Origin: Candidatus Zhuqueibacterota bacterium | Lineage (GTDB): Bacteria > Zhuqueibacterota > Zhuqueibacteria > Oleimicrobiales > Geothermoviventaceae | Assembly: GCA_034506315.1 (NCBI GenBank) | Contig: JAPDPT010000054.1 | Location: 1 to 25,250 of the forward strand | Length of the DNA: 25,250 bases | Direction: 5' to 3' | Shown here: in pieces, positions 1 through 25,250 of the stretch | Position numbering within the stretch: position 1 is the stretch's first letter | How the letters are laid out: each line of letters begins with the position of its first letter | The notes under the pieces: model-generated | Told to the model about the DNA's origin: nothing | The model's input: the letters and a program-made list of their open reading frames with translations, nothing else | Databases searched by the model: none | Translations under genes and position numbers: made by a program

Positions 1-1
1 C

Positions 2-235
2 GCCGCTTTGGGCCGGCCGGTGGTTGTGGCGTTCACCTTGGCGGACCCCAGTCGCTGGCATCCCGTCGGGCCCCTGACCCTTGTCCTTGACCTCAGGCCG
101 CAAGCGGAGGCAAGGGCACAAGTTTTCCACTACCTCGAGAAAAAGGGTTCCGAGATCCCCGCCGAGCTGAAGCCGGTGATCGAGGAGCTTTCCGATGCCC
201 CCGACGAGGCTGGCCCACCCGGCCTTAGGTGCTGA
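2..235 (+). CDS. 3' end of an upstream gene truncated by the window edge (C-terminal ~77 aa, product unidentified)
   Basis: Frame 2 is open from base 2 to TGA at 233-235 (ORF track 8..235 is the same frame). G/C at codon position 3 is ~75%, like the confident genes here. No recognisable motif. Confidence 0.3.
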   Translation, partial: AALGRPVVVAFTLADPSRWHPVGPLTLVLDLRPQAEARAQVFHYLEKKGSEIPAELKPVIEELSDAPDEAGPPGLRC

Positions 236-520
236 AGGCGTCCGTCAAGGCAGAAAGGTGGCGTTCCGGAGCTGATCCTGCGGCTCGCCCGTCCCCCCTC
301 AAGGCTGCATTTCTCTTTGAGACTTGCTTGGTCGGTAGACGCCGTCCCGTACCTTTACGGAAGGCAGCCTCCTGTGCGCAAGCCGCCGTCCCCGCGTTGA
401 GGGAAGGCCGTTACCCGTTTCCCAGCTTTCTCAGGCTCCACAAACAGCCAATTGCCTCCTCGCTTCCCGCGCGGTCCGGGCGCTGCAAGGGCGCAGGGGA
501 TTCGCGTTTCTGCAGCGCAG

Positions 521-2902
521 TCATTCCTCCTCGGCCTCTTCCGAGCCCATCTCCTCCGCCACGCGCCGCAATTCGCGGGCCTGCGAGTAGAACTCGGGGA
601 GTGTCATCCGCTTCAGGAACACAAGCCCCCTCGTGGCGCGGATCAGGGGGCTCGGGTGTTCGTAGAAGAAGCTGCGCCCCAGGCAAGTCTTGATCGTCTG
701 GTACTGCTCGGCCTGGATCTGCTGGGCCAGACCCGAGAAGGGGCCATCGTACTCGTAGCTCGGGAAACTGGCGTCCTTCTGGGACACGTACGCGTTGAGG
801 AAGGCGTTCTGGAGCACCGCGAACATGTTCAGTGACACCGGCACAAAGAGATTGGCCTCGGCTGGATGGAATCGGTACCAGACGTTCCGGTAGCCGATTA
901 CCTCGATATCCGAACGACCCGTTTCCTTCTCGTAGCGACGTAGGGCCTCGGCGATGGCCTGAAGCACTTTGTAGTGCGTGTCGGGGCCACTCGCCTCGGG
1001 ATCGAGCGCCACCGTCACCACGTCCGGTTTGACGCGGCGGAGGAGGCGAAGAATGGGCTGGACGTCTCTCTCGACGGTCGGCTCCTCTGTGAAGATATCG
1101 CCCGTGTAAAAGCCCAGCCGCAGGTGCACCACGGAGCTGCTGTCGAAGCCGAAATAGCCCCAGAGGCAGTCGCCCTCCCATTCGCGGATCATTCCCTTGA
1201 GCTGCTGAATGTACGGCAGGTCCTTCTTGCCGGGATACTGAGTCTCGAAGTAGCTAATGAGCTCGTTGATCCGGTGCTTGAGGTTGTCGATGTCCTCCTC
1301 CTCAAAGATTTCCATCAGGTTGCGGAGCAGGCGCCGGGCCTCGCCCTCGTCTTTCACGATCTGCCGGTCCGAAGCAACGCCGTCCAGGTACTGCCACACG
1401 TCGCGGTTCCGTCCTTGGCGGTTGCGCGGATCGAAGTACCCCTCCTGGAGAAGGGGCTCGAAAGTCTTCCTCCGCAGGAAATACTTGAGCTTCTGCAGGA
1501 GGGACAGAGCGTAGCGATTGGTGACCGCCGTGAATCCGGAGGTCATGTAGGCGAAGGTGTGGCGATTGGAGGCATCGCGAATGTGGCGTACGGCGAAGGG
1601 CAGGTAGCCAAGCATGATGTCGTCGTGATGCGGAGCCGTGTGGAGGAAAACCGTGTTCGACCGGACCCGTGCACCCTCCTCCAACTTAGTCCGAAGGCGT
1701 TCGTGTACGGTCTGAGTAAGCCCCTCAAGATTGCCGCCCGTCTTGCTGAGGAGCGCTGTGCCGAAGGGGTCGCTCCGAAAGTGTTCTTCCCGCAGACCCA
1801 ACACCGGTGTCCGGTTCCTTACCGCGAGGTCAATCACGATCTTGTCGATCCACCATTGCGGCAGTTGCTCAGTGATCCGGATCTCGTGAAGCTGTCGCTC
1901 CTTGAGGAGCTTGGCGGCACCTCGTGTCACGTAAAAACGGGCGTTCGGAAGTTTGTGCAAGGCGGTTGCCGGGTAGCGGATGTGCGGCTCTTCCTCGACC
2001 GCGTCCCGCACCACATTCGCTTTGGCCTCGCCTGCCGCCAGGATGATGGCCGTGCAGTTGGGGTTCTGGGTGATGGTCGCTAATCCGATCGTGATCACCA
2101 GGCGTTTCTTTGCGACCTCGATCCCACCCAGGTCGGTCGCAGCGGCTGCCTGCGTCTCGTAGTTGGTCGTTGTTAGGCGGGTCGTGGAGTTGTGGTCGGA
2201 GCCGCGCACATTAAACGCGATGTGGCCGTCCGGACCGATTCCGCCCAGAAAAAACCCGATGCCGCCCAGGGCACGGATCTTCTCTTCGTATTCCTGGCAC
2301 CACTGATCAACGGCTTCGAGCACCTGCTTTTGGAGACGTTCCAGCGCCGTCTTCGGGTGACGGAAGCGAAGGCTGAGGTCGACCTCTGCGCCGGGCCACA
2401 CATCTTCGAGGTCATAGCCAGGCGGTAGGCCAATCTGCGAACAATCAATCAGAAGGGCCTTGTGGGGATCCAAGCGGAATCTCGAGATGTAGAAGCGATT
2501 CACGTAGTAGTAGAAGCTGTTGTGCTGCGCGGGGTCAATGGGGTAGAACTCATCGATCTGGACGAAATGGAGGCTTTTCATATCGGGGCGGATGGACGGG
2601 TCAATGCCGTGCTGTTCCAGTTCCGCTTGCGTCTCGACTCGATCCCAAGTGTCCAGATAATGCGAGACGTACTTGATGAAGTACTCGGGCGTCTTGCCGG
2701 TGGGGAGCGAAACGACCCCGCCCGGGTTTGCTTGGACCCACTCGAGAAAGCGCAGGGCAGCCAGCTTCCCCAGCAGCGGGAAGTTATCGACTACAATGAC
2801 CCCCATCTTCTCGGTAGGGGGGTACCGGAGTTTCTGCCCACTGCGCTGCAGAAAGATTTCCTCCACGCGGGAGGGGACAGGTTCCGAGCTTTTGTTCGAC
2901 AT
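521..2902 (-). CDS. nagB: Glucosamine-6-phosphate deaminase (NagB-like) fused to a C-terminal PIG-L/LmbE-family N-acetylglucosaminyl deacetylase domain (793 aa)
   Basis: The N-terminal part carries NagB hallmarks (SLPTGKTPEYF, FLGGIGPDGHIAFNVRGS...TTRLTTTN, ITIGLATI...ILAAGEAKA). The C-terminal part carries PIG-L motifs (FLHTAPHHDDIMLGY and a later DPEASGPDTHYKV His/Asp motif). I moved the start to ATG 2902 (MSNKSSEP...), which has GGAG upstream; the ORF-track start at 2980 adds 26 poorly supported residues. Stop is at 521-523. Confidence 0.85.
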   Translation of the reverse strand: MSNKSSEPVPSRVEEIFLQRSGQKLRYPPTEKMGVIVVDNFPLLGKLAALRFLEWVQANPGGVVSLPTGKTPEYFIKYVSHYLDTWDRVETQAELEQHGIDPSIRPDMKSLHFVQIDEFYPIDPAQHNSFYYYVNRFYISRFRLDPHKALLIDCSQIGLPPGYDLEDVWPGAEVDLSLRFRHPKTALERLQKQVLEAVDQWCQEYEEKIRALGGIGFFLGGIGPDGHIAFNVRGSDHNSTTRLTTTNYETQAAAATDLGGIEVAKKRLVITIGLATITQNPNCTAIILAAGEAKANVVRDAVEEEPHIRYPATALHKLPNARFYVTRGAAKLLKERQLHEIRITEQLPQWWIDKIVIDLAVRNRTPVLGLREEHFRSDPFGTALLSKTGGNLEGLTQTVHERLRTKLEEGARVRSNTVFLHTAPHHDDIMLGYLPFAVRHIRDASNRHTFAYMTSGFTAVTNRYALSLLQKLKYFLRRKTFEPLLQEGYFDPRNRQGRNRDVWQYLDGVASDRQIVKDEGEARRLLRNLMEIFEEEDIDNLKHRINELISYFETQYPGKKDLPYIQQLKGMIREWEGDCLWGYFGFDSSSVVHLRLGFYTGDIFTEEPTVERDVQPILRLLRRVKPDVVTVALDPEASGPDTHYKVLQAIAEALRRYEKETGRSDIEVIGYRNVWYRFHPAEANLFVPVSLNMFAVLQNAFLNAYVSQKDASFPSYEYDGPFSGLAQQIQAEQYQTIKTCLGRSFFYEHPSPLIRATRGLVFLKRMTLPEFYSQARELRRVAEEMGSEEAEEE

Positions 2903-3146
2903 CGCCTTTTCTGCTCCGCTTTTGGCTGCTCGCTTCCTGCCATGCGATCCCGGCCCTGCAGGCCGACCAACCCAGTTCACGGGCTAATCCTCCTTAACCG
3001 TTTCAATATAGCGGACCCGCGCAAAATCCCAAGAAGGACGTGGCCCGGGTGCCGACGTAACTCCGGAAAAGGGCATCGCGTCGTGTGACTGGGCCGCGGG
3101 TTGCCCCTTCGGCCGGAGCTCGAAGACCTGGATGGGTCGAGGGGTC

Positions 3147-5192
3147 TCACGGCCCTTCGTACCAGCCAGGTAGAGATACCGTCGCCTGATAGTTCGAGTA
3201 GTTGTACAGAGGATTCCTTACCGGTCGGTACAGCCTTCCGGACCGGGGGTTATCGTCCTGCGTGTACACCCAGAGATCGTAGGGATCCCAGACGACGATT
3301 TCGTCTCGGCAATCGCCAGTGATGTCCAGCACGGCATTACACATCTCAGGGTGACCGTCGTCCGGAAAAACGACCACCCTGCGTCCCCAGCCGTCGAACA
3401 TCCCTCCGTGCTCCGTACTCGCCGAGAGCAAGAAGTACTCCTCGCCGTCGCCTTTCCAATTTACAGGCAGGCACATGCTTCCGTGTTGAACCGGCTCGAA
3501 CTCGCAATACACATTTCCGTTTGCGTCGTAGAGATGTACGATGCCCTGATTGCCCCAGAAGTTGATGCTCACGGTTTCCAGCCCCGGAAGATCCGGTCGG
3601 AAGTTAGCGACGGCCGGGTTCTGCACATGGCCCAGCCGATGGTGCCTCAGGATTTGGCCGTCGAGGCTGAGGAACAGCATCCCTTCGTCGCTGGCGGCAT
3701 TGAGAACGACAGGACTCAAGTCCTCTCGGAGGCGCACAATGGCCACGCCATCGGCATGGTCGTGCAAGATCGGATCGAGGATCCACATCACCGAGCCGTC
3801 GTGGTCCAACAGGCTATATCCGATGGCGACTTCGTCCCGGCCGTCATTGTCAATGTCCGCAGCATAGGGGTAATGTCCGGTATTGCACGCGTGGTGCCAA
3901 AGAACCTCCAGGCGATCGTTCAGTGCCCAGACGTTCCAGTATCGGTCCTTGATCAGAATGTCTCTCGGGTGCCCCGTGCCGCGCAGATCACAGAAGAAGA
4001 GACAGTCTCCGAGGATGCGCGGGAAACGTGCTCCTGGATCTGGAGAGAGTGGTGTTGGGGCGCGCAGCTTTGGGCGCCCGGTCCTACCATCCGCCACCAC
4101 GATCTCCGAGTTCATGCAGTAGACGACCTCGTTCTGTCCATCCGCATCGAGGTCGTGGATCTGGAACGCGACGTCGTTGGTCAGGTGATCCTTCCAGGGA
4201 TCGGGTTCGCCAATCTGCCACAAGATGCGGCCGTCAAAGGTCATAGCCGTCAAGCAGCTCAGCTCGCTGTAGCGGTCCTTCGGTCCGTGGTGGACGACCT
4301 GTCCGATGAGCAAATCCGTTTGCCCGTCACCGTCGAGATCGCCGAAGCGGAGATTTCTCCCCACGCCCAGGCCGTCGATCTGCAGTTTGCGCCACACAAT
4401 GGGGCGCGGGTTGACGGCCCGGAGGCGTTGTTCCTGGCGCAGGAGTTCGGCCCGGCGTCTGAGGTAAGCCCGTCGGGCGACGTAATTCATGGTTACCTTT
4501 ACGCGCTCATAGCGGGCGGGCACGTCGGCGAGCAGACCTACTCGACCGTGGGTGTAGGTCGTATCCTCTGCTTCCAGGGTCAGCTTCCGATTGAAGCGGG
4601 CGCGGATGCGCGAACCCTGGAGCTTGACCTCAGCCTCCAGCCGGTCTCCGGGTTTCCAATCAATGGTGCCCGAAGCGAGGATTCGTTCGGCAGGCCTGTG
4701 GAAACCGACCTCGTGCCGGACGACCTTCAGGTGCGCGATCGATCCATCCACTCCGAAGAAATAGTAACAGCGATCATTCTGGTAGCGGAACACAACCCCG
4801 CAGAGTCCGGTGTCCGACAACGGGCTAAAGGTGACGCGAAGGATGTAGTTCTGCCAGAGCGTGTCGCCCGAGACGAGGATGGGATGGGTATAGGTCCGGT
4901 GATTCGTGTGGGTCTGGACCAGCACCTTGCCCCCGCCTTCCTTGCCGATAACGCGCCAGGCCCTCTGAGAAGCGGTCTCTGGGGTAAATGTCGAGACTTC
5001 CCATCCGTGAACGGGGGCCGCCTCGCGGAAATAATGGTACTCGAGGTGCGCGCCAAGCGGGGGCAGTAGCGGACCACTTGGAAACTCCGCAAAATCTTCG
5101 TCGATCAGCACTTCTTGTCGTGTCGGCGCGCACGCAGTGAGAGCCAGAATGGTGAAGAGCAAGATTCCTTGTCCTTGGCCCCTTCGGAACAT
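3147..5192 (-). CDS. Secreted lipoprotein with FG-GAP/VCBS-like beta-propeller repeats and an N-terminal beta-sandwich region (681 aa); possible glycan-active or adhesion protein
   Basis: I placed the start at ATG 5192, which has GGGAGG 7 nt upstream. This gives MFRRGQGQGILLFTILALTAC, a signal peptide with an LTAC lipobox. There are at least five repeats of the DxDxDG-x-D/E-hydrophobic-G type (FGDLDGDGQTDLLIG, HDLDADGQNEVVY, DIDNDGRDEVAIG, DITGDCRDEIVVWD, CDLRGTGHPRDILI), typical of FG-GAP propellers. The ORF-track start at 5393 would add 67 residues ahead of the signal peptide. Confidence 0.7.
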   Translation of the reverse strand: MFRRGQGQGILLFTILALTACAPTRQEVLIDEDFAEFPSGPLLPPLGAHLEYHYFREAAPVHGWEVSTFTPETASQRAWRVIGKEGGGKVLVQTHTNHRTYTHPILVSGDTLWQNYILRVTFSPLSDTGLCGVVFRYQNDRCYYFFGVDGSIAHLKVVRHEVGFHRPAERILASGTIDWKPGDRLEAEVKLQGSRIRARFNRKLTLEAEDTTYTHGRVGLLADVPARYERVKVTMNYVARRAYLRRRAELLRQEQRLRAVNPRPIVWRKLQIDGLGVGRNLRFGDLDGDGQTDLLIGQVVHHGPKDRYSELSCLTAMTFDGRILWQIGEPDPWKDHLTNDVAFQIHDLDADGQNEVVYCMNSEIVVADGRTGRPKLRAPTPLSPDPGARFPRILGDCLFFCDLRGTGHPRDILIKDRYWNVWALNDRLEVLWHHACNTGHYPYAADIDNDGRDEVAIGYSLLDHDGSVMWILDPILHDHADGVAIVRLREDLSPVVLNAASDEGMLFLSLDGQILRHHRLGHVQNPAVANFRPDLPGLETVSINFWGNQGIVHLYDANGNVYCEFEPVQHGSMCLPVNWKGDGEEYFLLSASTEHGGMFDGWGRRVVVFPDDGHPEMCNAVLDITGDCRDEIVVWDPYDLWVYTQDDNPRSGRLYRPVRNPLYNYSNYQATVSLPGWYEGP

Positions 5193-5425
5193 GGATGCCT
5201 CCCCTTCGTGCCCGATGATCCCGCTGCGCGAGCGAAATTGCAGAGCCCCCGCCAATTCCCAAAGCGAATTTTCCCGTAAGGGGAAGTTCCCATTTCCATG
5301 GCCGAGGCCTTTCAGTGCTGTTTCGGGGGATAGCGGTACGCGCAGCAGTGGGGCAGGTCCTTGAAGACCCCGTTGCCTACGACCTGGGATCACGGAGCGG
5401 GGGTAGGAGCAAGCGGGAAAACGGC

Positions 5426-5454
5426 TTGCTTTCTTCAGGGATGGTGTCTAAATT
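5426..5454 (+). promoter_or_regulatory. Candidate sigma70-type promoter (TTGCTT-17 nt-TAAATT) that would drive the SPFH gene and the giant downstream ORF with a ~185-nt leader
   Basis: -35 TTGCTT at 5426-5431, a 17-nt spacer, and -10 TAAATT at 5449-5454. It is the only good hexamer pair I could find in the 454-bp divergent intergenic region. The same TTGACT-17-TATATT geometry occurs at the rib promoter in this window. Confidence 0.35.
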
Positions 5455-5646
5455 CGGCGCGATTCTTGAACACGTGCCCGAAGCCCCGGCTGGGAAAGTA
5501 TAGAACATGACCGTCAGGCAGCGAGAGTTTTCCCTCACGGTGCGCCTCCCCCAAGGGAGCCAACCTAAGTCTACGCACGCCGCCATAAGGTAATTTCCCG
5601 ACTCACAACGTCGAGCAATTGCAATCTGGCATGAGGTGGAGGAGAA

Positions 5647-6636
5647 ATGATGTGGTGGTCTATCATTGCCATACTTGCCGCGGTCGGGGTCGGATTCGCA
5701 GCCCTGGAGCTGCGTTTTCGTCGCCCCGATCAGCTGGTTCTCTACGACGCACATGGGGAGGTGCGTGCGCGGACGGGCCGGTTCTACCCCCGCCACCTCA
5801 GCCTCTGCTTGCCGTACCGGGTCCAAACCATCGTCACGGAGGTGGAGGCCGAGGCCAAGGGCCGGTTGGGCCTCCGCGTTCAGGTGACAGCCACGGCCGG
5901 ACCTGACCCAAAGAACCTCGCACAACTCGTGCGGGTTGGTGGGTGGAGCCGCGAAGCCGTCGAGCGTGCCTGCAAGGAGTTGGAGCTCGTCATGCACTCG
6001 CTGGTTCGCTCCTACACCGAACAGAAAGCGCTCGAAGAGATCCGTACAGATGAAATGATGCAGTGGCTGCGCTCGGGTCTGGAGCAGGAGGCCCCCAAGT
6101 TGGGCCTGGAGATCGTATCGGCCAGTGTGCAGTCCATTGAGCCTCGGGATCGGGAAATTGCCGAAGTGATCCAGCAACGAGAGGCTGCTCGAATCCGCAA
6201 GCAGACCGAGATTGTGAATCAGCAAGCCCGGGTGGCGGCCATGCAGGCCAAGCTGGAAGCAGACGAGCGAATCGCCCGGTCAGAGCACGAGCTGCAGCTC
6301 GTCAAGCTGGCGCTGCGAAAGGAGGAGGAGCTTCGAGAGGCGGAGCTGGCGCGCTTCCGGCTCGAGCAAGATCTCGAACAGCGACGGGCGCAGCTGGCCC
6401 TTGACCAGCAGGAAATCGAGCTCCTCGCCCGTAACCCTGAAGTGCTCCTCTTGACCCCCCAGCTGGCGCGTCTGGCCGAGGCCAGCCAGGGACTACGGAA
6501 TGCCCGGACCATTGTTTCGCTTTCGCCGAACAGCCTGCCAGAGGATTCGCCCCTGGCAAAGAACGTCGTCCGCCTCCTGGAGCGCCTCCTGAGCCGTGCG
6601 GCGGCCAGCGGCGGTCAGGAATCCCAGCAGACGTGA
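5647..6636 (+). CDS. SPFH/band-7 family membrane protein (flotillin/prohibitin-like), 329 aa
   Basis: ATG(ATG) at 5647 is preceded by GGTGGAGGAG. There is an N-terminal TM helix (WWSIIAILAAVGVGFAALEL). The SPFH core follows, and then a long Glu/Ala/Arg/Leu-rich coiled-coil (QQREAARIRKQTE...EEELREAELARFRLEQDLEQRRAQL), which is typical of flotillin-like proteins. Confidence 0.85.
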   Translation: MMWWSIIAILAAVGVGFAALELRFRRPDQLVLYDAHGEVRARTGRFYPRHLSLCLPYRVQTIVTEVEAEAKGRLGLRVQVTATAGPDPKNLAQLVRVGGWSREAVERACKELELVMHSLVRSYTEQKALEEIRTDEMMQWLRSGLEQEAPKLGLEIVSASVQSIEPRDREIAEVIQQREAARIRKQTEIVNQQARVAAMQAKLEADERIARSEHELQLVKLALRKEEELREAELARFRLEQDLEQRRAQLALDQQEIELLARNPEVLLLTPQLARLAEASQGLRNARTIVSLSPNSLPEDSPLAKNVVRLLERLLSRAAASGGQESQQT

Positions 6637-6667
6637 GAACCCCGGGCAGTGAGGGGATTGCGGAAAG

Positions 6668-9600
6668 GTGCGCGCGGTGCAGGACCCATTCCGACTCAAG
6701 CCCGTAGAGACTGCCGAGGTCTCCGAGATCAGCGAGCTCACGGCGAGCGCTCAGGTGCGCCGTGAGGACCGCGTCAACTTCCACATCGGGAACCCTGTGC
6801 AGGACCCCCGCCTCTTGTCGATGTACCAGAGGTTAATCCTCGGACTTGCACCCGATAACGGCGCGACGGATCCCAGGGAGTGGATTGAGGAACACGTGGA
6901 AAGCCGGCACCAGGCGGAGCGAGTCCACTGGTTCTTGGGCCTGGTCGAAAAAAGCGTCGCCTACCTGCCGCGCGGTGGGTTCGGACGCAGGGATCCCGGC
7001 TCAGTGGCGCGCAAGGTCCACGCCCTCTTTACGTCCGAAGCGGAGGAGCCGCTGGACTACGACCTCGGCGACAAATCGGGAAAGCGAGAGATCACTTTTG
7101 TCAGTGGGGGAAAGCGGGAAGCCGTCCGGCTGCTTCATTATGCCCTCTCTCGTCAGCTCGAGGTGGCTTCCTTTGCCACGCTGCTCTTCGGCTTCCCCCT
7201 CCCACAAATCCTGCGAGCGTCAGCCCGCGGAGACATAATTCCGTTGCCCGATCAGGAGGGGGATGTCTTACGACTTCTTCGTGAGCGACTCCGCTCGTTT
7301 CCGGACCAACCCCATTTTCTCCTCCTGGGTAGGGTCCCGACGGAAGGCCTGCGGCGAGCCATCCGCAGAGCCTGCCTGGAAGGATCCCTCTTTGTAGTGG
7401 AAGCCAACGGGGCTGCCAATCACCTCTCCCTCGCTCGCGAGGCGGGACTGGCTAATCGTGTGCTCCGCATCCTGGACGCGGCGGATCTGCGCGCAGACCT
7501 GCAGGGACTTGCGGTGGCCGTGGTGCTGGGGCGCGCCGACTACATTGACGCCATCGAAAAAGCCCATTTCGAGCTCAAGGGCACACCCGCGGCTCCGGAG
7601 CTCGAGTTTCTTGGCTACCTGCTGAACCAACCCCTCGACACCAGCGCTTCGGCAACACCCGTGGATGGCTTCGATCTCTCTGCCGCCGTGCCCGAAGGTC
7701 CCCGCTCTTCGTACGAAGGGTTGCGGGGTACAATGGCCCGTGTCCCTTCTGCGGCCACCAGGGTGGCACGACACGTAGAGGAAGTGATCGAGAGACTGCC
7801 AGCCTCCTGTACCTCCGCGCTGCGCGCCAGGCACTGGACCGTGCGGGCCCCCGTAGCCATAGGTGAGCTCCACGTGTCGTTTCCCTCCGCAAGTGTGACG
7901 GACGCCTTCCCCGCGCTGCAACCGACGGAGATTATCGAGCAGCTCTTTACGCGCTACGCCGATCCCTTATGGCGCGCCCAGGTCGTCGAATCGTTCCTGA
8001 GCGCCTTTCTTCAACTCCACCCCGAATATGAACCGGAGGCATGCGCCGTTGTGGGCGGATCGGCGCGGACGGCTCTCGCCCTGCTGGGTCGCTACTGCGG
8101 CCTTGAGGAGGCCATCGTTCCCGACCTGAGCTGGACCTATCATCACTGCTTTCCGCGGGTGACGGCAGTCCCCCTGACCGCCGATTTCCAGCTGGACGTG
8201 GAGGGCATTCTGCGGGAGGTAGATGGGCGACTGGAAGCCGATCGTTCCTGGGCGGAACGCGGGGCGGTGGTGATCAACTCGCCGCACAACGCCTCGGGGC
8301 AAATCTTCCATCAGGGTGACCTTGTCCGCCTGCTCCGTGAACTGCTGGGTCGGGGGGTATGGGTTGTGGACGATCTATCGTACAAGGGGGTGGCGCCTCA
8401 GCCAGGCTTTGTGCGGACCTACTCGTTGCGGGAAATCGCCACTGCGATGGTGCGGCAGGGAGAGCTCCGCCGGGAACACCTGCGCAAGCTGATCACAGTC
8501 CATTCGCTTTCCAAGACGGACTGCTTTGCCGGCGGCCGCCTGGCAGTGGTAGAAATCCTCGACCCGGCCCTCCGATCGCGATTTCGCCGTCTCCTTCAGG
8601 ACATCGCCCCGAACCTGGTTTCCTGCCTCCTGGCATATCTTTTCTACCGCAACGGTGAGAGAATACGGGCATTTTGGGAGCTGCGCAACCGGGTCCTATG
8701 GGAAAGACTGGAAGCGTTGGATCTTGCGTGCGCGGAGGTCCCCGCCGAGCGCAATCCATATAGCGCCAAGCTGGTGCGACCCACCGGGTCGATGTATCCG
8801 CGATTGGAAATCGAAAGACTCCCCGAAGGTGTATCGCTGGTGCGCCTTGCGACGGGCCTGGCAGTACGGGGAATTGGGTTGGTTCCGTTGTCTGCTTTTG
8901 CGCGAACCGCCTCGGGCTGGGAACTGGCCCGCCGGTCGTTCCGGCTCACTCTGGGTGGCGACGACCCTGCGCCCGTCCTGGCCCGGAAGATCCGGCGCGT
9001 CCTGATCGATCTGAATCGGCTAATTGCCCAGGAGGCAGAAGGCTTTCGGAGAAGAACCCTGCCACGAGCGCGTGCGGAGGAGGGCCTCGGTGAGTACAGC
9101 CGCTCGTGGGCAAACCAGTGGGCGGCTCTGAAGGACGAGCTGGAAAGCCGGTCGCGACGGTGGCTGCGCGAGTTTGCGCGCCAACTTCCTGGTACCGATG
9201 AAACCGCTGAAGACGCCTTCGTAGCAGAGTACCTTCCGGAACGCCTCGCCTGGATTCGCCAGCGCCTTGTGGACCGCGCGCGACTTGCGGACGAGATTCT
9301 GTGGCTTGCGCAATCCGACCGGGACGGACTTCTGCGTGGCTTCGCTCACGAGATCCGCTTTCCCGAGCTCGACGCGCGACGCGCGCAATTCCGCTCCCGC
9401 CTCTTTGACCGCACCGTGCACCCCACCCAGATGTACGCGCTGGAGGTGGAGCGGCTCACCAATCGCCTTGTGGATGAGCTGCGAAGGAAAGGTAAGGTCA
9501 GCCAGGAGACCCTGGAGAAGCTGGCCGCCAGCCTGGCTGCCGAGCACCTCGGCCTGAATGTGGCGATTCGCTCCGCCGAGGAGTCCTGGGAGCTTGTGGT

Positions 9601-12289
9601 GGACCTCGACGCGCTGGCCGAGGCGGAACAGGCCGCCCTATTCTGGCACGGAGTGGATCTACCCCTGGTACTCTCGTACTGGGGGGACTGGGACGGAAGC
9701 ACACGTCCGTCAGGGCAAGGGCATCGGTTGGTTGCGGGCGCCCTCCTGGAGAACGTGAGTCGGCTGCGAAGGCTGGTCAAACGTCTGCGCTCCCTCGGAG
9801 TACCGCTGGACCTTCCCGCAGAGCTGGAAGCCGAGTTACAAGGGCTTGAGCGCAAGAACCGGGAGTTTTGGAAGCTCCTCGACGAGATCACCAAGCTTAC
9901 CTCCCAGCTGGAGCAGCGCTACCGGAGTGTGCTGCCCATTGGGAGCCGGACCAGCCCCTGGCGACGGCTCGGAATGCGGCTGGGAGTAGCCAAGGACCCG
10001 ATGACCGTTCTGTGGCTCCACAACGACCGCCTCGAGAAGCGGATGTTGCGGCTGCGAGCGCGTCGGCGGGAAAGCCTGAAAACGTACTTCGAGCTCAATG
10101 AGGAGCTTCACCGCACCCTGCAGAAGCAGCTGGAGCGGATCCGGGAGCATCTTGACCAGCGGCCTGTGGCTGAGGAGATCGGTCACTACCGCAGCCTGCT
10201 CCGGAGATTCTTCCTGACCCCGCGCATTCACCAGCGGATGGTCCTGGCGGTCGACCAGTTCGCCGTGGACACCACGGTGCACAACATGGTTGAGATCAAC
10301 GCTCTGGCCGGAGCACACGGGTTCCCGGGTCTGGTCCTTGCGCTGCAAGTGAGCATGTCCACGGATCCTGAAGCGGTGATCGCTCTGGACCGGAAGCTGC
10401 GCGCCAAGTCGGAGGAATTGCTGCGCCGCCACGGAAAGCTCCCACTCCCCAGCATCTGGATTATCCCCCTTTTTGAGGACCTGGAGACCGTCCGCCAGCT
10501 GGAGGGTTACCTCGACCGTCTGTGGGAGTACGCGGTGCAGAGTCGAAGGCTCGGTCAAAGCCCGGCCGACAGGTTCGCCGAGCTCACGTGTGAGCTTTTT
10601 GTGGCCGGATCGGACCTGAGCCAGCAGGTGAGTCAGCCTGCGGGGTACGCCCTCTACCGCGAAGCCAAGTATCGCGCCATCCGCTGGTTTGCGGAGAAAG
10701 AGCTCGTGGGCCGCGTCCGAATCAAGCTGGGCAGCGGAGAGCCTGCGCAGCGGCAGGGCGGTTATTTCGATCCGACCGTAGGGCAGCCCGTGGCAAGGAC
10801 TGAAGGCCAGGCCTACGCCCTGCTTTCCCGCAACTTCAACGAGGTGGAACGCCAGATGCTCCGCCGGGCGACCGAACCTCTACGAGGCGCCATGGCAGGG
10901 GGGGAGTTCCGGACGTTCCAGAGCAATCTCTTCGAGCGTTTGCGTCTGGCCAGTGCTGAGGAAAGAGCCCAGTTCTTCTTTCACGTCCTCAGCAGTCAGA
11001 GGCAATACGAGGGGGAGCTCCAGCGTGCAGCGTCGTCCCTTGTGGAGACGCGGTTTCTCCACCGGGAGCGCGGCCTGCAGGAGTTGGAGGCGCTTACGCT
11101 CGGCCGGAGGGACGAACATCTTCGCCGGTTCCTGGAGGAGCTACCGCAGCACTTCCGCCAGATCCTCTACGGCAGCGAAGAGGATATCATTGGGCTGCAC
11201 GTCATCTCGTACTTCGTTTCGCGGACCATGCCCCCGCTGCGGGACCGGCCTGTGGTCCGTCCCGGGAGAGAGCCATTAGGTGGCCGCGGGCGCGAGATCG
11301 TCGGTCGCATTGCTGAGACGTTGCCCCTCGCCAAGCACGGAAGCCTGTTGCGGGCGATTGGCCACAACCGTGCCCAGACCATGATCCTTGGGGTGAACCA
11401 GCTCACTACGGGCCTGTTCCGCTGCCTCAAAGCCTTCATTGAGAGCTTCGACAACCCGGCGGAGGGGTGGCGGGTGGTCGAGGACAGCATCCTACCCCAC
11501 CTTCCCGTTTACGACATCCTGCACACCCTCCGCCTCTACCATGATCTGGATCTCGAGTACGTCCGGAGGCTCGAAGGCGTCTTCCCCCCGGGCAATTCGG
11601 CCCTGCTGGCCCTGCGCGAGGACAACGATGCCATCCGGGAGTTCATTCCTTCGTTTCAGCGGGAACTGCTGCGGCGCTGCGGTCTGGAAAGCGAGGGCTT
11701 TTTCACGGATGGCCACGTCCGTCGGGATCTGCTCCCCTTGCTTAGGCCTGAGCTGGTGGTCCTCCTTCAGCCAGATCTCTTTAACACGGATTATAACCGA
11801 TTGGTGGACCGGCTCGGCGAGGTCGTGGACAGCGACTGGGGTAGGGAGGTAGGCCGGCTCCTCGAGAAGAGGGACAAAGTACGGATGTGGCGCGCCCGTA
11901 TCTGGGACATCATTGAGGGGCCAGTGCGCTCGCAAGTGGAGAGTTTCGTCCAGTTGGCCCAGGCGGTCAATCGACTCACCGCGGGCGGCAGTGTCTGGGA
12001 TTCGCCGTTTGCCGCCAATCCCGGTGAGGTTCTGAGGCTCGGGGCCCAGGTGGCGAGTCTGTTGCGCGGAGCTGCCGACGACATGATGCGGCAGTTCCTC
12101 ATCGCCGCGGTGCAGTACCTGACGCAGCTTCCGCAAGGGGCCGCAGGTGTACCCATCGAGGTGATCCGGGCGCTGCGCAATGTCGAACGCATTGTGATGA
12201 TCGAGGAGCAGGCGCTCAACGAGAAGCAGCTGGCTTTGGTTCGCTTCTGCACTTTGCAGATTGCACGGCTGTGCGGGGAGAACGGCTGA
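6668..12289 (+). CDS. Giant 1873-aa multidomain protein. It has a degenerate aminotransferase-like domain, then an intact class I/II (AspAT-like) PLP aminotransferase domain, then a divergent phosphoenolpyruvate carboxylase (PEPC)-like domain.
   Basis: A single uninterrupted frame of 5622 nt with very high GC3. The GTG start at 6668 has GAGGGGA upstream. Aminotransferase motifs are listed under the sub-features. PEPC motifs occur in the canonical order and spacing and are also listed under the sub-features. Stop is TGA at 12287-12289. Confidence 0.85.
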   Translation: MRAVQDPFRLKPVETAEVSEISELTASAQVRREDRVNFHIGNPVQDPRLLSMYQRLILGLAPDNGATDPREWIEEHVESRHQAERVHWFLGLVEKSVAYLPRGGFGRRDPGSVARKVHALFTSEAEEPLDYDLGDKSGKREITFVSGGKREAVRLLHYALSRQLEVASFATLLFGFPLPQILRASARGDIIPLPDQEGDVLRLLRERLRSFPDQPHFLLLGRVPTEGLRRAIRRACLEGSLFVVEANGAANHLSLAREAGLANRVLRILDAADLRADLQGLAVAVVLGRADYIDAIEKAHFELKGTPAAPELEFLGYLLNQPLDTSASATPVDGFDLSAAVPEGPRSSYEGLRGTMARVPSAATRVARHVEEVIERLPASCTSALRARHWTVRAPVAIGELHVSFPSASVTDAFPALQPTEIIEQLFTRYADPLWRAQVVESFLSAFLQLHPEYEPEACAVVGGSARTALALLGRYCGLEEAIVPDLSWTYHHCFPRVTAVPLTADFQLDVEGILREVDGRLEADRSWAERGAVVINSPHNASGQIFHQGDLVRLLRELLGRGVWVVDDLSYKGVAPQPGFVRTYSLREIATAMVRQGELRREHLRKLITVHSLSKTDCFAGGRLAVVEILDPALRSRFRRLLQDIAPNLVSCLLAYLFYRNGERIRAFWELRNRVLWERLEALDLACAEVPAERNPYSAKLVRPTGSMYPRLEIERLPEGVSLVRLATGLAVRGIGLVPLSAFARTASGWELARRSFRLTLGGDDPAPVLARKIRRVLIDLNRLIAQEAEGFRRRTLPRARAEEGLGEYSRSWANQWAALKDELESRSRRWLREFARQLPGTDETAEDAFVAEYLPERLAWIRQRLVDRARLADEILWLAQSDRDGLLRGFAHEIRFPELDARRAQFRSRLFDRTVHPTQMYALEVERLTNRLVDELRRKGKVSQETLEKLAASLAAEHLGLNVAIRSAEESWELVVDLDALAEAEQAALFWHGVDLPLVLSYWGDWDGSTRPSGQGHRLVAGALLENVSRLRRLVKRLRSLGVPLDLPAELEAELQGLERKNREFWKLLDEITKLTSQLEQRYRSVLPIGSRTSPWRRLGMRLGVAKDPMTVLWLHNDRLEKRMLRLRARRRESLKTYFELNEELHRTLQKQLERIREHLDQRPVAEEIGHYRSLLRRFFLTPRIHQRMVLAVDQFAVDTTVHNMVEINALAGAHGFPGLVLALQVSMSTDPEAVIALDRKLRAKSEELLRRHGKLPLPSIWIIPLFEDLETVRQLEGYLDRLWEYAVQSRRLGQSPADRFAELTCELFVAGSDLSQQVSQPAGYALYREAKYRAIRWFAEKELVGRVRIKLGSGEPAQRQGGYFDPTVGQPVARTEGQAYALLSRNFNEVERQMLRRATEPLRGAMAGGEFRTFQSNLFERLRLASAEERAQFFFHVLSSQRQYEGELQRAASSLVETRFLHRERGLQELEALTLGRRDEHLRRFLEELPQHFRQILYGSEEDIIGLHVISYFVSRTMPPLRDRPVVRPGREPLGGRGREIVGRIAETLPLAKHGSLLRAIGHNRAQTMILGVNQLTTGLFRCLKAFIESFDNPAEGWRVVEDSILPHLPVYDILHTLRLYHDLDLEYVRRLEGVFPPGNSALLALREDNDAIREFIPSFQRELLRRCGLESEGFFTDGHVRRDLLPLLRPELVVLLQPDLFNTDYNRLVDRLGEVVDSDWGREVGRLLEKRDKVRMWRARIWDIIEGPVRSQVESFVQLAQAVNRLTAGGSVWDSPFAANPGEVLRLGAQVASLLRGAADDMMRQFLIAAVQYLTQLPQGAAGVPIEVIRALRNVERIVMIEEQALNEKQLALVRFCTLQIARLCGENG
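6758..7700 (+). other. Domain: degenerate N-terminal aminotransferase-like copy (about aa 30-340) lacking the Schiff-base lysine
   Basis: It has the N-terminal NFHIGNPVQDP motif (like INLGIGxP) and the ITFVSGGKREAVRLLHYAL motif (like the VTNGaqEAL small-domain start). At the position that my by-eye alignment equates with the SxSK lysine, the sequence is LRILDAADLRADLQGLAVAVV, so Lys is replaced by Ala (codons 7472-7486). The NPTG-like Asn and the DEVY-like Asp are not recognisable. Confidence 0.45.
7950..9070 (+). other. Domain: intact fold-type I (class I/II) PLP-dependent aminotransferase (about aa 430-800)
   Basis: The motifs match the canonical aminotransferase class I/II order: AVVGGSARTALALLGRY, EEAIVPDLSWTYHHCF, VVINSPHNASGQIF (8275-8300, NPTG-like Asn), VVDDLSYKG (8364-8390, cofactor-binding Asp), TVHSLSKTDCFAGGRLAVVE (Lys codon 8513-8515), and a C-terminal ARRSFRLTLGG Arg that should bind the substrate carboxylate. 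Confidence 0.7.
9070..12289 (+). other. Domain: divergent phosphoenolpyruvate carboxylase-like region (about aa 800-1873)
   Basis: By-eye collinearity with E. coli-type PEPC landmarks. VLTAHPTE corresponds to RTVHPTQ (His codon 9419-9421). LLKEAGI...PLFETLDDL...IDWYRG corresponds to LLRRHGKL...IPLFEDLETV...LDRLWEY (10462-10492). MIGYSDSAKDAG...ASWAQYQAQ corresponds to FVAGSDLSQQVSQPAGYALYREAKYRA (10598-10660). LFHGRGGSIGRGGAP corresponds to KLGSGEPAQRQGGYFDP (10722-10775). LRAIPWIFAWTQNR corresponds to LRAIGHNRAQTMILGVNQLTTG (11346-11415). The C-terminal ...MRNTG corresponds to ...CGENG. Confidence 0.6.
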
Positions 12290-12315
12290 ACTGCGCTTCG
12301 CGGGGCGGAATTCGT

Positions 12316-12380
12316 GGGGTGTGCCACGCTCAAACCCCGAGGCGGGGGCGGCGGGTACTCGCGTAGCTAACGCACACCCC
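12316..12380 (+). terminator. Stable branched stem-loop downstream of the giant ORF. A 9-bp perfect inverted repeat (GGGGTGTGC ... GCACACCCC) encloses smaller GC hairpins. No U-tract.
   Basis: The arms are at 12316-12324 and 12372-12380. The inner hairpin CCCCG-AGG-CGGGG is at ~12335-12347. The element begins 27 nt after the stop at 12289. Confidence 0.3.
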
Positions 12381-12599
12381 TCGCACGCCTCTCCGAAATC
12401 CCTGCGGAAGATTCTACCTACGTCATCGGTCTATCTGGGACCGGAGAACTCGCTATTGGAACTCCCCCCGGTGCGTTGTACCTTACGGAGGAGGGGTAGA
12501 AGATCGGATGCTGCGCGGACGGAGCTGCGCGAGAGATTCGAGCTCGCACGCGCTAACGAGAGCGAACCTGGAAGATTCGAGGGAACACAGAGGAAGCCA

Positions 12600-13283
12600 G
12601 TGCGGACGATTCTGTTCGACATTGACGGGACCCTCCTGTTCTCTGGAGGTGCAGGAAGAAGGGCGATGACCCTGGCCTTCCGCGATGTGTACGGCCTGGA
12701 AGACGGGTTCGCCGGGATCTCGATGTCGGGTAAGACCGACGCTCAGATCCTCCGGGAAGCCCTGCTCAGAGCGGGATTGCCCCTCGAGGAGCGCTCCGCT
12801 GCCCTTTTCCGCCAGCGATACTTCGAGCACCTCCGGTCCACAATGAACGACCAGGCCCCGGGGAAACGGCTTGTTCCGGGCGTGAACCAGCTCCTTGAGG
12901 CTCTCAGGGTGCGCGGGGGCGTCTTGCTGGGACTTTTGACCGGGAACTGGAGGGAAAGCGCCTACATTAAGCTGAGGCGATTCGGGATCGACCATTTCTT
13001 CCCCTTCGGCGCCTTCGCAGACGATTCTGAAGATCGCAATGCGCTCCTGCCTGTTGCCATCAGGCGTGCGGAAAGTCTCGCCAGGCGTCAGTTGGAGGCA
13101 GCGGACGTCTGGATCGTCGGAGACACACCGAGAGACGTCGAATGCGGAAGTGTTCACGGTGTGAAGGTGTTGGGCGTGGCATCGGGCGAGTACGGGCCCG
13201 AGGTGCTTGCCGCGGCTGGCGCTACTGCAGTGGTAAGAGATTTTAGGGACGTGCAGGCTGTCCTGGGGATTCTGCTGGCCTGA
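12600..13283 (+). CDS. HAD-superfamily hydrolase (phosphoglycolate phosphatase / beta-phosphoglucomutase-like subfamily)
   Basis: I chose GTG 12600 (VRTILFDIDGTLLFSGG) as the start because HAD enzymes begin at the DxDGT nucleophile motif. AGGAAG lies just upstream with a short spacer. Motif II (LLTGNWRES), motif III Lys and the motif IV VWIVGDTPRDVECG are present. The ORF-track start at 12261 gives a low-complexity N-extension that overlaps the giant ORF, and I rejected it. Confidence 0.65.
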   Translation: MRTILFDIDGTLLFSGGAGRRAMTLAFRDVYGLEDGFAGISMSGKTDAQILREALLRAGLPLEERSAALFRQRYFEHLRSTMNDQAPGKRLVPGVNQLLEALRVRGGVLLGLLTGNWRESAYIKLRRFGIDHFFPFGAFADDSEDRNALLPVAIRRAESLARRQLEAADVWIVGDTPRDVECGSVHGVKVLGVASGEYGPEVLAAAGATAVVRDFRDVQAVLGILLA

Positions 13284-13468
13284 ATTCTGCCCGGGATCGC
13301 ACGAGGCCCTGGCTTCGGGCTGATCCTCTGGATGGCTTGAGAGGGAGCTGGCTGTCGGTTACGTCGTAAGGCCGACGGGGAGTATACGGGCGGGTTCCGC
13401 ACGTAGACGCAAGGAGTAGGCCTTAGGCTTCAGGGGTGTTTTCCGCGGGAGAGGAAGCGAGACCCAGG

Positions 13469-13900
13469 ATGAACGCGAAACGTGTACTGATTGCCCTTCT
13501 CGTGGTGGTTCCCCTTGGATTCGCTTTCAAGTTTTACAAAGGTCCTCTGAACGGCTGGTTCAACGACTACGGTGCGGGGGTCTTGTACGAGGTCTTCTGG
13601 ATTCTTCTGGCCTCACTTCTGTTTCCTGCTCCCTACCACCGAGTGCGCATTGCAGCCGCTGTCTTTGTGATCACGTGCGGCCTGGAATTCCTGCAATTGT
13701 GGAATGCACCGTTCCTGAACGGAATCCGGCGTAGCTTCTTGGGCGCTGCCGTGCTGGGAAGCACCTTTTCGTGGTTGGATTTCCCCCACTATGCCATCGG
13801 CTGTCTCCTCGGCTATTACCTGTTGCGCGGGGTAATCGCCACAGGGAGCAGTTCGGGATCCGTCCGCTCCGGGTTCCTGGCGACCCGGCCGCCAGGCTAA
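13469..13900 (+). CDS. Small integral membrane protein, DUF2809-like (about 143 aa)
   Basis: ATG 13469 (MNAKRVLIALLVVVPLGFAF...) with GAGAGGAAG upstream. Three to four hydrophobic helices. The NGWFNDYGAGVLYEVFWILL segment resembles DUF2809-family proteins as I recall them. The family assignment is from memory. Confidence 0.55.
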   Translation: MNAKRVLIALLVVVPLGFAFKFYKGPLNGWFNDYGAGVLYEVFWILLASLLFPAPYHRVRIAAAVFVITCGLEFLQLWNAPFLNGIRRSFLGAAVLGSTFSWLDFPHYAIGCLLGYYLLRGVIATGSSSGSVRSGFLATRPPG

Positions 13901-14028
13901 GGAAAGCCGGGGCAGCTCGTCCGATGCGGACGGGGCTATTCTCGAGTAGCCGGGAATTGCGAGGACCGGCAAAGAGCGAGAAGCACACCAGTGCTCAAAC
14001 TTGCAAGCCGCAAGGGAGGTGGAGAGAA

Positions 14029-14946
14029 GTGACGGGTCGATTCGGCTCTTTCCTTTTGGTGTGGACGATGGCGCAGCTCGTATCCATAGCGCGGGGGCAG
14101 GAGAGTTCCCAAAGTCTGTTGTCCCTCTTGCCACAGGTGCCTGGGTGGAAGCAATCCGAGGAGCCCGCGTTCTACGATCGGAGCAATCTGTTCGACTATA
14201 TCGACGGAGGTTGCGAACTTTACTACGCCCACGGCTTTCAGCAACTGGCCAGTGCGCTCTACGAATCGACTGCGGACCCAGGTCGAACGCTGACCGTCGA
14301 TATCTACGACATGGGGTCGCCCCTTGGAGCTTTCGGGATCTACGGGGCGATGGTTTATCCGGAATTCCCCTCCGTACCCATTGGCTGCGGAGGGGTGGTC
14401 AGCGACCTGCAATTGCGCTTCTGGCAAGGCCGATACGAGGTGGAGCTCAACGGGGACGTGGACCGGGAGACGCTTCTGGCCTTTGCCGCTGCCATCTCCG
14501 CCAAAATGCCTCCCTGTGAGCTACCGGAGCAAGTCGCTTGGATCCCACGGGAACTCAGTGCTCCGAATGGTCTGCGGTACGCTCCCCATGGTGTTTTGCA
14601 ATTCGCATTCCTGCCGCCTGGAATGGAGGCGGTCTGCCCCGTAGACACGCTGGTGGTGCGTGCCTTTGTGGCACGGGCGGCCACGGCTGACTCCGCCATG
14701 GCAGCGCTGAGTCAATTCAGACGGCACGTCCTTGCCGAGACTCCCCCGGCGCGGCTTCAGGACTCGGCCACGGGCTTTACAGCGAAGAGCCCGCGCCTGG
14801 GACACCTGATGGTGGAGACCTGCGGCGAGTGGGTCCTGGGCAGCGTTTGCCGGGAAAGCGCCGAGGCTGCTGCCAAGGTGCTCGGTCAACTGCGGGAACA
14901 CGTGTGCAACAGGCTTCGGCTCCAATCTGCCAATGAGAAAAAATGA
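14029..14946 (+). CDS. Secreted hypothetical protein (305 aa) with several conserved-looking Cys, unknown function
   Basis: GTG 14029 is preceded by the strong SD GGGAGGTGGAG. The N-terminal signal peptide is RFGSFLLVWTMAQLVSIARG followed by a likely cleavage site before QESSQ. The ORF-track start at 13771 overlaps the DUF2809 gene and has no RBS. Stop is TGA at 14944-14946. Confidence 0.55.
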   Translation: MTGRFGSFLLVWTMAQLVSIARGQESSQSLLSLLPQVPGWKQSEEPAFYDRSNLFDYIDGGCELYYAHGFQQLASALYESTADPGRTLTVDIYDMGSPLGAFGIYGAMVYPEFPSVPIGCGGVVSDLQLRFWQGRYEVELNGDVDRETLLAFAAAISAKMPPCELPEQVAWIPRELSAPNGLRYAPHGVLQFAFLPPGMEAVCPVDTLVVRAFVARAATADSAMAALSQFRRHVLAETPPARLQDSATGFTAKSPRLGHLMVETCGEWVLGSVCRESAEAAAKVLGQLREHVCNRLRLQSANEKK

Positions 14947-14950
14947 CGGA

Positions 14951-14970
14951 CTGGTGCCTGCGGGCACCGG
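14951..14970 (+). terminator. GC-rich hairpin 5 nt after the stop codon (8-bp stem with one G-U, loop TGCG). No U-tract.
   Basis: CTGGTGCC-TGCG-GGCACCGG at 14951-14970. It is followed by CTCGGAACC rather than a T-run, so it may be a terminator or an RNA 3'-end stabiliser. Confidence 0.35.
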
Positions 14971-15102
14971 CTCGGAACCGCCTGGTTTACCCTTGCCCCA
15001 CTTCGCCGAAAATGCGGCAGGACCTCGCGATTGGAGCGCTGCTGGGAGGCCGTGAGAAACAGAGTCCATTCGAGTCGGAGAGCAGTCGGGTAGGAGAAGG
15101 AG

Positions 15103-17304
15103 ATGAGAAGAGGCGCGCGAATTCTTTGGTTGCCCATGCTGTGGATCGTAGCAGGATCGACCACAGCGGGAGTCCTCACGCGTCCAGAGATTGAGCGCAA
15201 GATCGACGATCTTCTGGCACGGATGACGGTCGAGGAGAAGGTGGGGCAGCTTGTTCAGTTCAGCTACCCGGATGTTCAGAACCACGAGGAGCTGATCCGC
15301 CAGGGGAGGGTTGGCTCGTTCCTGAACGTCCGCGATGTGGAAACGGCCAACCGGCTCCAACGGGTCGCGGTGCACGAATCGCGCCTGGGAATTCCCCTCA
15401 TCTTTGGAAATGACGTGATCCACGGTTGCCGGACCATCTTTCCTATCCCCCTGGCGGAGGCTGCAACCTGGAATCCGGAGCTTGTCCGCAGGTGTGCGCG
15501 CATCGCTGCCCGCGAAGCTGCCAGTATCGGCACCCACTGGACTTTCGCGCCGATGGTGGATATCGCCCGTGACCCCCGGTGGGGGAGAATTGCTGAGGGG
15601 GCTGGCGAGGATCCCTATCTCGGATCCGTAATGGCGCGGGCGAAGGTAGAGGGCTTCCAGGGCGACGACCTCTCCCACCCGGAAACCATCGCGGCTTGCC
15701 CGAAACACTACGTTGCCTACGGCGCGGCCGTCGGCGGCCGTGACTACAACACCGTGGATCTCTCGGAGTGGGAGCTCCGGGAGGTGTACCTTCCACCTTT
15801 CCGGGCTGCCATCGAGGCGGGGGCCGCCACCATCATGAGCGCTTTCAACGATCTGTGCGGCGTTCCAGCCTCCGCCAACTCCTTCACGCTCACGCGCATT
15901 CTCCGGGAGGAATGGGGATTTGACGGCTTCGTAGTGAGCGATTGGGATGCCATCGCCGAGCTGGTGAGCCACGGCCTGGCCGCTTCAGTAGAGGAGGCTG
16001 CTCAGCTCGCCCTTCAAGCCGGCGTGGATATGGACATGATGGGCTACGCCTATCACCGCTATCTGGCCGATCTTGTCCAGAGCGGCCGGGTGCCGATGGA
16101 GTGGCTCGATCGATCCGTCCGGCGGGTGCTGCGAGTCAAGTACCTCCTTGGGCTCTTCGAGAGGCCGTTCGTCGACCCGAGACGTCAACGGAGCGTAATT
16201 CTGGCGCCAGAGCATTTGGAGGTCGCCCTTCAGGCTGCACGCGAGGCCATTGTGCTGCTGAAGAACGAAGGCCATGTGCTCCCGCTTCCGAAGAGCTCCG
16301 GCACAGTCGCTGTACTGGGTCCCTTGGCCAACAACCGTGCCGATCTCCTCGGCTCGTGGTCGATGGAGGGAAGGCCCGAGGACGTGGTTACGGTCCTGGA
16401 CGCGATTCGCGAGAAGATAGGGACGAACCGCGTGCTCTTTGCACCCGGCTGCGGCATCTCCGACACCTCGCGCGCAGGGATCGCCGAGGCGGTGGCTCTA
16501 GCCCGGAAGGCGACCGTGGCCATAGTGGTCGTGGGGGAGAGTGCGAACATGAGCGGCGAGGGGGCAAGCAGGGCCCATCTGGACCTGCCCGGAGTTCAGC
16601 TCGAATTGGTGAAAAGCGTCTGGCAAGCCGGCGTCCCGACTGTGGTCGTGCTGGTAAATGGGAGGCCTCTGGCCATCCCCTGGATCGCTGAGCACATCCC
16701 CGCTATTGTGGAGAGTTGGCAATTGGGGGTGCAACACGGGAGAGCTGTGGCCGACGTTCTATTCGGTGATTTCAATCCATGTGGCAAGCTCCCCGCGACT
16801 TTCCCTCGCTCCGTCGGCCAGGTACCCATCTATTACAACCACAAGAACACCGGGCGGCCTCCACAGGCCTCCGAAAGATACTGCTCTAAGTACATCGATG
16901 AGGATTGGAACCCCCTGTATCCCTTTGGTTTCGGCCTAAGCTACACCACGTTTCGCTTCGAGAACCTTCGGCTCAGCGAGAGCCGCATCAGGCCCTATGG
17001 AAAGGTGACGGTGACCGTAGACGTCGTCAACGTGGGGTCTGTGGCGGGTCATGAAGTTGCGCAGCTCTACATTCGTGACGTCGCGGCCAGCCGCACGCGG
17101 CCTGTAAAGGAGCTGCGAGGTTTCCGCAAGGTCTTCCTCCGTCCCGGCGAGAGGGCAACCGTCTGCTTTGAGCTCGGGCCGCACGAGCTGGGGTTCTACA
17201 ATCGGCACATGGAATGGGTGGTCGAGCCCGGTGAGTTCCGCGTTTGGGTAGGCCCGAACTCCGTTGAAGGTCTCGAAGCGCGGTTCGAGGTAGTCACACC
17301 GTAG
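15103..17304 (+). CDS. bglX: Periplasmic/secreted glycoside hydrolase family 3 beta-glucosidase (BglX-like), 733 aa
   Basis: ATG 15103 has AGGAGAAGGAG upstream. Signal peptide MRRGARILWLPMLWIVAGSTTAGV. The GH3 N-terminal TIM-barrel motifs are present (GNDVIHGCRTIFP, KHYVAYGAAVGGRDY, GFDGFVVSDWDA with the nucleophile Asp), as is the C-terminal alpha/beta domain with its FnIII-like tail. Confidence 0.9.
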   Translation: MRRGARILWLPMLWIVAGSTTAGVLTRPEIERKIDDLLARMTVEEKVGQLVQFSYPDVQNHEELIRQGRVGSFLNVRDVETANRLQRVAVHESRLGIPLIFGNDVIHGCRTIFPIPLAEAATWNPELVRRCARIAAREAASIGTHWTFAPMVDIARDPRWGRIAEGAGEDPYLGSVMARAKVEGFQGDDLSHPETIAACPKHYVAYGAAVGGRDYNTVDLSEWELREVYLPPFRAAIEAGAATIMSAFNDLCGVPASANSFTLTRILREEWGFDGFVVSDWDAIAELVSHGLAASVEEAAQLALQAGVDMDMMGYAYHRYLADLVQSGRVPMEWLDRSVRRVLRVKYLLGLFERPFVDPRRQRSVILAPEHLEVALQAAREAIVLLKNEGHVLPLPKSSGTVAVLGPLANNRADLLGSWSMEGRPEDVVTVLDAIREKIGTNRVLFAPGCGISDTSRAGIAEAVALARKATVAIVVVGESANMSGEGASRAHLDLPGVQLELVKSVWQAGVPTVVVLVNGRPLAIPWIAEHIPAIVESWQLGVQHGRAVADVLFGDFNPCGKLPATFPRSVGQVPIYYNHKNTGRPPQASERYCSKYIDEDWNPLYPFGFGLSYTTFRFENLRLSESRIRPYGKVTVTVDVVNVGSVAGHEVAQLYIRDVAASRTRPVKELRGFRKVFLRPGERATVCFELGPHELGFYNRHMEWVVEPGEFRVWVGPNSVEGLEARFEVVTP

Positions 17305-17351
17305 TCGCGGTAAGTTCCCTCCCCCGAGGCGGTGAGGCTTCCTGTTACTAT

Positions 17352-17416
17352 GGAAGGCGAGCCTTCCCGTCGGCGGAAGGGAAAGGCCAGCCTCTCTCCA
17401 CGAGGGAAGGCTCGCC
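17352..17416. terminator. Bidirectional terminator structure between the convergent bglX-like gene and the lipoprotein gene. A 13-bp perfect inverted repeat has nested alternative hairpins.
   Basis: GGCGAGCCTTCCC (17356-17368) pairs with GGGAAGGCTCGCC (17404-17416). Local hairpins include GGAAGG-CGAG-CCTTCC (17352-17367) and CCTTCC-CGTCGGC-GGAAGG (17362-17380). It sits 48 nt after the bglX stop and 28 nt after the lipoprotein stop. Confidence 0.5.
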
Positions 17417-17443
17417 GAGAAAGCATGGTCGCCGGTGCGGGCC

Positions 17444-18337
17444 TTACTTGGCTGCGACAAGCCGAATGGTTGACTGGGTGGCCGTCTCAATGGGCATGGT
17501 CATTTCGGTCTGGCCCGCTACGGCCACGGTACCCTCCGTCTCGGCGGTCGCCTCGAGGTACACAAGCTGGCCCAGAGCGGGGTCGAAGTACCATTCGGAC
17601 GTGAGCGTTCCCTCCGCCTCGAAGGCGATCGTAGCGCCGGTGCTTGGCTCCTGCCCCGAGCCGTCCATCTCCAGTTTGCCTTGCTTTTGACCGAAGTAGC
17701 AGTCGCGCCCCTCGAAGGGACGCCGATCCACGAGCTTGTTCGTGCTTTGGCTGATTACCTTGACGTCCATTCCGCTGCGCTTTACGGTGGTGGTGTCCGT
17801 CTCACTCCAGGTATCCCCGGGAACCGCGGGCCGGCCGGATAACCGCAAGAAGACGCTACGCAGGTTGTCCTCCATATCCACGGTGCCCATTCGGCCTAAG
17901 CTGAGCTCCAGGCGCTGTCCAGCCTCCGGCTTTTCCAAGAGTCGCCCGTCCCTACCGATGCGCATGCCCACGTGCTTGCCAACCAGCTCTGTGACGTCGG
18001 GAGTGATCTCCCCCATGGGCGACTTGATCTGGACGAAAAGGGAATCGATGCAGAAATCGATAAGGGCTGACCCGTCTTTGTACACCTGCTGGGTCGTGAC
18101 GGTGAGACGCAGGCGCGAGGTCGTCTCGCTCTGGAAGCTCTGCCCCATGGTCTCGATGGCTTGCTTAGAGCGGCTCTCAACGGCGTAGGTGAGGACCCTT
18201 CCCTTGTGCCAACGATAAGAGAGTTCGTTCCTCGTGGCGGCTGGTTTTTGGCCCGCACACCCACCCACCAGAAGCATTGCCGTCAGCGAGGCTACCAAGC
18301 CTCGACCGACACCCGATGGACACGGTATCCGCTTCAT
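17444..18337 (-). CDS. Hypothetical lipoprotein (297 aa), probably co-transcribed downstream of mgtE
   Basis: ATG 18337 has GAGGAGGAG upstream. MKRIPCPSGVGRGLVASLTAMLLVGGCAGQ is a signal peptide with a cysteine lipobox. The mature part is a Thr/Ser/Glu-rich soluble domain. No recognisable catalytic motif. Confidence 0.6.
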   Translation of the reverse strand: MKRIPCPSGVGRGLVASLTAMLLVGGCAGQKPAATRNELSYRWHKGRVLTYAVESRSKQAIETMGQSFQSETTSRLRLTVTTQQVYKDGSALIDFCIDSLFVQIKSPMGEITPDVTELVGKHVGMRIGRDGRLLEKPEAGQRLELSLGRMGTVDMEDNLRSVFLRLSGRPAVPGDTWSETDTTTVKRSGMDVKVISQSTNKLVDRRPFEGRDCYFGQKQGKLEMDGSGQEPSTGATIAFEAEGTLTSEWYFDPALGQLVYLEATAETEGTVAVAGQTEMTMPIETATQSTIRLVAAK

Positions 18338-18395
18338 TTTGCTCCTCCTCGGATGGACGTTCGACGATGCGCCTCGGGTCCCCCATGCAACGCGC

Positions 18396-19769
18396 TCAAC
18401 GCAGCATGAAGCTTGCGATGCCCAGATAGATCGCAGTCCCAACGATGTCGGCAAGGGTGGTTACGAGGGGTGTACTGGCTGTGGCCGGATCCTTCTTGAG
18501 CTTGGAGAAGATGAAGGGGAGCAGTACGCCGATCAAACTGCCGACGATCACGTTGATGATCATGGTCAGCACTACGACCAGGGCCACATGGGCGCTTCCG
18601 CCCCGAAAGATGCCCATGAAAGAGATTCCCAATCCCATCGTCAGCCCGAGAGCCCCGGCCACGAAAAGCTCTCTTCCGAGCAGGTAAATCCAGTCCCGCA
18701 TCTCCACCGTACCGAGGGCCATGGCTCGAATGACGAGGGTTGCCGACTGCGAGCCGGCGTTCCCGGCGGTGTCGACCAGGACCGGCAGAAATGTCACCAG
18801 CACGACGTAGCGGGCGATGGTGCTCTCGAAGCCCTGAATGATGCCCCCGGTCACCATATCCATTACGAGGAGCAGGAAAAGCCAGGTGATCCGGCTTCGG
18901 TACAGCTTGGTGAGGGGAACTTCCTTGATCTTCGTGATGAAGTCGAGATCTACAGGCGGGGCTTCGATGGCGGACAGCTTTGTGAAATCCTCCGTCTGTT
19001 CCTCTTGGAGAACGTCTACCATGTCGTCGACCGTCACAATGCCGAGGAGCTTCCCCTTACTGTCGGTCACGGGAAGGCAGATGAGGTCGTATTTCTCCAT
19101 CAGCCGCACGGCCTCTTCTTGGTCCGCTTCCGCCACGATGGACACCACGCTGTGGTCCATAATGGCTTCCACGCGCTCTTCGGGGTGGGCCAGAATGAAG
19201 CGCCGGATGGGTATGTCGTCCAGCAGGAAACCGTTATCGTCGACCACGTAGATGACGTCGATGGTCTCGGCGTCGCGCCCGTTCCGCCGGATGTGCTCAA
19301 GAGCCTGGCCGATGGTCCAGGAGGGCTTCACGGCGACGTAGTCAGGCGTGAGAAGTCTTCCGACGCTGTTCTCGGGAAAGGCGAGGAGCTCGAGGGCTTC
19401 TTTGCGATCTTCCGGGGTGAGGACTTGCAGGATGCGGTGGGCCAGCTCTTCCGGCAGCTCCTCGAGCAACTCCGTCCGGTCGTCCGGCTTGATCTCCGAG
19501 AGGAAGGCCTTGGCCTCCGCGTCCGACAGGCGTTCCAGAAGGGTCTGCTGGAGCCCGACGTCCAGCTTGGCGAAGGCCTCCGACTGAAGCTCCGGAGGCA
19601 AGAGGCGGAAAAGGGTCAGTGCGTCTTCCAGTTCAATCTCGGTCAGCAGGTCAGCGATATCGATCGGCTCCCAAGACGAGACGACATCCGTCAGAGTGTC
19701 CCAGTCCCGTTTGCGGATCGCTTCCTTGATCTCTGGCATCAGCAGCTTGACAACCGGGTTCCATTCCAT
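18396..19769 (-). CDS. mgtE: Magnesium transporter MgtE (N-domain, tandem CBS domains, 5-TM channel domain)
   Basis: ATG 19769 has GAGGAAGAGGG upstream. It has the typical MgtE N-terminus (PEIKEAIRKRDWDTLTDVV...IDIADLL), CBS pairs and a C-terminal TM domain ending in the conserved region TAIYLGIASFMLR. Confidence 0.9.
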   Translation of the reverse strand: MEWNPVVKLLMPEIKEAIRKRDWDTLTDVVSSWEPIDIADLLTEIELEDALTLFRLLPPELQSEAFAKLDVGLQQTLLERLSDAEAKAFLSEIKPDDRTELLEELPEELAHRILQVLTPEDRKEALELLAFPENSVGRLLTPDYVAVKPSWTIGQALEHIRRNGRDAETIDVIYVVDDNGFLLDDIPIRRFILAHPEERVEAIMDHSVVSIVAEADQEEAVRLMEKYDLICLPVTDSKGKLLGIVTVDDMVDVLQEEQTEDFTKLSAIEAPPVDLDFITKIKEVPLTKLYRSRITWLFLLLVMDMVTGGIIQGFESTIARYVVLVTFLPVLVDTAGNAGSQSATLVIRAMALGTVEMRDWIYLLGRELFVAGALGLTMGLGISFMGIFRGGSAHVALVVVLTMIINVIVGSLIGVLLPFIFSKLKKDPATASTPLVTTLADIVGTAIYLGIASFMLR

Positions 19770-19868
19770 GCCCTCTTCCTCAAACTGCGCTTGGAGGTGG
19801 ACGCCTGACCCCTACACTTGCCCACAATTCCTGGAGTTGTCTTTGGCTGCCATTCCGCCAGTCCAACC

Positions 19869-19883
19869 GTTCTGACTCAGAAC
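19869..19883. promoter_or_regulatory. 15-bp perfect palindrome GTTCTGA-C-TCAGAAC about 100 bp upstream of the mgtE start. Candidate operator for a dimeric regulator.
   Basis: Perfect 7-1-7 dyad at 19869-19883. It lies in the 200-bp intergenic region between the M28 peptidase stop and the mgtE start. Confidence 0.35.
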
Positions 19884-19890
19884 ATGCCCT

Positions 19891-19913
19891 GGGAAAACCG
19901 TTGGCTTTTTCCC
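19891..19913 (-). terminator. Hairpin GGGAAAA-(9 nt)-TTTTCCC downstream of the M28 peptidase gene. Possible terminator whose U-run is part of the stem.
   Basis: The arms are at 19891-19897 and 19907-19913. A second GC palindrome GGCGCGGGGTACCGCGCC (19949-19966) starts 3 nt after the peptidase stop codon. Confidence 0.3.
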
Positions 19914-19969
19914 GGGCGCCAGCCCGCCTATCCGACCAGGTCCACGGGGCGCGGGGTACCGCGCCTTTC

Positions 19970-21634
19970 CTACGGGCCGCTCGCTGATTCGGCCTCGGGT
20001 CGCGCCTCCGAAGTCGCTTGGATCCTCGAAGGTGCAAATTCATGCCACGAGGGTCGTTGCCGGGAGATCGCGACGTTCCATACCGTCAGATACACGAGGC
20101 GTACGACCCGTTCCATTTTTTCGGGTATGGCTTTCTCGGGATCATCCGTAGGCTTGTGCAAATCTGGATGGTCCAGTGTGTTGAAAAACAGCACGGGTAC
20201 CCTCTTCCGATAGAAAGGGTAATGATCCGATTGGCGGAAGTAGTTGTCGGCTGAGCGGGTGATTTCCATGTCCACGAACCGGTTGGCCTCCTCCACCATT
20301 GCGAAAAGCTCGGGACTTACTGAGGAACCCGCAACCCCAACCTGATTGGTATCGTTGCGGGAGATCATGTCCAGATTGATCATGGCGATGGTGCTGTCGA
20401 TGGGCAAAAGCGGGTTCGCGGTATAGTAGCGAGATCCGAAGAAGCCTTTTTCCTCCCCGGCAAAGGCGATGAAAAGGATGGAGCGCAGCGGGGCATAGCC
20501 GTTCTGACCGAATGCTTCGGCAAGCTCGATAATCCCAGCGGTCCCGGAGGCGTTGTCGTCCGAACCATTGTAGATTACAGTGTCGTGGACGGTTCCAACG
20601 TGGTCGTAGTGGGCGCCAACTACGATTACCTGATTTCGCAATACCGGATCGGATCCAGGCAGATAGCCCACAACATTCTTAACCCAAGTGAGCTCCTGGC
20701 GAAGCCCCACTTCGATGTGTGCGGTCACCGGAAGGGGAAAGCTCAGCGGTTGTAACGTAGAGTCAATGGTACGCTGCACGTCGACGGGGTCCTTGCCGAG
20801 CATGTGGAAAAGGCTGTCCAGAACGGATCGCCCGATTTGCACCGCTACGAGTTGCTCCTCCGATTCTCGCAATTGCAAGGGGGCTATCTCGCCAGGAGTC
20901 CGACGCATGAGCGACGGCCAGAGGTTCGGAGGTTTGCGGGATACGTGATGCAGGGGATCATTGACCAGGATGAGCCCGATAGCGCCGTGGTCAATGGCAT
21001 TAAGGACCTTCACCAGGGGGTTGCTGTGGTCTGTCGCCTGGCGTCCCTGAAAGACTTCGGTTGAGTCGCGCTCGCGAGGTTCGTGGGTGAAGACAAGAAC
21101 GATCTTCCCCACTGCGTCCACACCTTGGTAATCGTCGTACCCATATTCGGGGGCTGTGATTCCGTAGCCCGCGAAGACCACCTGGCCCTCTACCACGCCG
21201 GACGAGGAAAGCGGCAACGGCACAAAGTCGTCCTTCAATCGACAGGACCACTCACCGACCGGTGTTCGGAAGCGCAGGGTATTGGGTTCACTCAGATAAG
21301 TCTTGCAGACCGCGAACCTCTGGTAGTAGCCCATAGAATCGTTAAGGGGGCGAAGACCTGCCCGCTGGAACTGAGCGGCGATGTAAGCGGCCGCTTTGTC
21401 CAGTTCCGGGCTTGGGGTGTCCCTTCCTCTCATGCTGTCGTGAGCCAGGACCTGGACGTGGTGCTGCAATTCCTTTGCGGTAATGCTTGCAAACCCCTTC
21501 TCCCAGGGAAACCCTTGGCTCCGGGCATCCGAGGCGATCCCGGTAAGAAGAGAGGCGACGGTGAGACCGCCCCACATGGCCCTTCGAACGACCCTGATTG
21601 GCAAGCCCCGCCAGCGCTGGGTTCTTCGATCCAT
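19970..21634 (-). CDS. M28-family zinc peptidase with protease-associated (PA) domain, secreted (554 aa)
   Basis: I chose ATG 21634 (MDRRTQRWRGLPIRVVRRAMWGGLTVASLLTG...) because it is preceded by AGGAG at an 8-nt spacing. The ORF-track TTG 21664 adds 10 residues. M28 zinc-ligand motifs are present (VGAHYDHVG, DDNASGTAGIIE, FIAFAGEEKGFFGS...). Stop is TAG at 19970-19972. Confidence 0.85.
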   Translation of the reverse strand: MDRRTQRWRGLPIRVVRRAMWGGLTVASLLTGIASDARSQGFPWEKGFASITAKELQHHVQVLAHDSMRGRDTPSPELDKAAAYIAAQFQRAGLRPLNDSMGYYQRFAVCKTYLSEPNTLRFRTPVGEWSCRLKDDFVPLPLSSSGVVEGQVVFAGYGITAPEYGYDDYQGVDAVGKIVLVFTHEPRERDSTEVFQGRQATDHSNPLVKVLNAIDHGAIGLILVNDPLHHVSRKPPNLWPSLMRRTPGEIAPLQLRESEEQLVAVQIGRSVLDSLFHMLGKDPVDVQRTIDSTLQPLSFPLPVTAHIEVGLRQELTWVKNVVGYLPGSDPVLRNQVIVVGAHYDHVGTVHDTVIYNGSDDNASGTAGIIELAEAFGQNGYAPLRSILFIAFAGEEKGFFGSRYYTANPLLPIDSTIAMINLDMISRNDTNQVGVAGSSVSPELFAMVEEANRFVDMEITRSADNYFRQSDHYPFYRKRVPVLFFNTLDHPDLHKPTDDPEKAIPEKMERVVRLVYLTVWNVAISRQRPSWHEFAPSRIQATSEARPEAESASGP

Positions 21635-21808
21635 GTCGAATGCTCCTTCGGTTTCGTGAGGCAATTTAGCAAATCGAAGCGAGATTGCCAGACGATTCTG
21701 GTGATCCTTACGGGAAATACGGAGAGAGGTTTCCCGTGTTGGCGATGGGTGAGGGACCCGTATCCGCCTGGGTGGGCGGAGGTCCTGGCCCGTTCAGTAG
21801 AAGGGTCC

Positions 21809-21837
21809 TTGACTCACTGCTGGTGAATGCGTATATT
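21809..21837 (+). promoter_or_regulatory. Sigma70-type promoter of the riboflavin operon: -35 TTGACT, 17-nt spacer, -10 TATATT
   Basis: TTGACT at 21809-21814 and TATATT at 21832-21837. The predicted TSS is about 21844, immediately before the riboswitch P1 stem. Confidence 0.7.
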
Positions 21838-21842
21838 GGCGC

Positions 21843-21966
21843 AGGTCTTCGGGGCCAGGTGGAAGTCCTGACCGGTGGTGAAAGCCCACGAGTCCACTGC
21901 AGGCGGGGTGGACAGAGCCGGTGGAATTCCGGCGCCGACGGTGAAAGTCCGGAGGGGAGAAGACCG
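21843..21966 (+). promoter_or_regulatory. FMN riboswitch (RFN element) aptamer
   Basis: CTTCGGGGCCAGGTGGAAGTCCTGACCGGTGGTGAAAGCCCACGAG...GGTGGAATTCCGGCGCCGACGGTGAAAGTCCGGAGGGGAGAAGAC matches the RFN consensus (CTTCGGGGCAGGGTGAAATTCCCGACCGGCGGTA...AGCCCGCGAGC...GGTGGATTC...CCGACAGTGAAAGTCTGGATGGGAGAAG). The P1 stem pairs GTCTTC (21845-21850) with GAAGAC (21959-21964). Confidence 0.9.
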
Positions 21967-21999
21967 TAGCATGAGCCGCCTCTCCCATAGGAGCTGCAC

Positions 22000-22031
22000 G
22001 GGCCCCGAGTACAAGGAGGGGCCTTTCGTTT
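22000..22031 (+). terminator. Intrinsic terminator forming the expression platform of the FMN riboswitch
   Basis: The GGCCCC (22001-22006) / GGGGCC (22018-22023) stem has an 11-nt loop and is followed by TTTCGTTT. The upstream CTCTCCC (21980-21986) can pair with the aptamer 3' GGGAGA, which would give an anti-terminator alternative. It ends 20 nt before ribD. Confidence 0.7.
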
Positions 22032-22050
22032 ATCTGGCGATCGGGAATCG

Positions 22051-23163
22051 GTGATGCCGGGACGAGAGGAGGATTTCCTCCGAAGAACGATGCAGCTAGC
22101 GAACAAGGGCAGGGGAAGGGTATCACCCAATCCTCTCGTCGGAGCCGTGGTAGTGCGCGATGGGCAGGTGGTGGGCGAAGGCTACCACGCTCAATACGGC
22201 GGTCCTCACGCGGAGGTGGTCGCCCTGGAGAGGGCTGGTGAACGCGCCCGCGGTGCGACCCTGTATGTCAATCTGGAGCCCTGTTGCCATTACGGAAAGA
22301 CGCCCCCGTGCACGGACGCGATCATTCGCGCCGGGATCCGCAAGGTCGTCGTGGCTCTGGTGGACCCCAACCCGCTGGTCAAGGGTCAGGGGATTGAGGC
22401 GTTGCGAAAGGCTGGGATCGAAGTCGAGCTCCGGGATCAGCTTGCCGCGGCGCAACGGCTCAACCGCGGCTACCTGAAATGGATACGAACCGGCCTTCCA
22501 TATGTCACCGCTAAGGCCGCCATTACGCTGGACGGAAAGGTGGCTACGGTCGCGCGGGAATCGAAATGGATTACCTCGGAATCGGCTCGGCGGCGCGCGC
22601 ACCGTCTGCGCGCCGAACACGACGCCGTACTGGTGGGCAGGGGCACACTGTTGGCCGACGATCCCGAGCTGACGGTGCGCTACGTTCGGGGACCCAACCC
22701 CTGGCGTGTCATCCTGGACGAAGATCTCGGAGCCAGCCAAGGGTGCCGGGCCGTAGAGCTCGGGCGGCGCGATGGCAAGACGATCCTCTTTGCCTCGCGT
22801 TCCAAAGTGGATGCCGCGAGCAGCCGACCCTTCCAAGCCGAGGGCATCCACGTCGAGCTCGTCGACTCCCGCGAGAACGGATTCCTCGATCTCAAGCAGG
22901 TTCTGGAGACATTGGGAAAAAGGGGCGTTACTTCCGTTCTCGTCGAGGGAGGGAGCAGCATTTTGACCTCCTTTCTCCGTGAGCAGCTCGTGGACGAACT
23001 CGTGCTGTTCCTTGCCCCGAAGCTGCTGGGCAGCGGCCTCAGTCTGGCGGGAGAGCTCGGCATTTCCAGGTTAGACCAGGCGTTGCAATTCTCGTTCAGC
23101 CGGATCGAACGCCTCGGCCCGGATTTATGCCTGTGGCTGGTTCCTGCGTGGGCGAAGGACTGA
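22051..23163 (+). CDS. ribD: Bifunctional riboflavin biosynthesis protein RibD (diaminohydroxyphosphoribosylaminopyrimidine deaminase / 5-amino-6-(5-phosphoribosylamino)uracil reductase)
   Basis: It has the N-terminal CMP/dCMP-type deaminase zinc motifs (HAEVVAL, PCCHYGKTPPCTDAII) and a C-terminal RibD reductase domain. It starts at the tandem ATG ATG at 22051. Confidence 0.9.
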   Translation: MMPGREEDFLRRTMQLANKGRGRVSPNPLVGAVVVRDGQVVGEGYHAQYGGPHAEVVALERAGERARGATLYVNLEPCCHYGKTPPCTDAIIRAGIRKVVVALVDPNPLVKGQGIEALRKAGIEVELRDQLAAAQRLNRGYLKWIRTGLPYVTAKAAITLDGKVATVARESKWITSESARRRAHRLRAEHDAVLVGRGTLLADDPELTVRYVRGPNPWRVILDEDLGASQGCRAVELGRRDGKTILFASRSKVDAASSRPFQAEGIHVELVDSRENGFLDLKQVLETLGKRGVTSVLVEGGSSILTSFLREQLVDELVLFLAPKLLGSGLSLAGELGISRLDQALQFSFSRIERLGPDLCLWLVPAWAKD

Positions 23164-23166
23164 TCG

Positions 23167-23832
23167 ATGTTCACCGGTCTGATTCGGGAAGTAGGCACCG
23201 TTGCCAGCCTCAGATTCGAGGCCAAGGGCGCTGAATTGACCATCCAGTGCCGGACGATTCTGGACGGCCTGAGAGTAGGAGACAGCGTGGCCGTCGATGG
23301 CGCTTGCCTTACAGTGGCGCGCACGGCTCCGCAGGGTTTCGTGGCGGACGTGGTAGCAGAGACGTTGGAGCGGACCATCATCCGCCGCTACACCCCGGGG
23401 ACTCCGGTCAATCTGGAGCCAGCCCTCCGTCTCGGAGAGCCTCTCGGCGGCCACATGGTCCTGGGGCACGTGGATGGCGTGGCCGAAATCCTTGAATTCG
23501 TACCCGAGGGTGAGGGCAGACGAATGTGGCTGCGAGCTCCAGCCCACCTTCGCCGGTACATTGCGGAGAAAGGATCGGTTGCCATTAACGGAGTGAGTCT
23601 GACCGTCGCTTCGGTCCGGGGCGGCGACTTCAGCGTGGCGCTCATCCCCTTCACTCTCCAGCAGACGAATCTGGGCCGCCTCGTGCCGGGAGCACAGGTG
23701 AACCTGGAAGTGGATGTGATCGCCCGTTACGTCGAGCGCCTGGTGCAGTTCCGCGCCGCCATGGGCAACGGGATCACCTGGGAGCGCTTGGAAGAACTGG
23801 GATTTGCCGCGAGCGGATCCCTTGGCTCTTGA
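23167..23832 (+). CDS. ribE: Riboflavin synthase (alpha subunit)
   Basis: [12 protein letters not shown]... is followed by two lumazine-binding repeats ([13 protein letters not shown] and [12 protein letters not shown]). It starts 4 nt after the ribD stop. Confidence 0.9.
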
Positions 23833-23873
23833 AAAGAGCATGCTCGGACAAAGCTGTTTGGGAGATCCGGGCC

Positions 23874-25196
23874 ATGCGGGGAACGGCGATGGACGGCTTT
23901 AACACAATCGAAGAAGCGATCGAGGACATTCGACAGGGTAAAATCGTAATTGTCGTCGACGACGAAGATCGCGAGAACGAAGGCGATTTCATTATGGCCG
24001 CAGAGAAGGTCACGCCCGAGGCCATCAACTTCATGGCCAAGTACGGGCGGGGCCTGATCTGTGTGGCGATGACGGCCGAGCGCCTCAAGGAACTGGATCT
24101 CCATCCCATGGTCACCGAGAACACGGCTCATCTGGGTACTCAGTTCACGGTGAGCGTGGACGCTCGGCACGGCACGACGACGGGGATTTCGGCTTTCGAC
24201 CGGGCTACCACAATCCGCGCCCTTGTGGACCCACGAACGCGTCCAGAGGACCTGGCGCGACCTGGTCACGTTTTCCCGCTCCGCGCACGGGAGGGAGGAG
24301 TGCTCAATCGTGCCGGGCACACCGAGGCCGTGGTGGATCTTTGCCGTCTGGCTGGACTCTACCCGGCCGGCGTCTTGTGCGAGATCATGGACGAGGACGG
24401 CAGCATGGCCCGCGTCCCCCGGCTCATGGAGCTGGCCCACCAGTTCGGACTGAAGATCGTTACGGTGCGGGACCTGATCGAGTACCGGCGGCGCACCGAG
24501 AAGCTCGTTCGGTGCCTCGTCACCACGAACTTGCCTACCGCGTATGGCTCCTTCGTTCTGCACCTGTACGAAAGTGCCGTGGACGAGCACCACCACATCG
24601 CTCTGGTAAAGGGCGACGTGTCCACGCCTGAGCCGGTCCTGGTGCGGGTTCACAGCCAGTGCCTGACGGGCGACGTGTTCGGCTCCCTTCGTTGCGACTG
24701 CGGGGAACAATTGCACCGGGCCATGCAGATGATCGAACGAGAGGGGCGTGGTGTGCTCCTGTACATGCGGCAGGAGGGGCGAGGGATTGGGTTGGTCAAT
24801 AAGCTCCTTGCCTACCGGCTGCAGGATAAGGGCAAGGACACCGTAGAGGCAAACGAGGCTTTGGGGTTCGCCGCGGACCTTCGCGACTACGGAATTGGCG
24901 CACAGATTCTGTGTGACCTCGGTGTGCGCAAGATCCGTCTGATGACGAATAATCCACGGAAAATCGTCGGCCTCCAGGGATACGGGCTTGAAGTCGTGGA
25001 GCGGGTACCGATTGAGGTGCCGCCCAACAAGATCAATCTTCGATACCTGGAAACCAAGCGCGACAAGTTAGGCCACCTTATCCTGGAAAACGGTATTCCG
25101 AGAGATCTGCTGCGCGAGATCGCCGGGACAGATGGCTCGTCCCCCGACGAGGCGACGCTTAACCGACTTGCCGAGGAGTTGCAGCGGGCAAGATAG
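23874..25196 (+). CDS. ribBA: Bifunctional 3,4-dihydroxy-2-butanone-4-phosphate synthase / GTP cyclohydrolase II (RibBA)
   Basis: I chose ATG 23874, which has GGGAGAT upstream. ATG 23889 ([11 protein letters not shown]...) is the alternative. The DHBP synthase motifs are [17 protein letters not shown] and GLICVAMT. The GTP cyclohydrolase II zinc motif is [15 protein letters not shown]. The ORF-track TTG start at 23829 overlaps the ribE stop. Confidence 0.9.
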
Positions 25197-25221
25197 GCCC
25201 CTTCCCAAACCGGAGGAAGAA

Positions 25222-25250
25222 ATGGCGAAGGTTCTGGAAGGCTTCTTGGA
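25222..25250 (+). CDS. ribH: 5' end of 6,7-dimethyl-8-ribityllumazine synthase gene (ribH), truncated by the window edge
   Basis: ATG at 25222 is preceded by GGAGGAAGAA. The N-terminus MAKVLEGFL resembles RibH N-termini, and the gene sits where ribH is expected after ribBA. Only 9 codons are visible. Confidence 0.45.

Follow-up and report, generated by a model that had tools for sequence, protein, structure and literature searches.

The window, that is, the whole stretch of DNA that was analysed, is 25,250 nucleotides long and carries a giant ORF together with an SPFH gene on its 5' side and a HAD hydrolase gene on its 3' side. The coordinates of these genes, and of the domains and motifs discussed below, are shown in Table 1. 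The giant ORF starts 31 nt past the stop of the SPFH gene, and a Shine-Dalgarno-like GAGGGG is located 10 nt 5' of it. Its product is identical to the NCBI protein MDZ7374484.1 from a MAG of candidate division KSB1. The upstream product, which NCBI names SPFH domain-containing protein, scored 35.7 bits against Band_7 (cut-off 23.6). It consists of an N-terminal transmembrane helix, an SPFH domain and a coiled-coil tail, and the hydrophobic helix, MMWWSIIAILAAVGVGFAAL, is followed by RFRR. In the downstream gene, the GTG 12600 start is also the site of HAD motif I, and the PhnX-like score of the product was far under the cut-off.

Table 1. Genes, domains and motifs of the locus (positions are those of the window).
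Feature	Position	Strand	Evidence
SPFH/Band 7 gene, 329 aa, MDZ7374483.1	5647..6636	+	Pfam Band_7
Giant ORF, 1873 aa, MDZ7374484.1	6668..12289	+	GTG start; ORF listing, homologue searches
Domain 1, aa ~10-325, predicted degenerate aminotransferase-like α/β, no catalytic lysine	6695..7642	+	AF2 model, weak hhalign
NFHIGNP, N-terminal-arm-like motif, domain 1	6776..6796	+	
YLPRGG motif, domain 1	6962..6979	+	
Linker aa 326-410, variable, predicted-disordered	7643..7897	+	pLDDT <50
Domain 2, aa ~411-800, class-I aminotransferase, complete PLP site	7898..9067	+	Pfam, BNA3 profile, Foldseek
NSPHNASG motif, domain 2	8276..8299	+	
DDLSY motif, domain 2	8369..8383	+	
SLSKTDCFAGGRLA, Schiff-base lysine signature, aa 613-626, domain 2	8504..8545	+	
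K616, Schiff-base lysine	8513..8515	+	
R759, C-terminal Arg of domain 2	8942..8944	+	
Helical linker aa 801-905, variable, into barrel	9068..9382	+	Helices in both models
Domain 3, aa ~906-1873, divergent PEPC-superfamily β-barrel and helical C-terminal part	9383..12286	+	
TVHPTQ motif, domain 3	9413..9430	+	
WGDWDGSTRPSGQGH motif, domain 3	9680..9724	+	
TPRIHQ motif, domain 3	10217..10234	+	
QVSMSTDPEA motif, domain 3	10346..10375	+	
PLFED motif, domain 3	10466..10480	+	
AGSDLSQQ motif, domain 3	10604..10627	+	
KLGSGEPAQRQGG, glycine-rich-loop counterpart, domain 3	10724..10762	+	
RTFQSN motif, domain 3	10910..10927	+	
RDRPVVRP motif, domain 3	11240..11263	+	
LRAIGHNRAQT motif, domain 3	11348..11380	+	
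C-terminal GENG, domain 3	12275..12286	+	
HAD-IA hydrolase, likely 227 aa from GTG 12600	12600..13283	+	Pfam HAD_2

The first-pass annotation had read the giant ORF as a fusion of enzyme domains in one polypeptide, and had named a frameshift or stop that splits the ORF as an objection to this reading. Searches of NCBI, JGI, ENA and Logan yielded over 120 homologues of full length (1837-1904 aa; identity 43-74%); among the 120 homologues listed, nearly all fall within this length range, with a query coverage of 100%. Relatives occur in at least 359 species genomes, and the ORF was uninterrupted at 83 independent loci (median 1875 aa). When 1.84 billion representatives were searched exhaustively with an HMM, the full-length matches were all proteins of 1700-1950 aa with the C-terminal domain at residues ~830-1870, the shorter matches resembled fragments, and the giant family formed a separate deep clade of only 245 representatives. 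The only complete proteins consisting of the barrel alone belonged to the distant P0251 family. These results confirm the ORF at 6668..12289 as genuine, intact and conserved. The one-polypeptide fusion thus stands, and a splitting frameshift or stop is ruled out by the comparative data. The same data refute the view that separate aminotransferase and PEPC-like genes were joined by a sequencing error in assembly or annotation: this view finds support in one long-read MAG locus with frame irregularities and nowhere else, and it has practically no probability against so many intact ORFs of about 1875 aa, full-length homologues in four databases and the restriction of complete stand-alone barrels to the distant P0251 family.

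Mean pairwise identity was 47%, 55% and 55% for domains 1, 2 and 3, respectively, and invariant columns made up 12% of domain 1 and 20% of the barrel. The linker of aa 326-410 had a pairwise identity of 12% with zero invariant columns, and that of aa 801-905 a pairwise identity of 24%. That is, the three domains are similarly constrained while the linkers are free to vary. The giant protein is a conserved three-module cytoplasmic protein.

The adjacency of the SPFH gene is new in the present analysis and was absent from the first-pass annotation. At all 79 loci with upstream DNA, an SPFH orthologue (222-553 bits) was located immediately 5' of the giant gene on the same strand, with a median gap of 64 nt. 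These loci span Ignavibacteriota, Calditrichota, Acidobacteriota, Chloroflexota, KSB1 and Kryptoniota. The result shows that the giant gene and the membrane-anchored SPFH gene form an invariant two-gene operon. The HAD hydrolase was considered as a third component and rejected, since it adjoins the giant gene in only 5 of 85 loci, lies 310 nt downstream of it in the window and has the low PhnX-like score given above. All-against-all clustering of the flanking ORFs revealed no other conserved neighbour, and the leftover clusters were shadow ORFs within the giant gene. No NfeD gene was found within the window. PADLOC gave no match to an anti-phage defence system for the giant, SPFH or HAD protein, no riboswitch or other RNA element was detected ahead of the operon, either here or at seven diverse loci, and a search for a sigma-70-like promoter upstream of the operon gave no match.

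The aminotransferase character of the protein resides in domain 2. Pfam Aminotran_1_2 scored 43.8 bits with the whole protein and 47.7 bits with aa 401-800 (cut-off 19.7); the matched part is aa 446-687, and PF00155 was present in all homologues listed. In the profile search of the PDB, the closest solved sequence was BNA3 (3b46, kynurenine-type) at 3e-9, and AspATs followed at 2.5e-3 or weaker. The HMM alignment to BNA3 paired NnPhNAsG with NTPHNPIG and iDDLsY with ISDEVY; N541, D569 and Y572, which align to PLP residues of BNA3, were invariant in 30 homologues, as were S615, K616, R624 and R759. A regular expression of what we take to be the class-I aminotransferase signature matched exactly in 3 of these 30 and with one relaxed position in 15, always once and at the K616 site. 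In Foldseek, which compared the N-terminal model as a whole, the best 50 matches comprised class-I aminotransferases and ACC synthases only (E 6e-15 to 5e-13, TM(target) 0.57-0.71). The top matches for domain 2 (E ~1e-14, TM(target) 0.65-0.70) were scattered over many class-I specificities. The aminotransferase, which had been taken to be of the AspAT type, is thus not specifically AspAT-like. Equating the invariant R467 with K109, the lysine of Thermus AspAT that binds the side-chain carboxylate, was also rejected: the BNA3 alignment puts R467 one position off, and we therefore make no claim on specificity.

Domain 1 had been described as the first of two tandem aminotransferases. Domain 2 bears this description out by its Pfam match, but domain 1 does not, because it has neither a Pfam match nor a Schiff-base lysine. 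That of the window protein matched no Pfam family at E <= 1, and in ten homologues the domain lacked any aminotransferase match up to E 10, the only matches being two to unrelated families at the level of chance (E ~0.1). The class-I signature expression had zero matches in domain 1, and at the place expected for the lysine, after strand E265-270, the sequence is LDAADLR (consensus LTPxxxSP). The AF2 model of the two N-terminal domains (pLDDT 83, pTM 0.82) gave for domain 1 the element order E142-H149-E170-H180-E189-H197-E216-H226-E241-E265-E283-H290, which parallels the order E459...H633 of domain 2 one for one. hhalign of the two domains was not significant (E 0.2-0.26), its register was that of the secondary structure, and adding predicted secondary structure left the score unchanged. 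Domain 1 is thus a predicted degenerate aminotransferase-like domain, an assignment based solely on the predicted order of secondary-structure elements, the same as in the large domain of domain 2. We infer from the model that domains 1 and 2 may pack against each other as a pseudo-dimer within one chain, whose only PLP site would be that of K616. In such a pair, the N-terminal arm and the tyrosine of "YLP", which a second subunit normally contributes, would come from domain 1.

Direct sequence comparison did not identify domain 3. Pfam gave no PEPcase or PEPcase_2 match at E <= 1, NCBIfam gave none, neither phmmer nor a profile found a PEPC in the PDB, and local hmmsearch --max and sensitive blastp against E. 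coli Ppc remained at noise level. Of the profile HMM searches that had been proposed, that for Aminotran_1_2 thus succeeded, whereas those for PEPcase and PEPcase_2 failed in the C-terminal half. The link is transitive. The A2 profile found P0251 at 9e-25, hhalign of A2 against A3 gave a probability of 99.9 (E 4.5e-32, 712 columns), and P0251 scored 32.8 bits against PEPcase_2 (cut-off 25). P0251 and P0268 both have a precomputed PF14010 match; P0251 and its family profile found no PEPC in the PDB. The structure closest to the predicted barrel was an archaeal-type PEPC, and in Foldseek E. coli Ppc (1jqn) aligned over the full length at E 3.7e-10. The invariant motifs of the barrel sit in low-pLDDT loops, likewise the mobile catalytic loops of PEPC. 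The proposed PEPC fold of the C-terminal half is thus borne out by the predicted fold together with the link through P0251, and with the Pfam match of domain 2 so is the presence of both enzyme families in one chain. These results show that the barrel belongs to the PEP carboxylase superfamily, from whose other members it has diverged deeply.

The PEPC motifs that had been read from the translation were all present beside E. coli Ppc, and ten of them were collinear. hhalign against E. coli Ppc gave one local block only (E 0.058), in which ISM, PLFE and GYSDS correspond to E. coli 439-555; a -glob alignment was meaningless and was discarded. A semi-global alignment scored no better than shuffles (z 0.27), with several motifs paired correctly and with E506/E1270, D543/D1316, K546/Q1319 and R713/R1562 placed at the same sites. 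Since no sequence HMM recognises the barrel, the residue equivalences rest on the motifs, the weak hhalign block and this non-significant pairwise alignment. On this footing, the barrel has kept equivalents of E. coli H138, R396, E506, D543, R587, R699 and R713, and H918, R1186, E1270, D1316 and R1562, aligned by hhalign, pairwise alignment and motifs, are invariant. We take H138 to be the catalytic histidine of E. coli Ppc, and E506 and D543 its metal ligands. The plant equivalents of R396 and R713, the arginines of the PEP phosphate, are reported to be essential, and the equivalent of K546 is one of the four residues of the HCO3- site (PMC6363079).

Substitutions at catalytic positions of the PEPC half had been noted before, and they hold. 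K546 is replaced by Q1319, which is invariant, and the glycine-rich loop GRGGxxGRGG is replaced by KLGSGEPAQRQGG, in which R581 has become S1356 and R587 alone has an equivalent left (R1362). The loop generally reads GSGEPxQRQGG, GGDRDGN has become GDWDGS, and TEQGE has become TFQSN. The related standalone family retains the lysine (AGSDLSK). By the aligned positions, the substitutions fall exactly on the machinery of carboxylation and bicarbonate handling.

We therefore weigh what the protein may do. As the best explanation as a whole, with a probability that we put somewhat short of even, we propose a PEP-using barrel joined to a PLP aminotransferase and organised by the SPFH protein. The barrel would still bind PEP and a divalent metal through the kept residues and convert PEP into a 2-oxo acid, from which the aminotransferase would then make an amino acid. 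The simplest such scheme is PEP + HCO3- -> oxaloacetate -> aspartate, and channelling of oxaloacetate by the fusion, as suggested earlier, is plausible. Because K546, R581 and the loop glycines are replaced, the electrophile or acceptor, and hence the product, may differ. At the membrane, the SPFH protein probably serves to anchor or arrange the enzyme on the cytoplasmic side. We also consider a more specific form, which is doubtful: a membrane-organised assembly of SPFH and giant protein, in which a remodelled barrel uses PEP without carboxylation and feeds a single-site "heterodimeric" PLP domain.

Several other readings bear on this proposal. The barrel may have been neofunctionalised so that it no longer carboxylates and carries out another reaction of PEP or an oxo acid linked to the PLP domain, such as the hydrolysis of PEP to pyruvate, the decarboxylation of oxaloacetate, a phosphoryl transfer onto a different carboxylate or a rearrangement of the phosphonate type; its product or substrate would be handled by the PLP domain, and the overall activity would therefore be new. 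The changes at K546 and R581 (both replacements invariant), in the loop, and in DWDGS and TFQSN affect the side of the site that deals with bicarbonate and carboxyphosphate, whereas the ligands of PEP and the metal persist; the equivalent of K546 belongs to the HCO3- site (PMC6363079), the standalone relatives keep the lysine, and the family is a small, deep clade. We nevertheless regard this reading as rather unlikely: archaeal-type PEPC, the closest structure, carboxylates despite its strong divergence from bacterial PEPC, and no pathway context favours any particular alternative chemistry, since conserved neighbours other than SPFH are lacking and the HAD neighbour is neither conserved nor a match to PhnX. 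It is unlikely, too, that the barrel is the sole catalyst, a PEPC whose anaplerotic flux is tuned by the aminotransferase-fold domains acting as a PLP-dependent amino-acid sensor. Such a sensor, comparable to that of MocR/GabR regulators, would stand in for the allosteric site at which ordinary PEPC responds to aspartate or malate. In favour of this, one of the two domains, domain 1, is a pseudo-enzyme already, aminotransferase-fold sensor domains retain the lysine, as in MocR (PMC6677901), and canonical PEPC is under aspartate feedback (PMC8100219). However, N541, D569, Y572, R624 and R759 are invariant across phyla together with K616, domain 2 is as conserved as the barrel, and the protein has no DNA-binding or signalling output domain.

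That both halves are pseudo-enzymes, and the protein a non-catalytic scaffold or adaptor for an SPFH membrane assembly, would suit the strict SPFH pairing and a barrel that sequence HMMs do not recognise. Pseudo-enzymes usually lose active-site positions. Here, the invariant residues cluster at the canonical active sites of both folds (metal ligands, His, Schiff-base Lys), and we consider a purely structural role highly improbable. We therefore retain, tentatively, the PEP-using barrel coupled to a PLP aminotransferase.

Nothing relevant to the fusion or the operon emerged from the literature searched, and a review of PEPC names four types (bacterial, plant-type, plant "bacterial-type" and archaeal-type) and no such fusion (PMC8100219). 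The earlier statement that no family with an aminotransferase-PEPC architecture has been described thus agrees with these sources, and the architecture is new, built from known folds. Database annotations of the protein read only "aminotransferase", and metabolic reconstructions therefore miss any role that it may have at the PEP/oxaloacetate/aspartate node in uncultured lineages abundant in sediment and soil (Ignavibacteriota, Calditrichota, KSB1, Anaerolineae and Acidobacteriota). If the barrel is active, it would be a fifth form of PEPC beside the four recognised types (PMC8100219), and the first coupled covalently to the next enzyme of nitrogen assimilation. The model also suggests that nature has turned a fold-type-I PLP enzyme into a single-chain pseudo-dimer, and through the operon an SPFH membrane scaffold would be connected with central metabolism. 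If the assembly with non-carboxylating PEP use is true, it would represent a new PEP-driven activity that forms or consumes amino acids, and the SPFH protein would be the first scaffold of its kind to serve a metabolic enzyme specifically.

Compared with E. coli Ppc (PEPcase, 1jqn), the barrel is similar in size and shares the motif pairs TAHPTE/TVHPTQ, DIRQES/TPRIHQ, VISM/QVSM, PLFE, GYSDS/AGSDL, LRAIPW/LRAIGH and the C-terminal xNTG/xENG, but identity is only 12-14%, and HMM, BLAST and global alignment are all non-significant. Archaeal-type PEPC (PEPcase_2; 3odm, Clostridium perfringens) is a standalone homotetramer (PMC8100219) of about 530 aa, whereas the barrel comprises about 970 aa, is fused behind two aminotransferase-fold domains and has no direct PEPcase_2 match.

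Domain 2 shares with class-I aminotransferases (the kynurenine/BNA3-YbdL type, Thermus-type AspAT, DapC, LysN and ACC synthase) the SxSK...GxR, NPxNxxG and D-x-x-Y motifs, the C-terminal Arg and the fold. Its identity with the solved members is about 15-22%, and it fits no specificity subgroup. Ordinary class-I aminotransferases are homodimers of about 400 aa; in contrast, domain 2 is part of an 1873-aa chain, lacks an N-terminal arm of its own and is preceded by a large-domain copy without the lysine. In MocR/GabR, a fold-type-I aminotransferase domain has likewise been taken up by a protein of several domains, where it serves to bind the effector (PMC6677901), but its partner there is a wHTH DNA-binding domain, whereas here it is a PEPC barrel and a DNA-binding domain is lacking.

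The operon can be compared with known ones as well. Bacterial SPFH operons encode stomatin, flotillin or HflKC with NfeD or FtsH partners, and proteases and NfeD proteins make up most of the clients known for SPFH proteins of bacteria. The present operon resembles them in that a membrane-anchored SPFH protein is encoded beside a specific, presumed working partner, but this partner, instead of NfeD or a protease, is a metabolic-enzyme-like protein of 1873 aa.

The giant ORF follows a ribosome-binding-like site (GAGGGG) lying 10 nt to its 5' side, begins 31 nt beyond the stop codon of the gene before it, and has the GC content of its surroundings. The identical protein, MDZ7374484.1 of a candidate division KSB1 MAG, bears in NCBI the sole name 'aminotransferase class I/II-fold PLP-dependent enzyme'. 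A word-indexed search gave 368 relatives, the best 120 of which were nearly all 1837-1904 aa long, with 100% query coverage and 43-74% identity. When one genome was scanned for each species, 359 genomes carried a relative, and the ORF was uninterrupted in the 83 loci fetched (median 1875 aa). The claim of the first-pass annotation that this is a single ORF was checked against a frameshift or split gene and held; the full-length relatives, the 359 genomes and the intact loci rule out an artefact, to which we assign a vanishingly small probability. In one long-read Ignavibacteriota MAG (L045, 4926..7319), the frame of the upstream SPFH gene stays open into the giant gene's 5' portion and closes at 7319, the result of either a frameshift in the assembly or a natural fusion of the SPFH and giant genes.

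Features of the window and their coordinates
Feature	Coordinates	Strand	Remarks
Polysaccharide-related flank genes	521..5393	-	
SPFH/Band 7 gene, 329 aa	5647..6636	+	directly upstream of giant gene
Giant ORF, 1873 aa	6668..12289	+	GTG start; ORF listing
(K)VSEISE(A)TA helix	6716..6745		aa 17-26
Mechanical ORF, 340 aa	12261..13283	+	overlaps end of giant gene
HAD hydrolase, probably 227 aa (as in the related locus L003)	12600..13283	+	GTG at 12600, GAGGAAG site ahead
Polysaccharide-related flank genes	13771..17304	+	
FMN riboswitch (RF00050, 110 bits)	21841..21968	+	upstream of riboflavin operon
ribD / riboflavin synthase / ribBA operon	22051..25196		

Domain 2 (aa ~411-800) was matched by Pfam Aminotran_1_2 at aa 446-687 (43.8 bits; cut-off 19.7), and the family profile matched yeast BNA3 (3b46) at about 3e-9, NnPhNAsG aligning with NTPHNPIG and iDDLsY with ISDEVY. 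Among 30 homologues from several phyla, N541, D569, Y572, S615, K616, R624 and R759 were invariant, and the class-I signature that surrounds the Schiff-base Lys occurred once per protein, at K616 (exact in 3 of the 30, with one relaxed position in 15). The AlphaFold2 model of aa 1-830 (pLDDT 83, pTM 0.82) retrieved class-I aminotransferases in Foldseek (E about 1e-14, TM (target) 0.65-0.70). From the profile match, the invariant PLP residues and the Foldseek matches, therefore, domain 2 is a bona fide class-I PLP domain. The more specific label 'AspAT-type' was not established, because the matches spread over many specificities (TM1131, Thermus AspAT, DapC, ACC synthase, LysN and HisC).

Pfam matched nothing in the first 325 residues of the window protein, and no aminotransferase family in that part of ten homologues. 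Profile-profile comparison of domain 1 with domain 2 was not significant (E 0.2-0.26), and domain 1 has no lysine after the sixth strand; the earlier description of tandem aminotransferase domains is only partly right. The predicted elements of domain 1 (E142, H149, E170, H180, E189, H197, E216, H226, E241, E265, E283 and H290) follow the order of E459...H633 of domain 2 one for one, and the weak, non-significant profile alignment lies in the same register. Domain 1 also has the motifs NFHIGNP and YLPRGG, both absent from domain 2, which resemble the N-terminal arm of class-I enzymes such as AspAT and their Tyr70 'YLP' segment. We infer that domain 1 may be a lysine-less pseudo-aminotransferase domain completing domain 2 as an intramolecular pseudo-dimer, and the high pTM of the two-domain model fits such an arrangement. 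Ahead of the aminotransferase-like part lies an N-terminal helix with the near-invariant sequence (K)VSEISE(A)TA (S19, E20, S22, E23 and T25 invariant), which could mediate an interaction, the SPFH partner being one candidate.

With the C-terminal half (the barrel), Pfam, NCBIfam and PDB searches found nothing, and comparison with E. coli Ppc by hmmsearch, blastp and global alignment stayed at noise level; hhalign gave one block only (aa 1183-1329 with Ppc 439-555, E 0.058). The top 48 Foldseek matches of the AlphaFold2 model of aa 861-1873 (pLDDT 79, pTM 0.78) were all PEP carboxylases, led by E. coli 1jqn (3.7e-10), with plant enzymes and archaeal-type 3odm after it, and the following match had an E of 0.3. 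Only 245 relatives came out of an exhaustive HMM search against 1.84 billion representatives, and they include two standalone proteins of about 1000 aa. The standalone six-protein family aligned with the barrel in hhalign (probability 99.9, E 4.5e-32), and its member P0251 exceeded the Pfam PEPcase_2 cut-off (32.8 against 25 bits). The predicted structure and the intermediate sequences settle that the C-terminal half is PEPC-like, as first proposed, and together with the Pfam match of domain 2 they confirm the fusion. Literature searches found no description of the fusion or the SPFH operon, in agreement with the earlier remark, whose author was aware of no such family.

The standalone proteins (P0251, P0258 and P0265-P0268; 940-1040 aa) number six in 5.8 billion, and they may form an undescribed PEPC clade of their own. 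They retain the GSDxSK lysine, and two of the six reach PEPcase_2. Their genes (loci L087-L089) lie among housekeeping genes, one adjoining GAPDH, with no SPFH or aminotransferase gene as a neighbour.

Ten motifs of the barrel are collinear with those of E. coli Ppc.

Collinear motifs of the two proteins
E. coli Ppc	Window protein
LTAHPTE	RTVHPTQ
SWMGGDRDGNP	YWGDWDGSTRP
IDIRQES	LTPRIHQ
YVISMAKTPSD	LQVSMSTDPEA
APLFETLDDL	IPLFEDLETV
IGYSDSAKD	AGSDLSQQ
FHGRGGSIGRGG	KLGSGEPAQRQGG
RVTEQGE	RTFQSN
SRP...LRAIPW	DRP...LRAIGH
C-terminal RNTG	C-terminal GENG

Kept and invariant (E. coli = window) are H138 = H918, R396 = R1186, E506 = E1270, D543 = D1316, R587 = R1362, R713 = R1562 and, tentatively, R699 = R1527. 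The substitutions at catalytic positions reported in the first pass are present, and the replacements are likewise invariant: K546 to Q1319, R581 to S1356, R253 to W1008, and the glycines of the E. coli loop. The barrel is under the same constraint as the aminotransferase (mean pairwise identity 55%, invariant columns 20%), and the linkers drift (12% and 24% identity). Invariant motifs sit in low-pLDDT loops of the model (aa 1008-1015, 1359-1365, 1405-1419 and 1526-1565), and the mobile catalytic loops of PEPC behave in the same way. On a constant numbering offset of 54 between plant and E. coli residues, the residues corresponding to R396 and R713 in the plant enzyme are cited as essential, and the one corresponding to K546 is one of four HCO3- site residues (PMC6363079). 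Judged from these residues, the barrel looks like a putative working site that would bind PEP and metal, with its bicarbonate side remodelled.

In the SPFH partner, RFRR comes directly after an N-terminal membrane helix, and the tail is a coiled coil. Its orthologue (222-553 bits) lay directly upstream on the same strand in all 79 loci with upstream DNA (median gap 64 nt), across Ignavibacteriota, Calditrichota, Acidobacteriota, Chloroflexota, KSB1 and Kryptoniota. Clustering of flanking ORFs gave no other shared gene, no riboswitch was found upstream of the operon, and PADLOC gave no matches. The HAD hydrolase, whose gene probably starts at the GTG because motif I (VRTILFDIDGT) begins there behind GAGGAAG, adjoins the giant gene in only 5 of 85 loci and is not conserved; the NCBIfam names that came closest (PhnX-like, phosphoglycolate phosphatase) were far below cut-off. 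The flanks encode FG-GAP / rhamnogalacturonan lyase 11-like, DUF6599 and GH3 glycosidase proteins, then MgtE and an M28 peptidase; an 819-aa protein weakly resembles glucosamine-6-P isomerase. This whole arrangement is syntenic in a 74%-identical relative (L002/L003) and not in more distant genomes. The riboswitch and riboflavin operon are ordinary in arrangement.

These results showed a conserved polypeptide made up of pseudo-aminotransferase, aminotransferase and PEPC-like parts, with a membrane SPFH protein as its partner; the first-pass observation is confirmed, and its interpretation is supported in part. As to its function, we favor, at somewhat short of an even chance, the reading from sequence that the barrel would make a 2-oxo acid from PEP, that the single PLP site would transaminate it, and that the SPFH protein would hold the enzyme at the membrane; the simplest version is the originally proposed scheme, PEP + HCO3- to oxaloacetate to aspartate. 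That the barrel is neofunctionalised and non-carboxylating seems rather unlikely to us. We also regard as unlikely that a sensor of aminotransferase fold regulates a PEPC-like catalyst. An inert scaffold is very improbable.

The giant fusion is built of enzyme folds that are already known; it occurs widely in uncultured lineages, and its present annotation is wrong. Ordinary aminotransferases have no counterpart of its (K)VSEISE(A)TA helix, and the four types of PEPC distinguished in a 2020 review are all unfused (PMC8100219).

Follow-up and report, generated by a model that had tools for sequence, protein, structure and literature searches.

A lysine-less aminotransferase-fold module in tandem with an intact class-I aminotransferase in a three-module protein with a PEP-carboxylase fold

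Fold-type-I PLP enzymes are symmetric homodimers, and to our knowledge glycine decarboxylase is the one well-known exception. Class-I aminotransferases (PF00155; E. coli YbdL, 1u08; P. horikoshii ArAT, 1dju; Thermus AspAT; the kynurenine and prephenate enzymes) are homodimers of a ~400-aa chain with two equivalent sites. In the single-chain glycine decarboxylase P-protein (GLDC/GcvP), a Lys-less N-terminal fold-type-I half is followed by a catalytic C-terminal half, the two being equivalent to the alpha and beta subunits of the two-gene enzyme (PMC7259800). PEP carboxylases (PEPCs) have been reviewed as four stand-alone classes with no aminotransferase fusion among them (PMC8100219), and our literature search for a PEPC–aminotransferase fusion returned nothing relevant.

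We analyzed a stretch of 25,250 nucleotides (the window; contig JAPDPT010000054.1, positions 1 to 25,250) from a Candidatus Zhuqueibacterota bacterium, which encodes a 1873-aa protein in a single ORF (6668..12289, GTG start, stop included; + strand, as for all features below). In this protein, a fold-type-I domain that lacks the PLP lysine is followed in tandem by one that has it, as in GLDC. The P-protein is the closest precedent, and the concept of a dead copy joined to a live one is not unprecedented. The two systems nevertheless differ. GLDC belongs to the decarboxylase family of fold-type-I enzymes, with which the copies described here show no detected sequence relationship, their affinity being with class-I aminotransferases; its halves are 26% identical to each other, whereas the halves here cannot be aligned by BLASTP; it has no PEPC-like domain, whereas the 1873-aa protein has one; and its pseudo-dimer packing has been solved, whereas that of the present modules is inferred. 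Relative to class-I aminotransferases, the first module has the same fold and the second the full motif set, but a dead and a live copy share one chain; the cross-subunit Tyr loop is missing from the live copy, and the C-terminal small-domain part from the dead one. With moderate confidence, we favor a reading in which the dead and live copies form a pair with one composite active site, inside a three-module PEPC-fold protein that would fuse the steps from PEP through oxaloacetate to aspartate.

Architecture of the 1873-residue protein

The protein is composed of an N module (module 1; aa 1–320, 6668..7627) with a Lys-less, truncated class-I aminotransferase fold, an AT module (module 2; aa 405–800, 7880..9067) that is a complete class-I aminotransferase (Pfam PF00155, 2e-12), and a C module (module 3; aa 851–1873, 9218..12286) with a PEP-carboxylase fold and altered signature motifs. 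Modules 1 and 2 are joined by a variable, probably disordered linker (aa 321–404, 7628..7879; mean column identity 0.15–0.38, gaps 20–42%), for which pLDDT stays below 50 from aa 327 onward in the isolated model of module 1. More than 120 full-length homologs (~1840–1900 aa, 43–74% identity) occur in several phyla and all modules are kept across them, which establishes a conserved three-module family of ~1870 residues. Structure predictions cover the separate modules, each by itself.

The first-pass annotation of this DNA had described two aminotransferase-like segments in tandem on one chain at 6758–9070, an interval contained in the ORF. This description is borne out by the large-domain fold of module 1 and the PF00155 match of module 2, and the underlying coordinates and motifs are exact (HSLSKTD at 8501–8521; NSPHNASG and VVDDLSY in the ORF translation). 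Its extent was incomplete: it ended at aa ~800 and therefore overlooked the PEP-carboxylase-fold remainder (~1020 residues), the pair being the N-terminal part of a longer protein. Public annotation names these ~1870-residue proteins just "aminotransferase", a label that hides ~1300 residues, divided between the dead aminotransferase copy and a module of PEPC fold that escapes all sequence models.

Profile and motif comparisons show module 2 to be, at the level of sequence, a complete class-I aminotransferase with invariant catalytic residues. Pfam Aminotran_1_2 matches aa 446–687 with 43.8 bits (cut-off 19.7; 47.4 bits when the module is scanned alone), and Pfam and NCBIfam matches are solely to class-I/II aminotransferase-type families. 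The family profile aligns by hhalign with E. coli YbdL (94% probability, E 1e-7, 311 columns) and E. coli AspC (E 9e-5), and against the PDB it matches 3b46, 1dju, 1gd9 and 1u08. Every catalytic hallmark that had been listed for the second copy pairs with YbdL and AspC in the profile alignment. The Schiff-base lysine, Lys616 of S-L-S-K (8513..8515), is present in 120/120 homologs and pairs with the lysine of 1dju "GFSKT", AspC "SYSKN" and YbdL "SFGKT". Cofactor-binding Asn541 (HNASG) and Asp569/Tyr572 (DDLSY; 8288..8383 together with Asn541) pair with AspC HNPTG and FDFAY, phosphate-binding Arg624 pairs with its AspC counterpart, and the α-carboxylate-binding Arg759 (F-R-L-T-L-G-G, 8942..8944) pairs with AspC "SGRVNVAG" and YbdL "IRLCFA", all of them likewise in 120/120. 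The cross-subunit Tyr loop is missing from this module: YbdL "NQYAPMTG" falls in an alignment gap, and the candidate columns hold I/L/V/gap or Phe.

Retained and lost features of the lysine-less module

Module 1 is shown by its structure model to have a very diverged class-I aminotransferase fold. The predicted domain contains the fold-type-I large domain with its seven-stranded sheet, and the C-terminal small-domain part carrying the carboxylate-binding Arg is absent. The first-pass annotation had credited the module with nothing beyond an N-terminal arm and motifs of the small domain; what it retains is the N-terminal segment together with the large domain in full, all seven strands included. 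Missing from it are the Schiff-base Lys, the "NPxNPTG" Asn, the Tyr of D-x-x-Y and the phosphate-binding Arg, the "NSPHN" segment being deleted in the hhalign alignment, and only G147–G148 and the acidic E245 are left. Module 1 cannot itself act as a transaminase.

The absence of a Schiff-base lysine from the first copy, as originally proposed, is confirmed across the family, with Lys found after strand F in 0/120 homologs. The relevant stretch (aa 270–276, 7475..7495) is Lys-free with the family consensus T-P-x-x-x-S-P, reads D-A-A-D-L-R-A in the window, and lies within LRILDAADLRAD, which spans 7463–7498. That an Ala occupies the Lys position is less firmly placed: the position is Lys-free, and the exact residue varies with the method, being Ala276 by hhalign, Asp273 by strand register and Ala271/272 in the by-eye alignment of the first-pass annotation, all within this one non-conserved stretch. 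K304 was considered as a displaced PLP lysine and rejected, as it lies past strand G and a further helix, ~30 residues beyond the canonical site, in the counterpart of the x-N-T-P-x-Q loop.

Conservation in module 1 is concentrated in a few elements. The N-terminal segment (aa 8–46, 6689..6805) is highly conserved and carries the class-I "xNFHIGxPxxD" (GxP) motif, seen as VNFHIGNPVQDP at the start of the region and pairing with YbdL "INLSQGFPDFD". Its invariants are F8, S19, E20, S22, E23, T25, N37–G41, P43 and D46. It is the best-conserved part of the module, yet it has low pLDDT in the isolated-domain model, as would be natural for a conserved segment that packs against a partner. The Y99-L-P-R-G-G-F loop (6962..6982), in which Y99, P101, G103 and G104 are each found in 119/119, shares the pattern Y-x-P-x-x-G with YbdL "YAPMTG", and Y99 is proposed as the cross-subunit Tyr of AspAT Tyr70 type. 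The F-x-L-K304-G-T-P loop (7568..7588) contains the sole invariant Lys of the module (K304 in 120/120) followed by invariant G305; topologically it is the "x-N-T-P-x-Q" loop of class-I enzymes, and we propose that it lines the substrate pocket of the partner. Between strands E and F, the invariant motif V-E245-x-N-x-A-P-N-H-L-S-L-A-R257-E-A (7397..7444) has E245, N251, S254, R257 and E258 each in 120/120. A large set of invariant, mostly charged residues (E151, R154, E226, R229, R230, R233, E245, N247, N251, S254, R257, E258 and R267) is left unexplained by a role as pseudo-subunit.

At the sequence level, module 1 stands apart. Against Pfam it gives no match at E up to 10, and neither its single sequence nor an 18-sequence profile finds a match in Pfam, NCBIfam or the PDB. 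When 1.84 billion representatives were searched exhaustively with a module 1 profile, only its own family and fragments were retrieved, with no bridge to ordinary aminotransferases, and among these representatives module 1 never occurs alone. The two copies had been read as a duplication, and this is not visible as similarity between the halves: BLASTP of one half against the other reaches a best E of 0.09 over 20 residues, and the profile–profile P is only 0.009–0.014. The hhalign comparisons of module 1 with YbdL and AspC are not significant and drift in register after the N-terminal motif, so that Tyr99 cannot be mapped from that alignment; the proposed equivalences of Y99 with a Tyr70-type residue and of K304 with the partner-pocket loop come from motif pattern and secondary-structure order.

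Pairing of the two aminotransferase modules

Modules 1 and 2 probably pair like the two protomers of an ordinary fold-type-I dimer to form one composite active site. Their asymmetry is complementary: the Tyr and LKGTP loops are kept in the dead copy, the Tyr loop is gone from the live one, and this sequence pattern indirectly supports a pseudo-dimer. The absence of a solitary module 1 among the representatives searched and the retention of the fusion in more than 120 homologs also speak for it. In such a site, module 2 would contribute Lys616, Asp569, Asn541, Tyr572, Arg624 and Arg759, and module 1 would contribute its N-terminal arm, the Tyr99 loop directed toward the PLP phosphate and probably the Leu-Lys304-Gly-Thr-Pro loop at the substrate pocket. 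The reciprocal site would be dead twice over, for want of a Lys in module 1 and of the Tyr loop in module 2. The ~85-residue variable linker would permit pairing within the chain.

Two natural relatives, P0239 and P0374, indirectly support this arrangement. Both are complete genes of ~650 aa located immediately downstream of the prephenate dehydrogenase gene tyrA, and they carry the N and AT modules in the same dead-plus-live order, with module 2 40% identical to that of the 1873-aa protein; unlike it, they have no PEPC-like module, no SPFH neighbor and only a short linker (~25–30 residues). They retain FHIGxP, YLPxGG, GGxxE and FxLKG[ST] (with the LKG loop as FQLKGS), and lack the other invariant module 1 motifs, including SExxRR and E245–A259, the latter being restricted to forms with the PEPC-like module. 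Such two-module forms are rare and are sampled from essentially one lineage. Two further candidates, P0130 (834 aa) and P0375 (807 aa), were rejected as natural N+AT proteins and regarded as broken full-length genes, since the overlapping ORFs that follow each of them on the same strand bring the sum to ~1880 aa.

The same observations can be set against a conventional homodimer, in which the module 2 copies of two chains pair with two sites per dimer and module 1, a pseudoenzyme domain, has a regulatory or scaffolding role. There, module 1 would be no surrogate protomer but might bind an effector (e.g., an amino acid) or provide a docking surface for the PEPC-like module or the SPFH partner. 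This would suit the module 1 invariants that are unrelated to PLP chemistry (E245–A259 and SExxRR) and present only together with the PEPC-like module. PEPCs are moreover oligomers under aspartate regulation (PMC8100219, PMC3586729), and fused non-catalytic enzyme-fold domains are known to mediate allostery, as in the PTA domain of malic enzyme (PMC8100219). Since PEPCs are tetramers (PMC8100219), conventional pairing of module 2 copies between chains is also sterically conceivable. Pairing of this kind, however, needs the cross-subunit Tyr, which module 2 lacks and which is invariant in module 1; the two-module relatives, in which there is no PEPC module to regulate, still retain module 1 with its Tyr and LKG loops; and module 1 is found neither solo nor joined to other proteins. 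We consider the conventional homodimer unlikely.

In a domain-swapped variant, module 1 would pair with module 2 of another chain and thereby link the PEPC-like oligomer. The complementarity between modules 1 and 2 fits this arrangement equally well, the linker of the two-module relatives (~25–30 residues) may be short for intramolecular pairing, and PEPC-fold domains are dimers of dimers (PMC8100219). The linker of the main family, however, is typical in its length and variability of tethers that permit intramolecular pairing, and the GLDC precedent is intramolecular (PMC7259800). We consider the swap unlikely. The reading of module 1 as an unrelated alpha/beta or helical domain resembling an aminotransferase by chance, which the first-pass annotation had itself named as the outcome that would overturn its view, accords with the lack of significant similarity by BLASTP, Pfam, PDB profile or exhaustive profile search, but is already effectively refuted, and we give it almost no weight.

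If the pseudo-dimer pairing of modules 1 and 2 is true, it would represent a second, independent asymmetric case among fold-type-I enzymes, within the aminotransferase family itself, in which one protomer has become a non-catalytic partner that still donates cross-subunit active-site loops. It would then exemplify both the passage from an obligate homodimer to an asymmetric single-site enzyme and the origin of a pseudoenzyme domain.

The PEP-carboxylase-fold module and the genomic neighborhood

Module 3 (~1020 residues) has the PEP-carboxylase fold, a beta-barrel within a large helical shell, and carries counterparts of several PEPC signature motifs. At the sequence level it escapes detection: PEPcase (PF00311) and PEPcase_2 (PF14010) give no match at E up to 10 in 11 members, and neither a single sequence nor a profile finds a PEPC in the PDB. 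Its motifs were compared with residues that we take to be, from the E. coli and maize structures, the catalytic His (TAHPTE), the metal-binding Glu (PLFE) and Asp (SDS), and the glycine-rich-loop Arg of PEPC. The invariant T-V-H918-P-T-Q (9413..9430), counterpart of T-A-H-P-T-E, is paired in one of two alignments; P-L-F-E1270 and A-G-S-D1316-L-S-Q-Q (10466..10627), counterparts of PLFET and GYSDSAKD, are invariant and paired in both. The glycine-rich loop of PEPC, FHGRGGSIGRGGA, has an altered counterpart in K-L-G-S-G-E-P-x-Q-R1362-Q-G-G (10724..10762), with G1355, G1357, E1358, Q1361, R1362, Q1363, G1364 and G1365 invariant. In these collinear alignments, H918, E1270, D1316 and R1362 pair with H138, E506, D543 and R587, with P values of 0.06 and 0.014 that are individually not significant. 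The change from 0.06 to 0.014 accompanied the use of a PEPC profile built from E. coli Ppc homologs, which are at least 81% identical among the matches listed, so this profile is shallow.

Module 3 also departs from archaeal-type (3odm) and bacterial/plant-type (3zge, E. coli Ppc) PEPCs at several positions. Where these have GRGGSIGRGG and TEQGE, module 3 has GSGEPxQRQGG and TFQS, the position of PEPC R581 is a Ser, and the module is fused behind two aminotransferase-fold modules. It may be no carboxylase at all, as it fails both Pfam PEPC models, aligns at weak P values (0.014–0.06) and has an altered glycine-rich loop and "TEQGE" motif. In the proposed scheme, module 3 would convert PEP and bicarbonate to oxaloacetate, which the aminotransferase would turn into aspartate. 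That the whole protein is such a fused enzyme, working alongside an SPFH membrane-scaffold partner, is more weakly inferred than the pairing of modules 1 and 2. An elaboration that we put forward tentatively, as possible rather than likely, is a fifth, hitherto unrecognized kind of PEPC: a divergent barrel joined to a covalent, single-site pseudo-heterodimeric aminotransferase would take PEP and bicarbonate to aspartate on one polypeptide with the unstable oxaloacetate channeled from site to site, the Lys-less copy serving as surrogate protomer (through the Tyr99 and Lys304 loops) and as coupling or regulatory interface (E245–R257), within an SPFH-built cage or membrane microdomain. Should the PEPC-like module be active, it would constitute a new enzyme type at the PEP–pyruvate–oxaloacetate node, and metabolic reconstructions of such organisms as Ignavibacteria, Aminicenantes and Bryobacterales would at present omit an anaplerotic route that fixes CO2 and leads to aspartate.

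Two neighboring genes were compared across the loci L001, L002 and L003. A downstream HAD hydrolase was rejected as a conserved partner. Upstream lies the gene for an SPFH/Band-7 protein of 329 aa (5647..6636; Pfam Band_7, 1.2e-8) with an N-terminal TM helix and a coiled coil. The strict pairing of genes of the 1873-aa type with this SPFH scaffold gene is a lead that lacks an explanation; its position and strand are identical in L001, L002 and L003, and the protein encoded in the window is 46% identical to the L001 copy.

Architecture of the 1873-residue protein

The region at 6758–9070, described in the first-pass annotation as a lysine-less aminotransferase copy followed by an intact one, is enclosed by a single 1873-residue ORF (6668..12289, + strand), whose deposited accession (MDZ7374484.1, from a candidate-division MAG) is annotated solely as an aminotransferase. 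That observation is confirmed in its positions and motifs, its Lys-less first copy and its complete second copy. HSLSKTD lies exactly at 8501–8521 with the Lys616 codon at 8513–8515, LRILDAADLRAD is located at 7463–7498, in keeping with the motif positions first reported, and the N-terminal motif VNFHIGNPVQDP is found where the flagged region starts.

Full-length homologs comprise >120 proteins of ~1840–1900 residues (43–74% identity), with source names including Ignavibacteria/Melioribacteraceae, Aminicenantes and Bryobacterales. Module boundaries were set from a MAFFT alignment of 120 family sequences: a conserved N module (residues 1–~320), a variable, gappy linker (~320–405; column identity 0.15–0.38), a conserved AT module (~405–800), a short variable linker (~800–850) and a conserved C module (851–1873). 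A single conserved chain carries a dead and a live aminotransferase fold in tandem, followed by a module with the PEP carboxylase (PEPC) fold. A literature search for such an aminotransferase–PEPC fusion found no description; a review lists four types of PEPC, each of them a stand-alone protein of 55–110 kDa (PMC8100219). The chief interest lies in this unrecognised PEPC-like fusion and in how cleanly the losses in one aminotransferase copy complement those in the other.

In two metagenome contigs, L007 (3001–8505) and L009 (5001–10619), the long gene is broken up into two or three ORFs that overlap on one strand (834+440+607 and 807+163+920 aa, respectively). Assembly errors causing frameshifts, or pseudogenes, probably account for these calls rather than genes that are split in nature, and the 834- and 807-residue proteins were rejected as natural short forms, being broken full-length genes.

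A dead and a live aminotransferase copy

Judged by its sequence, the AT module is a complete aminotransferase, intact as had been claimed. It matched Pfam Aminotran_1_2 with 43.8 bits, where the cut-off is 19.7, and a profile of 13 sequences matched solved class-I enzymes, pairing NnPHNASG, viDDLSY and HSLSKTDcfaGaRL with NSPCNPTG, VISDEVY and NGFSKTFAMTGWRL of 1dju. Against the family profile, E. coli YbdL aligned over 311 columns (94% probability, E 1e-7) and E. coli AspC with E 9e-5, both alignments beginning at the 'FPDF'-type motif and reaching the C-terminal Arg. Lys616, Asn541, Asp569, Tyr572, Arg624 and Arg759 are each present in 120/120 homologs.

As modeled, the N module has the fold of an aminotransferase, although sequence methods miss it. 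BLASTP of the N half against the AT half, a Pfam scan and PDB searches with single sequence and profile all returned nothing, and searching 1.84 billion representatives with a profile retrieved only the module's own family. Profile–profile comparison with the AT module gave a collinear, weak match (P 0.014 and 0.009). The module is truncated: the N-terminal segment and large domain are present, and it ends after helix 309–319, lacking the C-terminal small-domain part. Its N-terminal ~50 residues are the best-conserved part in the alignment of 120, yet the model of the module on its own gives them low confidence, as would be expected if they form an arm packing against a partner.

The register of the strands puts the Lys position of the N module three residues past strand F (265–270), and hhalign set Ala276 opposite Lys616, essentially the register previously assigned by eye. 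The stretch 270–276 is non-conserved (consensus T-P-x-x-x-S-P), and none of the 120 homologs has a Lys in it. In profile–profile alignments the N module shows a deletion in place of the 'NSPHN' Asn segment, and the only cofactor-site remnants are G147–G148 and the acidic E245 ending strand E. The single invariant Lys, K304, comes later in the chain, beyond strand G and one more helix, and sits in an L-K-G-T-P loop. Comparison with the YbdL motif 'SVNTPAQ' identifies this loop as the counterpart of x-N-T-P-x-Q, and K304 was therefore ruled out as a displaced Schiff-base Lys. In kynurenine aminotransferase structures the x-N-T-P-x-Q loop also borders the substrate pocket of the partner, and by analogy K304 would do likewise.

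In fold-type-I dimers, a Tyr from the partner subunit completes each active site (Tyr70, AspAT numbering). The Y99-L-P-R-G-G-F loop of the N module, invariant in 119/119, precedes the helix that comes before strand A and shares a Y-x-P-x-x-G-like pattern with YbdL 'YAPMTG' and AspC 'YLGIDG'. In the AT module, YbdL 'NQYAPMTG' faces a 7-residue gap, and of the two candidate Tyr columns one holds I/L/V/gap, with Tyr430 found in the window's protein alone, and the other Phe. What one copy lost the other keeps, so one composite site would be complete and the reciprocal one dead twice over. We infer that the N and AT modules pair as a pseudo-heterodimer with a single composite active site, for which the glycine decarboxylase P-protein is the closest precedent (PMC7259800). 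The first-pass interpretation as a covalent pseudo-dimer is partly supported: the tandem of dead and live folds, with its Lys-less first and intact second copy, holds, and the pairing within one chain has rivals in conventional AT:AT′ dimers, with the N module as a regulatory domain, and in intermolecular N:AT′ pairing.

The PEPC-like module

The match of the family profile to E. coli Ppc is not significant on its own, with P 0.06, or P 0.014 when a shallow PEPC profile was used. The alignment is collinear over ~660 columns, in which signature motifs of the C module fall opposite those of Ppc: TVHPTQ with TAHPTE (in only one of the two alignments, that with P 0.06), FWGDWDGS with SWMGGDRDGN, QVSMS with VISMA, IPLFED with APLFET, AGSDLSQQ with GYSDSAKD, GSGEPxQRQGG with GRGGSIGRGGA, RTFQS with VTEQGE, and RDRPxVRP with GSRPAKRRP. 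Four residues of these motifs that are catalytic or metal-binding in PEPC (His, Glu, Asp and the second Arg) are invariant in the C-module family. The first Arg of the PEPC glycine-rich loop is replaced by Ser.

More weakly, we infer that the C module would turn PEP into oxaloacetate and the AT module oxaloacetate into aspartate, the same order as in C4 plants, where PEPC-made oxaloacetate is transaminated to aspartate (PMC3586729). An invariant Glu-Asn-Gly closes the protein (aa 1871–1873; last codon 12284–12286). Canonical PEPCs end in Asn-Thr-Gly, and this Asn (Asn964 in Flaveria) belongs to the site where aspartate or malate inhibits the enzyme (PMC3586729); given the similar ending an aspartate feedback site may, by analogy, be retained.

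Two-module relatives and genomic neighbourhood

Complete genes with only the N and AT modules are rare: P0239 (650 aa; L008 452–2404) and P0374 (652 aa; L010 1884–3842), whose ends coincide with the end of the window's AT module. In each case a prephenate dehydrogenase gene (TyrA with ACT domain) directly precedes the gene and a convergent two-component system lies downstream of it; their loci are closely related and were counted as one lineage. Adjacency to tyrA is a biosynthetic aminotransferase context and suggests a role of this subfamily in tyrosine or aromatic amino-acid biosynthesis. Both proteins keep FHIGxP, YLPxGG, GGxxE and FxLKG[ST] and lack SExxRR and V-E245-x-N-x-A-P-N-H-L-S-L-A-R-E-A; the kept set therefore tracks the N–AT partnership and the lost set the presence of the C module. 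In the window, the two charged motifs, both invariant in the N module, lie at 7343–7366 (aa 226–233, S-E-x-x-R-R-x-x-R) and 7397–7444 (aa 244–259). They occur only in proteins with the PEPC-like module and could form an interface with it or regulate it.

Directly upstream of the long gene on the same strand lies an SPFH/Band-7 gene (5647–6636, +; 329 aa, with an N-terminal TM helix and a long coiled coil). This pair is conserved between the window and three loci of distant homologs, where the SPFH copies encode ~328 aa in the same arrangement (L001 4997–5983, L002 4977–5966, L003 4834–5817); the window and L001 proteins are 46% identical. Nothing obvious connects the conserved partner with the chemistry of aminotransferases or PEPC. 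Near it, an FG-GAP/rhamnogalacturonan-lyase-11-like protein is encoded at 3147–5393 (−), and the Bryobacterales locus L002 also carries an FG-GAP protein on the opposite strand (2646–4862), a co-occurrence that may be coincidental. At the other end, a HAD-family hydrolase ORF (12261–13283, +) shares 29 nt with the 3′ end of the long gene. This ORF is probably unrelated, because it is not conserved next to the homologs in L001–L003; a phosphatase beside a putatively PEP-using enzyme is still noteworthy. Further downstream, two long ORFs (17444–18454, −; 18234–19808, +) overlap on opposite strands, neither with a Pfam match, and likely at most one is a real gene.

Follow-up and report, generated by a model that had tools for sequence, protein, structure and literature searches.

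A deeply divergent PEP carboxylase-fold domain with a substituted active site, fused to aminotransferase-type domains

PEP carboxylase (PEPC) is divided into two sequence families, the bacterial/plant type and the archaeal type, and the archaeal type is described as an active PEP carboxylase (PMC8100219). The bacterial/plant type (Ppc, PF00311) is represented by the structures 1FIY and 1JQN of E. coli, 1JQO of maize and 3ZGE of Flaveria, and the archaeal type (PepcA, PF14010) by 3ODM of Clostridium perfringens. Both types were compared with the C-terminal domain of a 1,873-aa protein encoded in the window (the whole 25,250-nt stretch that was analysed) and with the family of its homologues. 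All features described here lie on the + strand.

The bacterial/plant type has its signature motifs in the same order as the family. The two also share the SWxGD..., ISM and LQxELLxR motifs, an N-terminal helical region and a catalytic loop of equal length. Counterparts of H138, E506, D543, R587, R699, R713 and G883 of the bacterial/plant type are present in the family. The family differs from this type by Gln at K546, Leu/Met at H579, Ser at R581 and ENG in place of the terminal NTG; the TQNR Arg varies among its members. Unlike bacterial/plant-type PEPC, it is fused to aminotransferase domains.

The archaeal type appears to share with the family TxHP(T/D), IPLFED, A(G/R)SD, (L/P)RAI, a terminal Gly and a loop that contains GS and a single Arg. 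Like the family, it lacks Lys, His and Arg at the positions of K546, H579 and R581, where it has Met, Ile and Val/Met, and it carries Phe at the M538 position. However, its identity to the PEPC-fold domain is only ~16%, and its loop reads GSAPFRGN, whereas that of the family reads GSGEPxQRQGG. The archaeal type is an unfused, stand-alone protein of ~480-540 aa. In contrast, the family domain is ~1,000 aa long, includes large helical insertions, extends by ~200 aa at the C-terminus and is always fused to two aminotransferase-type domains. A PF14010 match was found in all the bona fide archaeal-type members examined but not in the family domain.

The fused protein and its SPFH neighbour

The protein is encoded by a single ORF with a GTG start (nt 6668..12289), in which a pseudo-aminotransferase, an aminotransferase and a PEPC-like domain follow one another. 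Its NCBI entry is MDZ7374484.1, from a candidate division KSB1 MAG. The public annotation names an aminotransferase only, so reconstructions of metabolism in the host phyla miss the PEPC-like domain. Our literature search found no published account of the fused family. Full-length homologues measure 1,800-1,950 aa, and one unbroken ORF of more than 1,600 aa was present in 70 of the 83 related loci. An apparent natural split between the aminotransferase and PEPC-like parts at locus L004 was rejected, as it is a frameshift inside the aminotransferase domain. The family was found in 342 species genomes, Melioribacter roseus and Caldithrix abyssi among them, with hosts in Ignavibacteria, Calditrichota, KSB1, Acidobacteriota and Anaerolineae. 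In every family member, an intact class I aminotransferase and a degenerate aminotransferase-like domain are fused to the PEPC-like domain.

The middle domain (aa ~411-795, nt 7898..9052) is a class I/II PLP aminotransferase. It matched PF00155 with E 2.6e-11 (43.8 bits; gathering cut-off 19.7). Foldseek matched it to AspAT, LysN, DapC and ACC synthase at E ~1e-13, and its profile matched kynurenine and aspartate aminotransferases in the PDB. The PLP-binding residues N541, D569, Y572, S613-x-S615-K616 (nt 8504-8515), R624 and R759 are intact and invariant in the 35 full-length members. K616 is the Schiff-base Lys, D569 faces the pyridine N and N541 faces O3', and R624 and R759 serve to bind the PLP phosphate and the substrate carboxylate. 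The domain thus has the same fold and all the PLP-binding residues of the class I (fold type I) aminotransferases AspAT, LysN, DapC and kynurenine aminotransferase. Aminotransferases of fold type I are usually homodimers of ~400 aa. Unlike these enzymes, the present protein carries an intact and a degenerate copy in tandem on one chain, followed by the PEPC-like domain.

The degenerate copy (aa 1-325, nt 6668..7642) is supported by an AF2 model, hhalign and conservation. The model has a seven-strand beta/alpha pattern, and hhalign aligned the copy collinearly with the true aminotransferase domain (E 0.0054). Two motifs of its N-terminal part, FHIGNP (nt 6776-6796) and Y-x-PRGG (nt 6962-6979), are retained. 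In its SLAREA motif, R257 occupies the position expected for the Schiff-base Lys.

A 329-aa gene of the SPFH/Band_7 type (nt 5647..6636) lies upstream and encodes a coiled coil and an SPFH domain, with a transmembrane helix at the N-terminus. It matched Pfam Band_7 (PF01145) with E 1.2e-8 (35.7 bits; gathering cut-off 23.6), and NCBI names its product SPFH domain-containing protein. An SPFH gene adjoins the large gene upstream on the same strand in 72/83 related loci. The HAD hydrolase encoded downstream does not qualify as a partner, being found in 4/83 loci only. PADLOC matched neither the large gene nor the SPFH gene to a defence system. The SPFH protein may tether the fused enzyme to the membrane or organise it there. 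A plain metabolic role leaves this conserved partner unexplained, and this counts against the explanation that we prefer below, conversion of PEP through oxaloacetate to aspartate.

A third lineage of the PEP carboxylase fold

The C-terminal domain (aa 845-1873, nt 9200..12286) has the TIM barrel and helical shell of PEPC. Helices also make up its insertions and a C-terminal extension of ~200 aa. Its best 28 Foldseek matches were all PEPC, and the fold match is specific. In hhalign the family scored 29-33 against PEPC, while reversed or column-shuffled controls scored 14-21. The alignment was collinear over TxHPT, SWxGD, ISM, PLFE, GxSD, the Gly-rich loop, RP..R, LRAI and LQxELLxR. For the segment from beta3 to beta5, E was 2.9e-5 (74% probability) with the bacterial/plant type and 1.5e-4 with the archaeal type; for that from beta5 to beta7 it was 1e-3 and 8.8e-5, respectively. 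For the whole domain, the values were E 0.038 (1.4%) and E 0.008 (4.9%). The two known types aligned with each other at E 1e-5 and are closer to one another than the family is to either.

Ordinary sequence searches did not recognise the domain. It had no Pfam match to PF00311 at E up to 1 and none to PF14010, and Pfam, NCBIfam and phmmer against the PDB gave no PEPC signal for the C-terminal 1,029 aa. The family profile found in the PDB a sub-threshold match to 3odm (E 0.58), and hhalign of this profile against the lone E. coli Ppc sequence gave noise. Home-made PEPC HMMs (hmmsearch) scored family members barely above reversed decoys, the bacterial/plant-type HMM built from 11 sequences reaching a median of 4.9 bits. 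Among 1.84 billion representatives, a profile search gave 250 matches, and the 150 listed of these were all family members or fragments, with no bridging family among them.

Residues ~845-1873 are a genuine, deeply divergent member of the PEPC fold and form a third lineage beside the PF00311 and PF14010 types; the structurally nearest known type is the archaeal one. The PEPC domain call of the earlier note is supported, though solely by fold comparison. The greater distance of the family from both types than of these from each other, and its lack of recognition by any PEPC profile, would also suit an active PEPC-fold enzyme whose retained metal and phosphate-binding site takes up PEP, or a phosphorylated or 2-oxo acid related to it, for chemistry other than carboxylation. 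We consider this a somewhat unlikely reading, and the active-site residues bear on it in both directions.

Active-site residues

Residue equivalences to E. coli PEPC were taken from profile alignments and strand order. Conservation was counted in 82 homologues that come from five or more phyla and are 44-79% identical to the window. The residues common to both PEPC types, namely H918, E1270, D1316, R1362, R1562 and G1873, were all present in 82/82.

TVHPTQ (aa 916-921, nt 9413..9430) is the counterpart of TAHPTE by profile alignment. H918, whose codon CAC (nt 9419-9421) had been correctly reported as the retained His, pairs with E. coli H138 and is His in 82/82 sequences. PROSITE PEPCASE signature 1, which we take to be x-T-A-H-P-T-[EQ]-x(2)-R, is not matched by R-T-V-H-P-T-Q-M-Y-A, which has the signature's His, Pro, Thr and Gln but Val for Ala and no trailing Arg. 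By hhalign, WGDWDGSTRPSGQGH (nt 9680..9724) is the counterpart of SW(M/I)GGDRDGNP, which follows strand beta2 in the bacterial/plant type; W1005, D1007, W1008, D1009, G1010, R1013, Q1017 and G1018 are invariant in this motif. The family has hydrophobic residues where the profile alignment places E. coli W248, L504 and M538, and W1005, W1008, L1268 and F1311 are invariant in the 35 full-length members.

The candidate counterpart of R396 differs by method. Low-stringency hhalign placed it near LWLHNDR, and strand order pointed to R1186 in TPRIHQ (nt 10217..10234), a motif that lies on the only strand predicted for the stretch separating beta2 from beta4. R1186 does not vary in the family and pairs with R86 (TLRVPNP), itself invariant, of archaeal-type PEPC; in the segment alignments it stood opposite E. 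coli residues ~436-437.

The metal ligands are kept. PLFED (nt 10466..10480) corresponds to PLFE in the profile alignments, with E1270 equivalent to E. coli E506 (Glu in 82/82) and L1268 to L504. AGSDLSQQ (aa 1313-1320, nt 10604..10627) likewise corresponds to GYSDSAKD, with D1316 equivalent to D543 (Asp in 82/82). The replacement of the Lys by Gln noted before was confirmed here: Q1319 (CAG, nt 10622-10624) takes the place of K546 and is Gln in 82/82 sequences. Signature 2 of PROSITE PEPCASE presumably reads G-Y-S-D-S-x-K-D-x-G. The window has A-G-S-D-L-S-Q-Q-V-S instead, which retains the Asp but has Gln for the Lys.

The loop RIKLGSGEPAQRQGG (nt 10718..10762) is placed by profile alignments as the counterpart of FHGRGGxxGRGG and has the same length. 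It reads K(L/M)GSGEPxQRQGG in the family and retains the second Arg only. L1354 replaces H579 (Leu/Met in the family), S1356 replaces R581, and R1362 is equivalent to R587. R1362, K1353, G1355, G1357, E1358, Q1361 and Q1363 were each found in 82/82 sequences. The earlier note was right that the His and first Arg of this loop are not conserved, but its range of nt 10722-10775 starts out of frame and is 13 nt too long; the segment it aligned, KLGSGEPAQRQGG, occupies nt 10724-10762. In the predicted model, low pLDDT at aa 1356-1365 indicates a flexible loop. The low-pLDDT segments (aa 1356-1365, 1527-1538 and 1558-1569) coincide with loop equivalents that are presumably mobile catalytic loops in PEPC crystal structures.

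RTFQSN (nt 10910..10927) is, from motif inspection, the likely counterpart of RVTEQGE in the bacterial/plant type and TFTIQS in the archaeal type. T1416, Q1418 and S1419 are each present in 82/82, and hhalign gave this motif no confident placement. RDRPVVR (nt 11240..11260) was aligned by hhalign with GSRPAKR; R1527 is equivalent to R699, and R1525, R1527 and R1531 are each present in 82/82. By hhalign and conservation, LRAIGHNRAQT (nt 11348..11380) corresponds to LRAIPW...TQNR. The Arg of LRAI (nt 11348-11359) is present as claimed; this is R1562, equivalent to R713 and Arg in 82/82 sequences. The claim that the Arg of TQNR is also present did not hold, since the position of R1568 in HNRAQT holds Arg in only 20/82 members and Gln in 56. 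Profile alignment sets R1568 against E. coli Q723 and the invariant Q1570 against R725. IPSFQRELLRR (nt 11645..11677) matches LNxLQxELLxR of the bacterial/plant type (hhalign segment D, E 0.0029). The C-terminal GENG (nt 12275..12286) ends in a Gly present in 82/82; G1873 pairs with G883 in E. coli and with G483 in the archaeal type, whose alignment has an invariant terminal Gly. The protein ends ...CGENG (nt 12272-12286, stop 12287-12289), which agrees with the reported change of NTG to ENG.

The family also has invariants without a PEPC counterpart, namely H1566, N1567 and Q1570 in LRAIGHNRAQT and the WGDWDG..RPSGQGH loop. Its catalytic loop is not Gly-rich and contains invariant Glu and Gln in GSGEPxQRQGG. 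These loop residues and the family-specific invariants could signal a different substrate or reaction.

The earlier note had left it open whether its alignment was shifted and the enzyme an ordinary divergent PEPC, with Lys, His and Arg truly at the canonical positions, or whether this was an altered or inactive homologue. Beyond the common fold we found nothing in favour of the ordinary enzyme, and we regard it as very improbable. Profile-profile alignment reproduced the earlier pairings of K546 with Gln, H579 with Leu and R581 with Ser and the retention of R587. The loops have the E. coli length, and the nearest Lys, His or Arg in register is K1353, one residue before the H579 equivalent. 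Both Pfam PEPC models failed to match, and the family is distant from both types.

Of the other option, "altered" stands, but "inactive" is poorly supported, with the key residues, the substitute Gln1319 and the residues of the new loop invariant in 82 sequences. A dead pseudoenzyme would be retained to regulate the aminotransferase, to bind a ligand for it or to act as its scaffold. Three residues that are catalytic in E. coli PEPC are indeed missing, and the same protein already contains one clearly degenerate domain, the N-terminal one with Arg for the Schiff-base Lys. However, both metal ligands, the catalytic His, the loop Arg and two phosphate-binding Arg never vary in the 82 sequences, which span several phyla, and such strict invariance is not expected of a mere binding module. 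Moreover, ~1,000 residues of the domain are kept at a mean column identity of 58%, and archaeal-type PEPC also lacks the residues of K546, H579 and R581. We consider loss of function improbable.

Proposed reaction and its significance

Since the substitutions are fixed across five or more phyla, the PEPC-like domain is most likely a working enzyme rather than a dead copy. We argue for an altered but functional site because the archaeal-type PEPCs, reported to be active, also lack the three residues. The domain probably binds Mg2+/Mn2+-PEP and is catalytically competent. Most likely, it would carboxylate PEP with bicarbonate to oxaloacetate, which the fused aminotransferase would turn into aspartate. 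The net reaction would be PEP + HCO3- + glutamate -> aspartate + 2-oxoglutarate + Pi, and the unstable oxaloacetate would be handed on within one polypeptide. This full reading, a divergent PEPC-fold lineage making aspartate from PEP by way of oxaloacetate, has about an even chance of being correct. Against it stands the importance of H579 for E. coli PEPC activity, as described in a passage of PMC11832675 that cites Terada et al. 1991. In addition, M. roseus and C. abyssi have already been credited with pyruvate carboxylase, PEP carboxykinase and/or malic enzyme in published reconstructions (PMC3534657, PMC5317091). With these C3/C4 enzymes already reported, there is no obvious anaplerotic gap in the two organisms.

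The C3/C4 enzymes of the cultured hosts (PMC3534657, PMC5317091) also favour chemistry other than carboxylation, as does the conserved SPFH neighbour, which is unusual for PEPC. Fixed family-specific residues replace the Gly-rich loop, K546, H579 and R581, and the specificity of such an enzyme would be set by family-specific invariant residues. Possibilities are dephosphorylation of PEP to enolpyruvate and pyruvate, followed by alanine formation through the aminotransferase, or decarboxylation of oxaloacetate following aspartate transamination, or another substrate. On the other side, every residue common to both carboxylase types is kept, the terminal Gly included, and the substitutions fall at positions that also vary in archaeal-type PEPC. 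The kept His is tied to the carboxylation-specific second partial reaction by the title of Terada and Izui 1991, a paper cited in PMC11832675. A more specific version is slightly less probable again. In it, fixed Gln/Glu-rich loops would set the chemistry, other than plain PEP carboxylation, of a new PEP-dependent enzyme, which would act as one unit with a pseudo-dimeric aminotransferase on a single chain and an SPFH scaffold in the membrane. If this version is true, the host groups would have a membrane-associated pathway, so far undescribed, that leads from PEP to an amino acid or runs the other way.

A third fold-level relative of PEPC would widen the known sequence space of a carbon-fixing enzyme and reveal which active-site residues are truly indispensable. 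Under the preferred reading of carboxylation followed by transamination, it also offers a candidate PEP-to-aspartate route on one polypeptide. The prediction is directly testable because cultured hosts exist. The cultured hosts of the family are Melioribacter roseus, Caldithrix abyssi, Stygiobacter electus and Rosettibacter primus.

PEPC homology of the C-terminal domain

The large ORF (nt 6668–12289, + strand, 1,873 codons, GTG start) lies in a contig from a candidate division KSB1 MAG and carries the altered PEPC-like region in its C-terminal half. Its protein, MDZ7374484.1, is named only 'aminotransferase class I/II-fold pyridoxal phosphate-dependent enzyme' at NCBI. The Pfam scan of the large protein gave PF00155 alone (aa 446–687), with neither PEPC model matched, and the NCBIfam scan gave nothing but weak aminotransferase models. 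Searches of the PDB with phmmer and the family profile found no significant match (3odm at E 0.58 from the profile). Plain sequence methods leave the PEPC homology of this domain unanswered. The predicted structure gives a clear yes. The AlphaFold2 model of aa 845–1873, built on 30 homologues, had a pLDDT of 82.2 and a pTM of 0.84. Its best 28 Foldseek matches in the PDB were all PEP carboxylases, of both types (E 5e-9 to 5e-6), and the match ranked after them had an E of about 0.1. The modelled domain thus shows a PEPC fold and is a PEPC homologue, as the domain call of the earlier note had it.

Whole-domain hhalign comparison of the family was weak with either PEPC type: E 0.038 and probability 1.4% for the bacterial type (11 PEPCs: E. 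coli Ppc and a diverse set of ten ppc genes taken from annotation or defined by tblastn), and E 0.0081 and 4.9% for the archaeal type (25 PEPCs, PF14010 in all). The control, archaeal versus bacterial type, gave E 1.1e-5 and 81.5%. Ten signature motifs were collinear in the family–PEPC alignment, and the scores were 29–33, compared with 14–21 for reversed and column-shuffled controls. With the 82-sequence family alignment divided into barrel segments, beta3–beta5 reached E 2.9e-5 (bacterial) and 1.5e-4 (archaeal), and beta5–beta7 reached 1e-3 and 8.8e-5. The collinear motifs, the scores above controls and the significance by segment indicate that the alignment signal is real despite the weak whole-domain scores.

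Active-site residues and their conservation

All motifs quoted in the earlier note were found in frame (+ strand). The TAHPTE His, read there as kept, is H918 (codon 9419–9421) of TVHPTQ (aa 916–921, nt 9413–9430), opposite E. coli H138 in the profile alignment. The reported Gln in place of the GYSDSAKDAG Lys is Q1319 (codon 10622–10624) of AGSDLSQQ (aa 1313–1320, nt 10604–10627), opposite K546. The catalytic-loop counterpart KLGSGEPAQRQGG (aa 1353–1365) is present, at nt 10724–10762 and not at 10722–10775; its His and first Arg are lost as described, with L1354 (Met or Leu across the family) at H579 and S1356 at R581. The LRAI Arg is R1562 of LRAIGHNRAQT (aa 1561–1571, nt 11348–11380), opposite R713. 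The claim that the 'R of TQNR' is kept failed: R1568 lies opposite Q723 and is Arg in only 20/82 family members, and R725 is opposite the invariant Q1570. The protein ends in GENG (aa 1870–1873, nt 12275–12286), with the ENG noted in place of NTG and with G1873 at G883.

The profile alignment also kept E506 (E1270), D543 (D1316), R587 (R1362), R699 (R1527) and L504 (L1268), and placed the hydrophobic F1311 at M538. The counterparts of SWMGGDRDGNP, ISMA and LNxLQxELLxR are SYWGDWDGSTRPSGQGH, VSMS and IPSFQRELLRR, respectively. For R396 the candidate counterpart is the invariant R1186 (TPRIHQ). It is on the sole predicted strand between beta2 and beta4, and in the archaeal type it aligned to R86, which is likewise invariant; hhalign did not place it opposite DIRQES. 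With these replacements in the profile alignment, a normal PEPC misaligned in the earlier note is very hard to credit.

Conservation was assessed in 82 family members from GTDB genomes (44–79% identity to the window; Ignavibacteria, Calditrichota, Acidobacteriota, KSB1, Chloroflexota). H918, E1270, D1316, Q1319, R1362, R1527, R1562 and G1873 were each found in 82/82, as were K1353, G1355, G1357, E1358, Q1361, Q1363, H1566 and Q1570; S1356 was found in 73/82. What the two known PEPC types have in common is conserved, and the family carries its own fixed active-site signature. Because retained catalytic residues and replacements are both held constant, this constraint argues against a relic. A dead pseudoenzyme is improbable also in view of the archaeal type, described in the literature as an active homotetrameric PEP carboxylase (PMC8100219). 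In its alignment to the E. coli enzyme (81.5% probability), K546 is replaced by Met, H579 by Ile and R581 by Val/Met, and only the second of the loop Arg residues is retained. The Lys, His and Arg replaced in the family are thus absent from a known active PEPC type too. H138, H579 and R587 are important in E. coli PEPC according to mutagenesis cited in PMC11832675, and H138 and R587 are retained here.

The three lowest-confidence loops of the model, aa 1356–1365, 1527–1538 and 1558–1569 (nt 10736–10765, 11246–11281, 11339–11374), coincide with the segments that correspond to the Gly-rich and RP..R loops and to LRAI. PEPC crystal structures show the equivalent loops to be mobile, which hints that the catalytic loops of this domain may be mobile as well.

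The PEPC-like domain is covered by no Pfam or NCBIfam model, PEPC is absent from all source names of family proteins in database annotations, and our literature search found no paper on the family. The profiles of both known PEPC families and the bacterial-type signatures fail to recognise it, and its fold and core residues are shared with both families, so it is a variant of the PEPC kind, outside both families yet akin to them.

Fused aminotransferase and proposed reaction

Foldseek matched the AlphaFold2 model of aa 1–865 (pLDDT 83.4) to AspAT, LysN, DapC and ACC synthase (E about 1e-13), all of them class I aminotransferases. In aa ~411–795, nearest by sequence to kynurenine, aromatic and aspartate aminotransferases, all PLP-binding residues are invariant (N541, D569, Y572, S615-K616, R624, R759). 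A degenerate aminotransferase-like domain (aa 1–325, window 6668–7642, + strand) repeats the seven-strand beta/alpha pattern and aligns weakly with the true domain (E 0.0054). Its SLAREA has R257 in place of the Schiff-base Lys (SLSK), and the Asn and Asp positions are lost. The N-terminal motifs FHIGNP and Y-x-PRGG are kept in it and absent from the second domain. Taken together, the two domains resemble a class I aminotransferase pseudo-dimer on one chain.

A profile search of 1.84 billion representatives gave 250 matches; the 150 listed were all of the family, and full-length members among them had 1,800–1,950 aa. One uninterrupted ORF >1,600 aa was present at 70/83 loci. The others were cut by contig ends or, at three loci, were full-length ORFs missed by the Lys-motif pattern. 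The one apparent split, at locus L004 (5965–11486), into an aminotransferase (601 aa) and a PEPC-like protein (1,162 aa) was rejected, as it is one gene with a frameshift that moves it from frame 1 into frame 3 near aa 680. Fusion to an intact aminotransferase is universal in the family. Several PEPC-like proteins of 1,000–1,300 aa lack the aminotransferase domain; they may be assembly artefacts or gene-call fragments.

We infer, giving it about an even chance, that the PEPC-like domain is catalytically competent and most likely carboxylates PEP, and that the fused aminotransferase would then convert oxaloacetate to aspartate. The main rival, that the enzyme is active but performs another reaction on PEP or on a related substrate, is possible but distinctly less probable. 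The Glu/Gln-rich loop, the further family-specific invariant residues and a conserved SPFH partner speak for it, as do the published Melioribacter roseus and Caldithrix abyssi reconstructions, which list other C3/C4 enzymes and no PEPC (PMC3534657, PMC5317091). Relatives are encoded in 342 GTDB species genomes, among them those of these two cultured species and of the cultured Stygiobacter electus and Rosettibacter primus.

Gene neighbourhood

The SPFH partner, a membrane-anchored SPFH/Band_7 gene (nt 5647–6636, + strand), is directly upstream of the large gene. It has this position and strand at 72/83 loci in several phyla and is the sole conserved neighbour. PADLOC defence models matched neither gene. 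Downstream, the stop codon of the large gene is overlapped by a HAD-family hydrolase ORF (12261–13283, + strand) that weakly matches phosphoglycolate phosphatase and PhnX-like models. This ORF is not a conserved neighbour, being present at only 4/83 loci. Its true start is probably further downstream, since the HAD domain begins only at aa ~114.

Nearby genes encode unrelated carbohydrate-active proteins: FG-GAP/rhamnogalacturonan lyase-like (3147–5393, −), GH3 beta-glucosidase-type (15103–17304, +) and an 819-aa ORF (521–2980, −) whose match to a glucosamine-6-phosphate isomerase-like protein is below threshold. The window further encodes MgtE and an M28 peptidase, and none of these is conserved beside the family. 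A full-length FMN riboswitch (Rfam RF00050, 21841–21968, + strand, 110 bits) precedes a riboflavin operon of ribD (22051–23163), riboflavin synthase (23167–23832) and ribBA (23829–25196).
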